Assembly: GCA_964413535.1 (NCBI GenBank)
Contig: CAYPTB010000058.1
Coordinates: 1-64,000 of the forward strand
Length of the DNA: 64,000 nucleotides
Reading direction: 5' to 3'
DNA from: an uncultured Planctomycetaceae bacterium
GTDB taxonomy: Bacteria; Planctomycetota; UBA1135; GCA-002686595
Shown in pieces: positions 1 through 64,000 of this stretch. Below the pieces are notes generated by a model. It ran no database searches, had not been told where the DNA came from, and saw nothing but the letters and a program-made list of their open reading frames with translations. Both the position numbers and the translations under genes were made by a program. Positions within the stretch are counted from its first letter, which is position 1, and the number at the start of each line of letters is the position of its first letter.

Positions 1-369
1 CTCCACCGGCACGCCGCTCTTCGGATCCTGGACGTGGCCGATGCGCCCGCCGAACTTCACGCCCGTGTGCTCGCGCGTGTTGACGAAGAAGATCTCGGCG
101 ATGAAGACGTTGCCGCCGGTGAAGCTGTCGACCAGGTTCGAGAGGAACGGCACGTTCGAGCTGTCGAGCGTGTGTCGCCCCGGCTTCAGCGTTCCGACCA
201 CCACGCCGTCGCGGAAGAAGACGGCGACTTCGTCGGCCTCGACCGTGAGTTGCGCCTTCATCGGGACCGTGCGGTCCGGGTGCTTCCAGACGACCTGCGA
301 TTTCGCGGCGTCGGGGCGCGCGACCATCATCTCCTGGACGCCGCGCTTGAACCAATCCACTAGTCCCAT
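1..369 (-). CDS. SPFH/band-7-like membrane protein, N-terminal part (COG4260-like). Partial: continues beyond the window start.
   Basis: Reverse-strand translation from ATG (cat at 367-369) gives MGLVDWFKRGVQEMMVARPDAAKSQVVWKHPDRTVPMKAQLTVEADEVAVFFRDGVVVGTLKPGRHTLDSSNVPFLSNLVDSFTGGNVFIAEIFFVNTREH. The MGLxDxxK...AQLTV..xQxAVF..G..........PF start is typical of this family. There is no stop before position 1. Confidence 0.55.
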   Translation of the reverse strand, partial: MGLVDWFKRGVQEMMVARPDAAKSQVVWKHPDRTVPMKAQLTVEADEVAVFFRDGVVVGTLKPGRHTLDSSNVPFLSNLVDSFTGGNVFIAEIFFVNTREHTGVKFGGRIGHVQDPKSGVPVE

Positions 370-767
370 GTCGTCCCCCCTGCGAGAACCGGCGAATGAA
401 GGCGAAGAGCGTGAGCGAGGAAGATAGCCCTCGACACGATAGAGGCAACTTCCGAGATTCACCAGTCCTCGAGCCATGACGAGGCACGCCGGCCCGCCCG
501 AACGAACGTGGCAGCGGGAGAGCGAGAGCGCGATCACGGACGTCCGCTGGAAACACGTGCTGCTGCCGTCGGAGCGTGCGGTACCGGTTCCGCGCCAAGG
601 TCTTCACGGTGCTCGTGAACGGTCAGAGCGAGCTCTGCGCCGGCGAAGCGCCCTACAGCCGATTCAAGGTCGCCGGCTTCGTCTTGCTGCTCGTCGTGCT
701 GGCGTTCACGATCGTCGCCGCGAGCGGAGGCTTCTGAGCCGCCGACGCGCCGCACGCACCGATGGGT

Positions 768-1718
768 TCAATCCGTCGGCCCGCTCACGCGCCCGGCTCC
801 CAACGCTTCGCGTTCGGGCTCGACGTGGATCTGCGTCAGGGAGCCGGGGACGGCTTCCGAGAGCGCGTTCTCCAACCGATCGCAGAGCGCGTGGGAGGCG
901 CGAACGGTCATCGAGCCGGGCACGACCAGGTGGAACTCGATGAACGTGCGGTCGGCCGAGCGTCGCGTGCGGAGGTCGTGCACTTCGATCGCCGCCTCGC
1001 CCAGGTGGGCTCGGACGACGTTGTGGACGTGCGCCACCTCCTCCGGCGGCAGCGCTTCGTCCATCAGTCCGCCCACCGATTCGCGCACGACCGCCCAGCC
1101 CGCGCGGATCACGTTGGCCGCCACGAAGATCGCCAGCAGCGGATCGAGCACCCACCAACTCGTGACCCAAGCGAGGCCGACCCCCAGCCACACGCCGACC
1201 GAGGTCACGACGTCCGCCCACAGGTGTCGGCCGTCCGCCACGAGAGCGGGAGAGCGCAGCGCGCGGCCGCGTCGAAGCAGGTGCCAGGCGAGCCAGGCGT
1301 TGGCGCCCGAGGCCAGCATCGAGACGGCGATGCCGGGGCCGAGCGCGACGATCGGCTCGACGTCGAAGAAGCGCTTCCAGGCTTCCACGGCGATCGCGCC
1401 CGCGGCGACGACGATCAGGATCCCTTCGAGCACCGCGGAGAAGTACTCGGCCTTGCCGTGGCCCCACGGATGGCCGCGGTCGGGCGGCTTCGAGGCGATG
1501 CGCAGCGCGATCACCGCCGCGCCGGCGGCTGCTACGTTGACCACCGACTCCATGGCGTCGGAGAAGAGCGCGACGGAGCCCGTGAGGTGCGCCGCGACCC
1601 ACTTCAGGGCGAGGACCAGGCAGCCCACGAGGAGCGAGAGCTTCGCGCTCTGCAGCGCTCCCGATCGGTCGTGCACCGCGACGATCCCTCCCACGCCCAG
1701 AGGATGCGCCGCGTCCAC
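768..1718 (-). CDS. Cation diffusion facilitator (CDF) family metal efflux transporter
   Basis: 316-aa ORF with six predicted TM helices, a GHPWGHGKAEYFSAV-type CDF signature and a C-terminal cytoplasmic domain. The start codon is GTG (cac at 1716-1718). Confidence 0.8.
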   Translation of the reverse strand: MDAAHPLGVGGIVAVHDRSGALQSAKLSLLVGCLVLALKWVAAHLTGSVALFSDAMESVVNVAAAGAAVIALRIASKPPDRGHPWGHGKAEYFSAVLEGILIVVAAGAIAVEAWKRFFDVEPIVALGPGIAVSMLASGANAWLAWHLLRRGRALRSPALVADGRHLWADVVTSVGVWLGVGLAWVTSWWVLDPLLAIFVAANVIRAGWAVVRESVGGLMDEALPPEEVAHVHNVVRAHLGEAAIEVHDLRTRRSADRTFIEFHLVVPGSMTVRASHALCDRLENALSEAVPGSLTQIHVEPEREALGAGRVSGPTD

Positions 1719-1805
1719 GCGCCCCTCCTAGTGTCCCGAACCAGAAGTTCGCAAACGAAATCGAGCCGCCTGCGGCTCCCTGGCCGCGTTGCGCCTCCTC
1801 CGACG

Positions 1806-3278
1806 CTAGTAGTTCTTCGCGAACAGCACCCGTTGGCCGCTCGGCGCGCCGGTCTTGATGCACCGGCCCTTCTCCGGCCCCGGCCCGTCGGCGGGGTAGG
1901 GGATGCAGCGAATGGTGGCCTTCGTGGCTTCCTTGATGGCGAGCTCGGTCGCCGTCGTCCCGTCCCAGTGGGCGTAAACGAACTTCGAGCCCCCGTCGGC
2001 GAAGACCTCCTCGAACTCCTTCCAGGAGTCGACGTGGATCGTGTCGGCCTCGAGCCGACGCTTCGCGCGGTCGAGCAGCATGGCCTGGAACTCGTCGAGC
2101 ACCTTGCCGATCGACACGCCCAGGTCCTGCATCGGGAGCGTTTCCTTGACGGGCTTCCCGCGCTCGTCGACGGGGGAGACGCGGCGCTTCACGAGCACGC
2201 TCTTCGCTTCGAGGTCGCGCGGCCCGAGCTCGATGCGCACGGGCACACCCTTGCGCTCCCAATCGTAGTACTTCGCGCCGGGCTTGATCCCCTCGCGCGC
2301 GTCGACCTCGACGCAGAGGTCGTCGTCGCGCAGGCTCGCCGCGACCTTGCCCGCCGCCTCGAGCACCGCCGCCCGCTCCTCGTCCGTGCGGTAGATCGGC
2401 ACGACGACGACGTGGATCGGCGCGACGCGCGGGGGCAGCACGAGCCCCTCGTCGTCCGAGTGCGCCATGACGAGCGCGCCCACGAGCCGCGTCGAGGCGC
2501 CCCAGGACGTCTGCCACACGTACTCGCGCTCGCCCTTCTCGTTCTGGAACGCCACGTCGAAGGCCTTGCCGAAGTTCTGGCCCAGGTCGTGGCTCGTGCC
2601 GCACTGCAAGGCCTTCCCGTCCTGCATCATCGCCTCGATCGTGCGCGTCTCGATCGCGCCCGCGAAGCGCTCGTTCTCCGTCTTGATCCCGCGGATGACC
2701 GGCAGTGCGATCAGGTCGTTGCAGAAGTCGCGATAGACGTCGAGCATGCGCTCCACCTCCTCGCGCGACTCTTCGTGCGTGGCGTGCGCGGTGTGGCCTT
2801 CCTGCCAGTAGAACTCGCCCGTGCGCAGGAACAGCCGCGTGCGCAGCTCCCAGCGCATGACGTTGCCCCACTGGTTGATGAGCAACGGCAGGTCGCGCCA
2901 GGAGCCGATCCACTTCGAGAAGAAGTGCCCGATGATCGTCTCGGAGGTCGGCCGGATGACATAGGGCTCCTCGAGCTCCTTCCCGCCCGCGTGCGTGACG
3001 ACCGCGAGCTCCGGCGCGAAACCCTCCACGTGCTGCGCCTCCTTCTGGATGAAGCTCATCGGGATGAGCAGCGGGAAGGCGGCGTTCTTGTGCCCCGTGG
3101 CCTTGAAGCGCCGGTCGAGGTCCTTCTGGATCGCCTCCCAGATCGCCCAGCCGTGCGGCCGCACCACCATGCAGCCCTTCACGACGCCGGCGACTTCGGC
3201 GAGCTCCGCCTGGGCGATGACGTCCTGGTACCACTGGGCATAGTCCAGGTCGCGCGGGGTGATGACTCTCTCGGGCAT
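1806..3278 (-). CDS. proS: Prolyl-tRNA synthetase (class II, archaeal/eukaryote-like short type)
   Basis: Strong ProRS similarity across the whole length ([51 protein letters not shown]). The ORF track starts at 3392. The in-frame ATG at 3276-3278 ([17 protein letters not shown]) is the likely true start, because the upstream 38 aa are Arg/Pro-rich. Confidence 0.9.
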
Positions 3279-3473
3279 GGGTCCTCTCCGAAGCCGTGGA
3301 AGGGCGGCAGAGTAAGGGAGGTCCACGGCCAGGGCCATGCACGGGCCGATGCCGCTGCGGAACGGGGCCCGGGGTCGGGGCCTTGCACCCACGCCGTCCT
3401 GTTATAAAGGAGGGTCGTACCTGCTACCGAGATACCGAAACAACCGAGATCCCCGACCCGAGAGCCAACCGCC

Positions 3474-4004
3474 GTGAAGCAATCCTCCGTCAGCGCCGAC
3501 ATGACCATGGAGCAGATCCTGGGCGAAATCCCCTCCGCGCAGCGGGCGCTGTTCCAGCGCTATCACATCGGGGGATGCTCGTCGTGCGGATTCCAGCCCA
3601 CCGACACGCTGGCGCGCGTCTGCAAGGACCACAACATCCTCGACGTGAACGAGGTCGTCTCCTTCCTCCAGGAGGCGCACGAGCTCGACCAGCGCATGCA
3701 GCTCGAACCGGCGCTGGTACAGAGCTGGATCGACGCCGGCGAGAAGTTCTCGTTCATCGACGTGCGCGGGGAGGAAGACCTCGCGGCGGGCGAGTTCGGG
3801 CCGGCCGAGCCGATGGACTACGACGATTCGGAGCGCTACATGGGCCTCCCGAAGGACCACAAGATCGTCTTCGCCTGCATGGACGGCGACCGGGCGCTCA
3901 ACGTCGCCGCCTACTTCCGCGGCCACGGCTTCACCGAGGTCTACTGCCTGCGCGGCGGCATCAACGCGTGGCGCGCGAAGTTCGGCACCCCCGTCCGCCG
4001 CTAG
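3474..4004 (+). CDS. DUF1858 (hybrid-cluster-protein-associated redox disulfide domain) fused to a rhodanese-like sulfurtransferase domain
   Basis: The N-terminus DMTMEQILGEIPSAQRALFQRYHIGGCSSCGF is the DUF1858 CxxC pattern. The C-terminus KIVFACMDGDRALNVAAYFRGHGFTEVYCLRGGINAW is a rhodanese fold with a catalytic Cys. The start is GTG at 3474; ATG at 3501 is an alternative. Confidence 0.7.
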   Translation: MKQSSVSADMTMEQILGEIPSAQRALFQRYHIGGCSSCGFQPTDTLARVCKDHNILDVNEVVSFLQEAHELDQRMQLEPALVQSWIDAGEKFSFIDVRGEEDLAAGEFGPAEPMDYDDSERYMGLPKDHKIVFACMDGDRALNVAAYFRGHGFTEVYCLRGGINAWRAKFGTPVRR

Positions 4005-4045
4005 CTTCGTCCGCAGCGGAGCCCGCGCCGTCCGACGCAGGGCCC

Positions 4046-4597
4046 GTGGACGTGGTCCGCGTCTTCAGCGCCGGGCACTCGAACCGGAGCCTCGCGGAGT
4101 TCCTCGACCTGCTGCAGCCGCGCGCGATCGAGCTCCTCGTCGACGGGCGGCGCTTCCCCGTCTCCCGCCGCCATCCGCACTTCGGGCGCGAGCGCCTCGA
4201 GCACAGCCTCGCGGCGCAGGGCATCGCGTACGCCCACGAGCCCGAGCTCGGCGGGCACCGCGCTCCCGATCCCGCCTCGCGCAACACCGCCTGGAGGAAC
4301 GCCGCCCTACGCGGCTACGCGGACCGCATCGGCGAGCCCGCCTTCCGGGCCGCTCTGGATCGGCTCGTCGAGCGCGCGCGGCGCGGACGCACCTGCGTCC
4401 TGTGCGCCGAGGCCGAGCCCGAGCATTGTCATCGCCGCATCCTGGCCGACGTGCTCGCGAGCCTGGGCTGCGAGGTCGTGCACCTCGTCCGGGCGGGCGA
4501 GGAGCGCGCGCACGCGCTGCACCGAGCCGCGCTCGTCCTCGCTCCGGGAACCGTCGTCTATCCGGCCGGCGGCGCCGCGCAGCGCGAGCTCTTCTGA
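4046..4597 (+). CDS. DUF488 family protein
   Basis: Motifs VRVFSAGHSNRSLAEFLDLLQPRAIELLVDGRRFPVSRRHPHF...AQGIAYAHEPELGGHR and CAEAEPEHCHRRILAD match DUF488. The start is GTG at 4046 or 4052 and is uncertain. It lies in frame inside the long track ORF 3296-4597, which reads through the rhodanese gene off-frame. Confidence 0.6.
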   Translation: MDVVRVFSAGHSNRSLAEFLDLLQPRAIELLVDGRRFPVSRRHPHFGRERLEHSLAAQGIAYAHEPELGGHRAPDPASRNTAWRNAALRGYADRIGEPAFRAALDRLVERARRGRTCVLCAEAEPEHCHRRILADVLASLGCEVVHLVRAGEERAHALHRAALVLAPGTVVYPAGGAAQRELF

Positions 4598-4912
4598 GCG
4601 CGGGGGCTTTTCCGATCAGATTTGTGTAAGGCGTGGTAGCGACGCGAGTCTGCGCGCGAGCTCGAGCGTCCGTCGCTCTGTGGGTGAACCCGTCCCCGGG
4701 CGTCGAGAGCGCCGGTTGCGCCCACGGTTGCGGGGAGTGCTCGCGCCGATTCGCGCGACGAACTGCGAAAACTCGTTGCATCGGAGTGCGGTGTCTCGGA
4801 CCTGAGACTGAAGCGCGGTGCGCTCGCGTCCGCACGCGATTGTCGACTGGAGGGACGCACCTAGAATCGCGCGCCAGCCTTCCGATTCGCACCGGAACAT
4901 CAAGGAGAAAAC

Positions 4913-5305
4913 ATGAAAGCACTCGGCACTTCGATCCTCGTCTCCATCGTCCTGCTCGTGACCGCGTGGAGCGGACTCGGTTCGACCGCGGTCGCCGCGG
5001 AGACCGCGCGCGGCGCCGGAACGGGCAACTTGAGCGTCGCCACCGTGAACGCTGCCGGCAAGCCCGTCGCGGGCGCGCTCGTGAACGTCTTCGCGTCGGG
5101 CGGCGGCGCCGTCGCGTCCGGGACGACGAACGCGAATGGCAAGATCGTCTTCTCCGGTCTCGCCGCGGGCAGCTACGGCATCTTCGCCTCCAAGACGATG
5201 GTCGTGTCCGGCTTCCCGATCGCGATCTACGGCAGCGCCAACGCTACCGTGAAGGCGAACAAGACGACCGGCGTGATCGTGGCGCTCGTCAACTCCGCGC
5301 CCTGA
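4913..5305 (+). CDS. Small secreted protein with a single carboxypeptidase-regulatory-like / Cna-B-like beta-sandwich domain
   Basis: A good SD (aaGGAGaaaacATG) precedes the ATG. The signal peptide is MKALGTSILVSIVLLVTAWSGLGSTAVAAE. The mature part GNLSVATVNAAGKPVAGALVNVFASGG...TNANGKIVFSGLAAGSYGIFASK fits the G.V.D..G.P..GA.V.......T...G.F....L..G.Y pattern. Confidence 0.75.
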   Translation: MKALGTSILVSIVLLVTAWSGLGSTAVAAETARGAGTGNLSVATVNAAGKPVAGALVNVFASGGGAVASGTTNANGKIVFSGLAAGSYGIFASKTMVVSGFPIAIYGSANATVKANKTTGVIVALVNSAP

Positions 5306-5435
5306 TCGGATCCGCGCTCCGTGCGATGCCGCGTCGCGCCATGCCCCGCGCGGCGCGGCGCGCACGGACTTCCGGCCGGCCGTTCGCCCCGAGGGTTGCG
5401 GAAACGGGCGCAACCGGAGATGACGGTTCCTTCCC

Positions 5436-7454
5436 ATGTCGCTCCCCTCCGAGATCCAAGAGCACCGCCGACGGCTCCTCGCGCTCGCCCGGCACCTCGT
5501 CTCCGATCTACACCGCGCCGAGGACCTCGTCCAGGACACCTATGTCTCGGCGCTCGAGCGCGGAGCCGCGGAGGAGCCCCTCGGTTGGGCGCGGTCGTGG
5601 CGGCGGATGCGCGAGACCCTGCGCCTCAAGGCGCGCGAAGCGTTCCGCCAGGAGGACCGGCGCAAGCGTCGCGAGCGCGCGGCCGCCGCGCGCGAGTGCG
5701 ACGAGTCGGGGGTGCCCGGCCGCGACGAGCCGACCTACCTCACGGCCATCGCCGAAGAGGTCGAGCGTCTGGAGGAACCGTATCGAACGACGCTCCGGCT
5801 GCGCTTCCTCGACGAGTGGCCGCCGCGCCGCATCGCGCGCGAGCTCGCCCTGCCGGTGCAGACGGTGTACTCGCGCATCGGTCGCGGTTCGGCGCTCCTG
5901 CGCGAGCGGCTCGAGCGCAGGTTGGGAGCGCTCGCGCCGCTCCTCTTGCTGGCGCGCGGCGCGCGAACGACGCCGCCACGTGCGCAGGGTGTTCGCCCGC
6001 CGCGCTTCGCCGTTGCCGCGGGCGCCGCGGTCGCTGCGGTCGCCGCCGGAACCGCGCTGTGGGTCGCCGCGGTCGATCCCGGCTCGCTCGATGGTGATCG
6101 AGCGGTCGCTGGGGCCTGGGACGTTGTCGCGCGGGCGCCCGATCTCGGGCCTGCCGCGCCGGTCCGGGTGCTCGCACCCATCGCCGTCGATCCGCTCGTC
6201 GCGCCGCCGCGAGCGGTGGACCCCGACCTGCAAGCGGGGCGCGTGGTCGACTCCACGGGTCGTCCCGTCGCGGGCGCGGAGGTGTCGTTCGAGCGCGGGA
6301 TCCTCGCGTTCCTGACGACTTCGGTGGAGCAGACCAGGTTCACCGCGCAGAGCGTGGAAGCTCGCACGACGAGCCGCGCCGACGGGAGTTTCGAGCTCGC
6401 GCTCTCGCGAACGGTGGAAGGCCGCGTGATCGCGCGGTCGTCCGGTCTCGCGCCGCTCGTGGCCGTGATGGTCCCCGTGCCGCTCGGCATCGAGTGCATC
6501 GAGCTCGTCGTGGCGCCGGCTGCTCGGCTCGGCGGCGTCGTGCTCGACCGAGAGCGCACCCCCGTGCGCGACGCCTACGTCGTCCTGCGCGCGCCCGCCG
6601 CGTTCCTGGCCGCGCTCGAGCACGAGGATCGCACTTGGCACGCGGGGGTCCACGCCGTGACGGACGCCGAGGGACGGTTCGCGCTCCAAGACGCTTGGGA
6701 TCTCCCCGGCTCGCGCGTCGAGCTCTACCGCTCCGACCTCACACGGCACCTCGTGCTCGCCGGCGGCGAACGCGAGCTAGAGCTCGTCGTCGAGGAACTG
6801 TGCGCCGACGGGGAGAGCCTGCGCGGCTACGTCGTGACACCCACGCTCGAGCCGATCGCCGGCGCGGGCGTGTTCGCGGGTCGCGAGAACCGCCGCTCGG
6901 CCGCGGACGGCTCGTTCGAGCTCCCGCTCGCCGCGCTCGAGGAACTCGATCGGATCTGGGCCGTCGCGCGCGGCTCGCTCCCGGTTGCGTACGACCTCCC
7001 GCGCCTCGCGAACGGGAGGCTCGACCTGCCGCCCGAGATCCTGGTCGAGATCGGCGAGCACGCGCTCGCGATCACGGGCACGGTGGTGGACTCCGACGGG
7101 CGCCCGATCCCGCGCGCGAGGGTCTGGTGCGCGGACCCGACGCCCTTCGCGCCCGACCTGACGGGAGGCGTGCTCGAGGTGTGGATCGCCGGCGAGAACG
7201 CGGGCGACCCCTACGTCGTGGCCGACGCCGGCGGCGCCTTCGTGCTGCCGCACCTCATGCGGCGCGCGTACCGAGTCGGCGCGCTCGAGCGCGCGACGTT
7301 GCGCTCGGTGGTGAGCGAGCCGATCGCCGCCGGCTCGCGGGACATCGTGCTGACGATCGCGACGGACGCCCCGCTCGAGCCCTTCGACGGCGTGGCGGTC
7401 GACGTCCACGGGGCGCCGCTCGCGGGCGTCACGCTCTCGCTCGAGCGCCCATGA
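5436..7454 (+). CDS. ECF-type sigma-70 factor fused, through one TM helix, to a long extracytoplasmic array of carboxypeptidase-regulatory-like repeats (a one-polypeptide sigma/sensor)
   Basis: Region 2 is DLVQDTYVSALER. Region 4 is EPYRTTLRLRFLDEWPPRRIARELALPVQTVYSRIGRGSALLRERL. The TM helix is FAVAAGAAVAAVAAGTALWVAAV. More than 400 aa follow with repeated GRVVDSTGRPVAGAEVSF...SRADGSFEL and GTVVDSDGRPIPRARVW-type units. The start is ATG at 5436. Confidence 0.75.
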   Translation: MSLPSEIQEHRRRLLALARHLVSDLHRAEDLVQDTYVSALERGAAEEPLGWARSWRRMRETLRLKAREAFRQEDRRKRRERAAAARECDESGVPGRDEPTYLTAIAEEVERLEEPYRTTLRLRFLDEWPPRRIARELALPVQTVYSRIGRGSALLRERLERRLGALAPLLLLARGARTTPPRAQGVRPPRFAVAAGAAVAAVAAGTALWVAAVDPGSLDGDRAVAGAWDVVARAPDLGPAAPVRVLAPIAVDPLVAPPRAVDPDLQAGRVVDSTGRPVAGAEVSFERGILAFLTTSVEQTRFTAQSVEARTTSRADGSFELALSRTVEGRVIARSSGLAPLVAVMVPVPLGIECIELVVAPAARLGGVVLDRERTPVRDAYVVLRAPAAFLAALEHEDRTWHAGVHAVTDAEGRFALQDAWDLPGSRVELYRSDLTRHLVLAGGERELELVVEELCADGESLRGYVVTPTLEPIAGAGVFAGRENRRSAADGSFELPLAALEELDRIWAVARGSLPVAYDLPRLANGRLDLPPEILVEIGEHALAITGTVVDSDGRPIPRARVWCADPTPFAPDLTGGVLEVWIAGENAGDPYVVADAGGAFVLPHLMRRAYRVGALERATLRSVVSEPIAAGSRDIVLTIATDAPLEPFDGVAVDVHGAPLAGVTLSLERP

Positions 7455-7954
7455 GCCTGATCGAGTCGACGGAGGGCGGGCGCGCGCACCAGTTCGCCAT
7501 GCCGGGCGCCGTGGTCGTTACGGACGCCCTCGGACGCTTCGCCTTCGCGGCGGCGCCCGAGGATGGGTGCCTGCTGCGCGTCGGCGGCAAAGGCGTCTTC
7601 GACGGCGCCGCGCCGCTGCCCCGTGCGCGTCGCGGCGCGACCGTCGTCGTGCCGCGCGTTGCGCGCTTGCACGTGCGGGCGCACGGGCTCGGAGGCAATC
7701 GCCTCGACGTCCGTCTCCTCGACGCGAACGGCGAAGCGCTCGTCCTGCATCCCGCCGCCGACATGGACCTTTCGATCATGCTCCAGCCGCGTCGCTTCCT
7801 GTCGCTCGCGGACGGAACTTGCGAACTGCGGGTGCCCGACACGGGACGCACGCTCGTGCTCGAGAGCGAAGGCGTGGAGCTCGTCCGTCGCGCCGTGGAG
7901 CCCGTAGCCGGAGCGGTGGTCGTGGTCGGCTCGCGCCCGGAGCGAGCTCAGTAG
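7451..7954 (+). CDS. Carboxypeptidase-regulatory-like domain protein (167 aa). Its ATGA start overlaps the stop of the sigma fusion. Either a separate coupled gene or a frameshifted C-terminal extension.
   Basis: ATG at 7451 overlaps TGA at 7452-7454. The protein MSLIESTEGGRAHQFAMPGAVVVTDALGRFAFAAAPEDGCLLRVGGKG... repeats the upstream repeat pattern. Confidence 0.5.
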   Translation: MSLIESTEGGRAHQFAMPGAVVVTDALGRFAFAAAPEDGCLLRVGGKGVFDGAAPLPRARRGATVVVPRVARLHVRAHGLGGNRLDVRLLDANGEALVLHPAADMDLSIMLQPRRFLSLADGTCELRVPDTGRTLVLESEGVELVRRAVEPVAGAVVVVGSRPERAQ

Positions 7955-8460
7955 CCGTCGTCGGTGTAGTGGCTCGTACTGCCGTCGATCGACAGCCGGC
8001 CGGTTTCGGCCTCGACGTGCACGATGCGCTGGTCGCCCTGGAACTCGAGCGTGATGCGCGCGCCGGTCTTCGGCACGCCGCGCGTGTCGTACAGCAGGGT
8101 TTCGCCTTCCCCGAGCGCCACGTCGGTGATTCGTACGCCGCGGAAGACGGCATCGCGGTCGTAGGAGCGGCGGAGCTCCGTCGCCTCGCCGAGCTCGTAG
8201 ATCCCGTCGTCGATGCGGTAGCCGTCACCGGCCTCGTCGAACTGCACTTGCACGTCCCGGCTGATGTAGGCGGCGCGGTTCTGCGCCGCGCGCAGGTCCT
8301 TCGCGAGCAGGATCGCGGCCTTCTCGAGCGTGACCTCCGCGCGCTCGAAGAACGACGGAACGGCGAGCGACGCCACGGCCGCGATCAACACGAGCGCCAC
8401 GACCAGATCGGTGAGCGTGAAGCCTCCGCGGACGCTCTCTTGTTTGCCGATTCGGATCAC
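7948..8460 (-). CDS. Type II secretion / type IV pilus minor pseudopilin-like protein (GspH-like)
   Basis: Prepilin-type N-terminus with a cleavage/methylation motif RGG|FTLTDLVVALVLIAAVASLAVP. It has D rather than the usual E at +5 and a beta-rich C-terminal domain. The start is GTG (cac at 8458-8460). Confidence 0.65.
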   Translation of the reverse strand: MIRIGKQESVRGGFTLTDLVVALVLIAAVASLAVPSFFERAEVTLEKAAILLAKDLRAAQNRAAYISRDVQVQFDEAGDGYRIDDGIYELGEATELRRSYDRDAVFRGVRITDVALGEGETLLYDTRGVPKTGARITLEFQGDQRIVHVEAETGRLSIDGSTSHYTDDGY

Positions 8461-8861
8461 GGGCCTCTGCGGAGTCCTTCGGGCCGTGCGAGCCCAGAGA
8501 TCCTAGCCTGCATCCCTCTCCAGCCGCCGGCTGCAACGCCGCAATTCCCGGCATCGGCTGCGTTGGGCTGGGTCGCCCGCCTGGCATCTACCAGCACTTG
8601 CGACGTTTCATTCGCCATCTGGTGAGAGAGGCAGGGAGGGATACGCGGGTTGCGGCCGGGAACGGCGTGTCGCGTTTCGCCGTCGGGCTGGCCGTCGGCA
8701 ACCCGCGCGAGGCCGCCGCGATCCCTCCGGCGCCGAGTGCTGGCCCGGGGTCCTTTCGGTTTCTCTGCTCGGCGCTCTTGAGATCGAGGCGGCCGGCGGC
8801 CGGAAAGCCCTTCGCCTGGGACGAAGGTCCGAAGACCCAGGCATCCCGGAGGCGAAGCGGC

Positions 8862-10526
8862 CTACTCTTCGGCGTCCGCCGTTCCCGCTTCGCCCTTCGA
8901 GCTCTTCGAGCCCTTGCGTTCCGGGGGTTGCGCGGCGGCGCCGTCGCGCGCGGAGGCCTTCTCGTCCACCAGCTTCGCGAAGTACTCGGGCATCTCGACG
9001 CCGCCCACGTCCTTCATGATCTGCATCATGGGCGGGAGCGCGGCGCCGAGGCCGCGCAGGAATCCGGCCGCGCCGCCGCCGGCCGCCCCGTTCCCGCCGT
9101 CCCACACGACCACCTTGTCGAACTTCACGTTCGAGATGGCCTTCGCCGCCGTCTCCGACAGCTTGTCGAGGTGCTCGAGCATGAGCATCTGGAACGCGGC
9201 CTGAGCGCCGCCGCAAGCGTCGACGATGGCCTGCAGACCGAGACCCTTCTTCGCCAGGATCTCGTACTGACCGCGCGCCTCGGCTTCGAGCATGGCGTAG
9301 ATCGCCGACGCCTCGCCCTCGGCCTCGATGCGCCGTTTCTGCGCGGAGGCTTCCGCGTCGACGATCGTCTGCGCCTTCTCGGCCCGTGCGACCGACTCGA
9401 GCTCGGCGCGCTTCTCGGCCTCGAGCTTCTTCCCTTGCGCTTCGGCGGCCTTGGCCTGCGCCAGGTACTGCGCCTCGAGGACCGCGGCCTCCGCGACGCG
9501 CTTCTGGGTCTCGCCCGTCTTGTAGGCATCCGCCTCGCGCACCTTGAGCTCGGCGACCGAGGTCGCGATGGCCGCCTTCGACTCGTTCTCGCCGCTCACG
9601 GCGCGCGCGTCGGCGCTGGCGACCGCGATGCGCATCTCGCGCTCCGCCTCGCGGACCTGCGCTTCGCGCTGCAGGTCGGCCGCGCGCTCGCCTACTTGGC
9701 GCTCCTTCTCGAGGTCGGCGATCTTCACCGCGCGGTCCCGGGCTGCTTCGGTCGTGCCGATGTCGCGCGTCTTCTCCGCGTTCGCGACCTGGATGGCGCG
9801 CTCGCGCTGGGCGGCCGCCACGCCGATGGCGCCGAGCTTCTCCTGCTCGGCCACGTCGATCAAGGCCTGCTGGATGGCCTCCGACGCCGCCCGCCGTCCG
9901 ATCGCCTCGATGTAGCCGGACTGATCCGTGATGTCCTTGATGTTCACGTTGATCAGCACGAGGCCGATCTTCTTGAGCTCGGGCTCGAGCGAGGCCTGGA
10001 TGCTCGTGAGGAACACGTCCCGGTCGCGGTTGATCTCCTCGATCCGCATCGAGGCGATCACCTGGCGCAGTTGGCCGAAGATGATGTCCTCCGCCTGTTT
10101 GGTCACTTCCACCGCCGAGAGCCCTAGCAAGCGCTGTGCGGCGTTGGTCATCGAGGCGTCGTCCGTTCCGATCGCCACCGTGAAGACGCTCGGCACGGCG
10201 ACGCGGATGTTCTCGATCGAGAGCGCTCCCTCGAGCGGGATGTCGATCTGCATCGGGTCCAGCGAGAGGTACTCGTAATCCTCGAGGACCGGCCACACCA
10301 AGGCGCCGCCGCCGTGCAACGTGCGCGCGACGCGACCCTGCTTCGAGCGCCCGTAGATCACGAGGATGCGGTTGCTCGGGCAGCGCTTGTAGCGCCTCGC
10401 AAAGGCGATGAAGACGCTGAAGACGATGAGCGCGACCGCCAGAACGGCCAGGGTCAAGGGGATGTTCGACGCGTCGTTCGCGCCGCCGAAGAATCCCTCC
10501 TGTAGGAATGCCAACGTTCGATTCAT
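8862..10526 (-). CDS. Flotillin / SPFH (band 7) domain protein, YqiK/FloA-like
   Basis: N-terminal TM, SPFH domain, then a long Ala/Glu-rich coiled-coil (EAQ/ERA repeats) typical of flotillins. The track ORF starts at GTG 10535. The ATG at 10524-10526 sits 8 nt after an AGGAGG sequence and is the more likely start. Confidence 0.85.
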   Translation of the reverse strand: MNRTLAFLQEGFFGGANDASNIPLTLAVLAVALIVFSVFIAFARRYKRCPSNRILVIYGRSKQGRVARTLHGGGALVWPVLEDYEYLSLDPMQIDIPLEGALSIENIRVAVPSVFTVAIGTDDASMTNAAQRLLGLSAVEVTKQAEDIIFGQLRQVIASMRIEEINRDRDVFLTSIQASLEPELKKIGLVLINVNIKDITDQSGYIEAIGRRAASEAIQQALIDVAEQEKLGAIGVAAAQRERAIQVANAEKTRDIGTTEAARDRAVKIADLEKERQVGERAADLQREAQVREAEREMRIAVASADARAVSGENESKAAIATSVAELKVREADAYKTGETQKRVAEAAVLEAQYLAQAKAAEAQGKKLEAEKRAELESVARAEKAQTIVDAEASAQKRRIEAEGEASAIYAMLEAEARGQYEILAKKGLGLQAIVDACGGAQAAFQMLMLEHLDKLSETAAKAISNVKFDKVVVWDGGNGAAGGGAAGFLRGLGAALPPMMQIMKDVGGVEMPEYFAKLVDEKASARDGAAAQPPERKGSKSSKGEAGTADAEE

Positions 10527-10538
10527 GCTCTCCACCTC

Positions 10539-11141
10539 CTACAGCCCTTCGACCAGGAACGTGTCTTCGGTCTTCATCTCGACGATCCGGCAATCGCTGC
10601 CGGAGGGCAGCGTCTCACCCGTGGTCACCGCGTCGAACTCGACGCTCCGGCCCTGCATCATCACCGTGATCTTGCCCTTGCCCGCCAGGGCGCCGGGGAT
10701 GCGCAAGTAGACGCGCGCCGTCTTGCCGAGCGCCTGCTTGGGCTCGAGGTTGCCCTGCGACTGGAGCCGCTGGAAGACGAGCATCATGTAAGCGACCAGG
10801 AACATGACCGACGAGCCCGCGGCGAAGGCCGCGAGGGCGCTGAGTCCGCTGCCCCAGCCGGCTTCCGTCCCGTACCACCCGACCAGGCCGAAGAGCGTCA
10901 GGAAGCTCGACATCGTGCGGATCGAGAGGAAGTTCGCCGATCCGTCCCCGGCGTCGAGGTCATCCGCGTCGACGTCGGCATCGATATCGGTGTCGCCGCC
11001 GATCCCGAAGAGGTTCAGGCCCGCCTGTCCGAGCAGCACCGTTCCGCCTGCCACCGCGCAGCCGATGTATACCTTGACGATCGTCCACTCGGAGAAGTGG
11101 TCCTTGAACCAGTTCAGAGCGTTCTGGAGGAAGCCATCCAT
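10539..11141 (-). CDS. NfeD-like / YqiJ-like membrane protein (flotillin partner)
   Basis: MDGFLQNALNWFKDHF, TM segments, an Asp-rich loop and a C-terminal OB-like beta domain (KITVMMQGRSVEFDAVTTGETLPSGSDCRIVEMKTEDTFLV). The SD ggaaGGAGGggaacgacgATG places the start at 11141. The track ORF starts 42 codons further upstream. Confidence 0.7.
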   Translation of the reverse strand: MDGFLQNALNWFKDHFSEWTIVKVYIGCAVAGGTVLLGQAGLNLFGIGGDTDIDADVDADDLDAGDGSANFLSIRTMSSFLTLFGLVGWYGTEAGWGSGLSALAAFAAGSSVMFLVAYMMLVFQRLQSQGNLEPKQALGKTARVYLRIPGALAGKGKITVMMQGRSVEFDAVTTGETLPSGSDCRIVEMKTEDTFLVEGL

Positions 11142-11217
11142 CGTCGTTCCCCTCCTTCCGTCCGACGGGCGCCGCCGCGCCGAATCGCGCCGGCGCATTC
11201 TAACGGGATGGAAGCGC

Positions 11218-12111
11218 TCAGAAGATCCAAGTGAGCGAGGCGCCGAACACCGCGGCGACCTCGACACCGTCGTCGACGAGCTCCTCTCCGTCCGCGTCGA
11301 TCTCCAGGTTGCGGTCGGCCAGGCCTCCGAACAACTCGATGTCGAGACCCCTCGCGTGCCAAACGAGCCCGGCGAGTCCGCTGATCTCGGAGTCCACGAC
11401 GGCGGCGTCCCGCAGCGTATTCTGGTCCTTCAAACGGAACTGCCGCTCGTCGAGCCGCAGGCTGGCGTAGAGGTCCAAACGCTCGTTGGCGCGGTAGCTG
11501 GCGAGCAAGCCTGGATCGGCGGAAGCGATCACCGAGAAGCGCAGGTCGTCGGTGACGCGCCAATCCACGAGCGGCAAGGGGAAGAACTCGTCGTCCTCTT
11601 CGAGCCGCGTGCGTCCCGCGATCCCGAGGCCGAGCTCGAGCTTCTCGCTCGCGCGGAACAGGACGCCGAAAGCTCCTTCGCCGTACAGGCTTCCCGAGAG
11701 ACTCACGTCGTCCGCTCTCCCGGACACGAGCGACAGGTCGAAGAACCAGCGCCGCTCGTCGCTCCCGGATGTGTAAGTGCCTCGGAGCGTGTCGTCCTTC
11801 GCGTCGTCGAAGGGGTCGGGGATGAACAGCATGGCGCCCGACCCGAAGTCGTACTTCGACTCCTCGTGCCGGTACGAGACCTCGGCGAACCCGCCCTCAT
11901 CGTCCCCGGGCCAGGTGCGCGCCAGCGTGCCTCCCCAACGCGTGATCTTGAGCTGGCCGCCGTCATCGAAGTCGGCCTCGGTGTACGCTCGACCGTCGAC
12001 GCGGAGCGACCAATCCGGTTCGTCCCGGTCGCCGAAGAGATCCTGTGCGAAAGCAGGGGATGCGAGGACGGAGAGGGCGAGGGCCGAAGCCGCGTGCGTG
12101 TGGAGCTTCAT
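11218..12111 (-). CDS. Outer-membrane beta-barrel protein (predicted), first gene of the OMP-NfeD-flotillin operon
   Basis: Signal peptide MKLHTHAASALALSVLASPAFAQ, alternating amphipathic beta strands and a C-terminal LTWIF aromatic terminus. The start is ATG at 12111. Confidence 0.6.
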   Translation of the reverse strand: MKLHTHAASALALSVLASPAFAQDLFGDRDEPDWSLRVDGRAYTEADFDDGGQLKITRWGGTLARTWPGDDEGGFAEVSYRHEESKYDFGSGAMLFIPDPFDDAKDDTLRGTYTSGSDERRWFFDLSLVSGRADDVSLSGSLYGEGAFGVLFRASEKLELGLGIAGRTRLEEDDEFFPLPLVDWRVTDDLRFSVIASADPGLLASYRANERLDLYASLRLDERQFRLKDQNTLRDAAVVDSEISGLAGLVWHARGLDIELFGGLADRNLEIDADGEELVDDGVEVAAVFGASLTWIF

Positions 12112-12193
12112 CGTTCGCGCTTGGGGGGGGAGTTCGGAGCGGGGGCGCAGCATAGCGGGCGTCGGGTGCGGAAGCGCCGACTTCGGCTGCCGC

Positions 12194-13108
12194 TCAGCTG
12201 CCCTCGGCGAGGAGTTCGGCGAGTCGGGCCGCGTTGGCGCGCATGGCAGCGAGGTAGTCCCCCTGCGCCGGTCGATTCCCGCACGGATCGAACACCGCGA
12301 CCCGGACTCCGCGCCGGGCGAGCAGCTCGGCCGTCTGCGCCAGGGGCTCCCCTTCCCAGAGCATGACGGTGGCGGGGTGCTCCGCGAGGAGCGCGTCGAG
12401 CTCCGTCCACCCGGCCGCGTCCGGCGCCTCTCCGGGCTCCCAGTGGACGGACTCGAGGTTCAGCTCGAAGGCCCGCGCCAGGTACTGGTACACGGGATGC
12501 GAGGCCAGGAGCGGCCGGCGCGGCGCCTCCGCGAAGACCGCGCGGAGTTCGCGGTCGAGGTCGGCGAGCTCGCCGGCCAAGGCATCGAAGCCCGCGTGGA
12601 AGCCCTCCGCGCCGTTCGGACGCGCGCGCACGAGCGCGTCCCGCACGGCCTTCGCTTGCGCGGTCGCCAGCACCGGATCGAGCCACGTGGTGAAGGCCGT
12701 TCCCGAGTGCGAATGCGCACCCTGGGGTCCGTGGCTGTGCTCGACCGCGTTCTCGATCGCGATCAGCCGCTCGGCGAAGGACTTCGAAGTGTCGACCTGC
12801 GTCGCGAGCGGTAGCGAGGCTCTCTGGACCCACTTCTCGTAGCTCGCACCGTTTCGCAACACGAGGTCCGCGCGCTGGTAGTCGGCCACGACCGCGCGCC
12901 CCGGCGACCAGGACGCGGGATCCACGTCGGGCGGCGCGGGAAAGGTCACGTGGACGGGCTCACGCGAGCCCGCCGCCACGCGCTCCGCCATGAACGCGAG
13001 CGGATAGTTCGTGGTGTAGACGACGAGCGCGCCGGCCGGAGCGACGGAAGCCTCTTCCGCGGGCGAACTCTCGCGACTGCAAGCGACGAGCGCGACGAGC
13101 GCGACCAT
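12194..13108 (-). CDS. Metal (probably zinc) ABC transporter substrate-binding protein, ZnuA/TroA-like, with a His-rich loop
   Basis: Lipoprotein signal MVALVALVACS. Cluster-9 SBP similarity. The His-rich insertion EHSHGPQGAHSHSG resembles ZnuA. The start is ATG at 13108. Confidence 0.75.
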   Translation of the reverse strand: MVALVALVACSRESSPAEEASVAPAGALVVYTTNYPLAFMAERVAAGSREPVHVTFPAPPDVDPASWSPGRAVVADYQRADLVLRNGASYEKWVQRASLPLATQVDTSKSFAERLIAIENAVEHSHGPQGAHSHSGTAFTTWLDPVLATAQAKAVRDALVRARPNGAEGFHAGFDALAGELADLDRELRAVFAEAPRRPLLASHPVYQYLARAFELNLESVHWEPGEAPDAAGWTELDALLAEHPATVMLWEGEPLAQTAELLARRGVRVAVFDPCGNRPAQGDYLAAMRANAARLAELLAEGS

Positions 13109-13140
13109 TGCGAGGAACTTCTTCGTCGGCGGAGTCGAGC

Positions 13141-13632
13141 TCACGCGCCCTTCCCGTGGCACTTCTTGAACTTCTTGCCGCTGCCGCACGAGCACGGATC
13201 GTTGCGCCCGAGCTTCGAGGCGCCATGGACGAACGGCGCCATCGGCCGTCGGACCTGGTGGTCGGCGTGTTGGCCCGTGCGCACCGCTTCGAGGAACTCG
13301 TCCTCGGTCTCCGCCAGCGCCCGGCGGATCTCGAAGGCGTCCGTCACGACCTGGGTCGCCTCGAGGTGTGCGAAGAACGCCGCCAACACTTCGGGGACGT
13401 GTCGGGCGAGCGGGTCCTTCGGCGCGAATCGGCTCGGCAGCGCGTGGCCGACCACCTCGTGCACGTCCTGGCCGTCGAGCAGACGCGGCTTCTTGCCGAG
13501 CTCCTCGTAGCAGATCGCCACGAACTCCTCCGCGATCTTGCGCAGCCCGTCGCGCTCGGGAACGGCGAGCGCGCGCGCCTGCGGCGAGTCGAGGAAGGCC
13601 GCGACTTCGAGGGCGATCTCCTTGGATGCCAT
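13141..13632 (-). CDS. SEC-C motif (CxC...CH metal-binding) protein, YecA-like
   Basis: The C-terminus RNDPCSCGSGKKFKKCHGKGA is a canonical SEC-C zinc-binding motif. The start is ATG at 13632 (MASKEIALEV). It lies 32 bp upstream of the ZnuA-like gene on the same strand. Confidence 0.65.
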   Translation of the reverse strand: MASKEIALEVAAFLDSPQARALAVPERDGLRKIAEEFVAICYEELGKKPRLLDGQDVHEVVGHALPSRFAPKDPLARHVPEVLAAFFAHLEATQVVTDAFEIRRALAETEDEFLEAVRTGQHADHQVRRPMAPFVHGASKLGRNDPCSCGSGKKFKKCHGKGA

Positions 13633-13929
13633 GGCTTGGGCAGGATAGCGCCGCTCTGGCCGCGGGCGGCGGCGAGCACGCTCTCCTACGAACCAGGGCG
13701 CAGTCGGCCGGGGATGGAGAGCGAATGGGGGGACGGGCGGAGGAGGCGCTACACTCCCTGCTCGCGAGACAAAACAGCGTCCGTCTCGGGGCCGAGGAAC
13801 TCTCCCCCATCTCCGTGGCGGGCTTGCGAGCCCAACTCGAACCCCACTCGAGCCCAACTCGAGACGGACTCTTTCGCCGCCACCGCCCGAGCGGGCGCTC
13901 GCTCCCTGCACTCCAAAGAGAGGATTCGC

Positions 13930-14526
13930 ATGCAGCACTTTCTCGCGTTCCACGTTCGCCTTCTCGCCTTCGGCGCGGCCGCCGCAGCGCTCGCGGCCTG
14001 CACCGCGGCTCCGCAGCCGACTGCGCCCGACGCGCCGGTTCCGGAGCAGCACCGAGCGATCACGACCGACAGCCTCGAACCGTACCAGTGCGGCAGCATC
14101 ACCCGCATGCACACGCTGGGAGGCGTCTTCCTCGCGAGCCAACCGGCGGCCGCCGACTTCGAGCAGGCGCAGAAGGGCGGCGTGCGCACCGTCATCGACC
14201 TGAGGCATTCGAGCGAGAACCGGGGCTTCGACGAGAAGGCCGTCGTGACCGGGCTCGGACTCGAGTACGTGTCGCTGCCCTGGAACGGCCCCGACGAGCT
14301 CACCGACCAGGTCTTCGATCGCTCACGCGAGCTGCTCGAGACCGCCGAGCGCCCGATCCTGCTCCACTGCTCGTCGGCGAACCGCGTGGGGGCCGTGTGG
14401 ATCCCCTGGCGGGTGCTCGACGGCGGCCTCTCCATCGAGGAAGCCGTGGCCGAGGCGAAGGTGATCGGCTTGAAGACGCCCGCCTTCGAGGAGAAGGCCA
14501 GGGCTTACGTCGAAGCCCACCGCTGA
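13930..14526 (+). CDS. DUF442 (TIGR01244) phosphatase-like / sulfur-transferase-like lipoprotein
   Basis: Signal/lipobox MQHFLAFHVRLLAFGAAAAALAAC. LLHCSSANRVGAVW is the CX4R P-loop typical of DUF442. The SD agagaggattcgcATG places the start at 13930. Confidence 0.6.
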   Translation: MQHFLAFHVRLLAFGAAAAALAACTAAPQPTAPDAPVPEQHRAITTDSLEPYQCGSITRMHTLGGVFLASQPAAADFEQAQKGGVRTVIDLRHSSENRGFDEKAVVTGLGLEYVSLPWNGPDELTDQVFDRSRELLETAERPILLHCSSANRVGAVWIPWRVLDGGLSIEEAVAEAKVIGLKTPAFEEKARAYVEAHR

Positions 14527-14545
14527 GCCGACCGCGCGACTGGGC

Positions 14546-14578
14546 CGAAGCCCATCCGTGAGGGGTTCGGAGCGCCGT
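14546..14578. terminator. Candidate bidirectional terminator hairpin between two convergent genes
   Basis: ccgaagccc-atccgtga-ggg(g)ttcgg is an imperfect inverted repeat in the 67-bp gap between the DUF442 gene stop (14526) and the CM-PDT-DAHPS gene stop (14594). It has no U-tract. Confidence 0.2.
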
Positions 14579-14593
14579 GGAGGGCGCGCGCGC

Positions 14594-16789
14594 TCAGAGC
14601 CGGCGGCCCTGGGCGGCGAGGATCGGCGCGAGGCCGGCGACGAGCTGGTCGACGTCCTCGGGTGCGAGCGCTTGGTCCTTGTCGCACAAGGCCTCGCACG
14701 GGCGCGGGTGACACTCGACGATCAAGCCGTCGGCGCCCACGGCGGCCGCCGCGAGCGCGAGCGGCACGACGAGGCTGCGTACGCCCGCGGCGTGCGACGG
14801 ATCGACGACGACCGGCAGGTGCGTGCGCGACTTCAGGACCGGCACGGCCGACAGGTCGAGCGTGTTGCGCGTCGACGTCTCGAACGTGCGGATGCCGCGC
14901 TCGCACAGGACGACTTGGTGGTTGCCGCCGGCCAGGATGTACTCGGCGGCCTGCAAGAGCTCGTCGAGCGTCGCGCTCATACCGCGCTTCAGCAGCACCG
15001 GGCGGCGGATCTTTCCGAGCTCCTTCAGGAGCGCGGAGTTCTGCATGTTCCGCGCGCCGACCTGGATCATGTCGGCCCGCAGGGCGACCTTCGCCACGTC
15101 CTCGGGGCGCAGCACTTCGGTCACGACGGGCAGCTCGTAGCGCGCACCGGCTTCCACGAGCAGCTCGACGCCCTCGAAGCCGAGTCCCTGGAACGCGTAG
15201 GGCGAGCTGCGCGGCTTGAACGCCCCGCCGCGCAGGAGATGCGCGCCGCGTGCCTTGACCATCGCGGCCGCGTCGTGGATCTGGTCGCGGCTCTCGATCG
15301 CGCACGGACCGAGGATCAGCGTGAAGCGCTCGGTCCCGATCGGAACCCCGCCGACGCGCACGACCGAGCGCGCGCCGTCCGCCGCCAGCGCGTGCAAGGG
15401 CGACGTGCTCCGCGGAGACTTGGGCGTCGGAGCAGCGGAAATCGCAGAGCTCGTGGCGCTGGTCGCAGCCGGTTCCGGCTCGCGCGGGTTCGACTCCGGT
15501 GCTTGCGCCGTGTGCGGCGCGGAGGAGGTCTCTTGCGTGAGCACTGCCTGCGCTCCACGGGTGACGGGTGCGCGGGGTAGCTCGATCGGCTTCGCCTCCA
15601 GTGCGCGCGAGGGATAGCTCCCGAGCACGCGCAGGTGATTCGTGAAACGCCGCAGCTCGCCGAGCGCCGCCGCGATGTTCGCCTCCTCCGCGTAACCCTC
15701 GAGATCGGCCAGGAACATGTACTCCCACGGCGTCTCCGGCTCGGCGCGGCTCTCGAGGCGCGTGAGGTTGATGCCGCGCTCGGCCAGGACGCGCAGGCAC
15801 GCCGCGAGCGCGCCGCTCTTGTCCTTCAGCGTGAACGTGAAGGTCGTCTTGCCCGGCCAGCGCGTGTCGGCCGGCTCGGAGTGCTTGGCCACGAGCAGGA
15901 ACCGCGTCTGGTTGTGGGAGCTGTCGGCGACGCCCTCGCGCAGCACGACCAGCCCGTGGCGCTCGGCCGCCTCCACGGGCGCGATCGCGGCGACGAGCGG
16001 ATCGCCGTTCTCGCGGACGGAGCGCGCTGCGCCGGCCGTGTCGAAGTGCTCCACGGCGCGCACGTGCGGCAGCGAGGCGAAGAGCCGCTGGCACTGGCCC
16101 AGCGCGACGGGATGCGAGCGCACTTCGCGCAACGCCTCGATGCGGGCGCCGCGCAAACCCACGAGGCAGTGCTCGACGCGCCAGATCTCCTCGTCCACGA
16201 CGGCGAGGTCGCGCGTCACGAGGAGCTGGTTCACCTCGCCGATGCTGCCCGTGACCGAGTTCTCGACCGGCACGAGCGCGTAGTCGAGCTCTTCCTCCTC
16301 GAGCGCGCTCACGAGCAACGCGAAGCTCGCGTAGCCGCGCCGCTCGAGCGCGTGGCCGCGCGCGGCGAAGAGCTTCGAGAGCGCGAGGTCGCTGTAGCAC
16401 GCCGGGGCTCCCTGGTAGCCGACGCGGACGACCCGCGCGCCGTGCGCGAGCGGCGCGCGTTCCTGGCTGCGGCGCGAGTAGTTGAGGATCTCGCGCAGGA
16501 TCCGTCCGGTGAAGTACTCCGAGAGCCCGTGGCTGCGAGCCTCTTCCACCCAGACGCGCAGGACCTCGCGCTCGCGCCCCTCGTCCCGCAGCGGAAGGCT
16601 CGCGTCGGCCTGCTTGAGCTCCCCGACCGCCCGGACGGCCTCCATGCGCGCCTTCAGGAGCCGGACGAGCTCCCGGTCCACGCGGTCGATCGTCCCGCGC
16701 GCATCGCAGAGCTCGCGAGCGGCACCCTCGGCGTGCTGCCCGGCGAGCCCCTCGTCGTCGAAGCCGTTCTGGAATTCGTGCTGCTTCAT
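14594..16789 (-). CDS. Trifunctional chorismate mutase / prephenate dehydratase (with ACT domain) fused to a class I-beta 3-deoxy-7-phosphoheptulonate (DAHP) synthase
   Basis: Residues 1-100 are an AroQ chorismate mutase. Residues 110-380 are the PDT plus ACT domains (TTFTFTLKDKSGALAACLRVLAERGINLTRLESR). A 70-aa Ser/Pro/Ala linker follows. Residues 470-731 are a KDO8PS-like DAHPS (LILGPCAIES, KPRSSPYAFQG, VVDPSHAAG). The start is ATG at 16789. Confidence 0.85.
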   Translation of the reverse strand: MKQHEFQNGFDDEGLAGQHAEGAARELCDARGTIDRVDRELVRLLKARMEAVRAVGELKQADASLPLRDEGREREVLRVWVEEARSHGLSEYFTGRILREILNYSRRSQERAPLAHGARVVRVGYQGAPACYSDLALSKLFAARGHALERRGYASFALLVSALEEEELDYALVPVENSVTGSIGEVNQLLVTRDLAVVDEEIWRVEHCLVGLRGARIEALREVRSHPVALGQCQRLFASLPHVRAVEHFDTAGAARSVRENGDPLVAAIAPVEAAERHGLVVLREGVADSSHNQTRFLLVAKHSEPADTRWPGKTTFTFTLKDKSGALAACLRVLAERGINLTRLESRAEPETPWEYMFLADLEGYAEEANIAAALGELRRFTNHLRVLGSYPSRALEAKPIELPRAPVTRGAQAVLTQETSSAPHTAQAPESNPREPEPAATSATSSAISAAPTPKSPRSTSPLHALAADGARSVVRVGGVPIGTERFTLILGPCAIESRDQIHDAAAMVKARGAHLLRGGAFKPRSSPYAFQGLGFEGVELLVEAGARYELPVVTEVLRPEDVAKVALRADMIQVGARNMQNSALLKELGKIRRPVLLKRGMSATLDELLQAAEYILAGGNHQVVLCERGIRTFETSTRNTLDLSAVPVLKSRTHLPVVVDPSHAAGVRSLVVPLALAAAAVGADGLIVECHPRPCEALCDKDQALAPEDVDQLVAGLAPILAAQGRRL

Positions 16790-16982
16790 CTCGGGCGGTC
16801 GTGCGGAGCCGCGCGGATTCGGAAAGATGTTCCGACGGGCGCGAGACGGGCTTCCGCAATCCGAAGAATAGACGCCTTTCGGGACGCGGGTCGCGCGGAA
16901 CCGGGTTCCGACGACACGCTCCCGGTTGCGCGATCACAGCCCCGTGAAGAGCTGGATCGGGCCGTGGCGGGGTCGATCGCCG

Positions 16983-18815
16983 TTACAGCTCGTCGAGCGT
17001 CGCCACGCGGCCCTCGTTGGCTTCCTCGAGCCATGCCATGAGCGGCTCGAAGTAGCGCAGCATCGGCTTCGCCGACAGGTCGCTGCCGGTCTTCGCGCGC
17101 AGGAGCTCGCGCCAGTCGACCGTCATGCCGGGCGCGAGGATCGAGTGCAGGAACTCGCCCACGTCCTTGCGGCCGTAGTAGTTCGTGTCGCGCGGATCCT
17201 CGTGCAGGATCTTGGTCGCGATGTGGTCGTGGAGCTGGAAGAGCAGCACGTAGGAGAGTGCGTAGTCGTAGTAGCCCGCCGGATCGTCGTTGACGTGCGT
17301 CTTCGTCGCGGCGTCGCAGAACTTCTCGCCGCGCGGCTCGGGCGGGGCGATGCCCTGGTACTTCGCGACGAGCTCCCACCAGCGCGCGTTCCAGCGCTCG
17401 CTCGGGAGCTCGTCCGCGTAGAGCTCCTTCTCGAAGTGGAACATCGTGCCCGTGGACCACGGGATGAACACCACGTAGTTCAGCGCCGACTGGAGCAGGA
17501 GCTGCATCGGGTCGGACTTCGGCCCATCCTCCGCCGCACCGAGCCCCACGGCCGCGGCGAAGCGCGGCTGCATGGCGGCGAGTCCCATGAGCGAGCCGAT
17601 GCCCTCGTGGTAGGCGCGGTTCGCGCCCTCGCGCAAGAGCAGCGGCACGCCCGGCCGCGAGTAGGAGAGGTAGTAGTAGATGTGCCCGAGCTCGTGGTGC
17701 GTCGTCTCGTACCACTCCGTGTCGGGCACGACGCTCATCAGCGAGCGCACGTCGCGCTCGAAGTCCATGTGCCAGGCCGAGGCGTGCGTGTTCTTCTTGT
17801 AGTCGGCGCCCGCGGGCAACGGATAGAGCGACGACTTCTCCCAGAAGACGGGCGGCAGCGGCTCGAAGCCGAGGCTCACGTAGAAGCGCTCGGCTTGCTT
17901 CACGAGCCACTCGGCGCCCTTGGCCTCGAGCGCCGGGTCCAGGTCGAAGCCGGGCACGTCCACGAGCGCGCTCCAGTCCTGGCCCCAGCGATTGGGGAGC
18001 CAGTGGGCGGGGATCAGGTCCGGCACGGGCTCTCCGTAGCGCTGCGCGAGCTCGTGGCGTGCATAGGTGTGCAGCTCGCGGAAGAGCGGGCGCAGCTCGC
18101 GGTTGAGCCCGTCGATCTGCGCGGCGAGCTCGGCCGTCGTCATGCCGTACTCGCTCGCCATGTAGGAGAAGAAGTCGGGATAGCCGAGCGCGCGCACGCA
18201 TTCGTTGCGCAGGCGCTGCAAATCGACGAGGCCCGCGCGCAGCCCCACGCCGACCTGCTTCGAGGCTTCCCACACCGCGCGGCGTTGCGCGGGGTCCGTC
18301 TCCTCGCGCAGCGCCGCGTCGATCGCGTTGGGGGTGATCTCCGCGTCCCCGAGCGTGAAGGTGAAGCCGTACAGCTTCTCGGTCTGCTCCGTCTCGGCCG
18401 CGATGCGCGCCTTCACGACTTCCGGCACGGTCTGCGGGTTGTCGCCCGCCAGGAACAGGACGCGCTCGAGCTGGCGCGCCTCGAGGTCCGTGAGCTCCTC
18501 CTTCGCCGCGAGGAAGCCGCGCGCCGCCTCGATGTTCGCGACGCTGCCGGTGAACTCGGCCAGCGCTTCGTCGGCGGCCTGCGTGCGCTCGGCGTTGGTC
18601 GTGTCGCCCTCGACGATGTGCGTGTTCGACGCCCACTGCGCTTCGCCCGAAGCGGTCGCGAGCTCCTGGTACGTCTCGCTGTACGCCTCGAGGAACTCCC
18701 CAACGTCGCGCGGCGAGTCGCTCGCCGCGCGGGAGCCGAGCGCCGTGCACCCGAGGGGGAGCGCGGCGAGGACGAGGGCGAGCAGGGACGACGGGATCAG
18801 CTCGATGGGGCGCAT
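16983..18815 (-). CDS. M2 family metallopeptidase (angiotensin-converting-enzyme-like peptidyl-dipeptidase), secreted or lipoprotein
   Basis: The signal/lipobox is ALPLGC. HHELGHIYYY is the HEXXH zinc motif in M2-like context, with a downstream EGANRAYHEG. The length of 610 aa fits bacterial ACE homologs. Confidence 0.8.
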   Translation of the reverse strand: MRPIELIPSSLLALVLAALPLGCTALGSRAASDSPRDVGEFLEAYSETYQELATASGEAQWASNTHIVEGDTTNAERTQAADEALAEFTGSVANIEAARGFLAAKEELTDLEARQLERVLFLAGDNPQTVPEVVKARIAAETEQTEKLYGFTFTLGDAEITPNAIDAALREETDPAQRRAVWEASKQVGVGLRAGLVDLQRLRNECVRALGYPDFFSYMASEYGMTTAELAAQIDGLNRELRPLFRELHTYARHELAQRYGEPVPDLIPAHWLPNRWGQDWSALVDVPGFDLDPALEAKGAEWLVKQAERFYVSLGFEPLPPVFWEKSSLYPLPAGADYKKNTHASAWHMDFERDVRSLMSVVPDTEWYETTHHELGHIYYYLSYSRPGVPLLLREGANRAYHEGIGSLMGLAAMQPRFAAAVGLGAAEDGPKSDPMQLLLQSALNYVVFIPWSTGTMFHFEKELYADELPSERWNARWWELVAKYQGIAPPEPRGEKFCDAATKTHVNDDPAGYYDYALSYVLLFQLHDHIATKILHEDPRDTNYYGRKDVGEFLHSILAPGMTVDWRELLRAKTGSDLSAKPMLRYFEPLMAWLEEANEGRVATLDEL

Positions 18816-18935
18816 CCGACCAGAGTAATCGGCTCGACCCCTCCGGCTCGCATCGGATCTGTAAGCGCTGCAAGAACGGCGACGCGGGCGAGCGCATCCT
18901 CCGCGAGAGCGGAGGGCCGCGTGGCCGCGCGACCT

Positions 18936-20648
18936 TCAGACGGCGCTGCGCCCGAACTCGACCGGAGACCGCGCACAGGCTCTCCATCCGCGCTCGCGCA
19001 GGCGAGCGAACGAGCTCCCGCTCGCGCGCGCGAGGATGTGGCGCGCGGGCGCGCTCGCCGCGGAGCGTTCGATCGCGAGCCCGAGGTCCTCGGCCACCTC
19101 GGCCGCGGCCATGGCGCCGGTCGCTGCTCCACCCTCCATGAAGCCCTGCGCGTCGAGGCTCGTGTGCTCGCCGCAGAAGTGCAGGTTCCCCGCGCGCTCG
19201 ATCTCCGCGCCGCAGAACGCCGTGTACTGGCCGACCCGGTAGCTCGCGTACGCGCCGCGCGTGAGCGGATGGCTCGGCCAGTGCATGCGCACGTGCCTCG
19301 CGTTCGACGCGGCGCCGACACCGGCGAAGACGCGCTCGTACCCGCCCAGGAAGGCCTGCATCTGGTCCGCCGAGCTTCTCGCGCCCAGGGCGCGAGCGTG
19401 CTCGCCGCCCGTGAAGTTCGTGACGATGCCCGCCGCGCCCGGCTGCAGGCGGCTCGTCTCCCACGCGCACTGGAACGGCAGGTCCGTGAAGACCTCGCCG
19501 TTCGAGCCCTGCGCGCGCCAGACCCGCGTCCGAAAGCCCGTCATGAGCTTCGCGTTCATCCCGAGGTCGAGCTCTGCGATCGCGCGGCGTTTGACGTCGG
19601 AGAGCTCGAGATCGAGCCGCACTTCGCGCAGCATCGTGAAGGGGATCGCGCACACGACGTGCTCGGCCGTCTCGTCGAAGGTCGCGCCGTCGCGCTCGAA
19701 CGCCGCCACCAGCCGTCCGTCCGCTGCGCGCCGCAGCGCGACGAGCCGGCAGCCGGTGCGCAGGCTCCCGGGCGCGAGCCGCCGCGCGAGCTCGGCCGTG
19801 ATCGCGTCGTTGCCGCCCACCACGCGGTAGCGCTCGTCGGACTCGCCGAACATCTCGAAGCGCGCGAGGTCGGTCGAGATCATGAGCAGCAGGTTGAGCG
19901 CGCTCGAGACGTCCGTCTCCAGGCCGTACTCCGTCACGTAGGCGACGTCGAGGAACGCGCGCATCGCTCCCGATGCACCGATCGAGTCGAGCCACTCGCG
20001 GATCGACGTGCGGTCGAGCGCCGCTCCGCCGTTCGGCGCGCGGTAGGTGACGGCGAGCTCCGGATCGTCGAGCGTTGCGAGCGCCGCGTCGATGCGCCCG
20101 GCGATCGGCGCGAACTCGACGAGCAACTCGGCGAGCGAGAAGCGGCGCCCGCCGAGGAACGCGATCGCCGTCTCGAGCGACGGATCGTCCGTGCGGAAGT
20201 CCGCCAGCGCGAGCTCGAACTCCTGCGCGAGGTCGTGCATCGTGCGGTGCGGCGTGTCGACGAGCTCGCCGCCGAGCTCGCAGTCCTGCGAGCCGAACGT
20301 GACGCGATCGGTGAGCATGCGTCCGCCCGAACGCGGGGAAGCCTCGTACACGTCCGCGCGCACCCCGAGCTCCCCCAACCGATACGCGCAATGCAGTCCG
20401 GCCACCCCCGCTCCCACGACGATCACGCGCGCACCGGCACGGACGCGCGCGCCGCTCCCCCGCTGCGACGCGCAGCCGCCGACCAGGAGCGCCCCCGCCG
20501 CCGCTCCGACCGTCTTCAGGAAGCGCCGCCGATCGAGCGCTGCGCGCCGCCGCTCCGCGTACTCGAGCAGCGGGACGCCGGAGCGGGACGCGCCGCGTGC
20601 CGTGCGCGCGGCCTCGAGCAGGAGCCGCGTCAGGGGCTGATGGGGCAT
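18936..20648 (-). CDS. FAD-dependent amine oxidase (flavin monoamine oxidase family) with a twin-arginine (Tat) signal
   Basis: The Tat motif is DRRRFLKTVGAAAGALLVGGCAS. The Rossmann motif is VIVVGAGVAGLHCAYRL. Amine-oxidase similarity runs throughout. The start is ATG at 20648 (MPHQPL); ATG at 20684 is an alternative. The 260 codons upstream in the track ORF are Arg-rich artefact. Confidence 0.75.
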   Translation of the reverse strand: MPHQPLTRLLLEAARTARGASRSGVPLLEYAERRRAALDRRRFLKTVGAAAGALLVGGCASQRGSGARVRAGARVIVVGAGVAGLHCAYRLGELGVRADVYEASPRSGGRMLTDRVTFGSQDCELGGELVDTPHRTMHDLAQEFELALADFRTDDPSLETAIAFLGGRRFSLAELLVEFAPIAGRIDAALATLDDPELAVTYRAPNGGAALDRTSIREWLDSIGASGAMRAFLDVAYVTEYGLETDVSSALNLLLMISTDLARFEMFGESDERYRVVGGNDAITAELARRLAPGSLRTGCRLVALRRAADGRLVAAFERDGATFDETAEHVVCAIPFTMLREVRLDLELSDVKRRAIAELDLGMNAKLMTGFRTRVWRAQGSNGEVFTDLPFQCAWETSRLQPGAAGIVTNFTGGEHARALGARSSADQMQAFLGGYERVFAGVGAASNARHVRMHWPSHPLTRGAYASYRVGQYTAFCGAEIERAGNLHFCGEHTSLDAQGFMEGGAATGAMAAAEVAEDLGLAIERSAASAPARHILARASGSSFARLRERGWRACARSPVEFGRSAV

Positions 20649-20737
20649 GCGCGGGAGCTTCGCATCTCCGCGAGCGCGCGTCATGACCCCCGTCGACGCC
20701 AGTAGGAGTCGAGAGCGATTTCCGGCGCGCTCAGCCG

Positions 20738-21145
20738 TCAACCGGCGTCGTGCGGCTCTTCCTCGGGAACCTGCGTGCGCCACACGACGCGCCAGCCTCC
20801 GTCGCCCTTCCCCAGCACGAGCAGATCGCAGCCTCCTTCGTCGTGGATCGTCTCGCCGATCCCGTAGCGCACCCGGAACGCGAGCCGCGCCACGGCCGTC
20901 GCGCCGAACACGTCGATCGCGAGGTCCTGCACCTCGAACGCGAGCGTGCGGGCCAGCTCGACGTACTGCCGGTAGCTCTCGACCACTGCCTCGCGCCCGA
21001 CGATGCGCCGCGCTCCGCCGGGAGCGACCAGCACGGCGTTCTCGTCGAAGAACGCACCGAGGTCCTCGATCCGCTCCGCGAGCCACGCGTCGTTGAGGGC
21101 GCGCACGAGCGCTTCGACCGCCGCTCGATCGTCCGTTTGCTCCAC
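20738..21145 (-). CDS. SnoaL-like / NTF2-like (DUF4440-type) small protein
   Basis: AAVEALVRALNDAWLAERIEDLGAFFDENAVLVAPGG...GGWRVVWRTQ follows the NTF2-fold pattern. The start is placed at GTG 21145, which sits 6 nt after aggaaGGAG. Confidence 0.55.
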   Translation of the reverse strand: MEQTDDRAAVEALVRALNDAWLAERIEDLGAFFDENAVLVAPGGARRIVGREAVVESYRQYVELARTLAFEVQDLAIDVFGATAVARLAFRVRYGIGETIHDEGGCDLLVLGKGDGGWRVVWRTQVPEEEPHDAG

Positions 21146-21390
21146 GCCCGCTCCTTCCTCTTTCGACCCTGTCACGAGGTCCTGGCGCGGCCGCGACCAG
21201 CCGTGCACGCAGGCGCGACGCTCCAGATCGTAGCGCCCCGCCCCATTCCGCAGCAGGCGGCACCGCGAGCCCGGCCGCGTCGCGAGACGCGCACGCGCGT
21301 GCTCGCATCCGAGCTCTTGGTTTCATTCGACGAATCGCACTCGCGGCCCTAGGGTTGGGGCTCGTCCCACCCACCACCCCAGGAGCCACC

Positions 21391-21873
21391 GTGCAGATCA
21401 CCAAGCATTCCGTCGCGACCATCACGTACACGCTCACCGACGACGACGGGGCGGTGATCGACGCGTCCGAAGAATCCGAGCCGATGGCCTACGTGCACGG
21501 CACCGGCTCGCTCGTTCCCGGGCTCGAGTCCGCGCTCGAGGGCAAGCGCCGCGGCGACGCCTTCAAGATCCGCATCCTGCCCGAGGACGCCTACGGCGAG
21601 CGCGACGCCACGATGGTGCACGACGTCCCACGCAGCGACCTGCCCGCCGAGTCCGACATCCAGGTCGGCATGCAGTTCCAGGCCCGGAACGAAGCCGAAG
21701 CCTTCGTCGTGACGGTCACCGACATCGTCGGCGACAAGGTGCGCCTCGACGCGAACCACCCGCTCGCCGGCATCCCCCTCAACTTCGACGTCAAGGTCGT
21801 CGACGTCCGCAGCGCCACCTCCGAAGAGATCCAACACGGCCACGTCCACGGCCCGGACGACCACCACCACTAG
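21391..21873 (+). CDS. slyD: FKBP-type peptidyl-prolyl cis-trans isomerase SlyD with a His-rich metal-binding tail
   Basis: VQITKHSVATITYTLTDDDGAVIDASEESEPMAYVHGTGSLVPGLESALEGKRRGDAFKI has FKBP plus IF-domain architecture. The C-terminus is HGHVHGPDDHHH. The start is GTG at 21391, 5 nt after AGGAG. Confidence 0.85.
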   Translation: MQITKHSVATITYTLTDDDGAVIDASEESEPMAYVHGTGSLVPGLESALEGKRRGDAFKIRILPEDAYGERDATMVHDVPRSDLPAESDIQVGMQFQARNEAEAFVVTVTDIVGDKVRLDANHPLAGIPLNFDVKVVDVRSATSEEIQHGHVHGPDDHHH

Positions 21874-21896
21874 GCTTGCTGGAAGGACGAGCTTCC

Positions 21897-22079
21897 ATGC
21901 GCAAAGTCGAGGTCCTCCGCACGCGTTGTCCCGTGTGCCACGGCGCAGCCTTTTCCCGGGACGGATCGACCGCTCTGCTCTTCGTCTGCGCATGGCTCCT
22001 GCCGCCGTTCTCGTGGCTCCTCTTCCTGCTGAACCCGAACGTCGTCTGCGACGTGTGCGGGATCCGCTGGAAGAAGTGA
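21897..22079 (+). CDS. Small (60 aa) CxxC...CxxC zinc-ribbon-like protein with a hydrophobic core segment
   Basis: MRKVEVLRTRCPVCHGAAFSRDGSTALLFVCAWLLPPFSWLLFLLNPNVVCDVCGIRWKK. The start is 24 nt after the slyD stop, with ggaagga upstream. Confidence 0.45.
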   Translation: MRKVEVLRTRCPVCHGAAFSRDGSTALLFVCAWLLPPFSWLLFLLNPNVVCDVCGIRWKK

Positions 22080-22369
22080 GCGACGCGCGGCTCGATGCTC
22101 CGCTCGCGCTCGGACCGGGGGAGACGACCTGGGAGCGCGACCTGGCCGCCGGCCGCATCGAAGGCCGCTCGCCGCCGGAGCTGCTCGATCCCACGTCCGC
22201 GATCGACTTCACGTGGGCGGACGCGCACGGGCTCCGCGTGAGGGTCTCCGTCTGGCCGCGCGCGGACGGGACGTTCGAGGCGCCGCTGTTCCCCGCCGGC
22301 ACGGCCGACGTCGCCTATCGTTTGCGCGGCGGCGACAGGGGCACGAGCGCGGTGCTGTCGATCCCCTGA
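22076..22369 (+). CDS. Hypothetical protein (97 aa). Its GTGA start overlaps the stop of the preceding small gene.
   Basis: The GTG at 22076 overlaps TGA at 22077-22079. The protein VSDARLDAPLALGPGETTWERDLAAGRIEGRSPPELLDP... has non-Arg-biased composition. Confidence 0.35.
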   Translation: MSDARLDAPLALGPGETTWERDLAAGRIEGRSPPELLDPTSAIDFTWADAHGLRVRVSVWPRADGTFEAPLFPAGTADVAYRLRGGDRGTSAVLSIP

Positions 22370-22426
22370 TAGGGATGCCCCGTCAGGGGCCGGACGTCGG
22401 CCGCGTTCGCGTAGTCTGGGGCTCCC

Positions 22427-23422
22427 ATGCGCGAGCTCCTCGAGCCCTTCGTCGACGCCGGTGCGCGGCCGCAGCACGTCGAGCGCGTCGTGCGCGTGTG
22501 GCTCGCGGGTGGGGGCGTCGCGCGCGAGAGTCCCGAGCGGCGTCTCTCGTTCTCCAAAGCGCTGCGCGCGGCGCTCGACGAACTCGAGACGCGACTCGAG
22601 CGCGTCGCCGAGGTCGTGTCCGAGCATCCCGGCGCGGACGGCGGCGAGCGATTGCTCCTGCGCCTCGCGGACGGCAAGAGCGTGGAGAGCGTGCTCCTGC
22701 CGCGCGACGGCGTGTGCGTCTCGACGCAAGTCGGCTGCGCGGTCGGCTGCACGTTCTGCATGACGGGCGTCGGCGGGCTCGAGCGGCAGCTCTCGAGCGC
22801 CGAGATCCTGGCGCAGGTCGTTCAGGCGCGCCGCCGCCGCCGGCTACGGCGCGTCGTGCTGATGGGCATGGGCGAGCCGTCGCACAACCTGCCCGCGGTG
22901 CTCGAAGCCTTGACCTACCTCGGACACGCCGGCGGCTTCGGCCACAAGGAGCTCGTGTTCTCGACCGTCGGCGAGCCACGCGTCTTCGAGCGGCTCCGCG
23001 CGAACGCCGTCAAGCCGGCGCTCGCGCTCTCGCTGCACACGACCGACCGCGCCAAACGCGAAGCCCTCCTGCCGCGCGCGCCGAAGGTCGAGCCGCGCGA
23101 GCTCCTCGAGTGCGCCCTCGACTACGCCGCGCGCACGGGCCACCCGCTGCAGCTCCAGTGGACGCTGCTGGCCGGCGTGAACGACGGCGACGACGAGCTC
23201 GAGCGCCTCGTCCCCTGGCTGCGCGGCCGCCGCGCGATCGTGAACTTCATCCCCTACAACCGAGTCGAGGCCTTCGCGCACGCGAGCACGTCGCCCGAGC
23301 GCGCGCCGGAGCTCGTGCGCACCCTGCGCGCGAACGGCATCCTCGCCAAGCTGCGCCTCTCCGTCGCGAGCGACGTCGACGGCGCCTGCGGCCAGCTCCG
23401 CGCGCGCCTGCAGCCGTCGTAG
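22427..23422 (+). CDS. rlmN: Radical SAM rRNA/tRNA methyltransferase, RlmN/Cfr family (short form)
   Basis: STQVGCAVGCTFCMTG carries the CX3CX2C cluster. MGMGEPSHN and the C-terminal conserved Cys context (DGACGQL) are present. The length is 331 aa. Confidence 0.8.
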   Translation: MRELLEPFVDAGARPQHVERVVRVWLAGGGVARESPERRLSFSKALRAALDELETRLERVAEVVSEHPGADGGERLLLRLADGKSVESVLLPRDGVCVSTQVGCAVGCTFCMTGVGGLERQLSSAEILAQVVQARRRRRLRRVVLMGMGEPSHNLPAVLEALTYLGHAGGFGHKELVFSTVGEPRVFERLRANAVKPALALSLHTTDRAKREALLPRAPKVEPRELLECALDYAARTGHPLQLQWTLLAGVNDGDDELERLVPWLRGRRAIVNFIPYNRVEAFAHASTSPERAPELVRTLRANGILAKLRLSVASDVDGACGQLRARLQPS

Positions 23423-23730
23423 CGCGCAGGCGAATCGCCAAGCAGACGGCAATCTGGTGCATCGGACTGGGAGCACGGCAAACGCCCTCGCGCCGGAGCA
23501 CGCTCCCGACGCCGAAGCGCCGTCACTCCGAACACGGCGGTCAGGGCCGCCACGACCACACCGAACTCGTTCTTCTGCACGCCGAGCACCTCCGGGCCCC
23601 TGAACGAACGAGGGGTGCCCCGGGATTCGACGAGTTCGAGTTCTTGGACCTCGCGCTCTCGCCGCGGTCGGTCCTGAGCGCGAACGAAGCGCGCGATCAC
23701 CAAGAGCCGAGGCCTTGCGACGTCGTGCGC

Positions 23731-23756
23731 GGGCGCGCGGGTTCGACCGCGCGCCC
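23731..23756 (-). terminator. GC-rich perfect hairpin downstream of the DEAD-box helicase stop (candidate intrinsic terminator)
   Basis: gggcgcgcgg-gttcga-ccgcgcgccc is a 10-bp perfect stem with a 6-nt loop. It lies about 30 nt downstream of the helicase stop on the transcript strand. It has no U-tract, which is common in high-GC genomes. Confidence 0.3.
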
Positions 23757-23785
23757 CGATCCAAGCGCTCGCTAGCGCGTCGCTG

Positions 23786-25366
23786 TCAGAACGTTCCGCG
23801 GATGCTGCCGCCGCCACGGCCGCGGCGGCCACTGCCGCCGCCACCGCTGCGCGGAGCGCCGCCGTTGCGGGCTTCGGGCGGTCGGCTCGCGTTGTTGGCG
23901 GGCGTGCGGCTCGACTCGTTGCGCTGCGAGACGTGGGCGGATCCGCCGCGCTTCCCGGCGTTGTTCGACGAACGCTGGCGCGCTCCGCCGGAGCTGGCGG
24001 GATGGGCGGCCTGCCCACGCGGTGCCGATCCGCGTTCGCCTCCGGACGAGCGTGACGTCGACGGCGTCGTCCCGTTGGCCTTGGCGCGGCGCGCCGCGGC
24101 GCGCGGGGTGTCGGCGCGGGCTCGACTGCGTCCGGGCTTCGCCCGGCCGTTGCTCGTGCGCGAGGCACCGCGGCCCGCCTTCGCGCTCAGGCGCTCGCCG
24201 ACCGCGGTCGACGATTCCTCGAAGCCCTCGACGAAGCGTCGTTCGATCGACGACCCGAGCTTGCGCTCGATGTCGCGCACGGCTTCGCCGTCGGCCCTCG
24301 TCACGAAGGTGCAGGCCTTGCCGGTGAGCTCCGCGCGGCCGGTGCGGCCGATGCGGTGGGTGTAGGCGTCGGGCGTGTTGGGCACGTCGAAGTTGATGAC
24401 GTGCGAGATGCCGGCGACGTCGATGCCGCGCGCGGCGATGTCCGTCGCCACGAGGACGTCGTACGTGCCCGCGCGGAAGCCGGACATGGCTCGGTCGCGC
24501 TGGGGCTGCGACATGTTGCCCTGCAGGGCCACGGCGTTGTGGCCCGCGCGGGCGAGGCGATCGGCCAGCCGTTTCGTGCGGTGCTTCGTGCGCAGGAAGA
24601 CGATGGCCGACTTGAAGTCGTCGCCGGCCAAGAGGTGGCAGAGCAAATCGATCTTGCGCTCCTCGCCGACGGGGTAGAGCGCGTGCTCGATCGTCGACGC
24701 GGGCATCCCGTGATTGAGCTCGACGACGTGCGGCTGAACGAGGATCCGATCGGCCAGCCCGCGGATCTCCTTCGGCATCGTGGCCGAGAAGAGCAGGTTC
24801 TGACGCTTCCTGGGCAGCGCGGCGAGGATCTTCTTGATGCTCGGCAGGAAGCCCATGTCGAACATGTGGTCGGCTTCGTCGAGCACGAGCACCTCGATCC
24901 GATCGAGCCGCGCCTCGCGCTGCTCGTACAGGTCGAGCAAGCGACCGGGGCAAGCGATGATCACGTCGGGTTGGCGCCGCAACGCGCGCACCTGCGCCGC
25001 CTGCGACACGCCGCCGAAGATCGTCGTGGACGTGGCCGCGGTGAACTGGCCGAGGAGCGAGAACTCCGCCTGGATCTGCGACGCGAGTTCGCGCGTGGGA
25101 GCGACGATCAGCGCGCGCGGACCTGGTTTGCGCTCGCCCGAGAGGCGTTGGAGGATCGGCAGCGCGAAGGCCGCGGTCTTGCCCGTGCCGGTCTGCGCCA
25201 AGCCGAGCACGTCGCGGCCCTGGAGCACCGCGGGGATGGTCTCGAGCTGGATCGGGCGAGGTTCGGTGAAGCCTGCGGCTTCGATTCCTCGTTGGATGTC
25301 GGGGCGGAGGGGGAACTGTTGGAAACCGGCCTTGGACCGGTGAGCGAGTGTCGTGTCGATGAGAAT
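23786..25366 (-). CDS. rhlE: DEAD-box ATP-dependent RNA helicase (RhlE-like) with a C-terminal RGG/Gly-Arg-rich tail. The 5' end is uncertain: no canonical start covers the Q-motif.
   Basis: Motifs AQTGTGKT, DEAD, SAT and HRIGRTGRA are present, and the C-terminus is RGG-rich. The track ORF starts at GTG 25228, inside the conserved N-terminal region. The in-frame upstream translation ILIDTTLAHRSKAGFQQFPLRPDIQRGIEAAGFTEPRPIQLETIPAV is a clear Q-motif. It contains no ATG/GTG/TTG back to the stop at 25406-25408. The 25366 boundary assumes an ATT start (ILID...). Confidence 0.8.
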   Translation of the reverse strand: MLIDTTLAHRSKAGFQQFPLRPDIQRGIEAAGFTEPRPIQLETIPAVLQGRDVLGLAQTGTGKTAAFALPILQRLSGERKPGPRALIVAPTRELASQIQAEFSLLGQFTAATSTTIFGGVSQAAQVRALRRQPDVIIACPGRLLDLYEQREARLDRIEVLVLDEADHMFDMGFLPSIKKILAALPRKRQNLLFSATMPKEIRGLADRILVQPHVVELNHGMPASTIEHALYPVGEERKIDLLCHLLAGDDFKSAIVFLRTKHRTKRLADRLARAGHNAVALQGNMSQPQRDRAMSGFRAGTYDVLVATDIAARGIDVAGISHVINFDVPNTPDAYTHRIGRTGRAELTGKACTFVTRADGEAVRDIERKLGSSIERRFVEGFEESSTAVGERLSAKAGRGASRTSNGRAKPGRSRARADTPRAAARRAKANGTTPSTSRSSGGERGSAPRGQAAHPASSGGARQRSSNNAGKRGGSAHVSQRNESSRTPANNASRPPEARNGGAPRSGGGGSGRRGRGGGSIRGTF

Positions 25367-25812
25367 GGGTCTTCTGGTGGCGCGTCGCGCTTGGGGCGGA
25401 CGCGGTCACCCTGCTTCGGACCCATACAACAGCGACGGGCTCGAGAAGGGTTTGGAAGGCGCGACCCCGCTTGGAGACCAGGGGATCCTGCTGTGCGCCT
25501 CGGCCACGCTCTGCGCGGGCCTTCGATCGCTCCCAGGGTTGCGAGCCTCGCCGTCCATCAGGAAGGCGCGCTCTCCCACGAAGCGAGCTTGCACAAGCTA
25601 GTCGACCGGAGGGGCGAGCGCCAGGAGAGATTCCTTCGCGCAGGCAGAAGTTCGTGCCGCGGACGTGCTTCTTCGAGCCGCCTGGCCCGTCGCCGGAGCG
25701 CGGGGGTGGGTGAGGAGCCTCGATTCCGTTGCTCTCGCGCGGCGACGGGCGGACCGGCGAGGACGAGGCTCATCGCCCGCTCGAGGCCGATCCGTGCTGC
25801 ACGAGGACACGC

Positions 25813-26943
25813 TCAGCCCGGAATCGCCTCCGGATCCGCGAGGCGATAGCTCGTGCTCCGACCGCCACCCTCGTTCTGCAGCAGGATCCCGCGCAGAGCG
25901 AGCTCGCGGATGTCCCTCAGCGCCGTGTCGGTGGAGCACTTCGCGAGCTTCGCGTACTTCGACGTCGTCAGCGCGCCCTCGAATCCGCCCAACAGGCGGT
26001 TGATCACGACCCGCTGGCGCTCGTTGACTGGCCGGCTTTGGATGCGAGCCCACAATCGAGCCTTGTGGAGCACGGCCGCCAGAGTCTCGTCGGCCGCGTC
26101 GATGGCGCGACCGAGGCAGCCGAGGAACCACGTCAGCCAGCGCGTGATGTCGAGGTCGCCGCGCTGTGCGGCTTCCAACTCCAGGTAGTAGTTCTTGCGC
26201 TCGGCCTCGAGCTGAGTGGAGAGGCTGTAGAAGCGCTCCGTCGTCCTGTCGGCGCGTGCGAGCGCGAGGTCGGCAATGGCCCTTGCGATGCGGCCGTTTC
26301 CGTCCTCGAACGGATGGATCGTGACGAACCAGAGGTGCGCGATCCCCGCGCGCAGGACCGGATCGATCGCGGCGGCGGACTCGAAGTCGCTCAGGAAACG
26401 CTGCATCTCCGCCTCGATCCGATCCGCGGCCGGAGCCTCGAAGTGCACGCGCTCGCTTCCGATGGGACCGGAAACGACCTGCATTGGCCCCGCTTCGCTC
26501 GGACGCCATGCGCCGACCGTGATGCGCGAGAGCCCGCTGCGTCCCGTCGGGAAGAGCGCCGCGTGCCAGCCGAAGAGTCGCTCGCGGGTGAGCGGCGCAG
26601 CAGAGCTCCGCGTCGCGTCGAGCAGCATCTCGACCACGCCCTCGACGTCTCGACTCGGTCGTGGAAGGCCTGCGATATCGAGCCCGAGTCGTCGCGCGAG
26701 CGAGGAACGCACTTCGCTCGGGTTCAACGCTTCGCCCTCGATGGCGGAGGACTTGACGACGTCGTTCGTGAGCACTTCGAGACCTGCCTCCGCGCGTAGG
26801 TCGAAGCCGAGTGCTTCCATCTTCCCGAGCAGCCGTCCCTGCCTGTGACGCACCGCGGCGAGGTCCTGCGCGATCGCCGCCGCATCCCACGTGAACGCGG
26901 GCCAGCGAGGCCGCTCATGCAGAAAGGTGGCGTCCCGTCGCAT
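25813..26943 (-). CDS. Fic family protein (DUF4172 N-domain plus Fido domain) with an intact catalytic motif and an N-terminal inhibitory-helix motif
   Basis: HPFEDGNGRIARA matches HPFx[DE]GNGRxxR. The N-terminal SSAIEGE matches the S/TxxxE(G/N) inhibitory motif of class II Fic proteins. The start is ATG at 26943 (MRRDATFLHERPRWPAFTWD). Confidence 0.8.
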   Translation of the reverse strand: MRRDATFLHERPRWPAFTWDAAAIAQDLAAVRHRQGRLLGKMEALGFDLRAEAGLEVLTNDVVKSSAIEGEALNPSEVRSSLARRLGLDIAGLPRPSRDVEGVVEMLLDATRSSAAPLTRERLFGWHAALFPTGRSGLSRITVGAWRPSEAGPMQVVSGPIGSERVHFEAPAADRIEAEMQRFLSDFESAAAIDPVLRAGIAHLWFVTIHPFEDGNGRIARAIADLALARADRTTERFYSLSTQLEAERKNYYLELEAAQRGDLDITRWLTWFLGCLGRAIDAADETLAAVLHKARLWARIQSRPVNERQRVVINRLLGGFEGALTTSKYAKLAKCSTDTALRDIRELALRGILLQNEGGGRSTSYRLADPEAIPG

Positions 26944-27111
26944 CTCTCGCGGGAGATCGTGCCCACCCCACCGTCGAAGGGCAAAGCAATCACCGCAAGA
27001 AGTGCGGCGATTGGGGCGCGCAATCACCGCACGTTCACGTCGCGGCTCCGGCCGAGGACTTCGACGTGGGTGGGGGAGGCGCTCGCGGCGCGCGAAACGC
27101 CTGATCGGCGT

Positions 27112-27948
27112 CTACAGCATTGGCAGCGTGCGCGGTCGCGGTCCGAGCGGGAAGGCGCGCTCGATCCGGGCGAGATCGGTCGGTAGGAGGACGAGGTCGC
27201 CGGCGCCGGCGTTCTCCTCGACGTGCTCCGCGCGCGAGGCCTTCGGGATCGCGAAGAGCCCGGGCTTCCGCACGAGGAAGGCCAACGCGACCTGGCGCGG
27301 CGTCGCGCCGTGGGAGGAGGCGATCTCGCGCAGCACGGCGCCGCCCGGAGTGCGATCGGGGAACGCGCCCGAGCCGAACGGCGAGTAGCCGACGAGCGCG
27401 ACGCCGTGCGCGGTGCACCAGGGCAGCACCGCGTGCTCGATCCCGCGCTGCTCCAAATGGTAGAGCACCTGATTGCAGGCGATCCGTCCGGGTCCTGCGA
27501 TGGCGAGCGCTTCCTCGAGATCGGGCACGTCGAAGTTGCTGACGCCCCACGCGTCGATCTTCTTCTGCTCGCGGAGCTCCTCGAAGGCTTCGATCGTGCC
27601 GCGGAGGGGCTCGTCCTCGCGCCAGTGGAGCAGGTAGAGATCCAGGCGATCGGTCCTCAGGCGCGCGAGCGAGCGCTCGCACGCCTGGAGCGTGCCCGCG
27701 CGCGACGCGTTGCCCGGCAGCACCTTGCTCACGAGGAAGACCTCGTCGCGCCGTCCGACGATGGCCTCGCCGACGACGTCCTCGGCGATCCCGTACATCT
27801 CGGCCGTGTCGATGTGCGCGAGTCCGAGATCGAGGCCGCGTCGCAGCGCGGTGATCGCGGCTGCCCGCGTCTTCTCGCCGAGCTGCCACGTCCCCTGTCC
27901 GATCACGGGAACGTCTCGCTTCGTCGGCCCGAACGTATGGGTGCGCAT
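27112..27948 (-). CDS. Aldo/keto reductase family oxidoreductase
   Basis: IDTAEMYG, LLHW and the GVSNF...VLPW..HGVALVGYSPFGSG pattern are present. The start is ATG at 27948 (MRTHTFGPTKRDVPVIGQGTW). Confidence 0.8.
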   Translation of the reverse strand: MRTHTFGPTKRDVPVIGQGTWQLGEKTRAAAITALRRGLDLGLAHIDTAEMYGIAEDVVGEAIVGRRDEVFLVSKVLPGNASRAGTLQACERSLARLRTDRLDLYLLHWREDEPLRGTIEAFEELREQKKIDAWGVSNFDVPDLEEALAIAGPGRIACNQVLYHLEQRGIEHAVLPWCTAHGVALVGYSPFGSGAFPDRTPGGAVLREIASSHGATPRQVALAFLVRKPGLFAIPKASRAEHVEENAGAGDLVLLPTDLARIERAFPLGPRPRTLPML

Positions 27949-28176
27949 CCGTAGGTGCTCCGGTGGAAGACCGCGTAGCCCGTGAGTCGGCGGTCGAGAA
28001 GCCCTCCTCCGAGGGTAATGAGTTGCTTTCCGGCTCACTCTGCCATGCTCCGATCGAAAGGCATCGGAGACCCGCCGTCGACACGCCGCGGACCAGCGGC
28101 GAGCCGATTCAGCCTCGAGACCTCGGTCGTTGGTCGACGACCGGCACGTAACACGGCGCGGCCCGCAGCGGGTCGC

Positions 28177-31128
28177 TCACGGGACGGCCGTCATGCTCAC
28201 CGCGTTGCTCGTGTGCGTGACCTCGAGCGTCACCGGAACGAACGTGACGAAGGCATGGTAGAGCACCGTGCCGGCCAAGCTCGGGTCGAGTCCCGACGGA
28301 AGCTTGAAGACGACCTGGCGCGTGCCCTTGGCATCCAGCAAGCCGAGCTTGGGCATCAGGATCGCCGCGGTGCTCGCGTTCAGGAGGAAGTTGGAGTACC
28401 AGTCCGGAACGAGGGGCAGCAACAGACCGTCGATCATCAGTCCGGGAGAAGTACCCGTGGCGCTGCCCACGATCAGGAAGGGGGCTCCGGCGTGCGCCGG
28501 CCCGGCGTCGAGCCGGAGTTCCTGCTTGCCCCCCGTGGCGAGGGAGATCGTCTCGGTGGGCGCGCTGAGCGCGACGCGTTCGAAGGCGCCCAGATCGACG
28601 CTCGAACCTTCCGGCCCGACATCGAGCGCCATGGGATCGTCGATCAGGCGGGGCAGGCCAGTGGCGTCGTACGGCAGGACCTCGTCGAGCACCCCGTTCT
28701 CGTCGAGGTCCTTGTCTCCCACGGGTAGCAGCGCGTCGTCGCCCGTATCGATACCGAGCGAGCCCGTCACGAGGCGCAGGTCGTCGTCGATCGTTCCGAG
28801 GATGCCGTCGGGACCGAGGGGATCGCGGAACAGGGGGTCACCTCCGATGACGTCGGTCCCCGGAAGGTTCCCGGTCCAACCCTGGACGAGGCTGCGCTCG
28901 ATGATCGTGTTCACGGAGTTGAACTGCGACGTTTCGAGGCTTCCGTCATCGTCCTGGTTCCCGTACAGGATGGAGTTCGACACGATTGTCTGGTCCCCCA
29001 GGGTTTCGTTGTACAGCCCGCCTCCCGATGCGCTCGTGTTGTTCGCGACCGTGCAGTTGATCAAGACCAAGCTGCTGTTCGCGAACTGGTAGCAAGCCCC
29101 TCCCTTCTTACCCGACGTGTTGCCACTGAAAACGCATTGGATGGCGGTCACCCTGGAATTGCGGCTCGCGATCGCGGCGCCGTGACCGATGGGCGCGGTG
29201 TTCCCGAAGAACCGGCAGTTGATCAGCGTCACGTCGCTCGCCATGTTCCAGACCGCCGAGCCACCGGCCGAGATGTTGTCGTTGGCCACGAAGTCACAAT
29301 CCTCGAAGAGCGCCTCGCAGAGTCGGTTGTAGGCGCCCGCGCCGCCGTTGTTGAACGTGCCCGCCGAGTTGTCGGTGATGAGGCACCCGCGAATGGTCGC
29401 GCCGCCCGAGCGATTGTTGATCCCTGCTCCGGCGTCTCCTTCATGGGGACCCGAATTGGCGTTGCCGTCGCGAACGACGAAGCGATCCAACCACGCCGTA
29501 CCGTCGGCACCGGTGCCCGAAACGACGTGGATGCTGTTCTCTCCGGTGTTGGCGAAGTTCGGGCCGTCGTCCAGCGCGAGGTCGCCGGTCAAGATCGAGA
29601 TGAGCTCTTCGCCCCGCTCTTCGAGTAACTGTTCCGTGCCCACGAATCCGCCGTACAAGCGCACGCCGGAGAGCATCTGGAACGAGGCGAAGCGATCGCC
29701 GGGCGTGAAACCTCCGCCTTGATCGGGGCGGTAGATCCCGCCGGCGACCCACAGCTCGTCGCCCGGCAACGCCCCCACGAGTGCGTCTTGGAGCTGCGCG
29801 TAGGCGTTCACCCAGCTCGTTCCATCGAGGCCGCCCTGGGAGCCATCCTTCACGTAGACGACCTTCTGGAAGCAATACACATCCGCCTTGCCGCTGCCCT
29901 GGACGGAGCCGTCCGCCAGCGGACTGCCGACGATTGCGACAGGCCCGAGCAGGGCGACGGAGGATCCGGCACGGCCCCCCGCGGCGCTGGGAGTGAGCTT
30001 GAGCGTCTGTTGCCACGCGTTCTTGCGCTCGAAGACGTAAGCCGCTCCGGCGTTCAGGCCGGCGGAGTCCTCGCGGTCCGCTCCGACGATCACTCGGCCG
30101 CCCGAGATCGCCACGGCCTTGCCGAAGAAGTCCGACTCTTGGGCGTCGTTCGCTTCGAGGATCGCGACCTCGTCCCAGGTATCGTCCAGCATCGATTCGG
30201 TGCCGTTCCCGTCACGCTGGTACACGTACGCCGCACCGGAGTTGAAACCGCCGGCACCGTCGAAGAACGATCCGACGACAATCCGGTCCAGACTCGAGTC
30301 GAGAGAGATGCCGAACAGGTCGTCGAAGGCCGCATTCGAAGCGGTCAGCTTGGCTTGCTGCTGCCAGGCGTTCCCGTTCTTCTCGAAGACGTAGACCGAG
30401 CCGGAGTCGAAGAACGGAATGCCCGGGTCCGCATCGTCGTCCTTGGGTGAGCCCACGACGACGGTCGTGCCGAAGACGTCGACCGTCGAGCCGAAGACGT
30501 CGTTGGGCTCGGGGTCCGCGGGCAGGAGCTTGGCGACCTCGACCCACGTTCCGCCCACCTTCTCGAACAGGTAGGCTGCACCGGATTGGGCTCCGAAGTC
30601 GTCGTCGGCCGCCGCGCCGGCCACGATCAGGTTGCCGTACACAGCCACCTCGCGACCCAGGCCGTCGCCGAGGGCGGCGTCGGACGCGACCAACTTGGCG
30701 GTCTCGACCCAGGTTCCTCCGATCAGCTCGAACACGTAGACCGCGCCCGAGTCGACGGCGACGGTGTCGGCGAGCGTGGCTGCGACGACCGCGACCTGCT
30801 TGTGGACGTCGACGCAGTTGCCGAAGGCATCCCCGGCGGCGGCGTCACTCGCGCGGAGCTCGGCCGTGAGTTGCCAGTTCCCACCGTTCAGCCCGAACAC
30901 GAACGCGGCGCCCGCCCCGGAACCCGCCACGTCGTCCGACATGGCGCCGACGATCGCCGTCTTTCCGTACGCCGCGACCGAAAATCCCACTAGGTCGCCG
31001 CTCGCCCCGCCCGGCGTCATCAGCGTTCCCTCGGCGCACTGCTGCGCAACAGCGGGCTCGACGAACATCGAGAAGGGCAACGCGAGAAGGACTTGGATCG
31101 GACGCAACCCGAGCTTGGGGACGAGCAT
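28177..31128 (-). CDS. Large secreted protein (983 aa): N-terminal FG-GAP/integrin-alpha-like beta-propeller repeats followed by right-handed parallel beta-helix (pectate-lyase-like) repeats
   Basis: The signal peptide is MLVPKLGLRPIQVLLALPFSMFVEPAVAQQ. At least seven FG-GAP-like units occur (FG.SVA..G...VVGA..DD...AGAAYVF). Beta-helix repeats follow (IRGCLITDNSAG, INCRFFGNTA, IQCVFSGNTS, INCTVANNTS). The start is ATG at 31128. The upstream 356 codons of the track ORF are artefact. Confidence 0.8.
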   Translation of the reverse strand: MLVPKLGLRPIQVLLALPFSMFVEPAVAQQCAEGTLMTPGGASGDLVGFSVAAYGKTAIVGAMSDDVAGSGAGAAFVFGLNGGNWQLTAELRASDAAAGDAFGNCVDVHKQVAVVAATLADTVAVDSGAVYVFELIGGTWVETAKLVASDAALGDGLGREVAVYGNLIVAGAAADDDFGAQSGAAYLFEKVGGTWVEVAKLLPADPEPNDVFGSTVDVFGTTVVVGSPKDDDADPGIPFFDSGSVYVFEKNGNAWQQQAKLTASNAAFDDLFGISLDSSLDRIVVGSFFDGAGGFNSGAAYVYQRDGNGTESMLDDTWDEVAILEANDAQESDFFGKAVAISGGRVIVGADREDSAGLNAGAAYVFERKNAWQQTLKLTPSAAGGRAGSSVALLGPVAIVGSPLADGSVQGSGKADVYCFQKVVYVKDGSQGGLDGTSWVNAYAQLQDALVGALPGDELWVAGGIYRPDQGGGFTPGDRFASFQMLSGVRLYGGFVGTEQLLEERGEELISILTGDLALDDGPNFANTGENSIHVVSGTGADGTAWLDRFVVRDGNANSGPHEGDAGAGINNRSGGATIRGCLITDNSAGTFNNGGAGAYNRLCEALFEDCDFVANDNISAGGSAVWNMASDVTLINCRFFGNTAPIGHGAAIASRNSRVTAIQCVFSGNTSGKKGGACYQFANSSLVLINCTVANNTSASGGGLYNETLGDQTIVSNSILYGNQDDDGSLETSQFNSVNTIIERSLVQGWTGNLPGTDVIGGDPLFRDPLGPDGILGTIDDDLRLVTGSLGIDTGDDALLPVGDKDLDENGVLDEVLPYDATGLPRLIDDPMALDVGPEGSSVDLGAFERVALSAPTETISLATGGKQELRLDAGPAHAGAPFLIVGSATGTSPGLMIDGLLLPLVPDWYSNFLLNASTAAILMPKLGLLDAKGTRQVVFKLPSGLDPSLAGTVLYHAFVTFVPVTLEVTHTSNAVSMTAVP

Positions 31129-31455
31129 GTCGAATCGCTGAGTTGGGGAGCAGGACGGGACGGACAGTTGCTCGCCAAGCTTATCCCGAGACCCTGCATC
31201 GTGGGGAGCCGGCCTCCTCCAGGAGCGTCCCCCACGACCGTTCGTAAGACGCGCTCCGGAGCGGGCTTGCTCGAGCCGGGCGCGGGAGGTTGGCGTGCGC
31301 GACGCACTGAGGATTCGTCCGCGCCGTCGCCGCTGCGCCGTCCACGAACCCGCGGGTTCGGCCGAATCGCCGAACACCGGTCGACGGCATCTCGATCCGC
31401 GCTCAGTTCGAGCGATTCGACGGCGTCGGCTCGAAGCGGACGACTCTCGACTACG

Positions 31456-32334
31456 ATGAATCCGATGTTTGGCGCAGGTTCGAAGCGCGGCTACGTCCCG
31501 CAATCGCCCGACACGAGCGAGTGGGCCGACCGCCTGCTCTTCGACCATTGGCGCGCGATGTCGATCGTCGAGAAGGCCGAGCTCGTCCGCGACCTGTGCC
31601 AGGCGCAGCACGAGCTCTCGCTCGCCGGCCTCCGCGCGCGGCACCCCGAAGCGAGCGAGGAGGAGCTCGAGCTCATGGCGGCCCGCCTGCGGCTCGGCGA
31701 CGAGCTGTTCGAGCGGATGCTGACGTGCGATCGGCTCGTGATCGTGACGAACGTTGACCCGGTAACCGTCGCGGTCGAGGTCGCGAGGATCCTGGAGAGC
31801 CTCGGGATCCCATACCTCGTCGCCGGATCGATGGCGAGCACGCTGTACGGCGAGCCGCGCACGACGCTCGACGTGGACTTCGCGGCGCACATCGATCCCG
31901 CGCAGGTCGACCCTCTGTGCGCCGCGCTCGAACGCACGTTCTACGTCGACCGCGAAGGAGCTCGGCAGGCCGCTCGGTCGGGCGGTCTCTTCAACGCGAT
32001 CCACACGGGTACGCACGTCAAGGTGGACATCTACGCGCGCCCGCGCACGGGAATCCACGCGGAGGAAATTCGTCGCGCCGTGCGAAGGAGGCTGGGACGA
32101 GGCGCCGAGACGGAGCTCGACGTCGCGACGCCGGAAGACACCTTGATCCAAAAGCTCCGCTGGTACCGCCTCGGCGACAAGGCATCCGATCGTCAATGGC
32201 GCGACGTGATGGGAATCCTCAAGACCATCGGCCCGAAGCTCGACCGCGCGTACCTCGATCGATGGGCGTCGAGCTTGGGCCTGACCGATCTCCTGGAGCG
32301 CGCATTCGAGGAAGCAGGACTGCGCGAGGCGTGA
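31456..32334 (+). CDS. Nucleotidyltransferase-fold protein (AbiEii/DUF1814-like GS..DxD core) with a 110-aa N-terminal helical extension
   Basis: GIPYLVAGSMASTLYGEPRTTLDVDFAAHID matches the G[GS]xA....R.T.DxDF pattern. The C-terminal PEDTLIQKLRWYRLGDKASDRQWRDVMGIL resembles the family's helix-and-basic-patch ending. The start is ATG at 31456. Confidence 0.5.
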   Translation: MNPMFGAGSKRGYVPQSPDTSEWADRLLFDHWRAMSIVEKAELVRDLCQAQHELSLAGLRARHPEASEEELELMAARLRLGDELFERMLTCDRLVIVTNVDPVTVAVEVARILESLGIPYLVAGSMASTLYGEPRTTLDVDFAAHIDPAQVDPLCAALERTFYVDREGARQAARSGGLFNAIHTGTHVKVDIYARPRTGIHAEEIRRAVRRRLGRGAETELDVATPEDTLIQKLRWYRLGDKASDRQWRDVMGILKTIGPKLDRAYLDRWASSLGLTDLLERAFEEAGLREA

Positions 32335-32437
32335 GAGAGCCGAGCGACCGACCGCCCGGCGAATCCGCCGTGGGTCATGGGTCTGCTCGACCGTCGACCC
32401 CGCATCGCGGCCGAAGAGCTATGCTGCGCGCTTCCGA

Positions 32438-32514
32438 GCGCCCGTAGCTCAGCAGGATAGAGCACCGGTTTCCTAAACCGGGGGTCACAGGTTCAAGTCC
32501 CGTCGGGCGCGCCA
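32438..32514 (+). tRNA. tRNA-Arg (anticodon CCU)
   Basis: Manual fold: acceptor stem GCGCCCG/CGGGCGC, D-arm GCUC-AGCAGGAUA-GAGC, anticodon arm CCGGU-UUCCUAA-ACCGG (CCU reads AGG), 5-nt variable loop, T-arm ACAGG-UUCAAGU-CCCGU with one A-C mismatch, discriminator G and encoded CCA. Confidence 0.85.
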
Positions 32515-32727
32515 CGCACACCGCTGCATCGTCCGCAACATTGGGTGAACCGTGTAGCGGGAGCGTCGTCCGGTAGTTGGCATGGCGCACGAGCCGTCGA
32601 GCTCATGAGTCGAAGAGCGGTCCGACACGGATCGAATACGAGAGCAGCGGGGGAACCGTTCGAGCCCAGCTTGGTCCGTTCGGCGAGGTGGCCGGGGTCG
32701 TCGAAGTGCTCGAGCCGTCGTCGTCGT

Positions 32728-34170
32728 TCAGCGCGCTTCGGCGTGGCGCAGGAGCTCGGCCATGGCCGTGTGGCCTTCCTCGAGCGCGAGCTCGAGCGGT
32801 GTGCGGCCCTCGCGGTGCCACTTGTAGCCCACCGCGCGGGGATCGGCGCCCTGCTCGAGCAGGTAGGCCGCGAGATCGCGCACGTCGTGCATCGCGCACA
32901 GGTGCAGCGTGGTCGAGCCCATCGTCTCCTGGTCGGGCGCGGCGCCGTGGTGCACGAGCAGCTCGGCCATCTCGACCGCCTCGCCGGGCTGCTCCTCGCC
33001 GAGCAGCGCGAACCACAGGAGCGGGAAGTCGTGGGCGCCGCGCTCGTGGATCAGGGTCGGATCGCGCTCGAGCCAGAACGACACCGTGCCCTGGTCGCCG
33101 AGCGACACGGCCGTGGGCAGCGAGAGCGGCGCGCCGTGATCCAGGTGGTAGCGGATGATCGGCCGCGCGCCGGTGTGCGCGCAGGCCTCGATGGCGAGCT
33201 CGTCGTCGGTCGAGAGGGAGAAGCTGAGGCGCGCGTCGCGTTCCACGAACTCGCGCACCACGTCGAGGTTGCCGTGCGAGGAGCCGGTGACGCGACTCTG
33301 GGTCTCGCGCGGGACGTCCGCGAGATCGGGTCGTCGAAGGGGCTCGCGGTTGGCATCCAGCGCGAAGCGGGAGGTGCGGTTGTCGCGCGGGACGAGCTCG
33401 TGGCGGGCGAGCAGCTCCGCTCCCGCCTGCCAGCCGAGCTCGAGCGCGAGATCGCGCGACGATCGTCCGGCGGCGTCGACGGCGTCGACCGCGGCGCCCT
33501 TGCGCAGCGCGAGGCGCACGAGCAACTCGTCGCGGCGCAGGACGGCGCCGTGGAGGATCGAGCTCTGCTCGCGCTGGGGCGCGTTCGGATCGCCGCCGTT
33601 CCCGAGGAGGTCGCAGAGCGCGATGCGCGCCCAGCTTTGGCGCGTGCTCTCGAGCGCACCGCGCGCCGGCGTGAAGCCGCTCCCGCCGAAGGGCGCCAGG
33701 TCGGGATCGCACCCGAGGGATCGCAGGCGGTAGCAGTCGTGGCTACCGACCAGGGCTGCGGCATAGAGCGGCGTGCCGCCGATCGGGTGCGAGCGCTGCA
33801 GGGTCGCGGGCTCGGCCACGGCCAGCGCCTCCATGCGCGGCCAGTCCTGCGCCAGAACAGCTTCGACGATATCCAGCTCGAGACCCGTCGCCTGCAACTC
33901 CGCGGCGACCTCCGCGTGGCCGTGGAGGTGCGCCAGGACGAAGGCCGAGCGCCCCGCTCCATCCACGGCGCGGGCGAGCGCGGGCTCCGCGTCGAGCAGG
34001 TTCTTCACCCGGTCCAGGTCGCCCGCTTCGACCGCGTCGAGGAAGGCCCGCGCGTCCGGTCGCCGATCCCTTGCCGCGAGGGACCGCGGAAGGAGCAGAG
34101 AGCAGCACGCGAACGCCCCGAGCGAGGCGAGCGCTTGCCGCCGGGAGGGACGGTTACCCAGGTGTCGCAT
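32728..34170 (-). CDS. Ankyrin-repeat protein with a Tat-type signal peptide
   Basis: SRRQALASLGAFAC is the Tat signal. Multiple ANK units follow (GRSAFVLAHLHGHAEVAAEL, GGTPLYAAALVGSHD, ILHGAVLRRDELLVRLAL, LHLCAMHDVRDLAAYLLEQGADP, GRTPLELALEEGHTAMAELL). Confidence 0.8.
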   Translation of the reverse strand: MRHLGNRPSRRQALASLGAFACCSLLLPRSLAARDRRPDARAFLDAVEAGDLDRVKNLLDAEPALARAVDGAGRSAFVLAHLHGHAEVAAELQATGLELDIVEAVLAQDWPRMEALAVAEPATLQRSHPIGGTPLYAAALVGSHDCYRLRSLGCDPDLAPFGGSGFTPARGALESTRQSWARIALCDLLGNGGDPNAPQREQSSILHGAVLRRDELLVRLALRKGAAVDAVDAAGRSSRDLALELGWQAGAELLARHELVPRDNRTSRFALDANREPLRRPDLADVPRETQSRVTGSSHGNLDVVREFVERDARLSFSLSTDDELAIEACAHTGARPIIRYHLDHGAPLSLPTAVSLGDQGTVSFWLERDPTLIHERGAHDFPLLWFALLGEEQPGEAVEMAELLVHHGAAPDQETMGSTTLHLCAMHDVRDLAAYLLEQGADPRAVGYKWHREGRTPLELALEEGHTAMAELLRHAEAR

Positions 34171-34292
34171 GATGGAGGACCTCTCTCCCCGAGAGCGTCA
34201 GGCCGTATCGAGCGGGGCCAGATCCGCGCGAGCGTTTTTTCGTGGCCCGTCGCGCGCACGACCTGCGCTCTTCTCCCGGAACTCCGTCCACG

Positions 34293-34805
34293 ATGCCGAG
34301 CGATCCTGATTGGAGCCCCGCCGTCTACCGCGAGTTGCGGCGTCTGGCGGAAGGCATGCTGGCCGCCGAACGCAACGGCCACACGCTCGAGCCGACAGCG
34401 CTCGCGCACGAGGTCTGGCTGCGGCTCCGCTCGAGCCGCAACGCGAGCGAGCTCGACGGGGGCGAGCTCGTGGGCCTCGCGGCCCAGGCGATGCGCCGGA
34501 TCCTGGTGGAGCACGCGCGAGCGCGCGGCGCGCGCAAGCGCGGCGGCGATGCGCGCCGCACGACGCTGGACGGCAAGGCGCTGGCGGCGGAGCCCGAGGA
34601 CTTCGTGCTCGAGCTGGACGAAGCCCTGACGGCGCTCCAGGGGATCGATCCCGAGCTCGCGCGCGTGGTCGAGTTGCGCTTCCACGCCGGCCTCTCGGTC
34701 GAGGAGGTGGCCGCGACGCTCGAAACCTCGGCGCGCACGGTCAAGCGCCGCTGGCGCTTCGCGCGCGCCTGGCTGCAGCAACGAATCGGAGAAGCGACGC
34801 CATGA
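34293..34805 (+). CDS. ECF-type sigma factor of the STK-associated family (TIGR02999 / ECF43-like)
   Basis: Region 2 is HTLEPTALAHEVWLRL. Region 4 is ELRFHAGLSVEEVAATLETSARTVKRRWRFARAWL. Its stop overlaps the start of the kinase gene (ATGA). The start is ATG at 34293. Confidence 0.75.
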   Translation: MPSDPDWSPAVYRELRRLAEGMLAAERNGHTLEPTALAHEVWLRLRSSRNASELDGGELVGLAAQAMRRILVEHARARGARKRGGDARRTTLDGKALAAEPEDFVLELDEALTALQGIDPELARVVELRFHAGLSVEEVAATLETSARTVKRRWRFARAWLQQRIGEATP

Positions 34806-36268
34806 GTCGCTGGCAGCTCCTGCAGGAACTCTTCGACGAGACGGTCGATCTCGAGCCGGACGCGCGCCTGCGCCTCCTGCGCGAACGAACGGCGGGTGAC
34901 GCCGAGCTGGTCCGACTCGTCGAGGGGCTCGCGGCCGCGGACCGCTCTCCGCTCGCGGGCTTCGAGCGCTCGGCCGCCGAGCTCCTCGCCGCGCTGGGTC
35001 CCGAGCCGCCGGCGGAGGAGCTGTGCGGCCGGACCCTCGGCGCCTACCGCATCGAGGAGCACCTCTCGAGCGGCGGCATGGGCCGCGTCTATCGCGCCAC
35101 GCGCAGCGCCGCCGGCACCGAGCGGCGCGTCGCGCTGAAGGTGTTGCGCCCCGGGCTCGACCTCGAGGCGTTCCTCGCGCGCTTCCAGCGCGAGCGCCAG
35201 GTGCTCGCGGCGCTCGAGCACGAGCACATCGTCGCCTTCCTCGACGCCGGCGCGCTGCCCGACGGTCGTCCGTTCCTGGTGATGGAGTACGTCGCCGGCG
35301 TCCCGATCACGGAATGGGTGCGCGCCACGCAGGCCACGCAGCGGAGACGGATCGAGCTCTTCCTGGGCGTGTGCGCGGCCGTGCAGTACGCGCACCGCAT
35401 GCTGGTCGTGCACTGCGACCTCAAGCCCTCGAACGTGCTGGTGACGGCGCAGGGCGTGCCGAAGCTGCTCGACTTCGGGGTCGCTTCCGTCCTGGCGGAC
35501 GAGGCCGAGTCCGCGGGTCGAGCTCCGCTCACGCCGGCTTACGCTTCACCGGAAGCGCTGGCAGGCGCACGGCCGACGGCGGCCTGCGACGTGTACTCCC
35601 TCGGCGTTCTGCTGCAGGAGTGCCTGTCCGGCGAGCTCCCGCGCTCCGGGCGAACACCCGCGCTCGGCCGCGACCTCGACGCCATCGTCGCCAAAGCCGT
35701 CGAGCAGGACCCCGCGCAGCGCTACGAGTCCGTCGATCGCTTGGGCGACGACTTGCGCCGGCACCTCGCCGGCCAGCCCCTCGCGGCGCGCGAGCACGGC
35801 TGGCGCTATCGCGCCGCGTGCTTCGCACGGCGCCGGCGCTGGTCGCTCCTCAGCGCGACGGCGGTGGTCGCCGCATTGATCCTCGGCTGGGTCAGCTCGG
35901 ACCTCGGACGGCGCAGTGCCGAGCGCGAATCGGCGCGCGGCTGGCGCGCGCACGCAGAGGTCAAGGCCGTCGCGCGCATCCTGGAGGGCTGGGTCCTCGC
36001 CAGCGCGCGGGAGAACGAGGGCCGCTGCGAGCGCGCCGCGGCGCACCTCGAGGCGGCGCTCGCGGAGGACCTCGCAGCCTTCCCGGAGGCCGAGACGCTC
36101 GTGCGCCTGACGCTGGCGCGGCTCTACCTCGACCGGGGCGAGCACGCGCGCGCGCGCGTGCACGCCGAGCGCGCGTGGGAGCTGGCGCAGACGGCGAGCG
36201 GGGTCGGTCCCACCGAGCGCGCGCGTGCAGCCGAGCTGCGGGCGCTCGCCGGCAGCGGACCGCGCTGA
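34802..36268 (+). CDS. Serine/threonine protein kinase (Hanks type) with one TM helix and a C-terminal helical (TPR-like) domain
   Basis: The Gly-loop is LSSGGMGRVYRA. The catalytic loop HCDLKPSNVL, the LDFGVA DFG motif and the APE motif SPE are present. The TM helix is LLSATAVVAALILGWV. Confidence 0.85.
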   Translation: MSRWQLLQELFDETVDLEPDARLRLLRERTAGDAELVRLVEGLAAADRSPLAGFERSAAELLAALGPEPPAEELCGRTLGAYRIEEHLSSGGMGRVYRATRSAAGTERRVALKVLRPGLDLEAFLARFQRERQVLAALEHEHIVAFLDAGALPDGRPFLVMEYVAGVPITEWVRATQATQRRRIELFLGVCAAVQYAHRMLVVHCDLKPSNVLVTAQGVPKLLDFGVASVLADEAESAGRAPLTPAYASPEALAGARPTAACDVYSLGVLLQECLSGELPRSGRTPALGRDLDAIVAKAVEQDPAQRYESVDRLGDDLRRHLAGQPLAAREHGWRYRAACFARRRRWSLLSATAVVAALILGWVSSDLGRRSAERESARGWRAHAEVKAVARILEGWVLASARENEGRCERAAAHLEAALAEDLAAFPEAETLVRLTLARLYLDRGEHARARVHAERAWELAQTASGVGPTERARAAELRALAGSGPR

Positions 36269-36802
36269 GCGCCCGTCCTCAGCCGATCTCAGCGGGAGGT
36301 GACCGAGGGCGCGCCGCGGTCTGAGCAGGTCGGCCGAGCGGCTCGCTCGGGGCCTCGCCGGGCGCTGCGCCAGCGCGCGGTGACTTTTCCAGCGCCCGAG
36401 CTGGAGCGCTTCTTTTGGGAACTGCCTGGCTTTCGTGTTGGCTGCGGGGGGATGCACTGCCAGAACTCCCCTGCCCGCGCGGATTTGTCTCGACGGCTCC
36501 ACGGAGCAGGGCCCCCGACCTCGGTCTGCGACTCCAACCTTCTCGCAGACCGCATCGTGCGTCGGGGGCCTCCACACGAAACCCAGGCAGTTCTCTTCTT
36601 TTGCATTCCGTTGGGCCTCGGCCAAGATGGGTCCGAACAGCCGGAGGGAGCGCAGGGCACGGCGCGGCGCGCGCAGGCCGGAATCACGGAGATTCCTGGC
36701 AGGCGGCGCGTGTCCCTTGCGCCACGGGGGTGGGGGAGGAGCGGCGGAGTCGAGTTCCCCGCCCACCCGAGAACGATCTGAACCCATCACCCCGAGACGA
36801 CC

Positions 36803-37627
36803 ATGTCCACTCCCATCGCTCCCCCTCGATCCCAGATGGCGGCCGCTCCCGTCGCGAGCCGCGCGGCGACCTCGACCTCGCAGTCCAGTTCCTGGCTCGG
36901 CCGCGCGCTCGCCCTCGCCTACGGATCCCTCGCCTACGTCTGCTTCCTCGGCACCTTCCTGTACGCGATCGGCTTCGTCACCGGCTTCCTGGTCCCGAAG
37001 ACCGTGGACGGCGGAGCGAGTGCCGGCTGGACCGAAGCGCTGCTCGTGAACGGCGGCTTCCTCGCGCTCTTCGCGGTGCAGCACACGATCATGGCGCGGC
37101 GCGCGTTCAAGCGGCGCTGGACGCGCATCGTGCCGGCCGTGATCGAGCGCTCGACGTTCGTGCTCGTGACCTGCGCCATCCTGGTCGGGATGTTCTGGCA
37201 GTGGCGTCACATGCCGGGAACGGTGTGGGCGGTAGAGGGGCCGATCGCTTGGCTGCTCGCGGGCGTCGGCCTCCTCGGTTGGGGCGTGGTGCTCCTCTCG
37301 TCGTTCCTGATCGATCACTTCGAGCTCTTCGGCCTACGCCAGGTCGTCCGCAATTTCCTGGGCAAGCTTCCCGAAGCCCCGCAGTTCCGCGAGCGCTCGC
37401 TCTATCGCCGCGTGCGCCACCCGCTCATGCTCGGGTTCCTGCTGGCGTTCTGGTTCACGCCCGTCATGAGCATGGGACACCTCTTCTTCGCCGCGATGTG
37501 CACCGGTTACATCCTGGTGGGCGTGCGGATCGAGGAGGCGACGCTCGTCGCAGAGCACGGCGCGAGCTACCTCGACTACCGGCGGCGCGTGCCGGGGCTC
37601 CTGCCGCTGCGGCGCCCCGTCGCGTAG
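36803..37627 (+). CDS. ICMT/PEMT-family membrane methyltransferase (MddA / NnrU-like)
   Basis: Polytopic membrane protein. The C-terminal motifs RRVRHPLMLGFLLAFWFTPVMS...EEATLVAEHGASYLDYRRRVP are typical of isoprenylcysteine carboxyl methyltransferase-like enzymes. Confidence 0.6.
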   Translation: MSTPIAPPRSQMAAAPVASRAATSTSQSSSWLGRALALAYGSLAYVCFLGTFLYAIGFVTGFLVPKTVDGGASAGWTEALLVNGGFLALFAVQHTIMARRAFKRRWTRIVPAVIERSTFVLVTCAILVGMFWQWRHMPGTVWAVEGPIAWLLAGVGLLGWGVVLLSSFLIDHFELFGLRQVVRNFLGKLPEAPQFRERSLYRRVRHPLMLGFLLAFWFTPVMSMGHLFFAAMCTGYILVGVRIEEATLVAEHGASYLDYRRRVPGLLPLRRPVA

Positions 37628-37756
37628 GGGCGTGTAGCGCACGGGCACGAGCGCGAGCCGAGCGCCGGCGCGGGTCGACCGCGCCGGCGTTCGCGTTCGT
37701 GGGCGGCAGCGCTTCCTCCGAGCTCCCGCTCGCCGCGCCTCTCGCGGGCGCTTGGC

Positions 37757-38227
37757 TCAGAGCTGCCAGAGGCCGTGGTCGATGCCGCCCTGGACGTAGA
37801 TCGCGAACCTGCCGAGGCCGGGGATCTCCCAGGGCGGGTGGGCGATCTGGCCGCCGGCCGCCTCGGCGGCCTCGACCGCGGCCTCGATGTCGTCCACCAA
37901 GACGTAGGGCCGCACGACGGGGTTCTCGTCCGCGCGCAGCGGCGCGCGCACGCCGATCCGCCCGCCGCCGTTCAGCTCGGCCGTCCGAGCGTGACCGAGG
38001 CCTGGCTCCGGCTGGCCGAAGGTCACGCCGTGCAGTTTCGCCAGCGCGGCGCACGTCGCCTCCACGTCGGGGGTGACGATCTCGAGATAGTGGAGGTGAA
38101 CTCGTTCCTCCTTCGAGGGCGGCGGTTCCGCTTTCGCCTGCGGGAGCGCCGTGCCGGAGGTGACGAGCGTGAGGGCGGCGATCGCGGCGCCCGCGAGCGC
38201 CGAGCACGCGTGGAGCACGTTCTTCAT
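37757..38227 (-). CDS. VOC (glyoxalase/bleomycin-resistance fold) family protein, secreted
   Basis: The signal is MKNVLHACSALAGAAIAALTLVTSGTALPQA. Motifs HLHYLEIVTPDVEATCAALAKLHG and GRFAIYVQGGIDHGLWQ are present. The start is ATG at 38227. Confidence 0.65.
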   Translation of the reverse strand: MKNVLHACSALAGAAIAALTLVTSGTALPQAKAEPPPSKEERVHLHYLEIVTPDVEATCAALAKLHGVTFGQPEPGLGHARTAELNGGGRIGVRAPLRADENPVVRPYVLVDDIEAAVEAAEAAGGQIAHPPWEIPGLGRFAIYVQGGIDHGLWQL

Positions 38228-38409
38228 CCCGCGAGCGTAACGCGGGGCGCGGCTTCGGCTCCAGCGTCGGCGCGCTCGTTCGCGGGGCCGCGGATCGACC
38301 GGCGCCGGCTCAGCAGTGGTTGCGGGGCATCCGCTCCTTCGGGTGCGGGGGTAGAGCTGGCCCAGGAGGTACGCGACCTCGTACTTGCGCGCGTCGAAGC
38401 GCAGGAGCG

Positions 38410-39837
38410 TCAGCGGGACGACGAGCGGGACAGCGCCGAGCGCGCCGCGTGGAAGCCGCACAAGCCGTGCACGCCGCCGCCGGGCGGCGTCGACGACGAG
38501 CACAGGAAGATCGCCGGGTCGGGCGTCGAATACGGATCGAGGCGCAGCGCCGGGCGTGTGAAGAACTGCGACCAGTTCTGCAGGCCGCCGTTGATGTCGC
38601 CGCCCACGTAGTTCGCGTCGTAGCGCTCGAAGTCGGCGGGGCGCAAGACGTGCTGGGCGACGATGCGGTCGCGGAAGCCGGGCGCGAAGCGCTCGATCTG
38701 CGCGAGGATCGCGTCGGTCGCGTCGCCCGGCCAAGCGTTCGGGACGTGGCAGTAGGCCCACACGACGTGCCGGCCGGCGGGCGCGCGCGTCGGGTCGAAG
38801 CTCGACGGCTGGCTCACGAGCACGAACGGGCGCTCGTGCACGCGACCGCGCGCGACGTCGAGCTCGGAGGCCATGATCTCCTCGAGGCGGCCGCCGACGT
38901 GCACGGTGCCGGCGCGGCCGCAGTCGGCGTCGCGCCACGGGATCGGGCCGTCGAGGACGAGGTCGAGCTTGAAGGCGGCGGGGCCGTGGCGGTAGCGGGC
39001 GAGCTGCGCGGCGTAACGGCCGCCGAGGCGCCCGTCGGAGACGGCGAGGACGTCCCGCGGGACTAGGTCGAGCAGCGCGACCTGGTGCGGCGGCAGCTCG
39101 CGCAGGCTCTGCACGCGGTGGCCGGTCTCGATCTCGCCGCCGTGCTCGCGCAGACAGGCCGCGAGCGCGTCCGCGATCTTCTGCGAACCGCCGCGCGGGA
39201 GCGGCCAGCCGACGGCGTGGCCGGCGACGAGCAGCGCGAGGCCGATCCCGCCCGTCAGCGGCGCGTCGAGCGGCAGGAACGAGTGCGCGCCCGAGCCTGC
39301 GACGAGCGCGCGCGCGGCGGGCGAGCGGTAGCGGCGCGCGAGCATGGCGGCGGGGAGCAGCGCGGGGAGCGCGAAGCGCGCGAGCGCGGGCCGGCGCAGG
39401 AGCGCCGTGGGCCGCAGCGGGCCGAGCAGCGCGTCGACGATCGGGCTCCAGAGCTCGACGAGCGGCCCGAAGGCCGCCGCGTAGTCGCGCGCGTCCTCGC
39501 GGTCGTCGAAGGACGCGGCCGTCTCGCGCACGCTGCGCAAGAGCAGCGCCGTCGGGCCGTCGTCGAGCGGGTGCGCGAGCTCGATCGGCGGCTCGACCCA
39601 CTCGAGGCCATGCCGCTCGAGCGCGAGCTCGCGGAAGAAGGGCGACGAGCGCGCCATCGGGTGCACGGCGCTGCACACGTCGTGCAGGACGCCCGGCTCG
39701 GTGAGCTCGGCCGTGCGGCAGCCGCCGCCGACCGTGTCGCGCGCCTCGACGAGGCGCACGCGCTTCCCCTCGCGCGCGAGCGCGATCGCCGCGGCGAGGC
39801 CGTTCGGCCCGCCGCCCACGACGACCGCGTCGATCAC
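38410..39837 (-). CDS. Phytoene-desaturase-family NAD(P)/FAD-dependent oxidoreductase (CrtI-like, COG1233)
   Basis: MIDAVVVGGGPNGLAAAIALAREGKRVRLVEARDTVGGGCRT is the dinucleotide-binding motif. The start is GTG at 39837. Confidence 0.75.
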   Translation of the reverse strand: MIDAVVVGGGPNGLAAAIALAREGKRVRLVEARDTVGGGCRTAELTEPGVLHDVCSAVHPMARSSPFFRELALERHGLEWVEPPIELAHPLDDGPTALLLRSVRETAASFDDREDARDYAAAFGPLVELWSPIVDALLGPLRPTALLRRPALARFALPALLPAAMLARRYRSPAARALVAGSGAHSFLPLDAPLTGGIGLALLVAGHAVGWPLPRGGSQKIADALAACLREHGGEIETGHRVQSLRELPPHQVALLDLVPRDVLAVSDGRLGGRYAAQLARYRHGPAAFKLDLVLDGPIPWRDADCGRAGTVHVGGRLEEIMASELDVARGRVHERPFVLVSQPSSFDPTRAPAGRHVVWAYCHVPNAWPGDATDAILAQIERFAPGFRDRIVAQHVLRPADFERYDANYVGGDINGGLQNWSQFFTRPALRLDPYSTPDPAIFLCSSSTPPGGGVHGLCGFHAARSALSRSSSR

Positions 39838-39896
39838 GGGGCTCCGAACGGGGCCGCGTCGGGGTTGGCGATGAAGGGCTGCACGAGCGCGGGAGC

Positions 39897-40100
39897 CTAC
39901 TCCTCGTCGGACTCGAGCCGGTCAGCGCCGCTCGCGGACGACGCGGACGACATCTCGACGAAGTCGCGGTTCACCCGAGAGCCCTTCCGGCCAGACCCTC
40001 GTCATCCGCTCGGACGGAGTCGTCGCGCGCAACTTTGGATCCTCGGCGGGATCGTGGAGGTAGTCCGAGCGGTCCACGGCGACGAGTCTACCCGCGGCGG
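39897..40100. repeat. Repeat copy A: a decayed, internally deleted copy of the approx 400-bp element found after the SNF2 gene (copy B)
   Basis: It aligns to 43473-43875 in the same orientation: ctactcct...ctcgagcc, ccgctcgcggacgacgcggacgacatctcgacgaagtcgcggttcacccgagagcccttcc, tcatccgctcggacggagtcgtcg, ggatcctcggcgggatcgtggag and gtccgagcggtccacggcgacgagtctacccg. It lacks about 145 bp corresponding to 43497-43640 and about 60 bp of other insertions. Confidence 0.7.
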
Positions 40101-40240
40101 TCCTCCCTCACATGCCGGCTCGACGCGCACCGGGCGCGCGCAGCGCGGGCATCTCGTCGCGCCCCGTCACGCGGCCCGCGAGGTCCGTCGAGCCGCGCAC
40201 CGGGTCTGCTAGGCTCTCACGCGACACGGGCGAGCAGCGG

Positions 40241-43200
40241 ATGGCGGACGAGAGCATCGGGGAGGTCGTGCTCGCGGAGAGATGGAAGCGGTTCTTCCCG
40301 GCCGCGATCCGCGTGCGCGGTGCCGCCTACGCTCGCGACGGGCTCGTCGACGTCACGGAGCTCGAAGAGGGGCTCGTGCAGGCCGTGGTCCAGGGGAGGA
40401 CCGCCTACGACGTCTGCATCGATTGGAGCGATCCGGACGCGCCGATGGGATCCTGCACGTGCTCCGGGTTCGACGCGTTCGGCCCGTGCAAGCACATGTG
40501 GGCGCTCGTCCTGCGCCTGGAGGGCGCGACCGAGGCCGCCGGGAGGCGCAGCGGGTCCATCGGACGTGAGGATCCACGCCGGAGCCCCTGGCGCGCCCGC
40601 CTGGACGGTTTGCGCGCAGCCGTCGAGCATGCGGCCCGAGCTGCGGCCGAGCTCGGGGAGCGGAACCCGTGGCACGGCTCGATCGAGCCCGACTTCGAGA
40701 TTCGCTACGTGATCTCGGTCGAGGGATCGCGGGACACGGGCGGTCTGCTCGTGGAGCCGCGCATCCGCCGCCGCAAGAAGAACGGTGGATGGGGGGCGGA
40801 GCGCGCTTTCTCGCCCGGCGGCCGGGGAGCTTCTGGGCTCGACATGTCCGACCGGCGGATCTTCGCCGTGCTCGAGGGAGCGGGCGACGACGTCGGCTAC
40901 TTTTGGCCTCGCTCCGCCCTCGCGGAGTACCGCGTCGAAGGCGAGCTCCTGCCCGTCGTGCTCCCCATTCTCGTCGCCAGCGGACGCTCGTTCGCGAGGA
41001 GCGCCTCCAAGTTCTTCGGACCGCTCGTGCTCGACGAAGGTCCGAGCTGGCACCCGTCGTTCGACCTCGAGCGCGACGCGGAATCGCTCGTCCTGCGCGC
41101 GGCGCTGGTCCGGGGCGAGGAGCGGATGGACGTGGCCGAGCCCGACTTCCTGCTCGACGGCGGATACCTCGTGGTCCGCGACGTCGTCGCCCGCTTCGAC
41201 GAGGCGGGCGCGTGGATCCTCGCGACCGAGCTGCGCGCCAACGGGGTGCTGCGCGCGCCCGTCGACGGGCACGCGCGGCTCCTCGAGATGCTGGCGCGGC
41301 TCCCCGCGCGCGTTCTCGGTCACGTCGACGGGATGGAGGTCTCGGGTCAGGGGACCCCACGACCGTGTCTCCACGTGGAATCCCCACGCGACGGTCCCGC
41401 TCGGGGGAATCCGAAGCTCGACTGCCGCATCGCGTTCGAGTACGGGAGCGAGCTCGTCGCTCCCGAGGATCCGCGCGAGCTCCTGCCGAGCGCGGGCGCG
41501 GGGAGCTACTCCGCGCGCGACTTCGCGGCGGAGCGCGAAGCGCTGCGGCGCTTCCGGGACTGCGGCGGCGAGCGCTCGGCCGGCACAGGGCGCGAATCGG
41601 GCAACGGAGCCGTGCCCGCGCGGCGCCTGCCGGCGCTGGCCCTCGCCTTGACCGAGGAGGGGTGGCGCGTCGAGGCGGAGGGCAGGCGCTGGCGACGGTC
41701 GCAGGGCTTCGCGCTTTCCGTCCGCTCCGGCACGGATTGGTTCGACCTGGAGGGCGGCATGGACTTCGGCGGCGAGACCGCCGGCCTGCCGGCGCTGCTC
41801 GCGGCGGCGCGCGCCGGCGAGCGGACGGTGCTGCTCGGCGACGGCTCGTTCGGCTTGCTTCCCGAGCGCTGGCTGGAGGACTGGGGCCTGCTCCAGCTCG
41901 CCCGGGAGGAGCGGGCGGGGGCTCTGCGCTTCGCGCAGAACCAAGGCTGGTTGCTGGACGCCATGCTGCTCGCCCGCGAAGGCGTCGAGGTCGACGCGGG
42001 CTTCGCGCGGCTGCGCGAGCGGCTGGCCGGATTCGACGGGATCACCCCCGGAGTGGAGCCGCGCGGGTTCGAGGGGACGCTGCGCGGGTACCAGCGAGCT
42101 GGCCTGGGGTGGTTCGCGTTCCTGCGCGACCTCGGATTCGGCGGTTGTCTCGCGGACGACATGGGGCTCGGCAAGACGGTGCAGGTGCTCGCCCTGCTCG
42201 AGTCGCGGCGGTGCGAGCTCGCCGGCGATCACCGGCCTTCGCTCGTCGTGGCTCCGCGCTCGCTCGTCTTCAACTGGATCGACGAGGCGGCACGCTTCAC
42301 GCCGCGGCTCGCGACGCTCGACTACACGGGCATCGACCGCCGCGAGCGCCTGCGCGCGGCCGGGAGAGTCGACGTCCTCGTGACGACCTACGGCACGCTG
42401 CGCCGCGATGGGCCGGAACTCGCCGAGCGCCGCTTCGACTACCTCGTGCTCGACGAGTCCACGTCCATCAAGAACGCGAGCAGTCAGTCGGCGAAGGCCG
42501 CTCGACTCCTCGCGGCGGAGCATCGGTTGGCGCTCTCGGGCACGCCGATCGAGAACCATCTCGGCGATCTGTGGTCGCTCTTCGAGTTCCTGAACCCGGG
42601 CATGCTCGGGCGCTCGCGCACGTTCCAGGCCTTCGTCACCCGCAGCCCCGGGAGGGCCGGCGCCCCCGATCTCGAGCGCCTGGCGCGCGCGATCCGGCCG
42701 TTCTTCCTGCGCCGCACGAAGGACGAAGTACTCGACGACCTGCCCGAGAAGACCGAACAGACGATCCACTGCGAGCTCGGCCGGTCCGAGCGCAAGGACT
42801 ACGACGAGCTCCGCGCTCACTACCGCGCGAGCCTGCTCCAGCGCGAAGCGGAGGTCGGACTCGGACGGATGAAGATCCACGTGCTCGAGGCGCTCTTGCG
42901 GCTGCGTCAGGCGGCGTTGCACCCGGGTCTGATCGACCCCAAGCGAACGGGCGAGTCGTCGGCCAAGCTCGAAGCGCTCCTGCCGATGCTCGAGCAGCTC
43001 GTGGGAGAGGGCCACAAGGCGCTCGTCTTCTCGCAGTTCACGGCGCTGCTCGACATCGTGAGGAGCCGCCTGGACGCGAGCGGCATCCCCTACGAGTACC
43101 TCGACGGACGCACGCGCAATCGAAAGGAACGGGTCGCACGCTTCCAAGGGGATCGCGCCTGCCCGCTGTTCCTGATCAGCCTCAAGGCCGGCGGCCACGG

Positions 43201-43465
43201 CCTCAACCTCACCGCAGCCGACTACGTGTTCCTGCTCGACCCGTGGTGGAACCCCGCCGTCGAAGCCCAAGCCGTCGATCGCGCCCACCGCATCGGCCGC
43301 ACGCGTCCCGTCGTCGCCTATCGCCTGATCGCGAAGGCCACGGTGGAGGAGAAAGTCCTCGACCTGCAAGCACAGAAACGCGAGCTCGTGAAGACCCTCC
43401 TGGGCGACGGTCGCGCCGTGCTGAAGGACCTCACCCGCGAGGACCTCGAGCGTCTGTTGTCGTGA
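40241..43465 (+). CDS. SNF2-family helicase with an N-terminal SWIM zinc finger (YwqA-like bacterial Snf2)
   Basis: The SWIM motif is [20 protein letters not shown]. The SNF2_N region has [12 protein letters not shown] and [13 protein letters not shown] (a DESH-like box). The HELICc region has [69 protein letters not shown]-like. The start is ATG at 40241 ([10 protein letters not shown]). Confidence 0.85.
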   Translation: [1074 protein letters not shown]

Positions 43466-43472
43466 GCGCGCT

Positions 43473-43683
43473 CTACTCCTCTTCGGCCTCGAGCCAAGCC
43501 ACGTCCCGCAGATCCTTGGGGCGGCCCGAGGAGCGTTTGTTCGTCAACAAGTGCTCGCGCGACAGCACCGGAACCGCGATGCCGGCTATCTCGACCGTGA
43601 TCGCGCGGGCGACCGTGGGCAGCGAGAGCGTGAGCCCCGACGACGAGGTACTCAGCACCGCTCGCGGACAACGCGGACAACAT
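43473..43683 (-). pseudogene. Frameshifted remnant of a small nucleotidyltransferase-fold gene inside repeat copy B
   Basis: One minus-strand frame from ATG 43683 reads MLSALSASGAEYLVVGAHALAAHGRPR (the GS/G..A..hG.PR N-terminal motif). A second frame ends ...VEIAGIAVPVLSREHLLTNKRSSGRPKDLRDVAWLEAEEE* at 43473 (the K.aaGRpKDl.D..L C-terminal motif). The two frames switch near 43595-43610. Confidence 0.45.
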
Positions 43684-43875
43684 GTCGACGAAGTCGCGGT
43701 TCCCCGGCGAGCCCTTCCTTGAAGGCCCACGCCTGCAACGTGAGCTGCCAGACCATCATCATCCGTTCGGATGGAGTCGTCGACCGGAGCTCGGGATCCT
43801 CGTCCGGATCATGGAGCCTCTTCAAGCGCGTCGGATAGGTCGAGCGGTCCACACCGACCCAAGTCTAACCGAACG
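43473..43875. repeat. Repeat copy B, the fuller copy. With copy A it brackets the SWIM-SNF2 gene as imperfect direct repeats.
   Basis: It starts 8 bp after the SNF2 stop. It shares long blocks with 39897-40100 at roughly 75-85% identity within blocks. Confidence 0.7.
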
Positions 43876-44091
43876 GTATTCCGTCCCTCTTCGCGAAGGA
43901 AGTCGTGCTCGAGATCTTCGGCGCGCCCGGGGCACGCAGAAGTGCTCGAACGCATGGTCGAGGTGTTGACGCACCTCGACGCGAAGAGCAGGTAGCGGAT
44001 CGCGGCGAGCGGTCTCGGCGCACGCGGGCACATGGATTGCGGATCGGATCGCCGGGGCGCGTCGGACACCTTCCGAAGAAAACCCTGGACG

Positions 44092-45243
44092 ATGGACTCG
44101 CTTGCGAAGGATTCCCTGGCCGACCTCCGCAATCATCACGAGCCTCCGTGTCTCTCGCTCTACCAGCCGACGCATCGGCAGGGGCCCGAGAAGCGCCAGG
44201 ACCCCATTCGCTTCCGGAATCTCGTGAAGGAGATGGAGGAGTCGCTGCGCGCGAAGCACTCGGCGAGCGTGGTCGAGGCGCTCCTGGAGCCGTTCCGGGC
44301 GCTCGCGGACGACGACGCGTTCTGGACCTACACGCGCGAGGGTCTCGCCGTCCTGGGCGCTTCCGGCACTTTTCAGGTGTACAAACTTCAGCGACCGGTG
44401 CCGGAGCTCGGCATCGTGGCGGCGAGCTTCCACACGAAGCCGCTCTTGCGGATCCTGCAGTCAGCAGACCGTTTCCAGATCCTCGGGCTCTCGCTGAAGG
44501 CGATCCGGCTGTTCGAGGGCAACCGCGATGCCCTCGACGAGATCGCGCTCCGGCAGGGGGTCCCGCGCACGCTCGTCGAAGCGTTGGGAGCGGAAGTGAC
44601 CGATCCGCATCTCACGGTCGGCTCCTACGGCGGCAAGGGCGTGGGGGGAACGCCGATGCACCACGGACACGGCGCCAAGAAGGACGAAGTCGACAAGGAC
44701 GCCGAGCGTTTCTTCCGCATCGTCGACCGCGCGCTCCTGGAGCATCACTCGCGCCCGTCGGGCCTACCCTTGTTGTTGGCGGCGCTGCCCGAGCATCACC
44801 ACCTCTTCCACCAAGTCAGCCGCAATCCGTTCCTGCTGCGCTCGGGGATCCAGATCCATCCGGACGCGCTGTCGATCGACGCGCTGCGCGAGCGCGCCTG
44901 GCGTGCGGTCGAGCCCAACTACCTCGCGCGATTGGCGGAGCTCGTCGACGCGTTCGGGGAAGCGCGCACCCGCAAGCTCGGCTCGGACAACCTGGCTCAG
45001 GTGAGCGAAGCGGCCGCGGGCGGACGCGTCGCGACGCTGCTCATCGAAGCCGACCGCCAGATTCTCGGTCGGATCGACGCCGAGAGCGGTCGCATGGAGC
45101 TCGCGGGCGTCGGGGACACGGAAGTCGACGACCTGCTCGACGACCTCGGCGAGCTGGTAGCGAGCAAGAAGGGCGACGTCGTGGTCGTCCCCGGCGAGCG
45201 CATGCCGACGGACACCGGAGTGGCTGCGATCTACCGCTATTGA
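44092..45243 (+). CDS. baeRF-like / Host_attach-like protein (bacterial eRF1/Pelota-fold family)
   Basis: The C-terminal VDDLLDDLGELVASKKGDVVVVPGERMPTDTGVAAIYRY resembles eRF1 domain-3 / Host_attach endings (...GGxAAILRY). The N-terminal PCLSLYQPTHRQGPE...WTYTREGLAVLGASG fits baeRF N-domains. The start is ATG at 44092. Confidence 0.45.
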   Translation: MDSLAKDSLADLRNHHEPPCLSLYQPTHRQGPEKRQDPIRFRNLVKEMEESLRAKHSASVVEALLEPFRALADDDAFWTYTREGLAVLGASGTFQVYKLQRPVPELGIVAASFHTKPLLRILQSADRFQILGLSLKAIRLFEGNRDALDEIALRQGVPRTLVEALGAEVTDPHLTVGSYGGKGVGGTPMHHGHGAKKDEVDKDAERFFRIVDRALLEHHSRPSGLPLLLAALPEHHHLFHQVSRNPFLLRSGIQIHPDALSIDALRERAWRAVEPNYLARLAELVDAFGEARTRKLGSDNLAQVSEAAAGGRVATLLIEADRQILGRIDAESGRMELAGVGDTEVDDLLDDLGELVASKKGDVVVVPGERMPTDTGVAAIYRY

Positions 45244-45252
45244 CGAGGCGCG

Positions 45253-46479
45253 CTACTCCAGGGCGAAGAGAGCGAAGCGGTTGGCGTTGCACCCGAGGTA
45301 GACGGCGAAGAGCAGGAAGAAGGGCACGCGCACCCAGGAGGATGCGGCTCTCTCCTTCACGAGCGAGTAGGCGGACAGGACGCTGAGGAAGAGGAAGGGA
45401 TAGGCGGGGAAGAGGAAGCGCGTGTAGATCGGGTCGTTGTTCGCGAAGGACCACACCGCGATCAACGCGGCGAGGTAGCTCGAGAGGAAGACCACGGGGA
45501 CGACGCGCGGCTGGAGCAGGAGCTCGAGCGCCCCCGATCGATCGGGAGCTCCCACGCGCCGCAGTGCGGAGACGGTGCCCGCCAGGATCAGGGCCAGCGC
45601 GCACGCGACCACCGCGAAGACGAGTCCTTCGACGCGGTAGGGCGCAGCCTCGACGACTTCGTGCTCGGCCAATCGGAACGGGGAGAACAGGTCGATCAGG
45701 ACCGTCTTGACGGTGAAGAGGACGTTCGTCCCGAAGTCGATCTGGTCGTTCCAGTGGGCGAGCTTGGGGGGCAGGCCGCGCCGCGGGACCATGCGGTTCG
45801 CTGCGAAGAACCGTCCTGTCTCGGCCTTCACGTGGAAGAACCAGGGCAGCGTCAGCGCCGCGGAGGAGGCGACGAAGAGCGAGACGTGGGCGACGGCCTC
45901 TCGCGCCGACCGGCGAGCGAAGACGGCGGCGAGCAGGACCGCGACCAGGGGCGCCAGCCACAAGAACCCGAAGTGCTTCGTGAGCGACGCGACCGCCACC
46001 GTGGCGACCAGGGCCAGCGTGAGGAAGACGTTGGGCCGCTCGCGCTGGGCGACGACGAGCATCATCGCCGCGAAGGCGAGGAGCGTGAAGAGGGTCTCCG
46101 CCACGAGGTGCTGGACGTTCGCGTAGATCGCTCCGCTCCCCACCAGCAGGACGAGGACGGCCAGCGGCGAGACGTTGCTCGCGTGCCTGCGAGCGAAGGT
46201 CGCCGCCAGCGCGAGGAGGCCGAGCAAGGCGATCAGGTTGAAGTGCTTCGCCGGCACGCCCAGCCGCTGCGCGCCGTAGAGGGCCACGGGGTAGGCGGGG
46301 AGCCAGATCTTCGGGTAAGCGTCGATCGCGCTCGCGAGGCTCTCGCTCTTCAAGAACTTGAGGTTGATCCTCGACTGCGCGTGCAGCCTCGGCTCGCCCA
46401 CACGAGCGAGGAAGAGCGCCAGGAGGAAAGCGCACAGCAAGGCGACGCGCAGCGGCCAAGGACGGGCTTCGGACGACAT
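45253..46479 (-). CDS. Polytopic integral membrane protein (about 11 TM; glycosyltransferase-39/DUF2142-like topology)
   Basis: 408 aa with hydrophobic helices throughout and several conserved-looking periplasmic loops. It has no Arg bias. The start is ATG at 46479. Confidence 0.6.
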   Translation of the reverse strand: MSSEARPWPLRVALLCAFLLALFLARVGEPRLHAQSRINLKFLKSESLASAIDAYPKIWLPAYPVALYGAQRLGVPAKHFNLIALLGLLALAATFARRHASNVSPLAVLVLLVGSGAIYANVQHLVAETLFTLLAFAAMMLVVAQRERPNVFLTLALVATVAVASLTKHFGFLWLAPLVAVLLAAVFARRSAREAVAHVSLFVASSAALTLPWFFHVKAETGRFFAANRMVPRRGLPPKLAHWNDQIDFGTNVLFTVKTVLIDLFSPFRLAEHEVVEAAPYRVEGLVFAVVACALALILAGTVSALRRVGAPDRSGALELLLQPRVVPVVFLSSYLAALIAVWSFANNDPIYTRFLFPAYPFLFLSVLSAYSLVKERAASSWVRVPFFLLFAVYLGCNANRFALFALE

Positions 46480-46761
46480 CCTGCTCGCGCTTGCTCTTCG
46501 ACCCCGATCGCGCTCCGCCCCGGATCGTACAGCTCCCATCGCCGTAGGCGAGTCGTCGAATCGGCAGGCCTCTTGGATCCGTCGCTGCGCCGGCGTTCGG
46601 CGCCGGAGGAGCGGTGCGTTCGGAACGGAGCCAGCGCGCGGGGCGGGTACGCAAGTGGATGGAAGTCGGGCTCCCGCTCGTCGTTGCCCGATTGCGCGCG
46701 AATCGTGTGAGGGTCTGGTAGCCTCGATTGCGTCTAGCACCGAACCCAGTTCCACGACGTC

Positions 46762-49533
46762 TTGCAACCCGAAGATCGCTCCACGAGGCTGCGCACGCTG
46801 CTCGAGCAGGCGTGGCTGCAGCCGCGCGCCGAGCGCGAGGCTTGGCTCTCCCGCGAGTGCCGATCCGATCTCGGACTGCTCGAGCGCGCGCGCGCGCTGC
46901 TCGAGCCCGACGCGGTGCCGGACGGATTCCTTTCGACGCCCTTCGACGGGATCGGCGGGGGTGCGTCCTCGGCCGGGGAGCTCGCGCCCCGAACGAGACT
47001 CGGGCCCTGGAGGCTCGAGCGCGAGCTCGGCCGCGGCGGGATGGGCGTCGTGTGGCTCGCCGAGCGCGACGACGCGGCCTTCCGCCGCCGGGTCGCGATC
47101 AAGGTGCTGCACGGCGCCTCCTTCGATCGCGACCTGGAGCTGCGGTTCCGGCGCGAGTGCGCGCTGCAGGCCTCGCTCGAGCACGAGGGCATCGCGCGCC
47201 TGATCGACACCGGAGTCGCCGCCGACGGGCGGCCGTTCCTCGTGCTCGAGCACGTGCAGGGCCAGCCGCTCGACCAGTGGTGCCGCGCGCGGAAGCCGGG
47301 ACTGCGCGAGCGCCTCGAGCTCTTCGCGAAGATCTGCGACGCCGTGCACCACGCCCACCAGCGCCTCGTCGTGCACCGCGACCTCAAGCCCGGCAACATC
47401 CTCGTGACCGACGAGGGCGAGCCGAAGCTCGTCGACTTCGGCATCGCGAAGCTCCTGCATCCCGAGGAGGGTGCCACCTGGGCCGATCTCACGCGCGGCG
47501 AGCAGCGTTTGTTCACGCCGTCGTACGCGAGCCCCGAGCAGCTCCTCGGCGGAACGGTCGGCGTGCCGAGCGACGTCTATGCGCTGGGCGTCATCGGCTA
47601 CGAGCTACTCGTCGGAGAGCTCCCGTTCGACCTGCGCGAAGCCGACTGGAAGGAGCGGCTGCGAATCGTGTGCGAGGACGACCCGCGACCGCCCAGCGCG
47701 GTCGCAGTGCGGGCCGGATCGACTGCCGTGACGCCGACTCGGCTCTTGTCCGGGGACCTCGACGCGATCTTGCTCTACGCGCTGCGCAAGGAGCCGGAGC
47801 GCCGTTACGGCTCGGCGGAGTCCCTCGGCGACGACGTGCGCCGTTACCTCACGGGCCTGCCCGTACGCGCGCGGCCCGACACGCTCGGCTACCGCAGCTC
47901 GCGCTTCCTGCGCCGCCACCGCGTCGCGTCCGTGGCGGCGGCCGTCGCACTCCTCTCGTTGTGCGTCGGCTTCGCCGCGACGCTCGCCCAGTACTTCGAG
48001 GCCGAAACGGCGCGCGACCTCGCCGAGGAGCGCTCCGCGGCGCTCGAGGTCCTCACGCGCGATCTCGAAGCTGAGCGGATGGCCGCGGTCGATCGCGCGG
48101 ACGAGTTGGCGCGGCTCGGGGGGGACCTGGCGTCGGAGAGCGAGCGCGCGTCGCGGCGCTTCGACGACGTGCGGCGCTTCGCGACCGACCTCGTCTTCGA
48201 CGTGCACAAGATGCTCCTCCCGTTGCCGGGCGCGATCGCAGTGCGCGAGCGCGTGCTCGAGATCGGCGCGCGGCACCTCGAGTCCCTCGAGGCCGAGACG
48301 CAGGGTGATCCCGAGCTCTGCGCGGAGCTCGCCGGGGCGTGGCTGCGGCTCGGCGATAGTCAGGGCGACACGCTCGTCGCGAGCCTCGGCCGCGCGCGCG
48401 CGGCGGCTTCGAGCTACGAGCGCGCCCTCGCGCTCGCGCGCGAGCTCGCCGCGGAAGAGGGCTTCGAGCCTGCGCGCGCCGCGCGCCTCGTCGTGACGGC
48501 GAGCACGCGGCTCGCGGACGCGCTCGAGCTGCTCGGGGACGCGACCGCGGCGCTCGCGCTGCTCGAGGAAGCCGTCGCGCCCGCGCGCGAGCTCGCGCAT
48601 GGGCCGGACGCCGAGGACCTCTACGTCGCCGCGCTCGTCTTCGATCGTCTCGCGAAGGTCAGCACGGCCGGCGGCCGCCTGGACGAGGCGAGCGAGCACC
48701 TCGACGAGCTCGTACGCCTGCACGAACGCGTCGAGGACCTGAGCGGTGGCGACCGCGAGCTCGTCGCCGAGGGCCTCGTCCTCGTGTGGCGGCGTTCCGA
48801 CCTCGAGCGCGCGCGAAGCGACTTCGAGGCCGCGCTCGTCCGCGATCGCGAGGCGCTCTCGGCCGTCGCGGCGCTCGAGCGCGAAGGCTCGTCGCCGAGC
48901 ATCGCGCGGCTCGCCAGCGTGGCGCGCTTCCGCGTCGGTCAGGACCTACTCCACCTCGGTCGCGGCGACGAGGCCTGGGGCTTCTTCGAGGAGAACGTGG
49001 CGGCGCTCGAGGAGCAGGTGGTGCTGCAACCGGCCGACGCGCTCGCGCGCTCCGACCTGGCCGTCAACTGGGGCTTCCTGGCGCTCGCCCAGGAGGCCGC
49101 GGGTGCGTTCGCCGAAGCGGCGGACGCGGGCCTGCGCAGCGCGGACCTCGCAGGTCGGCTCGCGATCCACGATCCCGCGAACCAGGAGAGCTCGCAGCTC
49201 CTCGTCGTGAAGTGCCTGGACGCGGCGCGCATGTGTGCGCGCGCGGCGCGCCCGGCGGACGGCGCGGACCTGCTCGCCGCCGCGTGGGAGGAGGAGCAGC
49301 GGCGCCGCACGCGCGGCGGCTGGCCCGACCTCTTTCCGGCGCGTCGAGCCGCGGCGCAGACGCTCGCCTCGATCCTGCGCGAGCGCCGAACCGCGGACGA
49401 CGGCGCGGAACTCGCCGAGTGGCGGCGGCTCGCGCACGCAGCAGCCCTGCTCCTGGCGGACGCGAACGGTCGCGACGACGCGTCGTTGCGCGACGAGCTC
49501 GAACGGCTCGCGGCCGAGCTCGCGAGCCGCTGA
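46762..49533 (+). CDS. Serine/threonine protein kinase with one TM helix and a long C-terminal helical/TPR-like domain
   Basis: The Gly-loop is LGRGGMGVVWLA. VAIKVL carries the Lys. Motifs HRDLKPGNIL, DFGIA and SPEQ are present. The TM helix is VASVAAAVALLSLCVGFAATL. The apparent start is TTG at 46762; there is no in-frame ATG/GTG between the upstream stop and the kinase N-terminus. Confidence 0.85.
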   Translation: MQPEDRSTRLRTLLEQAWLQPRAEREAWLSRECRSDLGLLERARALLEPDAVPDGFLSTPFDGIGGGASSAGELAPRTRLGPWRLERELGRGGMGVVWLAERDDAAFRRRVAIKVLHGASFDRDLELRFRRECALQASLEHEGIARLIDTGVAADGRPFLVLEHVQGQPLDQWCRARKPGLRERLELFAKICDAVHHAHQRLVVHRDLKPGNILVTDEGEPKLVDFGIAKLLHPEEGATWADLTRGEQRLFTPSYASPEQLLGGTVGVPSDVYALGVIGYELLVGELPFDLREADWKERLRIVCEDDPRPPSAVAVRAGSTAVTPTRLLSGDLDAILLYALRKEPERRYGSAESLGDDVRRYLTGLPVRARPDTLGYRSSRFLRRHRVASVAAAVALLSLCVGFAATLAQYFEAETARDLAEERSAALEVLTRDLEAERMAAVDRADELARLGGDLASESERASRRFDDVRRFATDLVFDVHKMLLPLPGAIAVRERVLEIGARHLESLEAETQGDPELCAELAGAWLRLGDSQGDTLVASLGRARAAASSYERALALARELAAEEGFEPARAARLVVTASTRLADALELLGDATAALALLEEAVAPARELAHGPDAEDLYVAALVFDRLAKVSTAGGRLDEASEHLDELVRLHERVEDLSGGDRELVAEGLVLVWRRSDLERARSDFEAALVRDREALSAVAALEREGSSPSIARLASVARFRVGQDLLHLGRGDEAWGFFEENVAALEEQVVLQPADALARSDLAVNWGFLALAQEAAGAFAEAADAGLRSADLAGRLAIHDPANQESSQLLVVKCLDAARMCARAARPADGADLLAAAWEEEQRRRTRGGWPDLFPARRAAAQTLASILRERRTADDGAELAEWRRLAHAAALLLADANGRDDASLRDELERLAAELASR

Positions 49534-49535
49534 GA

Positions 49536-50132
49536 TCAGGCCTCGCCGTCGCGGGGCGGCGCGCGCCCGGAGAGTCGGTCCCACAGGAGCGCGCGCGCGA
49601 CCGCCCAGCGGCGTTCGGCCGTCGGCTTCGAGACGCCCAGCGCGGTCGCGACCTCCTCCATGGTCAGACCGGCGTAGAAGCGCAGCTCGACGAGCTTCGA
49701 GAGGTCCGGATCGCTCTGCGCCAACGCGTCGAGCGCCTCGTCGAACTCGAGCACGTCCTTCACCGACGCCTCGGCGCGGTCGAGCACGTCGTCGAGCGGC
49801 ACGCGCGCGCGGTCCTTCCCGCCGCGCTTCTGCGCCGCGCGCGCGCGCGCGTGGTCGATGAGCACGCTGCGCATGGCCGAGGCCGCGAGGCCGAGGAAGT
49901 GCGCGCGGCTCTGCCAGCTCTCGCGCTCCGGCGCGTCGACGAGCTTCATCCAGGCCTCGTGGACGAGCGCGGTCGCCTGCAGCGTGTGGTCGGCGCGCTG
50001 CCCGCGCATGAGCGAGCCCGCCAGGCGCCGCAGCTCGGCGTACACGATCGGGAACAGGCTCGCGTCGGCGCCGCGGTCGCCCTCCGCGCCGAGGCGCAGC
50101 AGGCGAGTGATGTCGGACGGGCCCTCGGGCAT
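49536..50132 (-). CDS. ECF-type sigma factor of the STK-associated family (TIGR02999 / ECF43-like), convergent with the kinase gene
   Basis: ITRLLRLGAEGDRGADASLFPIVYAELRRLAGSLMRGQRADHTLQATALVHEAWMKL is the family-typical N-terminus. Region 4 is LVELRFYAGLTMEEVATALGVSKPTAERRWAVARALL. Its stop is 2 bp from the kinase stop. Confidence 0.8.
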   Translation of the reverse strand: MPEGPSDITRLLRLGAEGDRGADASLFPIVYAELRRLAGSLMRGQRADHTLQATALVHEAWMKLVDAPERESWQSRAHFLGLAASAMRSVLIDHARARAAQKRGGKDRARVPLDDVLDRAEASVKDVLEFDEALDALAQSDPDLSKLVELRFYAGLTMEEVATALGVSKPTAERRWAVARALLWDRLSGRAPPRDGEA

Positions 50133-50315
50133 GGCGGAGCCGGGATCCGGCGCGCCCGGCGAGCCGCGCGATCCGAGGCCTTCCCCGCTCGATTATGCGC
50201 GCGGGCCCGGGCCGCGAGGAGGTCCGGGGCCGGCGCTGATGGACCCGGCGGGCGCTTCTCGTCTTCCCCTCCGAACGTCCTTCGTCCCGACCCTCCCCGT
50301 GTGGATCAGCCCGCC

Positions 50316-52514
50316 ATGACTCCCAACCTGCCGCTCGCCGCTCTCTCCGTCCTCGTTCCCCTCGTCTCCGTCGCCGACCGCGGCGCCGCCCCTGCCCCCG
50401 CCCCGGCGCAGACGCCGCCCTCGGCCCAGCGCCTCGCCTGGGGCGACCTCGACGGCGACGGTCGGCTCGACCTCTACGCCGCCAGCGAGAGCGGCGGCCG
50501 CCTCCTGTGCCAGGCGGCCGACGGCAGCTTCGCGGCCCAGGCCGCGTCGCCCGCCGCGGTGGCCGGCACGGCGGCCCAGTGGCGCGACGTGGATGCGGAC
50601 GGCGACGACGACCTCCTCGTGTGGGGCGCCGACGGCGGCCACCTCTTCGTCAACGAGGCGGGCGTGCTGCGCGACGCGACGGTCGAGGCCGGGCTCGTGC
50701 ACGACGCCGGAGTCGTCACGGCGCTCGAGTGGCTCGACGTGAACGGCGATGGGCGCGAGGACCTCTTGCTCACGGCGTCGCGGCCGCTGCTCTTCGCGGA
50801 CGCCGGGCGCGGCTACTTCCAGGCGCTCGAGCTCGGCGTGCCCGGCGAGCTCGCCCCTGCGCCGCGCGCGACGCCGCTCGTGCCGCTCCCCGCGCCGGAC
50901 GCCGCCGCGGCGGATGCAGCGGCGGCGGATGCAGCGGCTGACGCGGCTCCGGCGAGCTCGGCCGGCTCGACTGCCGCCGCATCGAGCGGGCCCGCGCTGG
51001 TGAAGCTGCGCACGCTCGACGCGCTCACGAGCCCCTGCACGACGAGTCTGACGGACGCGCTGCTCGGCGACTGCATCTCGGCCTCGGCCGTGCCGACGCT
51101 CGGCATGCTCATGCCGCTCTCGAAGGACTTCAACGTCGACGCGGGCGGGCGGGTGGGCGTGGGCACGCTGAAACCGGCGGTGAAGCTCGACGTCGCGGGC
51201 GACGTGCGCGCCACCGGGCAGCTCGTCTCCAGCGTGACCAATGGACCGCCGCTCGCCGTGAGCTCCACGGAGCTCGTGTCGCGGCTCAACGCGGACCTGC
51301 TCGACGGCTTCAACGCGAGCGCGTTCTCCCAGCTCGGGTCCTCGATCGAGGGTAGCGAGATCACGAACGGCACGATCGGCGACGCGGACGTTTCGTCCTC
51401 GGCCGCCATCGCCGGAACGAAGGTTTCGCCGAGCTTCGGTTCGCAGACGGTGACGACCACGGGCAGCCTGGGCGTCGGCACGACGATACCCGGCGCGAAG
51501 CTCGACGTCGTGGGCGACGTGCGGGCGAGCGGCAAGCTCGTCTCGACCGCCACGACCGGCGCGCCGCTCGCCGTCAGCTCCTCCATCGTCGTCCCGCAGC
51601 TCAACGCCGATCTCTTGGACGGCTTCAGCGCGAGCGCGTTCTCGCAGCTCGGCTCCTCGATCGAGGGCAGCGAGATCACGAACGGCACGATCGGCGACGC
51701 CGACATCTCCTCGTCGGCGGCCATCGCCGGGACGAAGGTCGCGCCGAGCTTCGGCTCGCAAACCGTGACGACCACCGGCAACCTCGGCGTCGGCACGACG
51801 TCGCCGGTCACGCGGATGCAGGTGAACGGAGGCTCGGACGTGAAGATCACGGGCGGCGGCTTCCTGCAGCTCGGCGCGGACAACGCAGCCAACGTGGGCT
51901 TCGACGACAACGAGATCATGGCGCGCAACAACGGCGCCGCCTCGACGCTCGCGCTCAACTCCGAGAGCGGCAACGTGACGGTCTCGGCGAACGGCGCGGG
52001 CCGCCTGGGCGTGGGCACGGCGAGCCCGACGGGCCGCCTGCACGTGGTCGACGCGAGTGGAGGCGACGGAGCGGTCGTGCTCCCCACGGGATCGATCTCG
52101 CGCGGGGAGATCCTCGACGAGCCGGGCGTGGCGGGGGACGTGAACGACTCGGGCCTCTACCTGGGCGAGACGGAGAAGTCGCTCTGCTCGAGGACGATCA
52201 CGGTTCCCACGGACGGCTACATCGTCGCCGTGGCGGCCGTGCACGTCGAGAACTTCTTCGCAGTCATCGGCAGCGTGGATTTGCGCATCACGGACGACAT
52301 CTTCGGCTCGGGAGACCCGTCTTGGGGGTGGACCACGAGCGGGCTCATCGATTCGACCATCATCTCGCCGTCGCGCGTCTTCCAGGTGTCCGCTGGCTCG
52401 CACACGATTTACTTCCGCGGCAGGTCGATCGGCTTGAACAACCAGTTCGTGACGAAGGAGAAGACGCTGACCCTGATGTTCTTCCCCACGGCCTACGGCA
52501 CGGTCGATTCCTAG
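50316..52514 (+). CDS. Secreted repeat protein: N-terminal FG-GAP/VCBS-like calcium-binding loops, an Ala/Asp low-complexity linker, then tandem approx 100-aa tail-fiber-like repeats
   Basis: The signal is MTPNLPLAALSVLVPLVSVA. Three DxDGDG loops occur (WGDLDGDGRLDLY, WRDVDADGDDDLLVWG, WLDVNGDGREDLLL). The linker is AAADAAAADAAADAA. Repeats follow with GVGTLKPAVKLDVAGDVRATGQLVS / GVGTTIPGAKLDVVGDVRASGKLVS and LNADLLDGF(N/S)ASAFSQLGSSIEGSEITNGTIGDAD. Confidence 0.75.
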   Translation: MTPNLPLAALSVLVPLVSVADRGAAPAPAPAQTPPSAQRLAWGDLDGDGRLDLYAASESGGRLLCQAADGSFAAQAASPAAVAGTAAQWRDVDADGDDDLLVWGADGGHLFVNEAGVLRDATVEAGLVHDAGVVTALEWLDVNGDGREDLLLTASRPLLFADAGRGYFQALELGVPGELAPAPRATPLVPLPAPDAAAADAAAADAAADAAPASSAGSTAAASSGPALVKLRTLDALTSPCTTSLTDALLGDCISASAVPTLGMLMPLSKDFNVDAGGRVGVGTLKPAVKLDVAGDVRATGQLVSSVTNGPPLAVSSTELVSRLNADLLDGFNASAFSQLGSSIEGSEITNGTIGDADVSSSAAIAGTKVSPSFGSQTVTTTGSLGVGTTIPGAKLDVVGDVRASGKLVSTATTGAPLAVSSSIVVPQLNADLLDGFSASAFSQLGSSIEGSEITNGTIGDADISSSAAIAGTKVAPSFGSQTVTTTGNLGVGTTSPVTRMQVNGGSDVKITGGGFLQLGADNAANVGFDDNEIMARNNGAASTLALNSESGNVTVSANGAGRLGVGTASPTGRLHVVDASGGDGAVVLPTGSISRGEILDEPGVAGDVNDSGLYLGETEKSLCSRTITVPTDGYIVAVAAVHVENFFAVIGSVDLRITDDIFGSGDPSWGWTTSGLIDSTIISPSRVFQVSAGSHTIYFRGRSIGLNNQFVTKEKTLTLMFFPTAYGTVDS
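51232..51830 (+). repeat. Two tandem approx 300-bp direct repeats (about 85-90% identical) inside the 50316-52514 CDS
   Basis: 51240-51480 (ctcgtctccagcgtgaccaatggaccgccgctcgccgtgagctcc...ggcgtcggcacgacg) recurs at 51540-51780 (ctcgtctcgaccgccacgaccggcgcgccgctcgccgtcagctcc...ggcgtcggcacgacg). Confidence 0.8.
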
Positions 52515-52899
52515 TACCCGCTGCGCGGTACAAAAGCGTCCAAGGAGACGAGGCGCCGCTCCGGGAGTCCTGGGCCCCGGAGCGGCGCCGACCTCTTCTG
52601 TCGGGGCCGGAGCGACTCCGCGCTCTCGCTCGAAGCCCCGGGCAAGAAGACGGGAGAAGGGCGGGAAAGGACGGCCGCGCTCGACTCCTCGATGCGGGGA
52701 ACGGCGTCTGGGCGGTAAGGTGCCGAGCCAAGGAGCGATCGCTGCGCCGGGGCCCGATAAGACGTCGCGCGATGGTCCTCCGCCGGCGCGCCGGTCAAGA
52801 TGGGACGGCGCCGAAGAGGTGCTCGGAGGAGTTCGCGATGCTCGCTTCGCCGCGGGAAGACCAGGAGAGACGCTCGCCCAGGTTCGAGTGCGCTCGGCG

Positions 52900-53685
52900 A
52901 TGAGCGCTTCGGTCCCCTACGTCGGGCGGCTCGAGCACGTGCGCGAAGTCGCGCTGCACGGGACGACGGAGCTCGGCTACTGGAAGCAGCGGCTCGCTGA
53001 CGAGAGCCTGGTGTGCGCCGACCTGGACGGCAGGGCGCGGCTCTCGATCGTAGCGAGCGACTCGCGTTGGCTGGGCATGCCCTTCTGCGAGCTCGCGATC
53101 GCCTTGCACGTGTCGACGACCGCCTTCGGCCGCCGCCGCGTAGGCTTCTTCTTCCTGCGCGCCTTCCAGTCGAGCCGTTCGCTCGCCTTCTGCGAGCGGA
53201 CGTTCTTCGGCACGCCGTACGAGCACGCCGACGTGCGCGTCTCCGCCGAGATTCCTGCACACGTTCGACTGACGCGAAAGGGCAAGTCCGTCCTGCGCGC
53301 CGAGATGCGCCTCGATCCGTCCGCGTCGACCCGCGAGCCGCTGCGGTCGGCGGAGGAGGCCTTCGAAGGTCCGGTGTTCCTGCCCTCGAAGCGCGAGCGC
53401 GAGCGCACGGACGAGGTGCCGCGCAGCGCCGTCTTCGAGCCGAGCATCCAGCCCGGACGTCCGAGCAAGCTCTTCTTCGCCGCGCTGCGCGGCCGCACGG
53501 AGACGTATCCGTTCCTCGAGGGCGTCGACGCGCTCGCGCTCGAGCCGACGCCCGAGCTGCCGGTCCTCGGGGAGCTCGTCGATGCGCGCTTCCGCCCGCT
53601 CGAATGGGCGATCCGAAGGGACGCCGCGCACGCGCGCTCGAGGACCTACGACCGCGCGCGCGCGCTCGCCGAACCCGCGCGGTGA
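52900..53685 (+). CDS. Conserved hypothetical protein (261 aa)
   Basis: The composition is coding-like and not Arg-biased (WLGMPFCELAIALHV, GFFFLRAFQSS, FFGTPYEHADVRVSAEIP). The start is ATG at 52900. The first 60 codons of the track ORF look non-coding. Confidence 0.4.
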   Translation: MSASVPYVGRLEHVREVALHGTTELGYWKQRLADESLVCADLDGRARLSIVASDSRWLGMPFCELAIALHVSTTAFGRRRVGFFFLRAFQSSRSLAFCERTFFGTPYEHADVRVSAEIPAHVRLTRKGKSVLRAEMRLDPSASTREPLRSAEEAFEGPVFLPSKRERERTDEVPRSAVFEPSIQPGRPSKLFFAALRGRTETYPFLEGVDALALEPTPELPVLGELVDARFRPLEWAIRRDAAHARSRTYDRARALAEPAR

Positions 53686-53796
53686 GTCGGCGGAGCGAGA
53701 GCGTCCGTTCGGCGCCGTGCGTGAGAACGCGGCGCTCGCTGAAACGAGCTCCCCGCGACGCTCGCGGAACCGGTGGCGAGTCCTCGCGCGCCGGCG

Positions 53797-54822
53797 TCAG
53801 CGCGGGCGCTTGCCGCGCATGACGAGGCCCACGCTGCCGAGCACGAGCGCGCTGCCGACGAGCGTGTGCCAGCCGAACGGCTCGTCGCCGACGAACGTGC
53901 CGACGCACAGCGCCGTCATCGGCGTCAGATAGGCGATCACGCCCATGCGGTGCGCGGGCGCGTGGCGCAGGGCCCAGAAGTACAGGCCGAACGCCACGAC
54001 CGTGCCCACCAGCGCGAGGTAGACCACGCTCCCGATCGCCGTGGCCGACCACACGACGCGCGCGTCGCGCTCGAACAGGAGTCCGGCGGCCACGAGCAAG
54101 GGCGCCGCGATCAGGAGGCCGTTGCGGTTCAGGTAGAGCGAGCTCACCTGCGCGCCTTGCTTCTTCACGTGGATCTGCGCGACGGCCGACGCGGCCGGGC
54201 TCACGAGCAATAGCGCGCCGAACGCGAGCCCGCCGGGCCCGACGTGCACGAGGTCTGTCGCGAACAGCACCACGATCCCCGCGAACCCGACGAGGAAGCC
54301 GATCCACTCGCGCGCGGCGATCCGACCGCTCGGCAGGAACGCGTGCGACAGCACGGCGAGCATCATCGGGAACGTGCCCCACAACACGCTCACGAGCCCC
54401 GACGGCAGCCGTGTCTCCGACACGTACACGATCGAGTAGCTGCACGCGAAGTTGAGGAGCCCGACGGCGAGGCTCGTGCGCGCGTCCGGCCGCACGCCGC
54501 CCTCGCGCTTCCCGAACGCCGCGGCGATCCCGGCGAACACGAGCGCCGCCAGCGTGAAGCGCGCGCCGGCCGCCGTGAACGGCGGCAGGTCCGCGAGCCC
54601 CTGCTTGATGACGAAGTAGGTCGTCCCCCAGATGAGCGAGAGCAGGCCGATGATCGCATCGGTGAGGAGCGCCCGCCGCCGCGCAGGAGCGCTGGCGTCG
54701 TCGACCAACGTCGCTTCGGCTCCCGCGGCTCGGACGCCTGCCGGGACGCCCGTTCCCGCGCGGGCGAGTTCCTCGGCCTCGCCGCTCTGTGCGGCCGTGC
54801 GATTCGGGCTCGTGCTCGACAT
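53797..54822 (-). CDS. EamA-family (DMT superfamily) transporter
   Basis: Ten TM helices in two EamA repeats (IWGTTYFVIKQGL..., GFLVGFAGIVVLF...). The N-terminal extension is 50 aa. Confidence 0.75.
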   Translation of the reverse strand: MSSTSPNRTAAQSGEAEELARAGTGVPAGVRAAGAEATLVDDASAPARRRALLTDAIIGLLSLIWGTTYFVIKQGLADLPPFTAAGARFTLAALVFAGIAAAFGKREGGVRPDARTSLAVGLLNFACSYSIVYVSETRLPSGLVSVLWGTFPMMLAVLSHAFLPSGRIAAREWIGFLVGFAGIVVLFATDLVHVGPGGLAFGALLLVSPAASAVAQIHVKKQGAQVSSLYLNRNGLLIAAPLLVAAGLLFERDARVVWSATAIGSVVYLALVGTVVAFGLYFWALRHAPAHRMGVIAYLTPMTALCVGTFVGDEPFGWHTLVGSALVLGSVGLVMRGKRPR

Positions 54823-55123
54823 GGGCGAAGACGGTACGACGGGAACCGCGATCGACGAACGCTTCTCGGGACCGTTCGCCGGTCGTGCGCGAAATCATGT
54901 CTCGAGACACCGGCCGAACCGGCCGCGGATCGCCGTCTACCGGGAGGCTCGCGCGAGGAGCGGAGCGCCTGCTCGATCGAGGACGTCGCCGCGCGAACGA
55001 CGCCGCGCCAGGCGGTGCCGGTGGGGAACCAAAGCCGCTCGGCGGCGCCTCGCAGCGCCGAGTCCCAGAGTCGGACGCCGAGCGGTGGATCGTCGTCGTG
55101 AGAACCTGCTCGCCGTCCTCGCG

Positions 55124-56173
55124 CTACTCGTTTAGGAACCAGGAGACGATGCGCTGGAAGAGCGGCCCCCAGCCGTCGGTGCGCGCGCCGCCGGATTCGA
55201 GCGAGAAGCTGTGGTCCGCGCCGGCCACCAGCTCGAAGCGCGCGTCGCGGCCGCGCGCGACGAGCTCGGCCTGGAGCACGTCGAACGACGCGCGCGTCAC
55301 GGCCCGGTCCTCCGCGCCTTGCGCGACGAAGACGCGCGCGTCGCTCGCGAGGAGTTGCTCCAAGGTCGACGTCGCGAGGAACGACGACCAACGCCGGTAC
55401 GGGTGCCCGAAGAAGAGCCTCTCGGAGCTCAGAGGGTCCGCCTGGATCGCTCGCCACTGTCCGAGCACGTACTCCACGCGCTCCTTTGGATCGTCCGACA
55501 CGCGGTCGAAGAACTCGCCGCGCCGCGCGAGCTCGACGAGGTCGAAGAGCTGCGTCGGCCCGCCGCCCGCGAGCACCGCGACGTGCGTGATCCAGTCATG
55601 GTCGGCCGCGAGCTTCGCCGCCACGATCCCGCCCTCCGAATGCCCGACGACGAGCACGCGTTCGTCGCGGACATCCGGCAGCCTGCGCGCCGCCTCCAGC
55701 GCCGCGTGCACGGCCTCCGCCCAGCGCTCGAGCGTGTGCTCGCTCCGGAAGAGCTCCGACGCGTGCGTCGAGCCGCCCGGATCGGCCGGAGCGTCGAGGA
55801 AGGTCACGCCCGGCTTCTCCACGATCACGAGCCGCGCCCGCCCACGCACGACATCCGCGATCGCGTTGTGCCCCGTGCGCCCCTCCACCCGGCCGTTCGC
55901 CTCGACGAAGTGCGACTGCGCGCCCGACCCGTGCACGTACGCGACGAGCGGCAACGCCGCCCCGCCCTCCGGCTCCTCCGACACGTAGAACACGCTGCGC
56001 CGCCCGAATGCGTCCCCCGCGAAGTACCGCCGATAGGGCTGGCCGCGCACGGCGGCCTCGTCGGCGACCGGCTCGTACCGCGCCTTCTCCTCCTGCGCAG
56101 GCCCCGTCGCCGCCATGGACGACGAGAGCAGCGCCAGGATCCCTCCGACGATTCGTTGTCTGGACATGTTCAT
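55124..56173 (-). CDS. Secreted alpha/beta-hydrolase (S9/dienelactone-hydrolase-like)
   Basis: The signal is MNMSRQRIVGGILALLSSSMAATGPAQ. The nucleophile elbow is VVGHSEGG. Downstream D/H residues are present (GADHSF). Confidence 0.7.
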   Translation of the reverse strand: MNMSRQRIVGGILALLSSSMAATGPAQEEKARYEPVADEAAVRGQPYRRYFAGDAFGRRSVFYVSEEPEGGAALPLVAYVHGSGAQSHFVEANGRVEGRTGHNAIADVVRGRARLVIVEKPGVTFLDAPADPGGSTHASELFRSEHTLERWAEAVHAALEAARRLPDVRDERVLVVGHSEGGIVAAKLAADHDWITHVAVLAGGGPTQLFDLVELARRGEFFDRVSDDPKERVEYVLGQWRAIQADPLSSERLFFGHPYRRWSSFLATSTLEQLLASDARVFVAQGAEDRAVTRASFDVLQAELVARGRDARFELVAGADHSFSLESGGARTDGWGPLFQRIVSWFLNE

Positions 56174-56283
56174 GGTCCTGTCGTCGTTCGCGTCAGTGGA
56201 CGTCCGCCAACGTGTCCGAATCGACAGCTCACGCACGTCGATCGGTCGGTCGATCGTTCGTCGAGTCGGTTCACGCTAGCTCC

Positions 56284-56724
56284 TCAGCGAGCGCAAGGTT
56301 CCCAATTGGAGTCATCCCTTGCCCAGTCCGCCAACGTGGCGGATCGCTTCTTCAACAAGGGAGCGAGCTCACGTGCGTTCGCATGGCTACCCACGCTCAT
56401 GTCGGGATGTGTCTGGCCAGCTTCCATCAGCGCGGCGAGGCGTCGCCAGCGTTCGGCGATCGTCGCGACCGCTTCACGCGGCGTGGGGTTCCCCTGCGAA
56501 GAGACGTAGTCCGTCGGCAGATCACCATGGATCACCCACCATCCGACGTGACCGGGGCGGACGACGCTCTCCACCGCCCACACCGACACATACGGAGCCA
56601 CGTGCCACGCCGGCCATGCACCCACTTCGCCGAATGCCGGCAGCTCACGATGCAGGTACGTCACAACGGTCTTGCGGCCCTCGGCACACCACTCTGCTTC
56701 CTTCCGGCGTTCTTCGGCATTCAT
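56284..56724 (-). CDS. Conserved hypothetical protein (DUF4826-like)
   Basis: MNAEERRKEAEWCAEGRKTVVTYL...WHVAPYVSVWAVESVVRPGHVGWWVIHGDLPTDYVS is a conserved-looking Trp-rich core. The start is ATG at 56724. Confidence 0.5.
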   Translation of the reverse strand: MNAEERRKEAEWCAEGRKTVVTYLHRELPAFGEVGAWPAWHVAPYVSVWAVESVVRPGHVGWWVIHGDLPTDYVSSQGNPTPREAVATIAERWRRLAALMEAGQTHPDMSVGSHANARELAPLLKKRSATLADWARDDSNWEPCAR

Positions 56725-56744
56725 GGCTTCCTCGCGTGCGCGGC

Positions 56745-57323
56745 TCAACCGGAGGTCATCTGCTCGAACAGGCCTGGGTAGTGGGCGATGGCGCCGGAGG
56801 GCTGCACGCGGAGCGTGGCGGCGTAGCCGATGGTCGGCGCTTCGTAGGCGTACTCCGAGCGGCTGATGCGCGCATAGCTCTGCGGCAGGCGCACGAGCCG
56901 CAGGCCCGGGAACTCGAGGTAGGCGGCCGGCGCCTCGGCGCGCTCACCGACTTCCAGCGCGAGCCGCCGCAGCACGATCAGATTGGTGGCCGGCGTGAAG
57001 CTCAGGTCGAGGTCGATGCAGCCCGCGACGGCCTTCTTCTGCACGCCGTCGACCTCCCAGCGCCCCGAGCCCGCGGCGCGGATGCGCAGGTCGACGGCGC
57101 GCGTACCGAGGTAGCCCGTCACGCGCGCTCCGCGGCTGCGCCACGCCGCGTCCGTCGTGACCTCGTAGGAGAAGTGACACGGCTTGCCCTCGAAGAAGAC
57201 CGCGGCGCCGGACAACCGCCACCCGTTCGCGAGCGCGAGCAACCGGCAACCATCGTGGCCGGGACGATCCAACCTGCGCCAGAAGAACGTGCCGGCGCGC
57301 GCGGCCGAGCTGGATCGCCTCAC
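56745..57323 (-). CDS. Putative glycolipid-binding family protein (PF06475-like)
   Basis: FFWRRLDRPGHDGCRLL...DAAWRSRGARVTGYLG...GSGRWEVDGV...GCIDLDLSFTPATNLIVLRRLAL...AAYLEFPGLRLVRLPQSYARISRSEYAYEAPTIGYAATLRVQPSGAIAHYPGLFEQ follows the family pattern. The start is GTG at 57323 and overlaps the M20 gene stop (GTGA). Confidence 0.55.
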   Translation of the reverse strand: MRRSSSAARAGTFFWRRLDRPGHDGCRLLALANGWRLSGAAVFFEGKPCHFSYEVTTDAAWRSRGARVTGYLGTRAVDLRIRAAGSGRWEVDGVQKKAVAGCIDLDLSFTPATNLIVLRRLALEVGERAEAPAAYLEFPGLRLVRLPQSYARISRSEYAYEAPTIGYAATLRVQPSGAIAHYPGLFEQMTSG

Positions 57324-58813
57324 TTCGCGCGCAGGTGCGACGGGACCCTCGGCAAGTCGTCCTTCCCGACCGGCGAGACGTACGGGAACGCCGCCGACTT
57401 GGCCTCGAACTCCTCGCGCATCGCCTGCACGACGTCGGGCTTCGTGAGCACGTCCACGCCGCTCGCCGCCAGCACCTTCGCCGCGACGAGCATCGCCTTG
57501 TAACCCGCGCTCGAGCCCGACGCCGCCGTCGACGCCCACGAGTGCGCGGGCACCTCGCGCGGCCAGTTCGCGACGGAGAGATCGATCGTGGGGCAGATCC
57601 ACGAGACGTTCGCTACGTCGGTCGAGCCGCCCGGCTCGGCCTCGAAGTCGATCTTGAACGGGCGGATCTCCGTGTGCATCCCGTCCGGCGCGACGCCGAA
57701 AGCCTTCTGCAGCGCTCGCGCGAACTCCTGCTCCTCCTCGTTGAAGCGCGGAGGCCCGACGAGCTCGAGGTTCTGGTGCACGAGCCGCGCCGTCGCAGCG
57801 TTCGGGTTGTAGTGGTAGAGCCCGGTGAACATGTCGATCACCGGCGCCTGATAGCCGGCCGCCGCCGAGCCGTGCTCCTCGCCCCACGCCATCAGGTCCG
57901 CGCCCTTCACGATGGCGAGCACGTGCTCGTAGACCTCCTCCTCCTCCGGCCAGTCCTTGCCGCGCGTGAACACCCACACGCTCGCGCGCGCCGGCACGAC
58001 GTTCGGCGCCTCGCCCCCGTGCGTCACGACGTAATGGATGCGCGCGCTCTCCGGCACGTGCTCGCGAAGCAGGTTCACGCCCGTCTCGAACGCCTCGACC
58101 GCGTCCAGCGCCGACACGCCCTTCCACGGCGCGCCCGCCGCGTGCGCCGAGCGCCCGAAGAACGTCACCTCGAACGAGCGCAGCGCCTTCGACGGCTGCA
58201 TATCGACCTCGTTCTGGTTGCTCGGATGCCACGACAAGCACGCGTCGACGTCGTCGAACCACCCGTCACGCGCGAGGAACACCTTCCCGACGCCGTGCTC
58301 CTCCGCCGGCGTCCCGTACACGCGCACGGTGCCCGCGAGTGAGTGCTCGCGCATCGCGCGCGCGAGCGCGATCCCCGCCCCCGCGCTGCCCGGCCCGAAC
58401 AGGTTGTGCCCACACCCGTGCCCGCACGCGCCCTCGAGCAGCGGCTCGCGCACGTCCGACACCTTCTGCGAGAGCCCCGGCAGCGCGTCGTACTCCGCGA
58501 GGTACGCAACGACCGGCTTGCCGGAGCCAAAGCTCGCGACGAACGCCGTCGGCATGTCGGAAACGCCGCGCTCGACCTCGAAGCCCTCGCGCTCGAGCAG
58601 GTCCGCGAGCAACGCCGACGACCGGTGCTCGTCGAGCCCGATCTCGGCGAGCTCCCAGATCGCCTTGCCCACGCCGACGAGCGTGTCGGAGAGATCGTCC
58701 ACGGCCGCCACCACAGCGGCCTTGGGGGGAGAAAGAACGGCGCCGTCGGCGAAGGCGAACGAGGGCGTCGGCGAGACGAGGAGCACAAGAGCGACGACGT
58801 GCACGGAGATCAT
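57320..58813 (-). CDS. M20-family amidohydrolase (AbgB / aminobenzoyl-glutamate utilization-like), secreted
   Basis: The signal peptide is followed by metal-site motifs ACGHGCGHNLFG, GTPAEE and HGGEAPNVVP. The length is 497 aa. Confidence 0.75.
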   Translation of the reverse strand: MISVHVVALVLLVSPTPSFAFADGAVLSPPKAAVVAAVDDLSDTLVGVGKAIWELAEIGLDEHRSSALLADLLEREGFEVERGVSDMPTAFVASFGSGKPVVAYLAEYDALPGLSQKVSDVREPLLEGACGHGCGHNLFGPGSAGAGIALARAMREHSLAGTVRVYGTPAEEHGVGKVFLARDGWFDDVDACLSWHPSNQNEVDMQPSKALRSFEVTFFGRSAHAAGAPWKGVSALDAVEAFETGVNLLREHVPESARIHYVVTHGGEAPNVVPARASVWVFTRGKDWPEEEEVYEHVLAIVKGADLMAWGEEHGSAAAGYQAPVIDMFTGLYHYNPNAATARLVHQNLELVGPPRFNEEEQEFARALQKAFGVAPDGMHTEIRPFKIDFEAEPGGSTDVANVSWICPTIDLSVANWPREVPAHSWASTAASGSSAGYKAMLVAAKVLAASGVDVLTKPDVVQAMREEFEAKSAAFPYVSPVGKDDLPRVPSHLRAK

Positions 58814-58991
58814 GGCGGGCCTCGGAAGGACCTTCGGCGACGCCTCACGGTAGCCGATCTTCGCCGTTGGGGGCGATGCCCTCGAGCTACCCCAAGATTC
58901 GCGGTCGATTGGCTGACCTACATCGGCGCGAGCATCTCACACGAGCGATGCATTGAGAGTCAACTCGACGGAACGTCAGTGCCGTGCCCGA

Positions 58992-61900
58992 TCACAGGAC
59001 ATCCACGTAGAACGTGTTCGATCCGGGTTCCGCCGTGAACGTGCCGGACAGCTCTTGGCCCTCGCTCTCGATCACCCAGCGGTAGTCTCCCTCCGGGGCG
59101 CCCTCGAGGATCAGGCGGCCGTCGGATCCCGTGGTGGTGGAGCCGGTGCTCGAGGTGAAGAGCTTGTACCGTTCCAGGTAGTCGCGAACAGTCGTGTTCG
59201 AGTCGAGGTGACGCAGATCAATGGGGAGATTCGCGCGCGGAGGTCCGCCCTCGCGCGCCTGGATCTCGATCCGACACCGCTTGCGCATCCCGAAGACCTG
59301 CGGTCCCCCATTGCGAACGACCTGTATTCTTGTAGCGATCGGTAGGTAATCCGGCTCGGCGACCCTGAGGTGGTACTCGCCCTCCGTCAGATTCCTCGCG
59401 ATGGTGGAGCCGTTCTCGTTGGTAGGCGGCATGTCGATCGTGATCAGCCTGTCGAGATCACCGAGTATCGCGACGATACCGGCGATCGGCCCGCGTCTGC
59501 CCACGAAGCTCAACTCTGTGTCGGCGTTACCGTCGAGGACGAGCACGATGTCCTCGTCTTCGCGTGGAAGGTCGACGTAGATGCCTGCGCGTACGCCCTT
59601 TAATGGATGCATCAAGTGGAAGATCGCGCGATCCTCAGTGAGGCCTTGAACCCAGCATCGCCCCGTATCGTCCGTCTTGAGTCCGGACTCATGGAACAGG
59701 CGACTGCCTGGCAGGTTGACGTCGACGCTCACGCCAGGAAGAGGATTGCCCTCCGGGTCGACGACGCGGAGCCACCGATCTCCTGCGCCGATCTCGATGC
59801 GCAAGGACCGCGCCTCCGATGGACCTAACTCGATTCGACGGCTCGCTAGTCTCTCGCCGCCGAGATACCCCGGTTCGTGCACCCCAACTTGGAACACTCC
59901 TGGCGGGAGATACCGAATCGTCGCCTTGCCGGACGAATCGAGGGCCACGTTTCGGTAGTCGATTCCGTTGGGCCGCTTGTGGTCTGCGATGAAACCTAGT
60001 TCTGGAGGCAGAGCCTCACCCCGACGTGGGATTACTTCTACGGATAGGCTGCCTCCGAACGAAAGATCGATGTCCACAATCCATTTTTTTCCCGGAACGA
60101 GTTCGACGTCCGTACGGTGTCGCGAGCCGTCAGGAAGGTCGACGTCGAATCCGTAGCGACCGCTGCTCACAGAGTCGAAGCGAGTTTCGCCCTTGCTGTC
60201 GAAGGAGCGTATTGGAAGGAGCGACCTTCCTCGAGCGTCGGAAGAGGACAGGACGCAGTTCGAGGGATCCAGCTCGGCGCTTCCCTGAAGCCTGACGACT
60301 AGAGATTGTTTCGGGAACAACCGGACGAGTCCCAGATCGAGATCCAGACCCTCTTCGGTCGTCACCACCATCTGGCGCGAAGAGAAGTCAGGCGCGGTAA
60401 CGAGGAGCAAAGCAAGTCCTCTGGGAAGTCCCGCGATCTCGAACGATCCGTCGGGCTCGACGAATCGGCCCGAACCGGAGGGCTCGATCGGCACGTCACT
60501 AGCGCCAACGATGAGCTGGACGTGCGCGGTCGACACCGAGTCCCCCGTGCGCGAATCGACCACGCGTCCCCAAGCTCGGATCGTGTCCGGAAGTCCGATT
60601 GCTAAGCCATCGACGCCTTCCGGAGGGACGACGATCTGGATTGCATCACTCATGCCTCTACCACTGGAGGCCGCCACCATCGACACGCGCCCGAGCGGAA
60701 CGGTATCCAGCTCGAAGGATCCGTCGCCCCTACCCGTGAAGCGATAGGTCTCGGCGAGCGTGATGCTCTCCGTTGGCCACACCACGAGCTCGAAGTTCGG
60801 TACGGGCTCTCCGCGCCACGTGCACTTGCCCGTGACGGTCGCGGCGCGTGGGAGGACGATCAAGCGTGTGATCGGGTCGGGCTCGGGAACGACGAAGGGA
60901 TCTGCTTTCGACGGGGCATATCCCACACAAGCGAAGCTCGCCTCGATGACTCCCGGCGGGCAGCCGCCCACGGCGATGTAGCCGTCCTCGCGCGCCCTTG
61001 CTGAGGTGCCGACGTATCGTTCGTTCTGTTTCCATCGGACCGCCGCCGTCGCATTGGGAAGGTGGTTCTCTTCCTCGTCGACGACGAGGAACCAAACTAG
61101 ATTGCCCACCTCAGCTTCGAAGTCAATGCGGTGGACGTGACCCGGAAGGACATGCGCAAGGCGCGCCTCTTTGGGAATGATGTCGGTCCCTTCCAGACGG
61201 AAGGAGTACTCGTCAGCGACTGGCAGGACTGCGAGCTCGATCGGTCCCCATCGATCCGAGAGATGCTCCAAACGAGCGAGTTCTAGGATGCTCCCACCAA
61301 CCAGGGCCGTGCACACGACGGCCAGCGACGTTGACTCGCGGATGTCGCCGCTTCGTGTGATCACACCCTCGACTGCGAACATCGATCCGAGTGATAACGT
61401 GATCGAGGTAGTGGGGAAGCCCTCCCACGGTGCCGAGGATTTGCCGCCTTTCTGGGCGAGGACGCGAAGCCGACCCGGCATGGGATGGACGTTCGCGACG
61501 CCCTGCGCGTCGGTCGTGACTTCCCGCGCTAGAACAGCGCTTTCTTTACTCGCATCGAGGGAACGTTGAAGCACGACGGCGCCGTCCACTGCGCGATCAG
61601 CGTCGAGGACCTTGACGAGAATCGATTTGGTTCGCGTCAGCTTGTATGTGACTCCCTTGATCCGTTGCCGTGGATTCGGGGACACGGGAATCGCCAGGGC
61701 CTCGAACTCAGGGTGGGTCAACCAGACGACAGAGGAGCGTTCTCCTAAAGAAGGAGGTGAAGTGTCGAAATGAAACTTGCCCGTCTCGTCCGTCACCGTT
61801 GCGATCGAGGACGAACTCACATGAGCGGCGAGCTGGTCGGAGTCGGTGATAGGAACTTCGGGCAGCGGAGTCCAGGAGACCCAAACTGACTGAACTGGAG

Positions 61901-62183
61901 TACCCGTCTCCTCGACGACCATTCCCGAGAACGCGTGCTCCGGTTGCAGCTTGCGTTGCTGGATCGATCCCTCGGTCTCGCCGCGGGCTATGTCGCTTGC
62001 CCGCTGCGAAGTGTAAGTAGCCAATGCTTCAGATTCTGCTGCGAGGGAGTCATCGACCGAAGACGGTCGAAGTAGCGGAGCTTCGGGTATCCAATCGGTG
62101 CGATAGAAGACCAGCAGGGAGACGGCCGCGGCGGCGAGAGCGGTTCCGGAAACAGCGAGGATCGTCCTCTTGGAGATCAACAT
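58992..62183 (-). CDS. 1063-aa membrane-anchored protein (N-terminal signal-anchor) made of more than 8 carboxypeptidase-regulatory-like beta-sandwich repeats. It lies in a lower-GC block.
   Basis: The TM anchor is MLISKRTILAVSGTALAAAAVSLLVFY. Repeat units include GMVVEETGTPVQSVWVSW, WGRVVDSRTGDSVSTAHVQLIVG...EPDGSFEIAGLPRG, RVVDPEGNPLPGVSVDVN...TDDTGRCWVQGL and GKCTWRGEPVPNFELVVW...GRGDGSFELDTVPLG. Local GC is about 60%, against about 72% for the window. Confidence 0.8.
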   Translation of the reverse strand: MLISKRTILAVSGTALAAAAVSLLVFYRTDWIPEAPLLRPSSVDDSLAAESEALATYTSQRASDIARGETEGSIQQRKLQPEHAFSGMVVEETGTPVQSVWVSWTPLPEVPITDSDQLAAHVSSSSIATVTDETGKFHFDTSPPSLGERSSVVWLTHPEFEALAIPVSPNPRQRIKGVTYKLTRTKSILVKVLDADRAVDGAVVLQRSLDASKESAVLAREVTTDAQGVANVHPMPGRLRVLAQKGGKSSAPWEGFPTTSITLSLGSMFAVEGVITRSGDIRESTSLAVVCTALVGGSILELARLEHLSDRWGPIELAVLPVADEYSFRLEGTDIIPKEARLAHVLPGHVHRIDFEAEVGNLVWFLVVDEEENHLPNATAAVRWKQNERYVGTSARAREDGYIAVGGCPPGVIEASFACVGYAPSKADPFVVPEPDPITRLIVLPRAATVTGKCTWRGEPVPNFELVVWPTESITLAETYRFTGRGDGSFELDTVPLGRVSMVAASSGRGMSDAIQIVVPPEGVDGLAIGLPDTIRAWGRVVDSRTGDSVSTAHVQLIVGASDVPIEPSGSGRFVEPDGSFEIAGLPRGLALLLVTAPDFSSRQMVVTTEEGLDLDLGLVRLFPKQSLVVRLQGSAELDPSNCVLSSSDARGRSLLPIRSFDSKGETRFDSVSSGRYGFDVDLPDGSRHRTDVELVPGKKWIVDIDLSFGGSLSVEVIPRRGEALPPELGFIADHKRPNGIDYRNVALDSSGKATIRYLPPGVFQVGVHEPGYLGGERLASRRIELGPSEARSLRIEIGAGDRWLRVVDPEGNPLPGVSVDVNLPGSRLFHESGLKTDDTGRCWVQGLTEDRAIFHLMHPLKGVRAGIYVDLPREDEDIVLVLDGNADTELSFVGRRGPIAGIVAILGDLDRLITIDMPPTNENGSTIARNLTEGEYHLRVAEPDYLPIATRIQVVRNGGPQVFGMRKRCRIEIQAREGGPPRANLPIDLRHLDSNTTVRDYLERYKLFTSSTGSTTTGSDGRLILEGAPEGDYRWVIESEGQELSGTFTAEPGSNTFYVDVL

Positions 62184-62195
62184 GGGGCGTTGAGA

Positions 62196-62435
62196 TCACG
62201 GAGTCCGACCCGGTGTGGATGGGAGATTCTCGTTCTGCACATCGTCCGGCTGAGTGATTTTTGTGGTCCGCTGCACAGTGACTTGGCCTTTCCCCAGTTT
62301 TGGTGGAGAAGTCACTCCGCCCTGAGCAGCAGCAATCGATTGGTTCGCAAAGGACAGCCCTGCCAGCAGGCTCGCCGTTACGACGACGAGCCGTGAGCTA
62401 CGGAAGCCTTGAAAGCACGACTTGCCGTGAGGCAT
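62196..62435 (-). CDS. Candidate small secreted peptide (79-aa precursor, about 45-aa mature) between the TPR gene and the giant repeat gene
   Basis: ATG at 62435 is preceded by ttgatGGAGGaaatcggcg. The signal peptide is MPHGKSCFQGFRSSRLVVVTASLLAGLSFANQSIAAAQ. The mature part is GGVTSPPKLGKGQVTVQRTTKITQPDDVQNENLPSTPGRTP. It overlaps the last 38 nt of the TPR gene in another frame. Confidence 0.35.
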   Translation of the reverse strand: MPHGKSCFQGFRSSRLVVVTASLLAGLSFANQSIAAAQGGVTSPPKLGKGQVTVQRTTKITQPDDVQNENLPSTPGRTP

Positions 62436-63360
62436 CGCCGATTTCCTCCATCAATACTCGAGCAATCCGTACTCGATGGCCATCCATCCTTGATCGGCCG
62501 GTGTAGGTGCCTTTGCGCACCACACGGACGTAATCCGCGACCGAGATGTGGTCGGGGGGCAAGAGCTCGTCGAGCCTCCTACTTGCGTCGAGAGCGGACT
62601 CTCGATCGCCCAAGAACACTGACACTGCGAGGCAATTCATCAGCGCGCTCGATCGATCGGGGCAGATCTGGACGGCGAGGCGAAATGCTTCGAGGGCTTC
62701 CTCGAGTCGGTCGAGACAGAAAAGACTGACCCCCAGTCCTTCTAAGCAGCAGGCACTCGTCAACGGCATTGGATTCATTCGAAGAGCATCGCGATAGCCC
62801 TCCGCAGCATCTCTCCAGCGCTTGGAGCTCATCAGGTCCATCGCGATGTGCGCGACGGCCTGATCTACGAGGGTGAGGCGGGTCGACACTCGCGCGAGAT
62901 GCATGACTCGGATGCGTGCAGCGGGCGGCGAAGTGAGGCACCCCGTCAACAGGTCGTGACCCTCGCGCAAGGGCGGGTCGTCGAATCCAGGCGGGGTGGA
63001 ATCGACCTGCGCTCTCCATTCATTTTCCTCGAGGAACTCCAAGCGTCGGTTCACCGTCAGGTTTCGGTCCCACTTGTCTGCTGCGTCCTCTTGGGTGTAA
63101 AGCTCGATCAAGCAGCGCTGGCGCAGCAGGTAGGCGACCTCTTCCCGGTGCACTTGCAGCAGGTGGCGCTCGGCTTCCGTCAGACCGGCCGCAGTGAGGC
63201 CGACCGGTTCGTCTCGCACGGCGCGAACGAGCTCGCCGGAGGTGGGTATGCGCAAGAGCTTCGCCTTCGGATCCTCGGCGATGTCGAGCAGCACCTGCTC
63301 GAGGTCGGGGTGGTAGTCGATGTCCTGGCTCACTGGGTCACCTTTCCGCCATGCTATCAC
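62398..63360 (-). CDS. TPR-like helical repeat protein (320 aa), middle gene of the low-GC operon
   Basis: Helical hairpin repeats (LEEALEAFRLAVQICPDRSSALMNCLAVSVFLGDRESALDASRRL, AAEGYRDALRMNP). It has no signal peptide. Its ATGA start overlaps the upstream gene's stop at 63357-63360. Confidence 0.6.
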   Translation of the reverse strand: MIAWRKGDPVSQDIDYHPDLEQVLLDIAEDPKAKLLRIPTSGELVRAVRDEPVGLTAAGLTEAERHLLQVHREEVAYLLRQRCLIELYTQEDAADKWDRNLTVNRRLEFLEENEWRAQVDSTPPGFDDPPLREGHDLLTGCLTSPPAARIRVMHLARVSTRLTLVDQAVAHIAMDLMSSKRWRDAAEGYRDALRMNPMPLTSACCLEGLGVSLFCLDRLEEALEAFRLAVQICPDRSSALMNCLAVSVFLGDRESALDASRRLDELLPPDHISVADYVRVVRKGTYTGRSRMDGHRVRIARVLMEEIGDASRQVVLSRLP

Positions 63361-63998
63361 CAGTCCGATGGCCAGTTACGCAGTGCCAGGAGCGCACTCG
63401 TGGAGCTGGTCTTGGCAGACAGGGAGTGGATGAGGGCGGCGAGCGCGCGTTCTACGTCGCGCTCGACGGATTCGGCGACACGACCCTCGCGTCGCGCGAA
63501 GTCCTGGGCCGTGGCGCCGAGGACTGCGATCGCGAAGAAGCTCCTGCGCACATCCGGGGCGAGCGCGTTGAACGCGACGCAACTCGAACGAGCTTCGTTC
63601 GGCTCCATGCCGAAGAGGTCGCCGACCACGGCGTAGTGGGCGGGGCGCTCGACGGCCAGGTTCCGGCGCTCGCCCGCATCGTCCTCTTCGAGGAGCTCGC
63701 GGATGCTGTGATCGATGCGCGCCTCGAGCCACGCATCCACGGGCGGCGTTCCCCGATAGCTGTAGCCGGCGTAGGCGGTGCGGGAAAGAGCTCGATTGAA
63801 GAGTCTCGGCTTCGAGATCAGGTACGCGAGCTGATTCCTGCGCGCGAAACATCGCAACCGCAGGTCGAGCGGATCGTCGTCGTAGAGTCGGGGAAGAAGG
63901 TCGCTCGGCGCGGATCGGAAGAAGGTCGAGATGTCGATCCGCACGCGGGGAGGGGATCCTCCACCGTACAGATCCCATCCGTCCGTTCCTTCTCCCAT
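63357..63998 (-). CDS. Putative divergent ECF-like sigma factor (213 aa) with a sigma-70 region-4-like HTH at the C-terminus
   Basis: ALAPDVRRSFFAIAVLGATAQDFARREGRVAESVERDVERALAAL resembles region 4 (L...R.V..L..L.G.S..EIA...G...GTVKSRL.RA...L). VDAWLEARIDHSIRELLE resembles region 2.2-2.3. The start is ATG at 63998, 2 nt from the window end. The assignment is tentative. Confidence 0.35.
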   Translation of the reverse strand: MGEGTDGWDLYGGGSPPRVRIDISTFFRSAPSDLLPRLYDDDPLDLRLRCFARRNQLAYLISKPRLFNRALSRTAYAGYSYRGTPPVDAWLEARIDHSIRELLEEDDAGERRNLAVERPAHYAVVGDLFGMEPNEARSSCVAFNALAPDVRRSFFAIAVLGATAQDFARREGRVAESVERDVERALAALIHSLSAKTSSTSALLALRNWPSDW

Positions 63999-64000
63999 GG

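Follow-up and report, generated by a model that had tools for sequence, protein, structure and literature searches.

C-terminal extensions that contain transmembrane (TM) segments have already been described on ECF sigma factors (PMC7826278, PMC8999054, PMC7671368), and such extensions represent the least understood mode of sigma control. ECF57 is an ECF group of the Planctomycetes with a TM-containing C-terminal extension (Jogler 2012; Casas-Pastor 2021), for which activation by "release from the membrane" has been proposed (bioRxiv 10.1101/2019.12.11.873521, supplement file 4). In the actinobacterial groups ECF52, ECF53 and ECF48, for instance SCO4117, the extension was proposed to be a fused anti-sigma factor that is removed by proteolysis (PMC8999054). 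IutY from Pseudomonas putida, a sigma/anti-sigma hybrid of ECF243, has been shown experimentally to be activated proteolytically via Prc and RseP (PMC8999054, PMC5411451); it is the only TM-extension ECF to have been dissected in this way, and it retains an anti-sigma domain. Planctomycetal ECFs with large C-terminal extensions, many Pfam domains and widely varying size were also described by Pinto et al. 2020 (PMC7671368). The gene examined here lies in a stretch of DNA of 64,000 nucleotides (the window), and it is a new, probably damaged member of this already described kind of sigma fusion. The first-pass annotation had presented a one-polypeptide ECF–TM fusion as something unusual, a novelty that was overstated since ECF57, ECF52/53/48 and IutY precede it (PMC7826278, PMC8999054, PMC7671368).

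Like ECF57, the window fusion combines an ECF core with a long TM-bearing C-terminal extension and lacks a separate anti-sigma factor, and its homologs bear a planctomycetal source name. However, ECF57 has a fully conserved Cys pair, in sigma2 and sigma4, whereas Cys reaches at most 0.05 per sigma column among 114 members of the present family, and the one Cys of the window protein is found in the sigma2–sigma4 linker; ECF57 averages about 2 TM helices compared with one here, and in its extensions WD40 or homeodomain-like domains take the place of a CarboxypepD_reg array. IutY is likewise a single polypeptide that starts with an ECF sigma, spans the membrane with one TM segment and ends in a periplasmic part, but it places a FecR-type anti-sigma domain before the membrane, while in the present family a linker with a median of 36 aa (range 5–68, 114 members) and no anti-sigma or FecR domain joins sigma4 to the TM segment; no Pfam domain of either type was found in the window protein. 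In addition, IutY signals through a TonB-dependent receptor, whereas the periplasmic part here is a beta-sandwich stalk. ECF52/53/48 are similar in having an ECF sigma with a C-terminal extension, theirs reaching about 400 aa and having 1–2 TM helices, and ECF52 also has an ectodomain, an extracytoplasmic carbohydrate-binding domain; they differ from the present family in phylum, in ectodomain types and in a zinc-finger (ZAS-like) element, the motif of which (HxxxCxxC) occurs in 0 of 114 family members. The lengths of the family (803–1591 aa) fit the description of Pinto et al. 2020, who ascribe the diversity of extensions to unrelated sequence captured repeatedly from downstream; in contrast, the extension here is conserved and colinear over many 50%-identity clusters and is thus an old and stable architecture. 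With some 36 residues between the sigma part and the membrane, and no anti-sigma module, the family offers a useful test of whether tethering and proteolysis are sufficient for control.

The sigma–stalk family is large and uncharacterised and is found mainly in metagenome-assembled genomes of Planctomycetota, and public records name it just "sigma-70 family". A search for homologous fusions, which had been advised at first pass, found the same architecture in at least 114 cluster representatives (50% identity), none of which is as short as 672 aa. All 43 matches of the first search have both sigma and CarboxypepD_reg domains; the family N-terminal sigma domain is present in 72 of 139 new representatives (50% identity), and these 72 are 829–1591 aa long. 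Members were counted by re-scoring, with a sigma-domain profile, the sequences from a search of 1.84 billion representatives; the totals of that search are not a measure of the family because giant CarboxypepD_reg repeat proteins dominate them. A contig scan with the 672-aa protein was uninformative on the family, as the generic ECF peptide EDLVQDTY drew ordinary ECFs from many phyla. No separate anti-sigma gene adjoins any of the six loci compared.

A probable one-base frameshift in the sigma-fusion gene

As shown in Table 1, the three ORFs called earlier, of 130, 672 and 167 aa, are all present, with a GC3 of 0.86–0.90 in their frames, and the ATGA overlap of the last two was confirmed at 7451–7454. 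The region 5436–7954 (+) is probably a single gene with a 1-base deletion at 7446–7450; its intact product would be a membrane-anchored ECF sigma factor of 839 aa. At the syntenic ortholog locus, L002, one unbroken ORF encodes an 826-aa protein, P0002, which aligns to the 672-aa ORF through its final residue and continues from residue 1 of the 167-aa ORF onward. The junction DNA is CGG CCC ATG CAG (R P M Q) in L002 compared with CGC CC- ATG AGC in the window, where 1 base is missing. When one C is inserted at this point, an 839-aa ORF is obtained (...LERPMSLIE...), which aligns colinearly and end to end with 14 homologs. It had been suggested that the 167-aa ORF may be a frameshifted C-terminal continuation, and the colinearity of P0002 over the junction, the missing base and the position of the cut within a beta-sandwich bear this out. 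As written, the DNA would yield a truncated 672-aa protein, and the 167-aa remainder is unlikely to be functional because it lacks an export signal and begins mid-domain.

Table 1. Features of the sigma-fusion locus and its upstream gene, in window coordinates.
Feature	Position	Strand	Basis or remark
Sigma-70-like promoter of the 130-aa protein, TTGTCG-16 nt-TAGAAT	4840-4867	+	45 nt before ATG
Shine-Dalgarno sequence AAGGAG	4902-4907	+	5 nt 5' of the ATG of the 130-aa protein
A130, 130-aa secreted single-domain CarboxypepD_reg protein (predicted)	4913-5305	+	Pfam, signal-like N-terminus
21-bp GC-rich hairpin just 3' of the A130 stop	5318-5368	+	candidate U-less terminator or 3' stabiliser
672-aa ORF	5436-7454	+	present as first annotated
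Sigma region 2, residues 4-90	5445-5705	+	Pfam, AF2, PDB matches
Sigma region 4, residues 100-163	5733-5924	+	Pfam, AF2, family consensus
Short post-sigma4 helix, residues 167-175, ALAPLLLLA	5934-5960	+	AF2; family motif W-x-x-A-L-x-P-L
Single TM helix, residues 191-211	6006-6068	+	KD19, AF2, Hessa scale
Four complete CarboxypepD_reg / transthyretin-like beta-sandwiches: D1 265-346, D2 355-451, D3 461-540, D4 544-640	6228-7355	+	Pfam, AF2, Foldseek
Domain 5 (D5), split by the frameshift	7383-7630	+	first strands in 672-aa frame, remainder in 167-aa frame
Frameshift site CGC CCA TGA	7446-7454	+	overlaps ATG at 7451
167-aa ORF, displaced C-terminus	7451-7954	+	rest of D5 and beta-sandwich D6
D6 cap domain, residues 69-159 of 167-aa ORF	7655-7927	+

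The 167-aa part is 43% identical to P0002 (residues 657–808), compared with 44% for the rest of the fusion, and since it is thus as ortholog-like and has kept its coding GC3, the damage would be recent or unexpressed. The same lack of extra decay downstream also suits another explanation, namely that sequencing or consensus calling introduced the frameshift by error and that the cell has an intact gene and the full 839-aa protein; one base mends the frame, and the source is a metagenome-assembled genome. We consider such an error somewhat unlikely. A Logan assembly (SRR10083321) contains the same 5572 bp with 0 mismatches, frameshift included, although this agreement is weak and not independent evidence if the same reads underlie both assemblies. 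The site is a 3-base C run with no long homopolymer. A metagenome scan gave no match to an unshifted allele. With a genuine deletion in a single gene as the preferred reading, 5436–7954 is to be entered in annotation as one (pseudo)gene and not as two proteins; because it is frameshifted, the window copy is a poor experimental subject, and P0002, the intact ortholog, or the sequence after repair is better suited to study.

Membrane anchor and possible mode of activation

The first-pass annotation placed one hydrophobic helix between the sigma part and the repeats, and such a helix is present here; a TM-like segment likewise follows sigma4 in each of the 15 aligned homologs and in 70 of the 72 new relatives. 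In the window protein, hydrophobicity peaks at residues 192–210 (KD19 = 1.91), AF2 gives the helix disorder on both sides, and the Hessa sum of +1.6 kcal/mol is marginal, values elsewhere in the protein being at least +5.7. The 15-aa flanks of the helix have a K+R count of 4 N-terminally and 1 C-terminally, which favours an N-in orientation, while the family-wide means of 1.44 and 1.58 (114 members) do not settle the topology; an N-in/C-out arrangement of the sigma fusion is predicted. Between sigma4 and the membrane, the motif W-x-x-A-L-x-P-L lies about 5 aa past sigma4 in 76 of 114 members versus 23 of 570 control windows.

The full protein would thus run from a cytoplasmic sigma2–sigma4 unit through the short conserved hydrophobic helix and one TM helix to a disordered Pro/Ala-rich linker, followed by an extracytoplasmic stalk in which five CarboxypepD_reg-type beta-sandwiches are capped by a sixth beta-sandwich. 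The anchor would retain the sigma domain at the membrane, and the stalk may sense an envelope or surface cue, upon which sigma2–sigma4 would be freed by proteolysis, as suggested by analogy with IutY and with the proposals for ECF52 and ECF57. No site-1/site-2 protease (M50 or S41) was found among about 20 genes scanned in the 64-kb window, and no protease conserved in the family neighbourhoods was seen; in one homolog, a Peptidase_S49 gene lies directly downstream. Neither a target promoter nor an autoregulatory ECF-type promoter was identified, and comparison of the sequences 5' of the sigma genes in the window and L002 revealed no evident common motif.

It is also conceivable, though unlikely, that the sigma factor acts while membrane-bound, as ToxR and CadC do, and recruits RNAP to promoters near the membrane, or that the anchor merely localises it. 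This would agree with the neighbourhoods that lack a conserved protease, with the short cytoplasmic linker and with the fact that the protein has no anti-sigma domain needing destruction. However, a sigma factor must accompany the RNAP core during promoter search, the characterised TM sigma fusions are all cleavage-activated (IutY; proposed for SCO4117; PMC8999054), the Peptidase_S49 gene adjoins one homolog, and the TM helix has the high Ala and Gly content expected of intramembrane protease substrates.

Sigma domain, stalk and C-terminal cap

An ECF sigma domain complete within the first 160 aa had been recognised from the sequence, and in the 672-aa product both sigma HMMs score over their Pfam cutoffs: Sigma70_r2 at residues 7–55 (28.6 bits, cutoff 24) and Sigma70_r4_2 at residues 104–152 (33.9 bits, cutoff 25.7). 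The layout is that of ECF (group 4) factors, with r2 and r4 about 45 aa apart and without regions 1.1 and 3. AF2 models three helices in sigma2 (4–21, 25–43 and 51–90; pLDDT about 90), and sigma4 (pLDDT 92–97) fits the family consensus LxEPYRxTxLLRYF...TVRTRLxRGL. PDB sequence matches for residues 8–160 are the ECF sigma factors SigW (5wuq), SigL (6dv9) and SigE, and Foldseek matches of the sigma part are ECF sigma factors within RNAP complexes. The r2 match spans just profile positions 2–56 of 71, fuller coverage being seen elsewhere in the family, for example in P0004. Against the NCBIfam ECF superfamily model TIGR02937 the protein scores 36.6 bits, under the cutoff of 42.9, because region 2.3/2.4 is divergent: it reads SWRRMRETLRL in the window and RRRLREILRT in P0002, off the family consensus WLAxVxRN (for family and ECFs together, WLxxVxRN). 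Since this divergent segment is conserved in both orthologs, it speaks for selection and against decay.

These features raise the question of whether, in this clade, the sigma-like domain has degenerated into a mimic (cf. PhyR) that binds proteins rather than initiating transcription. Such a role would explain the loss of the family and ECF consensus in region 2.3/2.4 together with the partial r2 coverage and the missed TIGR02937 cutoff, but it appears highly improbable, as regions 2.1/2.2 (AEDLVQDTY) and the entire sigma4 are canonical and over Pfam thresholds, and the top structural matches are genuine sigma factors within RNAP complexes. The domain also scores 177.5 bits on the family profile against a family median of 166, a value that is inflated because the profile alignment includes the window sequence.

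The AF2 model of the 672-aa product (mean pLDDT 79.6) comprises the sigma helices, the TM helix and four full beta-sandwiches, after which the chain stops one or two strands into a fifth. The repeated transthyretin-like units reported after the helix correspond to four complete CarboxypepD_reg-type domains and the start of a fifth; PF13620 matches three stretches (68.8 bits in total, cutoff 32.3), the strands of D1–D4 have pLDDT values mostly of 80–97, and Foldseek relates this part to the tandem beta-sandwich stalks of pilins and adhesins (TIE 6fwv, SdrD, SpaA). In P0002, the best CarboxypepD_reg stretch (634–710) covers the junction-equivalent 656/657, and the repaired window fragment gives a sub-threshold match of 16.4 bits over the junction. 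The 167-aa protein was described as being of the same repeat type, which holds for about two-thirds of one domain; alone it reaches 12.9 bits, and its remainder is a non-Pfam beta-sandwich. Its AF2 model has a pLDDT of 81, and because a fold search of the C-terminal model against the PDB gave no match better than E 0.039, no function can be assigned to the cap domain.

A profile of the C-terminal region matched 31 proteins, in each case at the very C-terminal end, and an N-terminal sigma domain is present in 30 of these; homology and profile searches found no stand-alone homolog of the 167-aa ORF, the homology search yielding hardly anything other than the ORF itself. The description of this ORF as a split partner is consequently not upheld, its sequence type being known from no place other than the very C-terminal end of sigma fusions. 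A deliberate division into two ORFs, or their joining through programmed -1 frameshifting at C_CCA_UGA, is barely credible: the ATGA overlap permits translational coupling, and a -1 P-site slip at the stop, in which tRNA-Pro moves from CCA to CCC with ATG as the following codon, would yield an ortholog-like ...R-P-M..., but there is no X XXY YYZ heptamer, which leaves only a P-site slip, no SD-like stimulator lies upstream, the downstream structure is not unusual (z -0.21, +0.22), the ortholog is in frame and unshifted, and the 167-aa product would start mid-domain, without a signal peptide and without any stand-alone counterpart.

The upstream gene for a 130-aa protein

The 130-aa protein encoded upstream, A130, had been described as a strongly expressed-looking secreted protein with one domain of the repeat type, and this description agrees with its PF13620 match (35.1 bits, cutoff 32.3), its signal-peptide-like N-terminus (KD 1.94, ...TAVA/AE), its AAGGAG and its promoter match. 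The latter is the sole sigma-70-like match in 4500–8600 (4.1 kb), with 0.0 expected from shuffles. TTGnnn-N16-CCTAGAATC is conserved in the window, in L002 and in a further locus with an A130 ortholog, L087, with TAGAAT exactly at -51 from the ATG in all three, and the Shine-Dalgarno sequences of the orthologs are AAGGAG in L087 and CAGGAGG in L002. An ECF-type promoter for A130 was considered and rejected, as the conserved promoter is housekeeping-like. Judging from these sequence features, A130 is probably a separate unit for a small secreted beta-sandwich protein with strong constitutive expression.

A130 is 67% identical to its L002 ortholog, while the sigma fusions of the two loci share 44%. 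Just two more homologs were found in 5.8 billion clusters. Conservation is confined to a narrow lineage, and A130 is missing beside more distant family members. Origin as a recent duplicate of a stalk domain was rejected, the best similarity to the fusion protein being E 0.06 over 14 residues. A functional link between A130 and the sigma fusion is possible. One joint reading would make the family a distinct anti-sigma-less class, in which the post-sigma4 helix and the tether are the entire off switch, the cap reads a surface cue and, in this lineage, the abundant A130 is a ligand or decoy of the stalk; taken as a whole this is quite unlikely, and the addition that -1 slippage at C_CCA_UGA regulates the proportions of truncated and full-length sensor is still less likely.

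A simple terminator scan gave nothing after A130, because the hairpin in this position has no T-run. RNA folding of the intergenic region gives this hairpin as the main element, and hairpins of other sequence occur at the same position in L002 and, with a z of -3.65, in L087.

Gene model of the sigma fusion

The three ORFs described in the first-pass annotation are present at 4913–5305 (130 aa, A130), 5436–7454 (672 aa) and 7451–7954 (167 aa, C167), the last two sharing an ATGA overlap, and all three have a codon-position GC pattern typical of coding sequence in this genome of ~70% GC. C167 had been suggested to be a frameshifted C-terminal continuation, and it proved to be the displaced C-terminus of the sigma fusion, as indicated by the alignment with P0002 (the intact 826-aa ortholog), a one-base difference at the junction and the repaired frame. 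The 672-aa ORF is 44% identical to P0002, its closest relative, and aligns through its last residue (…VRP / …ERP); the next residue of P0002, M657, pairs with residue 1 of C167, with 43% identity over 155 residues. At the syntenic locus L002, which encodes P0002 and has the order rhodanese, DUF488, small CarboxypepD_reg gene, sigma fusion and convergent GspH-like gene, the fusion is a single unbroken ORF, and the junction reads CGG CCC ATG CAG, compared with CGC CC- ATG AGC in the window, where one base is missing. Adding one C yields an 839-aa frame (672 + 167) that is colinear with 14 homologs in the alignment; relatives in the family are 803–1591 aa long, the exception being one 536-aa match on a short contig.

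The frameshift interrupts a domain: the AlphaFold2 model of the 672-aa product stops one or two strands into the fifth beta-sandwich, the best CarboxypepD_reg stretch of P0002 (634–710) covers the junction-equivalent position, and in the repaired window fragment a CarboxypepD_reg match below the threshold crosses the junction. A profile of the C-terminal region matched 31 proteins, each at the extreme C-terminus, and 30 of them carry an N-terminal sigma domain; the sole stand-alone match was the window's own ORF. Searched against 5.8 billion clusters, C167 matched only itself. Judged from these sequence comparisons, the corrected gene model at 5436–7954 is one frameshift-damaged gene copy.

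The competing junction readings within 7430–7470 are CGCCCATGA (deletion) and CGNCCCATGA (full-length). A real deletion is favored over an assembly error because the Logan assembly of SRR10083321 is identical to the window and the C run at the frameshift site is only 3 bases long, although this agreement is weak evidence if the same reads underlie both assemblies. The part downstream of the junction has not diverged from the ortholog more than the upstream part; therefore, the lesion is recent, or an error, or bypassed. Programmed frameshifting, in which both ORFs would be translated as one product, is unsupported, since the junction has no slippery heptamer, the folds downstream of it match the shuffled average (z −0.21 and +0.22) and the ortholog has an unshifted frame.

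Domain anatomy and topology

The claim of a complete ECF sigma domain holds, with Sigma70_r2 (7–55) and Sigma70_r4_2 (104–152) above the Pfam gathering thresholds in the 672-aa product, and residues 8–160 align with SigW, SigL and SigE, ECF sigma factors of known structure. Pfam also finds CarboxypepD_reg in three stretches. The single hydrophobic helix noted earlier corresponds to segment 192–210 (KD 1.91), which AlphaFold2 models as an isolated helix amid disordered stretches. The stalk is similar to the tandem arrays of prealbumin/Ig-like domains in pilins and adhesins.

Anatomy of the sigma fusion (residues of the window protein)
Feature	Residues	Remark
Sigma2	4–90	
Sigma4	100–163	
Post-sigma4 helix	167–175	
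TM helix	191–211	
Linker	212–264	disordered, Pro/Ala-rich
D1–D4	265–640	beta-sandwiches
D5		broken by the frameshift
D6		beta-sandwich; no Pfam family, no significant PDB match

The TM helix of the window copy is marginal on the Hessa scale (+1.6 kcal/mol, compared with a family median of +0.57) and is by far the most hydrophobic stretch of its protein. The K+R counts of its flanks (4 vs 1) favor N-in, and across the family the flanks give no topology signal. An N-in/C-out topology is inferred because a sigma domain has to lie in the cytoplasm and beta-sandwich arrays of this kind are typically extracytoplasmic.

The family and its possible mode of action

Sigma r2/r4 and CarboxypepD_reg occur together in all 43 matches of the first search; the handful of matches with names bear Planctomycetota MAG labels. 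When 1.84 billion representatives were searched with a profile, giant repeat proteins predominated; among the 139 new representatives listed, 72 have the N-terminal sigma domain of the family, and in 70 of these 72 a TM-like segment lies no more than 110 residues beyond sigma4. The matches listed reach E ~1e-190, so the family exceeds these counts, which are to be read as "at least". Across 114 members, a linker with a median length of 36 residues joins sigma4 to the TM segment, the HxxxCxxC zinc motif occurs in none, and no sigma column exceeds 5% Cys. The motif W-x-x-A-L-x-P-L follows sigma4 by ~5 residues in 76 of the 114 (23 of 570 control windows), and the window copy retains ALAPL, modelled as the post-sigma4 helix.

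Conservation of the gene neighborhood is limited to the closest ortholog, and no separate anti-sigma gene was found in the neighborhoods examined. [quoted passage not shown] The protein's own anchor would keep the sigma domain at the membrane, the stalk, probably through its conserved distal cap, would sense an envelope or surface cue, and proteolytic cleavage within or close to the Ala/Gly-rich TM helix would free sigma2–sigma4. It has been reported that IutY is cleaved by Prc and RseP (PMC8999054), and the proteolytic or membrane-release proposals for ECF52/53/48 and ECF57 serve as further precedents (PMC8999054; bioRxiv 10.1101/2019.12.11.873521). At one of six loci (L085), a 605-aa double Peptidase_S49 (SppA-like) gene (8650–10467, +) lies 45 nt directly 3' of the family member P0019; in the ECF classification, S49 peptidases adjoin ECF52s6 and are proposed as releasing proteases.

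The main rival to release by proteolysis is that the sigma factor acts while tethered. A minor one, that the sigma domain is a sigma mimic, draws on the divergent region 2.3/2.4 of the window copy and its ortholog, but sigma4 and regions 2.1/2.2 are canonical. This region (window 5580–5640, residues ~49–68) is SWRRMRETLRLKAREAF in the window and RRRLREILRTKARGE in the ortholog, both departing alike from the family/ECF consensus WLAxVxRNxxxxxxR; because the two orthologs agree, the −10-recognition segment seems to have changed in a clade-specific way, not to have decayed.

C-terminal extensions that contain TM segments are already described in ECF sigma factors, and planctomycetal ECFs in particular are noted for large, varied extensions (PMC7826278, PMC7671368, PMC8999054). 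By its described features the nearest group is ECF57, which shares the phylum, an extension and the lack of an anti-sigma factor; its defining Cys pair is missing in the present family. Unlike this family, IutY and ECF52/53/48 have an anti-sigma or zinc-finger module. The family may represent a new ECF group. Of most use here are the corrected gene model and the recognition of an abundant family without an anti-sigma domain, which merits one experimental study.

A130 and other genes

A130, described earlier as an upstream secreted single-domain protein, scores above the threshold for CarboxypepD_reg, and its N-terminus resembles a signal peptide. It is better conserved toward its L002 ortholog (67% identity) than the sigma fusion is (44%), and two further homologs were found. 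Three elements recur in the window, L002 and L087 (a further A130-homolog locus): TTGnnn-N16-CCTAGAATC, with the TAGAAT positioned exactly 51 nt ahead of the ATG; a strong Shine-Dalgarno sequence; and, just 3' of the stop codon, a hairpin that is GC-rich but differs in sequence between the loci. "Strongly expressed-looking" is a fair description, and A130 looks like a self-contained, probably well-expressed unit driven by a housekeeping promoter. Its origin as a recent stalk-domain copy was ruled out (best similarity E 0.06). It is not present beside more distant family members; in one relative it is apparently followed by a convergent gene, an uncertain call on a 951-bp contig. A role for A130 as a partner of the sigma fusion is conceivable but unsupported.

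Between its rhodanese and DUF488 genes, L002 has an additional 436-aa gene without a Pfam match (1173–2483, +), which the window lacks (4004–4052; gap 47 nt). The gene for a 170-aa protein (7948–8460, −) converges on the sigma fusion, overlaps its 3' end by 7 nt and has a counterpart in the corresponding position of L002 (54% identity). The protein carries a methylation motif of the prepilin type at its N-terminus and weakly resembles GspH/ComGD (29.6 bits for TIGR01708, under the cutoff). A 557-aa SPFH/Band_7 (flotillin-like) protein with a long Ala/Glu-rich coiled C-terminal half is encoded at 8862–10535 (−); just upstream of it, in the same direction, a 242-aa membrane protein without a Pfam match (10539–11267, −) is possibly an NfeD-like partner. 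Further genes encode a 731-aa four-domain aromatic-amino-acid pathway fusion (chorismate mutase, prephenate dehydratase, ACT and DAHP synthase; 14594–16789, −) and a 610-aa bacterial angiotensin-converting enzyme homolog (Peptidase_M2, E 1e-95, nearly full profile; 16983–18815, −). Besides the fusion, the window encodes an ordinary ECF sigma factor of the planctomycete type (Sigma70_ECF, PF07638, E 2.5e-48; 34242–34805, +) and a 923-aa Ser/Thr protein kinase that does not adjoin it (46762–49533, +), both in keeping with a Planctomycetota origin. A 1117-aa SNF2-family helicase (40112–43465, +) is followed by a 403-aa bacterial archaeo-eukaryotic release-factor-like protein (baeRF_family3, E 4e-49; 44032–45243, +), a pair that might form a conflict or ribosome-rescue module.

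Follow-up and report, generated by a model that had tools for sequence, protein, structure and literature searches.

The 64,000-nt stretch of planctomycetal DNA analysed here (the window) carries a gene for a SWIM-SNF2 helicase bracketed by two similar elements, and the question raised by this arrangement is what the elements are and whether they had any part in bringing the helicase gene to its place. Pairwise BLASTN aligned them as collinear direct repeats (E = 4.7e-26 for the main block), and a repeat search resolved four collinear blocks common to both on the same strand (Table 1). In a search of the whole window each element matched only the other (E ~2e-24 to 4e-24). A third weak match at 23016-23058 was rejected as chance, being placed out of frame within a radical-SAM gene. 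The upstream element ends 140 nt before the SNF2 ATG, and 7 nt separate the SNF2 stop from the stop codon of the downstream remnant. The homologous repeats in direct orientation described in a first, sequence-only reading of this DNA are therefore confirmed at their coordinates, and so are their distances to the SNF2 ORF. That reading had also considered that the similarity might be confined to GC-rich low-complexity stretches with E-values at background. The 70% GC of the window and its many short spurious repeats would favor chance similarity, but an E-value of 5e-26, the four collinear blocks and the translation of both copies into one conserved protein family with 1332 database matches already refute it, and we regard its probability as negligible.

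Table 1. Repeat blocks and features of the locus (window coordinates; for the blocks, upstream / downstream element).
Feature	Coordinates	Strand	Description	Evidence
Repeat block 1	39897-39919 / 43473-43495		91% identity	Repeat search
Repeat block 2	39922-40001 / 43652-43731		84% identity	Repeat search
Repeat block 3	39990-40059 / 43747-43816		81% identity	Repeat search
Repeat block 4	40061-40083 / 43836-43858		83% identity	Repeat search
Left neighbor	38410..39837	-	CrtI-like FAD oxidoreductase; 59 nt downstream of upstream remnant, same strand	Pfam/NCBIfam
Upstream cassette remnant, whole repeat unit	39897..40100	-	~23 nt shared 5' leader, shortened small ORF and mini NTase ORF	BLASTN, collinear blocks, three-frame translation
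Upstream NTase remnant	39897..39974	-	25-codon mini-ORF, VNRDFVEMSSASSASGA-DR-LESDEE*	Comparison with P0023/P0026
Upstream small ORF	39922..40077	-	51 codons, GTG...TGA	Family alignment, codon alignment
Bracketed gene	40241..43465	+	1074-aa SWIM zinc-finger / SNF2 / Helicase_C protein	Pfam
Downstream cassette remnant, whole repeat unit	43473..43875	-		BLASTN, collinear blocks, translation
Downstream NTase C-terminal remnant	43473..43604	-	AITVEIAGIAVPVLSREHLLTNKRSSGRPKDLRDVAWLEAEEE*, family residues ~105-147, other frame	tblastn, translation
Downstream NTase N-terminal remnant	43600..43704	-	GNRDFVDMLSALSASGAEYLVVGAHALAAHGRPR, family residues 1-34	tblastn with P0023/P0026
Downstream small ORF	43652..43852	-	66 codons, GTG...TGA, intact	Family alignment
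Right neighbor	44092..45243	+	baeRF family-3 protein (ribosome-hibernation-factor-like); divergent from downstream small ORF	Pfam/NCBIfam, P0143 start

The matches retrieved with the conceptual protein as query comprised proteins of ~70 aa (65-73% identical to its N-terminal part), nucleotidyltransferases (NTases) of ~147 aa and a few fusions of ~200 aa. The intact module consists of a ~70-aa gene, whose product has a single conserved amphipathic helix, followed by an NTase gene of ~147-149 aa that begins 53 nt before the end of the first gene, in the +1 frame. This overlap, with the 70-aa gene immediately before the NTase gene, is present in L081-L083 (for example L082, 6001-6604) and in at least 13 metagenome loci, and intact overlapping pairs occur in many metagenomes, in unrelated housekeeping contexts. 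This family, a MenT1-like NTase with a 70-aa partner, is abundant (>1300 matches) and unnamed, and no Pfam or NCBIfam model captures it. The earlier derivation of the repeats from a decayed gene of the NTase-fold family thus stands as regards the family, but the source is a two-gene cassette (70-aa protein and 147-aa NTase) and not a single gene.

A closer look at the two copies showed that internal deletions have destroyed the NTase gene in each. In the downstream copy the small ORF retains all invariant and near-invariant columns of the 70-aa family (71-73% identity to P0002/P0003). The N-terminal NTase remnant overlaps the 3' end of this ORF in the +1 frame, its start codon is mutated to GGG, and it stops just short of the catalytic T-G-D-L-D motif. 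The ~70 codons between this remnant and the C-terminal one are deleted with a frameshift (junction near 43594-43604, in CGCGCGATCAC), and the active-site K and D residues are present in the window only in the C-terminal remnant, out of frame. In the upstream copy the small ORF shows two in-frame deletions with respect to the family, of 6 codons (PTRLKR) and 9 codons (QLTLQAWAFK, the conserved helix core), and is probably non-functional; of the 147-aa NTase about residues 1-17 and the last ~6 are left, ~125 codons having been deleted in frame. The NTase deletions have different boundaries (family residues ~35-104 downstream and ~18-142 upstream) and both take the T-x-D-x-D motif. Pfam gave no match on the cassette fragments of the window. 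The 199-nt difference in length between the copies, previously attributed to a single 145-bp deletion in the short one, is made up of three deletions (154, 27 and 18 nt), and the two frames noticed in the longer element have in part a natural cause, the overlap of two genes in different frames, to which the frameshifting internal deletion of the NTase is added. The SWIM-SNF2 gene between the copies is intact, with a product 100% identical to the database protein P0121. Genes for ECF sigma factors, a kinase, an ankyrin protein and transporters are also found in the neighborhood.

The NTase was characterized through its intact homologues. An AlphaFold model of a fused homologue (P0005; pLDDT 85) found its best matches in the PDB with MenT1 (8an5_B/8an4, E 7e-5; TM-score 0.54-0.57 for 8an5_B), TM1012, LnuA and ANT(2''), and the family profile placed MenT1 on top, across the whole NTase (E 2.5e-4). 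Of 97 homologues, 94-97 conserve the equivalents of the MenT1 residues G, T39, D41, D43, K137, D149 and D152. As judged from the model and the profile search, the intact NTase is closest to the Mycobacterium tuberculosis toxin MenT1, a statement that concerns the intact homologues, the window copies being gutted. The small-protein region of the model forms one long helix (H28-44), and a profile of 23 small proteins, searched against all PDB sequences including MenA1 in 8an5, gave no match at E ≤ 10. All Pfam scores of the NTase fall under the gathering thresholds (AbiEii, PF08843, 18.1-20.9 bits with a cut-off of 22.5; DUF6036, PF19502, 18.7 bits with 23.6; DUF2204, PF09970, 16.8 bits with 20.3), the NCBIfam search yielded no NTase-family match, and PADLOC gave a marginal AbiEii match only (E 0.009). 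The 292-aa ORF at 31456-32334, assigned before to the same family, matches the NTase core over just 27 residues (BLASTP, E 3e-4) to 54 columns (hhalign, probability 49%), and its best solved relative is the NTase-like protein 5uvd, not MenT1; on these matches it is only a distant superfamily relative of the cassette NTase.

Compared over the same alignment columns, the two window copies share 80% identity and no database homologue exceeds 70% identity to them; by this measure they are each other's closest relatives. A codon alignment of their small-gene sequences gave a dS of 0.39-0.57 and an omega of 0.24-0.30 (binomial P = 0.01), the latter estimated from 24 substitutions only and in an ORF partly constrained by the overlapping frame. 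A low omega at a dS of ~0.4-0.6 indicates that both copies lived as selected genes long after their separation, which speaks against the scar of a recent insertion or duplication. The copies would be old paralogues that diverged mostly under purifying selection and decayed late.

Similar decay was seen elsewhere. Among 22 fully covered metagenomic cassettes, 13 were intact, five combined an intact small gene with a disrupted NTase, and three showed the reverse, in a survey that is biased towards cassettes keeping the 3' end of the small gene because its 18-mer seed lies inside the overlap. In one of the five (L193) the disruption amounts to a single frameshift, for which an assembly error could be responsible. 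The NTase deletion of L137 begins at almost the same residue as the window deletion. This recurrent path, loss of the NTase with retention of the small gene, is what would be expected of a toxic NTase and therefore offers a cheap comparative argument for a toxin-antitoxin function.

We consider it probable that the repeats are paralogous copies of a toxin-antitoxin-like two-gene module that decayed independently of each other, one in the intergenic space on either side of the SWIM-SNF2 gene. The intact module would be a toxin-antitoxin pair with a layout mirroring that of MenAT1, in which the NTase would extend the 3' ends of tRNAs with added nucleotides and so stop translation, and the small protein would neutralize the NTase by binding and possibly also by inducing autophosphorylation of the conserved Thr. 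One ancestral cassette would have given rise to two copies in this genome, both long under purifying selection, and a separate internal deletion would then have destroyed the toxin-like NTase gene in each; the upstream copy would later have lost the core of the small gene, the downstream one still carrying an intact, possibly useful, small ORF. Natural fusions, being atypical of classical toxin-antitoxin pairs, count against such a function.

Decay alone does not explain why two copies should bracket one gene so tightly and in the same orientation. An arrangement of this kind, at 140 and 7 nt from SNF2, would be left behind as direct repeats if a segment with SNF2 and one cassette copy had integrated by Campbell-type homologous recombination into a resident cassette, or if a local duplication had taken place. 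That the two copies are sisters, that their similarity ends exactly at the cassette boundaries, and that the GC3 of the cassette (0.75) is below that of the neighbors (0.85-0.97), a hint of a foreign origin of the cassette itself, would agree with such an event. However, dS values of 0.4-0.6 and an omega of ~0.25 would make it ancient, with both copies functional afterwards, SNF2 is unremarkable in both GC and GC3, the cassette is absent from the flanks of all 85 SNF2-homologue loci, and no 'empty site' genome was found, the closest available SNF2 relatives being 48-64% identical with no shared synteny. This scenario concerns the origin and is compatible with later decay, and we regard it as rather unlikely; the footprint of duplication or recombination suggested by the sequence-only reading is in any case not recent, although an ancient event may have placed SNF2 between the copies. 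Far less credible, and in our judgment very improbable, is a transposable or integrative element with SNF2 as cargo and the repeats as its degenerate termini, which the same reading had offered as an alternative. Its geometry, direct repeats around a single gene, speaks for it, but the repeats are remnants of a protein-coding cassette, with a stop codon at one boundary and a start region at the other, and not element ends. Moreover, the neighborhood contains no transposase, integrase or recombinase gene, no att-like repeat of the 3' end of the nearby tRNA-Arg was found, a general repeat search, not aimed at target-site duplications, returned nothing resembling one, and the GC3 of SNF2 (0.895) lies within the range of its neighbors with no compositional break. 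The repeat-bounded element that brought in the helicase gene, tempting but unsupported, thus gives way to the more mundane picture of two decaying toxin-antitoxin-like cassettes, and no role of the repeats in moving or regulating the helicase gene is demonstrated.

Within the preferred reading of two decayed cassettes, it is possible, though doubtful, that the downstream 66-aa ORF has been kept by selection after the loss of the toxin, for instance to neutralize related NTase toxins encoded at other sites of the genome or carried by incoming elements, and that only the NTase remnants and the upstream copy have become junk. The ORF is intact with all family-invariant residues, its omega is below 1, and a small gene is retained beside a disrupted NTase in 5 of the 22 cassettes. 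On the other hand, the MDxP N-terminus usual in the family is missing, the GTG start has no clear ribosome-binding site, and a search for a promoter-like site detected none; nor is the omega proof of present-day selection, as it integrates over a long period before toxin loss. We put forward only tentatively a wider proposal, that the cassette may belong to a MenAT-like toxin-antitoxin family not described so far, in which the C-terminal tail of the antitoxin and the N-terminal helix of the toxin share 53 nt, with a 1-nt indel switching between split and fused forms because these nucleotides are read in two frames, and that the downstream ORF may be a retained orphan antitoxin giving immunity against related NTase toxins after the loss of its own.

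Among known systems, MenAT1 of M. tuberculosis (MenA1, Rv0078B; MenT1, Rv0078A; 8an4/8an5) is like the cassette in placing the gene for a short helix-bearing protein directly upstream of a small NTase, and its active-site residues T39, D41, K137, D149 and D152 have conserved equivalents in the cassette NTase. MenA1, an antitoxin of 68 aa whose gene precedes a menT-like gene in 15 of 21 homologues, works via a long helix (PMC10435456) and induces autophosphorylation of MenT1 at T39 (PMC11375011). The differences are that the solved MenT1 chains have ~190 aa and the cassette NTase 147, that no sequence similarity can be detected between the 70-aa partner and MenA1, that the two cassette genes share a 53-nt overlap read in two frames and also occur as natural fusions, and that both NTase copies in the window are destroyed. 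The AbiE system (AbiEi/AbiEii; type IV, DUF1814 superfamily) has the NTase toxin fold in common with the cassette, with weak AbiEii matches in Pfam and PADLOC, whereas the AbiEii Pfam model spans 238 positions against 147 aa and the scores (14-21 bits) stay below the cut-off of 22.5. The AbiEi, MenA3 and MenA4 antitoxins are COG5340-family proteins (PMC10435456), unlike the cassette partner, which has just 70 aa and no recognizable domain.

The minimal NTases of the TM1012, DUF6036 and DUF2204 type are similar to the cassette NTase in size (~150 aa) and fold (TM-score 0.63 for 2ewr/2fcl, target-normalized), and DUF6036 and DUF2204 are its best Pfam matches, yet sub-threshold. We know of no function for these proteins; a literature search found DUF6036 not discussed and a single mention of DUF2204, in unrelated work. 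In MNT-HEPN (MntA/HepT) pairs the antitoxin role falls to the NTase, and the HEPN RNase acts as the toxin. These type VII systems are, like the cassette, small NTase-containing two-gene modules scattered over intergenic sites; in contrast, the cassette partner has 70 aa and no HEPN match, and the cassette NTase is of the MenT1-like branch and not of Polbeta/PF01909. An MNT-HEPN pair is located directly after the nearest SNF2 relative (L084). Finally, chromosomal toxin-antitoxin pseudogenes and orphan antitoxins resemble the cassette in that the toxin gene is lost by deletion and the antitoxin-like gene persists, across genomes, whereas in the window two sister remnants bracket one unrelated gene in direct orientation.

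The feature is probably what remains of two old copies of an unnamed cassette, MenT1-like and probably toxin-antitoxin, that decayed independently of each other; the SWIM-SNF2 gene that happens to lie between them looks ordinary. The repeat search of the window revealed four collinear same-strand blocks common to the two copies (see table), the main one with an E of 4.7e-26 (BLASTN), and thus the direct repeats claimed by the sequence-only reading are real. The sole match of each copy in the 64-kb window (70% GC) was the other copy. A candidate third copy (23016-23058) was dismissed, as it falls within a radical-SAM gene and out of its frame. The SNF2 ATG (40241) is placed 140 nt past the end of the upstream copy, and 7 nt separate its stop (43465) from the start of the downstream copy. 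The 199-nt length gap between the copies corresponds to three deletions (154, 27 and 18 nt) and not to the single 145-bp deletion proposed for the shorter one.

Translation of the minus strand showed a common protein N-terminus in both copies (...TTPSERM..VW...EGL.GEPRLRR.VVRVVRER, then stop) and a shared C-terminal tail (LE.EEE, then stop). A conceptual protein from the joined frames of the longer, downstream copy gave 1332 matches among 5.8 billion proteins, in three classes: ~70-aa proteins, 65-73% identical to its N-terminal part; ~147-aa proteins that start MNRDFVEMLSAL..AGAEYLVVGAHALAAHGRPRATGDLD and end GRPKDLADVAWLE; and a few ~200-aa proteins spanning both parts. On three contigs (L081, L082 and L083) proteins of the first two classes come from neighbouring genes with a 53-nt overlap in the +1 frame, surrounded by unrelated housekeeping genes. 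The source is therefore a two-gene cassette, a small protein followed by a nucleotidyltransferase (NTase), so that of the proposed small NTase gene in two frames the NTase stands and the single gene gives way to two in overlapping frames. The small-protein tail (EPRLRRDVVRVVRR, then stop) and the N-terminal helix of the NTase (MNRDFVEMLSAL) are the same DNA in two frames, and an 18-nt stretch of the overlap, GAACCGCGACTTCGTCGA, is invariant across distant taxa because this tail doubles as the first NTase helix. At the 3' end the repeat similarity breaks off exactly with the cassette stop codon, and at the 5' end it extends to ~23 nt upstream of the start, as expected if constraint acted on the genes alone. 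The natural ~200-aa fusions (P0005, P0019, P0042 and P0048) amount to a 1-nt frame change from the split form.

Coordinates of the repeat copies, their gene remnants and the loci compared (window unless a locus is named)
Feature	Position	Strand	Details
Upstream copy	39897-40100	-	
Downstream copy	43473-43875	-	
Repeat block 1	39897-39919 / 43473-43495		91%
Repeat block 2	39922-40001 / 43652-43731		84%
Repeat block 3	39990-40059 / 43747-43816		81%
Repeat block 4	40061-40083 / 43836-43858		83%
Upstream small ORF	39922-40077	-	minus 6 and 9 codons, in frame
Upstream NTase remnant	39897-39974	-	25-codon mini-ORF, residues ~1-17 fused to last ~6
Downstream small ORF	43652-43852	-	66 codons, intact; every invariant and near-invariant family column kept
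Downstream NTase N-terminal remnant	43600-43704	-	family residues 1-34; start codon mutated to GGG
Downstream NTase C-terminal remnant	43473-43604	-	residues ~105-147, different frame from N-terminal remnant
Small ORF/NTase remnant overlap	43652-43704		
Terminator-like hairpin	43513-43532	+	T-rich tail
292-aa ORF	31456-32334		
Mechanical 1339-aa ORF	28177-32196	-	
tRNA-Arg(CCT)	32438-32514		
baeRF family-3 gene	44092-45243	+	
Intact cassette, L081	6001-6213 / 6161-6610		whole 6001-6610
Intact cassette, L082 and L083	6001-6213 / 6161-6604		whole 6001-6604
L084 locus	6673-7790		
L136 locus (Ga0182021_10020608)	1-7802		cassette 149-758; NTase paralogue 4973-5473; third oxidoreductase copy 4663-4769

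The boundaries of the NTase deletion differ between the copies, the downstream deletion being nested inside the upstream one. Downstream, the ~70 codons missing between the remnants include the T-G-D-L-D motif; upstream, the small-ORF losses include the conserved helix core QLTLQAWAFK. The small ORFs show 80% mutual identity and at most 70% to any database homologue (columns occupied by both), and a common GTG start replaces the family MDxP N-terminus, which makes them sister copies. Between them dS (Nei-Gojobori) is 0.39 for the whole ORF and 0.57 for the non-overlapping part, with omega values of 0.30 and 0.24, and synonymous changes make up half of the 20-24 differences, where 24-26% would be expected (binomial P=0.01). 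Judged from these substitutions the copies are not recent, and both were probably under selection as genes for most of the time since they split, with the deletions probably late. The downstream 66-codon ORF is possibly a retained orphan and, if so, of more interest than the bracketing. The GC3 of the small ORFs is ~0.75 against 0.85-0.97 in surrounding genes, in small samples (51 and 66 codons), which hints at a cassette from a lower-GC source or one that is drifting.

Exact matches to the invariant 18-mer, a probe that favours cassettes still holding the overlap region, returned 120 metagenome stretches (31/120 true cassettes), and the tally of decay counts the 22 cassettes that lie wholly within their contig. 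The pair is intact in 13/22; the small gene is intact and the NTase disrupted in five (L137, L159, L171, L174 and L193); the NTase is intact with the small gene partial or absent in three; and both are disrupted in one. In L137 NTase residues ~42-90 are deleted, from almost the point where the window's deletion starts, whilst the NTase of L193 is frameshifted and those of L159 and L171 are cut down to ~20-25 residues. Cassettes thus repeatedly lose the NTase and keep the small gene, and at the sequence level the tally lends comparative support to a putative toxin-like behaviour of the NTase.

The 292-aa ORF, which had been placed in the same family, has only the NTase core motif in common with the cassette NTase (27 residues, E 3e-4, BLASTP; 54 columns, probability 49%, hhalign). 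Among solved structures it comes closest to another NTase-like protein (5uvd), and it has no Pfam model; it is a superfamily relative only, and was rejected as source gene. It ends ~100 nt before the tRNA-Arg gene, and in a Gemmatimonadaceae locus (L023) a 30%-identical homologue sits 3.4 kb away from an SNF2 homologue. The mechanical 1339-aa ORF nearby is a high-GC artefact; the real gene within it starts near 31160 and encodes a secreted FG-GAP-repeat protein with signal peptide MLVPKLGLRPIQVLLALPF...

Duplication, recombination or a mobile cassette had been invoked to place the helicase gene (SWIM, SNF2-rel_dom and Helicase_C domains, Pfam) between the repeats. Its GC and GC3 show no anomaly, falling inside the range of neighbouring genes, and no integrase or transposase was seen in its neighbourhood, which holds ECF sigma factors, a Ser/Thr kinase, an ankyrin protein and transporters. 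A genomic-island reading was rejected, since mobility genes are absent and no att-like repeat of the 3' end of the only tRNA found (Arg-CCT) lies downstream. Among 80 genome loci (best SNF2 identity 48%) and the two database proteins closest to SNF2 (55% and 64%), none has the cassette beside the SNF2 homologue or any neighbour in common with the window, the CrtI-like and baeRF genes included, and the context of the best match of the baeRF3-like neighbour is unrelated. We found no support for the repeats as movers of the helicase gene; the sequence-only reading holds for real, decayed, NTase-derived repeats, and not for the single source gene or the kinship of the 292-aa ORF. The baeRF family-3, ribosome-hibernation-factor-like protein stands out for its conservation, at 66-71% identity across phyla, far above its neighbours, with relatives in Gammaproteobacteria (Competibacteraceae, Methylocaldum), Deltaproteobacteria and Planctomycetes; its identity therefore does not single out close genomes and, with the nearest SNF2 relatives at 48-64%, an ancient recombination or duplication is a possible origin of the bracketing. 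The promoter scan gave no sigma-70-like site. A terminator-like hairpin 48 nt past the SNF2 stop, in the NTase C-terminal remnant (GRPKD-coding DNA), could serve as SNF2 terminator, one such site being the chance level in shuffled sequence. The literature search returned nothing relevant on bacterial SWIM-SNF2 helicases or on DUF6036/DUF2204.

Two further loci can be set beside the window. In L084 the SNF2 relative (55% identity), preceded by an FG-GAP protein as well, is followed immediately by two tiny ORFs and a Polbeta-MNT/HepT (HEPN) toxin-antitoxin pair; in another lineage, too, an NTase-type module therefore occupies the space past the helicase gene. In L136 a 1074-aa restriction-type gene (GmrSD/Mrr_N) lies, on the opposite strand, between an intact cassette and a distantly related NTase paralogue, and both NTases are followed by a 189-nt copy (93% identical) of the 3' end of a neighbouring FAD/NAD oxidoreductase gene, of which a third copy spans 107 nt. 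This locus looks rearranged and defence-island-like, and its geometry recalls that of the window.

Neither cassette protein gave an above-threshold match in Pfam, NCBIfam or PADLOC, those of the NTase to DUF6036, AbiEii and DUF2204 being all sub-threshold, and the fold was therefore tested. The natural fusion P0005, modelled with AlphaFold (119-sequence alignment, pLDDT 85), matched best the M. tuberculosis MenT1 toxin (8an5_B, E 7e-5; 8an4), with further solved matches to TM1012, LnuA and ANT(2'')-Ia, and the family profile against PDB sequences placed MenT1 on top (E 2.5e-4) over the full NTase length. Equivalents of MenT1 T39, D41, D43, K137, D149 and D152 are kept in 94-97 of the 97 intact homologues. 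With its two-frame overlap, its split and fused forms and no curated model, this family is of more interest than the bracketing. MenAT1 comprises the 68-aa antitoxin MenA1, whose long helix acts by bridging two toxin protomers, and the tRNA-modifying NTase MenT1, menA1 being upstream of the menT-like gene in 15/21 homologues (PMC10435456); MenA1 also induces autophosphorylation of T39 (PMC11375011). The 70-aa partner differs from MenA1 in having no sequence similarity to it, and the small-protein profile found no match among PDB sequences, MenA1 included. The MenT1 matches, the kept active-site residues and the gene order nevertheless give the cassette the layout and toxin fold of MenAT1, and by analogy with that system it probably functions as a toxin-antitoxin pair.

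Follow-up and report, generated by a model that had tools for sequence, protein, structure and literature searches.

What is the lower-GC block at the end of this stretch of planctomycetal DNA, and do the genes in it belong together? The window, by which we mean the whole 64,000 nt analysed, had in a first-pass annotation been suggested to end in a horizontally acquired operon that couples a sigma factor to a long extracytoplasmic protein. We examined gene layout, base composition and predicted products, and compared the block with related loci.

Gene layout and conservation of the block

Four co-directional open reading frames, here called A to D, are present as first annotated, all on the minus strand: A (63357..63998, 213 aa), B (62398..63333, 311 aa), C (62196..62435, 79 aa) and D (58992..62183, 1063 aa). 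The start of B is most likely the GTG at 63333, as given by the gene call of the source contig and by the starts of its homologs, and not the alternative GTG at 63360 chosen before. With this start the overlapping junctions described earlier reduce to one, the 38 nt shared by B and C, while A and B are separated by 23 nt and C and D by 12 nt. Only 2 nt separate the A ATG from the window end, and as the source contig (L001) has a 164-nt spacer at this position, A is complete.

The order A-B-C-D was complete in 8 loci and partial but compatible in about 15 more, from Planctomycetota metagenomes, and the flanking genes differed among all of them. In 20 loci B directly follows an A-family gene, the two being separated by a short gap or slightly overlapping, and D orthologs come after C in all loci with enough DNA. 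In one locus with a more distant A homolog (L011) the A-family gene has other partners. Conservation of this neighbourhood across many genomes bears out the proposal that the sigma, TPR, peptide and repeat genes form a module. The block is one operon, a conserved, unannotated and previously uncurated module of Planctomycetota, and it appears to be a novel type of sigma-factor module that regulates a cell-envelope protein.

Mean pairwise identity was 47% for the N-terminal domain of B, 38% for A, and 21-27% for the TPR region of B, C and D, as one would expect if an interface core were conserved while the input and output parts vary. The block contains no consensus promoter or terminator. A motif TTGnnn-N17/18-TAnnnT, which was defined post hoc after inspection of the data, immediately precedes A in 5 of the 8 loci first compared (expected 0.066; 0 of 2000 shuffles) and is absent elsewhere in the modules, but it was found upstream of A in only 6 of 17 loci when more distant ones were included.

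Base composition of the block

Windowed GC confirmed the lower-GC block, with 0.621 in 58992-64000 versus 0.708 in 1-58991. Its five 1-kb bins (0.602-0.650) are the five lowest among the 64 of the window, and five consecutive bins would all be lowest by chance with a probability of about 8e-6. The bins outside the block have a mean of 0.708 (sd 0.029, range 0.653-0.780). The 70-75% GC previously given for the remainder is loose, since GC is as low as 0.65-0.68 in places, namely at 10-12, 28-32 and 43-46 kb. The drop sets in within the spacer that separates an M20 peptidase gene from the D stop codon (about 58.8-58.9 kb), and we delimit the low-GC, low-GC3 block to 58850..64000 (unstranded); in the source contig it extends about 150-200 nt past the window end, and GC recovers upstream of A. 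Codon usage deviates along with GC, as GC3 is 0.79 for A, 0.72 for B, 0.60 for C and 0.71 for D, and 0.90-0.95 for the Pfam-supported neighbours.

The first-pass annotation took this shift as the signature of a donor, i.e. the block would be a recently acquired horizontal island. The deviation is indeed strong, sharply bounded and coincident exactly with the four genes, and all four proteins are singletons at 90% identity. The differing flanks also seem to fit, but they are uninformative because the compared genomes are too distant from one another. Further, the homologous module is poorer in GC and GC3 than its flanks in all nine loci having flanks, at protein identities of 27-57%, which shows that the low GC is old or intrinsic. 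A block transfer is expected to give a uniform drop; instead GC3 differs between the genes, decreasing from A through B to D and being lowest of all in C at most loci, in parallel with the divergence rate of each gene. No tRNA, integrase, transposase or flanking direct repeats were found in the block or at its borders. The dip is a family-wide trait and does not show recent transfer of the window copy, and we regard the island as an unlikely explanation.

The sigma-fold protein and its putative TPR partner

Structure prediction with a deep alignment gave A an ECF-like fold (pLDDT 90.5) in which a sigma2-like domain (about aa 30-111) and a sigma4-like domain (about aa 119-194) are joined by the usual short linker and followed by a conserved C-terminal WPxDW tail. 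In a fold search this model best matched the structures of genuine ECF sigmas bound in a holoenzyme or to an anti-sigma. The earlier assignment of A as a putative ECF-like sigma is thereby upheld by fold, and not by direct profile matches: A of the window had no match among Pfam and NCBIfam models, no sigma HMM reached E<=1, and hhalign found nothing between A and the window's own ECF domain. The family, which comprises about 720 cluster representatives, supplies transitive sequence evidence. Among 150 relatives, 17 matched TIGR02937 sigma70-ECF and 21 matched Sigma70_r4_2; 18 of the 19 NCBIfam families matched are sigma factors, the best PDB profile matches are to ECF region 4, and one relative carries the JGI label 'sigma24 family'. 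We suggest that A is a cryptic, highly divergent ECF-type (group 4) sigma-factor-like protein, which would bind RNA polymerase.

It could be argued that A is not a working sigma, and that its fold serves instead for partner switching or as a decoy, as in the sigma-like domain of PhyR, or that A is a plain HTH transcription regulator; B would then be what A targets or co-regulates with. In region 2.2, R65-x3-R69-x2-A72-R73-x-A75 stands in place of the canonical motif, and the window's clade has few basic residues in a rather acidic sigma4 recognition helix (VERDVERAL), so that a non-DNA-binding, sigma-mimic role is possible. The failure of every sigma HMM to reach threshold points the same way, as does the operon motif TTGnnn-N17-TAnnnT, which is housekeeping-like and unlike the typical ECF GGAAC/CGT promoter. 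Against this, both sigma domains are kept at high model confidence with their linker, the family consensus of the recognition helix is basic (VRRRLRRAL), the sigma4 arginine of 'LP...R', R151, is present in all of 148 sequences, A has no receiver or other signalling domain, and its top structural matches are genuine ECF sigmas. We find a non-sigma A improbable.

B is a soluble protein with an orphan N-terminal domain followed by C-terminal TPRs. The N-terminal domain (aa 1-95, 63049..63333, motif AERHLLxVHREE) is the most conserved part of the module, with 47% identity versus 21.5% for the remainder of B. It had no match in Pfam or PDB, and its relatives are hypothetical proteins of Planctomycetota MAGs. 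The TPRs noted earlier are real: the region at about aa 150-270 (62524..62886) matched Pfam TPR_2 (E = 3.6e-8) along with TPR_1/12/16/14, and the B profile matches consensus TPR, OGT and PEX5 structures. No hydrophobic segment or transmembrane helix was detected in B, and neither was a ZAS motif or similarity to known anti-sigma domains.

The predicted exported products

C is called in the Logan assembly and uncalled in the NCBI record. Small ORFs at this position and of the same signal-peptide layout were found in 16 loci, which establishes the candidate secreted peptide of the first-pass annotation as a real small gene. Its signal-peptide-like part, judged by hydrophobicity and the -3/-1 rule, spans aa 1-37 (62325-62435), leaving a predicted mature peptide from Q38 to P79 (62199-62324). 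A small residue immediately before Q-x-x-G..PP follows the hydrophobic region in 13 of the 16 loci, and 9 of 14 complete homologs end in Pro.

D has an N-terminal membrane anchor (aa 6-27, 62103-62168, Kyte-Doolittle 2.27), a Pro-rich linker and a CarboxypepD_reg/transthyretin-like array (Pfam CarboxypepD_reg, E = 2.3e-37 over 6 stretches, plus Big_1, EMC7 and SpaA). Anchor and repeats are thus as described before; the internal-repeat profile detected 8 CarboxypepD_reg-type units (6 strong, 2 weak) where more than 8 had been claimed, although the length leaves room for about 11-12 domains. Only about 5 cytoplasmic residues precede the membrane segment, so D can make no direct contact with a cytoplasmic sigma or TPR protein, and the suggested coupling of the sigma domain to the array does not hold for this split version. 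The comparison had been drawn from the gene at 5436-7454, which encodes Sigma70_r2, Sigma70_r4_2, a hydrophobic segment and CarboxypepD_reg. The same sigma and repeat families do occur there, but the similarity to A and D is only generic: the A profile found no match in the fused protein, and D matched it at E = 0.002 over one repeat. Chance insertions of duplicated sigma genes have been reported as the origin of such C-terminal extensions in planctomycetal ECFs (PMC7671368), so the fused gene argues only weakly that the domains are functionally linked.

The explanation we favour, and to which we give about an even chance, is a divergent ECF-like sigma whose soluble partner acts much as an anti-sigma would, the two sharing a transcript with the genes for an exported peptide and an envelope array. 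B would be the dedicated partner of A, its conserved N-terminal domain binding A like an anti-sigma factor and its fast-evolving TPR domain receiving the input. C and D would be translated from the same transcript as A and B and then exported, C as a Sec-secreted, Pro/Gly-rich peptide of about 42 residues with Gln first, D as a rod of about 8-12 beta-sandwich domains that is anchored in the inner membrane and extends into the envelope or across it, where it may serve as adhesin, spacer or surface layer. Once freed from B, A would turn on or boost transcription of the module itself, and possibly of other genes, giving an envelope array on demand. Against this explanation stand the missing route from the exported C and D back to the cytoplasmic A/B pair, the absence of a sigma HMM match for A of the window, its rewritten region 2.2, the rather acidic recognition helix of its clade, the lack of similarity between B and known anti-sigma domains, the occurrence of the upstream motif in a minority of the wider set of loci, and the other partners of the L011 homolog.

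A novel yet speculative reading of B and C, which we consider doubtful, is peptide signalling of the RRNPP type. C would leave the cell as a propeptide and, after processing, be taken up again or sensed in some other way; the TPRs of B would be its cytoplasmic receptor, and peptide binding would make the N-terminal domain of B release or capture A, with D as a density-controlled output such as an aggregation or adhesion protein. All five features of the computational signature (PMC10075063) were found in B-C, namely a propeptide length of 66-96 aa, its Sec-type N-terminus, a receptor length of 302-320 aa, the presence of TPRs in that receptor, and direct adjacency. However, the known systems are all in Firmicutes and their mobile elements (PMC10075063), and TPR proteins beside small ORFs are common, so a high false-positive rate is expected outside the training phylum. 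C overlaps the 3' end of B at most loci, as in rap-phr cassettes, the layout of B (N-terminal helical domain, then TPRs) is like that of Rap proteins, and a conserved effector domain (47%) with fast-diverging TPRs (21.5%) and a divergent peptide is the pattern of a co-evolving receptor-peptide pair. Yet a diderm cell needs export and re-import through two membranes, and the module has no linked Opp-type permease; the best-conserved part of C is the predicted mature N-terminus and not a short C-terminal peptide, and its signal peptide rests on hydrophobicity and the -3/-1 rule.

That C acts instead as a regulatory leader, or as an arrest peptide comparable to SecM, MifM or VemP, whose translation and export status would control translation of D, is very improbable: it has an export signal and precedes D by 12 nt or overlaps it, and its Pro-stop end, shared by those 9 of 14 homologs, is a slow-termination context, but the terminal Pro is not universal, the C-D junction has no stable or conserved mRNA structure (z-scores -1.07 to +0.51, five loci), no conserved arrest motif lies near the C-terminus, and D is not a secretion-machinery component.

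Comparison with known systems

The nearest likeness is to ECF group 4 sigma/anti-sigma operons (sigmaE-RseA, SigW-RsiW, AlgU-MucA, EcfG-NepR), which are also the source of the top structural matches of A. Their sigmas too consist of sigma2 and sigma4 without sigma1.1 or sigma3, the gene order is the same, the sigma being followed by a co-transcribed partner whose N-terminal domain is conserved, and they share the link to the envelope. Unlike them, A fails every curated sigma HMM and has its region 2.2 rewritten, B is soluble, without ZAS motif or membrane span and with TPRs, and the module has two further fixed genes, C and D. Published ECF classification requires Pfam hits to both sigma2 and sigma4 (PMC7826278), which places the A family outside it. 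ECF42-type sigmas, with a fused C-terminal TPR extension (PMC7826278), likewise use a TPR appendage for regulation in place of a membrane anti-sigma, whereas in the module the TPRs belong to a second protein, where they follow an orphan domain of 95 residues, and A is not recognisably ECF42. Planctomycetal ECFs with long C-terminal extensions, such as the one at 5436-7454, bring the same domain families together in the same genome, without specific homology to A or D.

Like B-C, RRNPP cassettes (Rap-Phr, PlcR-PapR, AimR-AimP) combine a cytoplasmic receptor of about 310 aa, in which TPRs follow an N-terminal effector domain, with an adjacent or overlapping gene whose small peptide carries a Sec signal. 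They differ in that the module is from diderm Planctomycetota, B has no HTH or phosphatase-type effector, the proposed effector target is sigma-like, the conserved part of C is the mature N-terminus, and there is no evidence of re-import. D, lastly, scored at chance level against an S-layer model (E = 0.16), and it differs from the CarboxypepD_reg/Ig-like surface arrays by its N-terminal membrane anchor and by having no sorting signal and no enzymatic or lectin domain. What it shares with these, among them the anammox S-layer protein Kustd1514 and the Cna-B/SpaA-type adhesin stalks, is a long tandem beta-sandwich array outside the cytoplasm.

Gene order and conservation of the module

The low-GC end of the window (58992-64000) carries four open reading frames on the minus strand, which exist as the first-pass annotation described them: A (213 aa, 63357-63998), B (311 aa, 62398-63333), C (79 aa, 62196-62435) and D (1063 aa, 58992-62183). 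Identical proteins are recorded in one NCBI contig (68.5 kb) and one Logan contig (L001, the source contig of the window, which extends past 64000). As L001 has 164 nt of spacer before the ATG of A at 63998, A is complete. According to the gene call of the source contig and the N-termini of the homologs, B starts at the GTG at 63333 (311 aa) and not at 63360. Overlapping junctions had been proposed for this set, and B and C do overlap by 38 nt, but A and B are separated by a gap of 23 nt and C and D by one of 12 nt. Neither consensus sigma-70 promoters nor intrinsic terminators were found above chance inside the block, which is compatible with a single transcript.

The first-pass annotation had staked its reading on a conserved gene neighbourhood, and such a neighbourhood was found, as the order A-B-C-D recurs. 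The complete set is present in eight loci (the window itself, i.e. L001, along with L002, L003, L007, L008, L012, L021 and L028), and partial, compatible sets are seen wherever the contig allows in L005, L006, L009, L013-L020, L022-L027 and L029-L031. B lies directly after an A-family gene and in the same direction in 20 loci, 8 of them found earlier and the others being all 12 new ones with enough upstream DNA, and wherever a contig reaches far enough past C, the next ORF is D-like. The flanking genes are different in each locus. All named relatives are hypothetical proteins of Planctomycetota MAGs; a scan of genome contigs with D returned only a known Planctomycetota MAG, and a metagenome scan with the alignment A3 gave no related loci.

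Across seven loci the mean pairwise identity was 47% for the N-terminal domain of B, 38% for A, 27% for D, 26% for C and 21.5% for the TPR part of B. From this ranking the core of the module is A together with the N-terminal domain of B, and the TPRs and the exported proteins are fast-evolving. Each A member examined at close or moderate distance is tied to the same three partner genes. The module is a compact unit made up of a regulator pair, a single predicted secreted peptide and a single envelope array. The sigma-like family is wider than the four-gene module, since a distant A homolog (P0108, 364 aa, JGI 'sigma24 family') has other partners in L011 (locus 9001-13724), where proteins of 202 aa and 990 aa follow it, the latter an AAA_lid_14 protein; the profile of the B N-terminal domain gave no significant match to the 202-aa partner (E = 0.36).

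In L002, a Planctomycetota MAG, the 871-aa D ortholog at 3887-6502 is uncalled and small antisense ORFs are called instead. In these low-GC blocks gene callers overlook C and sometimes D. The L002 module also adjoins two CHAT-domain proteins, one with many TPRs, and an ABC/AAA_21 ATPase (6508-9924 on the minus strand and 12636-12742), a neighbourhood that resembles defence or signalling islands.

Upstream of A a promoter-like motif, TTGnnn-N17/18-TAnnnT, was detected in 5 of the first 8 loci against an expectation of 0.066, a count matched by none of 2000 shuffles; it should be noted that the motif was defined post hoc, after inspection of the data. It occurs once per module and is strong in the clade of the window, the instance in L001 being TTGCGG-17-TACTCT at 3645-3673, about 80 nt past the window end, and the total is 6 of 17 once more distant loci are added. 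Upstream of this motif, at a distance of 45-55 nt, L001, L002 and L005 carry a second box, ATTCCCCnnTCTG, which is conserved in the clade of the window. Also written ATTCCCCnnTCTGnnAmCsG, it is located at 3586-3605 in L001 (about 120-140 nt past 64000), at approximately 1965-1985 in L002 and at approximately 41-60 in L005. A similar sequence in L021 (approximately 5242-5262) falls within what appears to be the coding sequence for the N-terminus of A, and elsewhere in the window the box, searched as GGATTCCCCrmTCTG, is at chance level.

The sigma-like protein A and its partner B

The sigma-like call for the 213-aa protein was upheld by structure prediction and fold search, which give an ECF fold, although the direct HMM check that had been proposed for it returned no Pfam or NCBIfam sigma match. 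For the A of the window no Pfam or NCBIfam family was found at E <= 1, and sequence searches of PADLOC and the PDB gave nothing. A two-sequence profile of A likewise had no match in the PDB, and a 150-sequence profile of the family gave marginal sigma4 matches only. A word-indexed protein search found 1-2 relatives of A and 4 of B, the A relative being 57% identical and from a Planctomycetota MAG. An exhaustive HMMER scan of 1.84 billion representatives gave the A family a size of 720 proteins at E <= 1e-3, or of 432 at the stricter E <= 1e-10, with a length of about 200 aa in nearly all cases.

The AlphaFold2 model of A from a 150-sequence alignment reached a pLDDT of 90.5 and a pTM of 0.84; it replaced a poor model made from two sequences (pLDDT 52). 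In a Foldseek search of the PDB the 23 best matches of this model were all ECF sigma factors, aligned across 165-190 columns and including AlgU, EcfG-type RpoE, sigmaE, SigH, SigW, SigL and CnrH. In the model a linker of some 7 residues connects the two helical domains of the 213-aa chain, a predicted sigma2 domain (regions 2.1-2.4) and a predicted sigma4 domain (regions 4.1-4.2, with the helix-turn-helix that reads the -35 element), without sigma1.1 or sigma3. The sequence evidence for A as a sigma factor is transitive, by way of its relatives: among 150 of these, Sigma70_r4_2 was found in 21 (best E-value 1.8e-5), Sigma70_r2 in 1 and TIGR02937 sigma70-ECF in 17, and 18 of the 19 NCBIfam families matched by any member are sigma factors. 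Column statistics further point to R151, invariant in the family at the position of the sigma4 'LP...R', and a conserved W90-L stands where ECF factors have the 'WL' of region 2.3/2.4.

A possible rival is that A is a sigma-mimic or a plain HTH protein. The core-binding motif of region 2.2 (D-A-E-D-L-x-Q-E-type) is missing from the A family, and its loss would fit that rival, as would a match to PhyR and the recognition helix, which is basic in the family consensus and fairly acidic in the clade of the window. At the helix equivalent to region 2.2, an equivalence taken from the order of helices in the model and not from superposition, the consensus reads R65-L-x-x-R69-A-x-A72-R73-x-A75. An hhalign comparison of the A family with the ECF domain encoded in the window itself gave no match. 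The family matches to sigma models and the fold search argue for A as a divergent sigma factor of ECF type.

Two further features of the family were observed. In A and in the six relatives closest to it the C-terminus reads W-P-x-D/S-W, followed by the stop codon (63357-63374 in the window, the last 5 codons and the stop), the codons GAC TGG TGA being common to five sequences, and the more distant relatives have acidic disordered tails; the W-P-x-D/S-W end could be a docking tail, for instance for the TPRs of B. P0021, a 429-aa protein from an ENA metagenome, is a tandem duplication of the whole A-type unit in one polypeptide, as seen from two matched stretches and two near-identical halves.

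B proteins are of 302-320 aa, and no 19-residue window with a Kyte-Doolittle value of 1.6 or more, and hence no hydrophobic segment, was present in any of seven. The TPRs of B span approximately residues 150-270 (Pfam TPR_2, E = 3.6e-8) and match consensus TPR, OGT and PEX5 structures in the PDB; TPR models were matched by 4 of the 6 orthologs. The N-terminal 95 residues carry the conserved motif AERHLLxVHREE, and this domain had no match in Pfam or, by sequence, in the PDB. The zinc motif H-x3-C-x2-C (ZAS) is absent from B. Against PADLOC, B matched generic TPR models only (E = 2.9e-4 and 0.03), and the anti-phage defence models matched none of A, C and D.

The predicted exported proteins and the composition of the block

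The stretch 62196-62435 (C) is recorded from the Logan assembly only and is absent in the NCBI record. The 79-aa protein has a basic N-terminus, a hydrophobic stretch, the junction AAA|QGG..SPP, a tail rich in Pro, Gly and Thr and a Pro-stop. C is clearly a gene: a small ORF of the same position and layout was found in 16 loci, encoding 63-96 aa and with its start between -38 and +14 nt of the B stop codon, and 13 of these loci have a small residue, Q-x-x-G and PP just past the hydrophobic region. The C proteins have a putative Sec signal, in which a basic n-region is followed by an h-region of 12-20 residues and small -3/-1 residues preceding a conserved Gln. The rule that all C proteins end in Pro-stop was true in the first 7 loci and then in 9 of 14 complete sequences, so the feature is enriched and not universal.

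D is predicted to start with about 5 cytoplasmic residues, followed by a segment of strong hydrophobicity (Kyte-Doolittle 2.27 for aa 6-27) and by a linker rich in Pro. Behind these lie tandem domains of the transthyretin-like beta-sandwich type, which match CarboxypepD_reg (PF13620) with 127.7 bits against a Pfam gathering cut-off of 32.3, in 6 stretches, and all 5 D orthologs tested are above the cut-off. An internal-repeat profile finds 8 units and the length has room for 11-12; by sequence nothing was found in the PDB. The first-pass annotation had suggested that the sigma domain is coupled directly across the membrane to the repeat array. As D is almost without a cytoplasmic part, such coupling cannot apply to the split module.

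That the window end is compositionally distinct was borne out by both windowed GC and GC3. The GC content is 0.621 in 58992-64000 and 0.708 in the remainder of the window, and of the 64 bins of 1 kb, the five with the lowest GC (0.602-0.650) are those of the block. Five lowest bins in a row would arise by chance with a probability of about 8e-6; outside the block the bins have a mean of 0.708 and a standard deviation of 0.029. The step lies at approximately 58.8-58.9 kb, in the stretch that separates the stop codon of D from the start of an M20-family peptidase gene. GC3 is 0.79 in A, 0.72 in B, 0.60 in C and 0.71 in D, and 0.90-0.95 in the Pfam-supported neighbours, i.e. the M20 peptidase, alpha/beta hydrolase, ECF fusion, PolX-like and kinase-TPR genes, the last two lying upstream as seen in the source contig.

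The further step of reading this dip as a sign of horizontal acquisition of this copy was not supported. In all 9 loci with flanks the GC of the module is 0.02-0.10 below that of its flanks, and the proteins are merely 27-57% identical. GC3 also follows a gradient gene by gene (A > B > D, with C usually lowest) which parallels the divergence rate. Had the block come in one recent transfer from a donor of lower GC, all four genes would show an equal drop, and in this genome only, which is not the pattern seen. Low GC is a trait of the module family. Codon selection may be weak in these genes, which evolve fast and are probably seldom expressed, or the module may be habitually mobile. The family-wide signature calls for caution in equating every compositional dip with recent gene transfer. 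The borders of the block showed neither tRNA genes nor integrases, nor noteworthy direct or inverted repeats that would bound it, and the sole match of an Rfam scan of the window was a tRNA outside the block.

Elsewhere in the window milder dips (0.65-0.68 per kb) were seen at 10000-12000, 28000-32000 and 43000-46000. A 1339-aa ORF with a GC3 of 0.82 (28177-32196, minus strand) lies within one of them, and a tRNA-Arg(CCT) at 32438-32514 adjoins the second. A DUF4826 gene (56284-56748, minus strand) has a GC3 of 0.72, low for the genome, 2.2 kb off the block and between genes of normal composition.

Proposed regulation and comparison with known systems

What the analysis shows is the fold of A, the arrangement of the genes, the way conservation is distributed over them and the predicted export signals. 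On the best-supported reading, to which we give about an even chance, A would be a divergent ECF-like sigma factor and B the soluble partner dedicated to it. The conserved N-terminal domain of B would hold A and the TPRs of B would receive the input, while the exported peptide C and the membrane-anchored beta-sandwich array D would be co-transcribed as the product. We infer the binding of A to RNA polymerase and to B, the self-regulation and the role of D.

Alternatively, B and C might be a receptor and propeptide pair of the RRNPP kind, with the capture or release of A as output and D as a density-controlled surface product, which we consider rather improbable. Formally the pair shows the five-point RRNPP signature (PMC10075063), including the overlap typical of rap-phr: C lies within the 10-100 aa of the propeptides, directly adjoins the receptor gene and has a putative Sec/SPI signal sequence, and B has TPRs and lies within the 250-500 aa of the receptors. 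A conserved effector domain stands alongside a divergent receptor and peptide in B-C, which also fits. The taxon speaks against it, as RRNPP systems are those of Firmicutes or their mobile elements and the named relatives here are all from Planctomycetota, and so does the diderm envelope of this phylum. Moreover, no permease accompanies the module, and C is conserved at its mature N-terminus and not in a short C-terminal peptide. Peptide signalling by B-C, if real, would make the pair the first RRNPP-like system to be found beyond Firmicutes, with an output that is neither HTH nor phosphatase, and peptide-based cell-cell signalling would be wired straight to a sigma factor in a diderm phylum. 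To our knowledge, no system that wires peptide signalling to a sigma factor exists in this phylum. The idea of C as an arrest peptide is not supported and was set aside because there is no mRNA structure at the C-D junction.

We return to the proposed sigma factor and soluble partner. The plus-strand gene at 5436-7454 of the same window had been put forward as a fused form of the module. It does encode a genuine ECF sigma factor (Sigma70_r2 and r4_2; NCBIfam sigma70-ECF) with a membrane segment and CarboxypepD_reg, but neither A nor D resembles it specifically. As planctomycetal ECF extensions are reported to arise through fortuitous insertion (PMC7671368), the fusion is weak Rosetta-stone evidence. 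Near its stop starts a putative further coding stretch (7451-7954, plus strand, 'MSLIESTEGG...', in the 6494-7954 frame), perhaps a gene of its own that overlaps the first or a continuation of it after a frameshift. A 170-aa protein without a Pfam match at E <= 1e-3 is encoded on the minus strand at 7948-8460; its N-terminus, GGFTLTDLVVALVLIAAV, resembles the processing motif of prepilins or pseudopilins.

Bacteria signal mainly by three routes, of which ECF sigma factors are one, and Planctomycetota have very many of these factors. Compared with ECF group 4, A is of ECF type by fold and falls outside by the operational definition through Pfam sigma2 and sigma4 matches. ECF classification requires matches to Pfam Sigma70_r2 and Sigma70_r4/r4_2 (PMC7826278); as A lacks these it would not be counted there, and a sizeable sigma-fold family (the 432 cluster representatives at E <= 1e-10) is invisible to Pfam-based ECF censuses. 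If A is a true sigma factor, it would widen the sigma-70 sequence space and add a soluble TPR type of anti-sigma factor with an orphan binding domain.

The class I anti-sigma domain is a helical bundle fold, often with the zinc motif H-x3-C-x2-C. B resembles class I anti-sigma factors in being encoded next to the sigma gene and in the same direction; it differs in having no transmembrane segment, which is typical but not universal there, and no ZAS motif, and its sequence is unlike known anti-sigma domains. D is a CarboxypepD_reg (PF13620) repeat protein. No description of a fixed association with C and D was found in the searchable literature. What is new here, and of relevance to specialists in sigma factors and in Planctomycetota, is an ECF-like sigma and partner module whose sigma family is uncurated, whose partner domain is an orphan and which goes with a fixed pair of predicted exported proteins.
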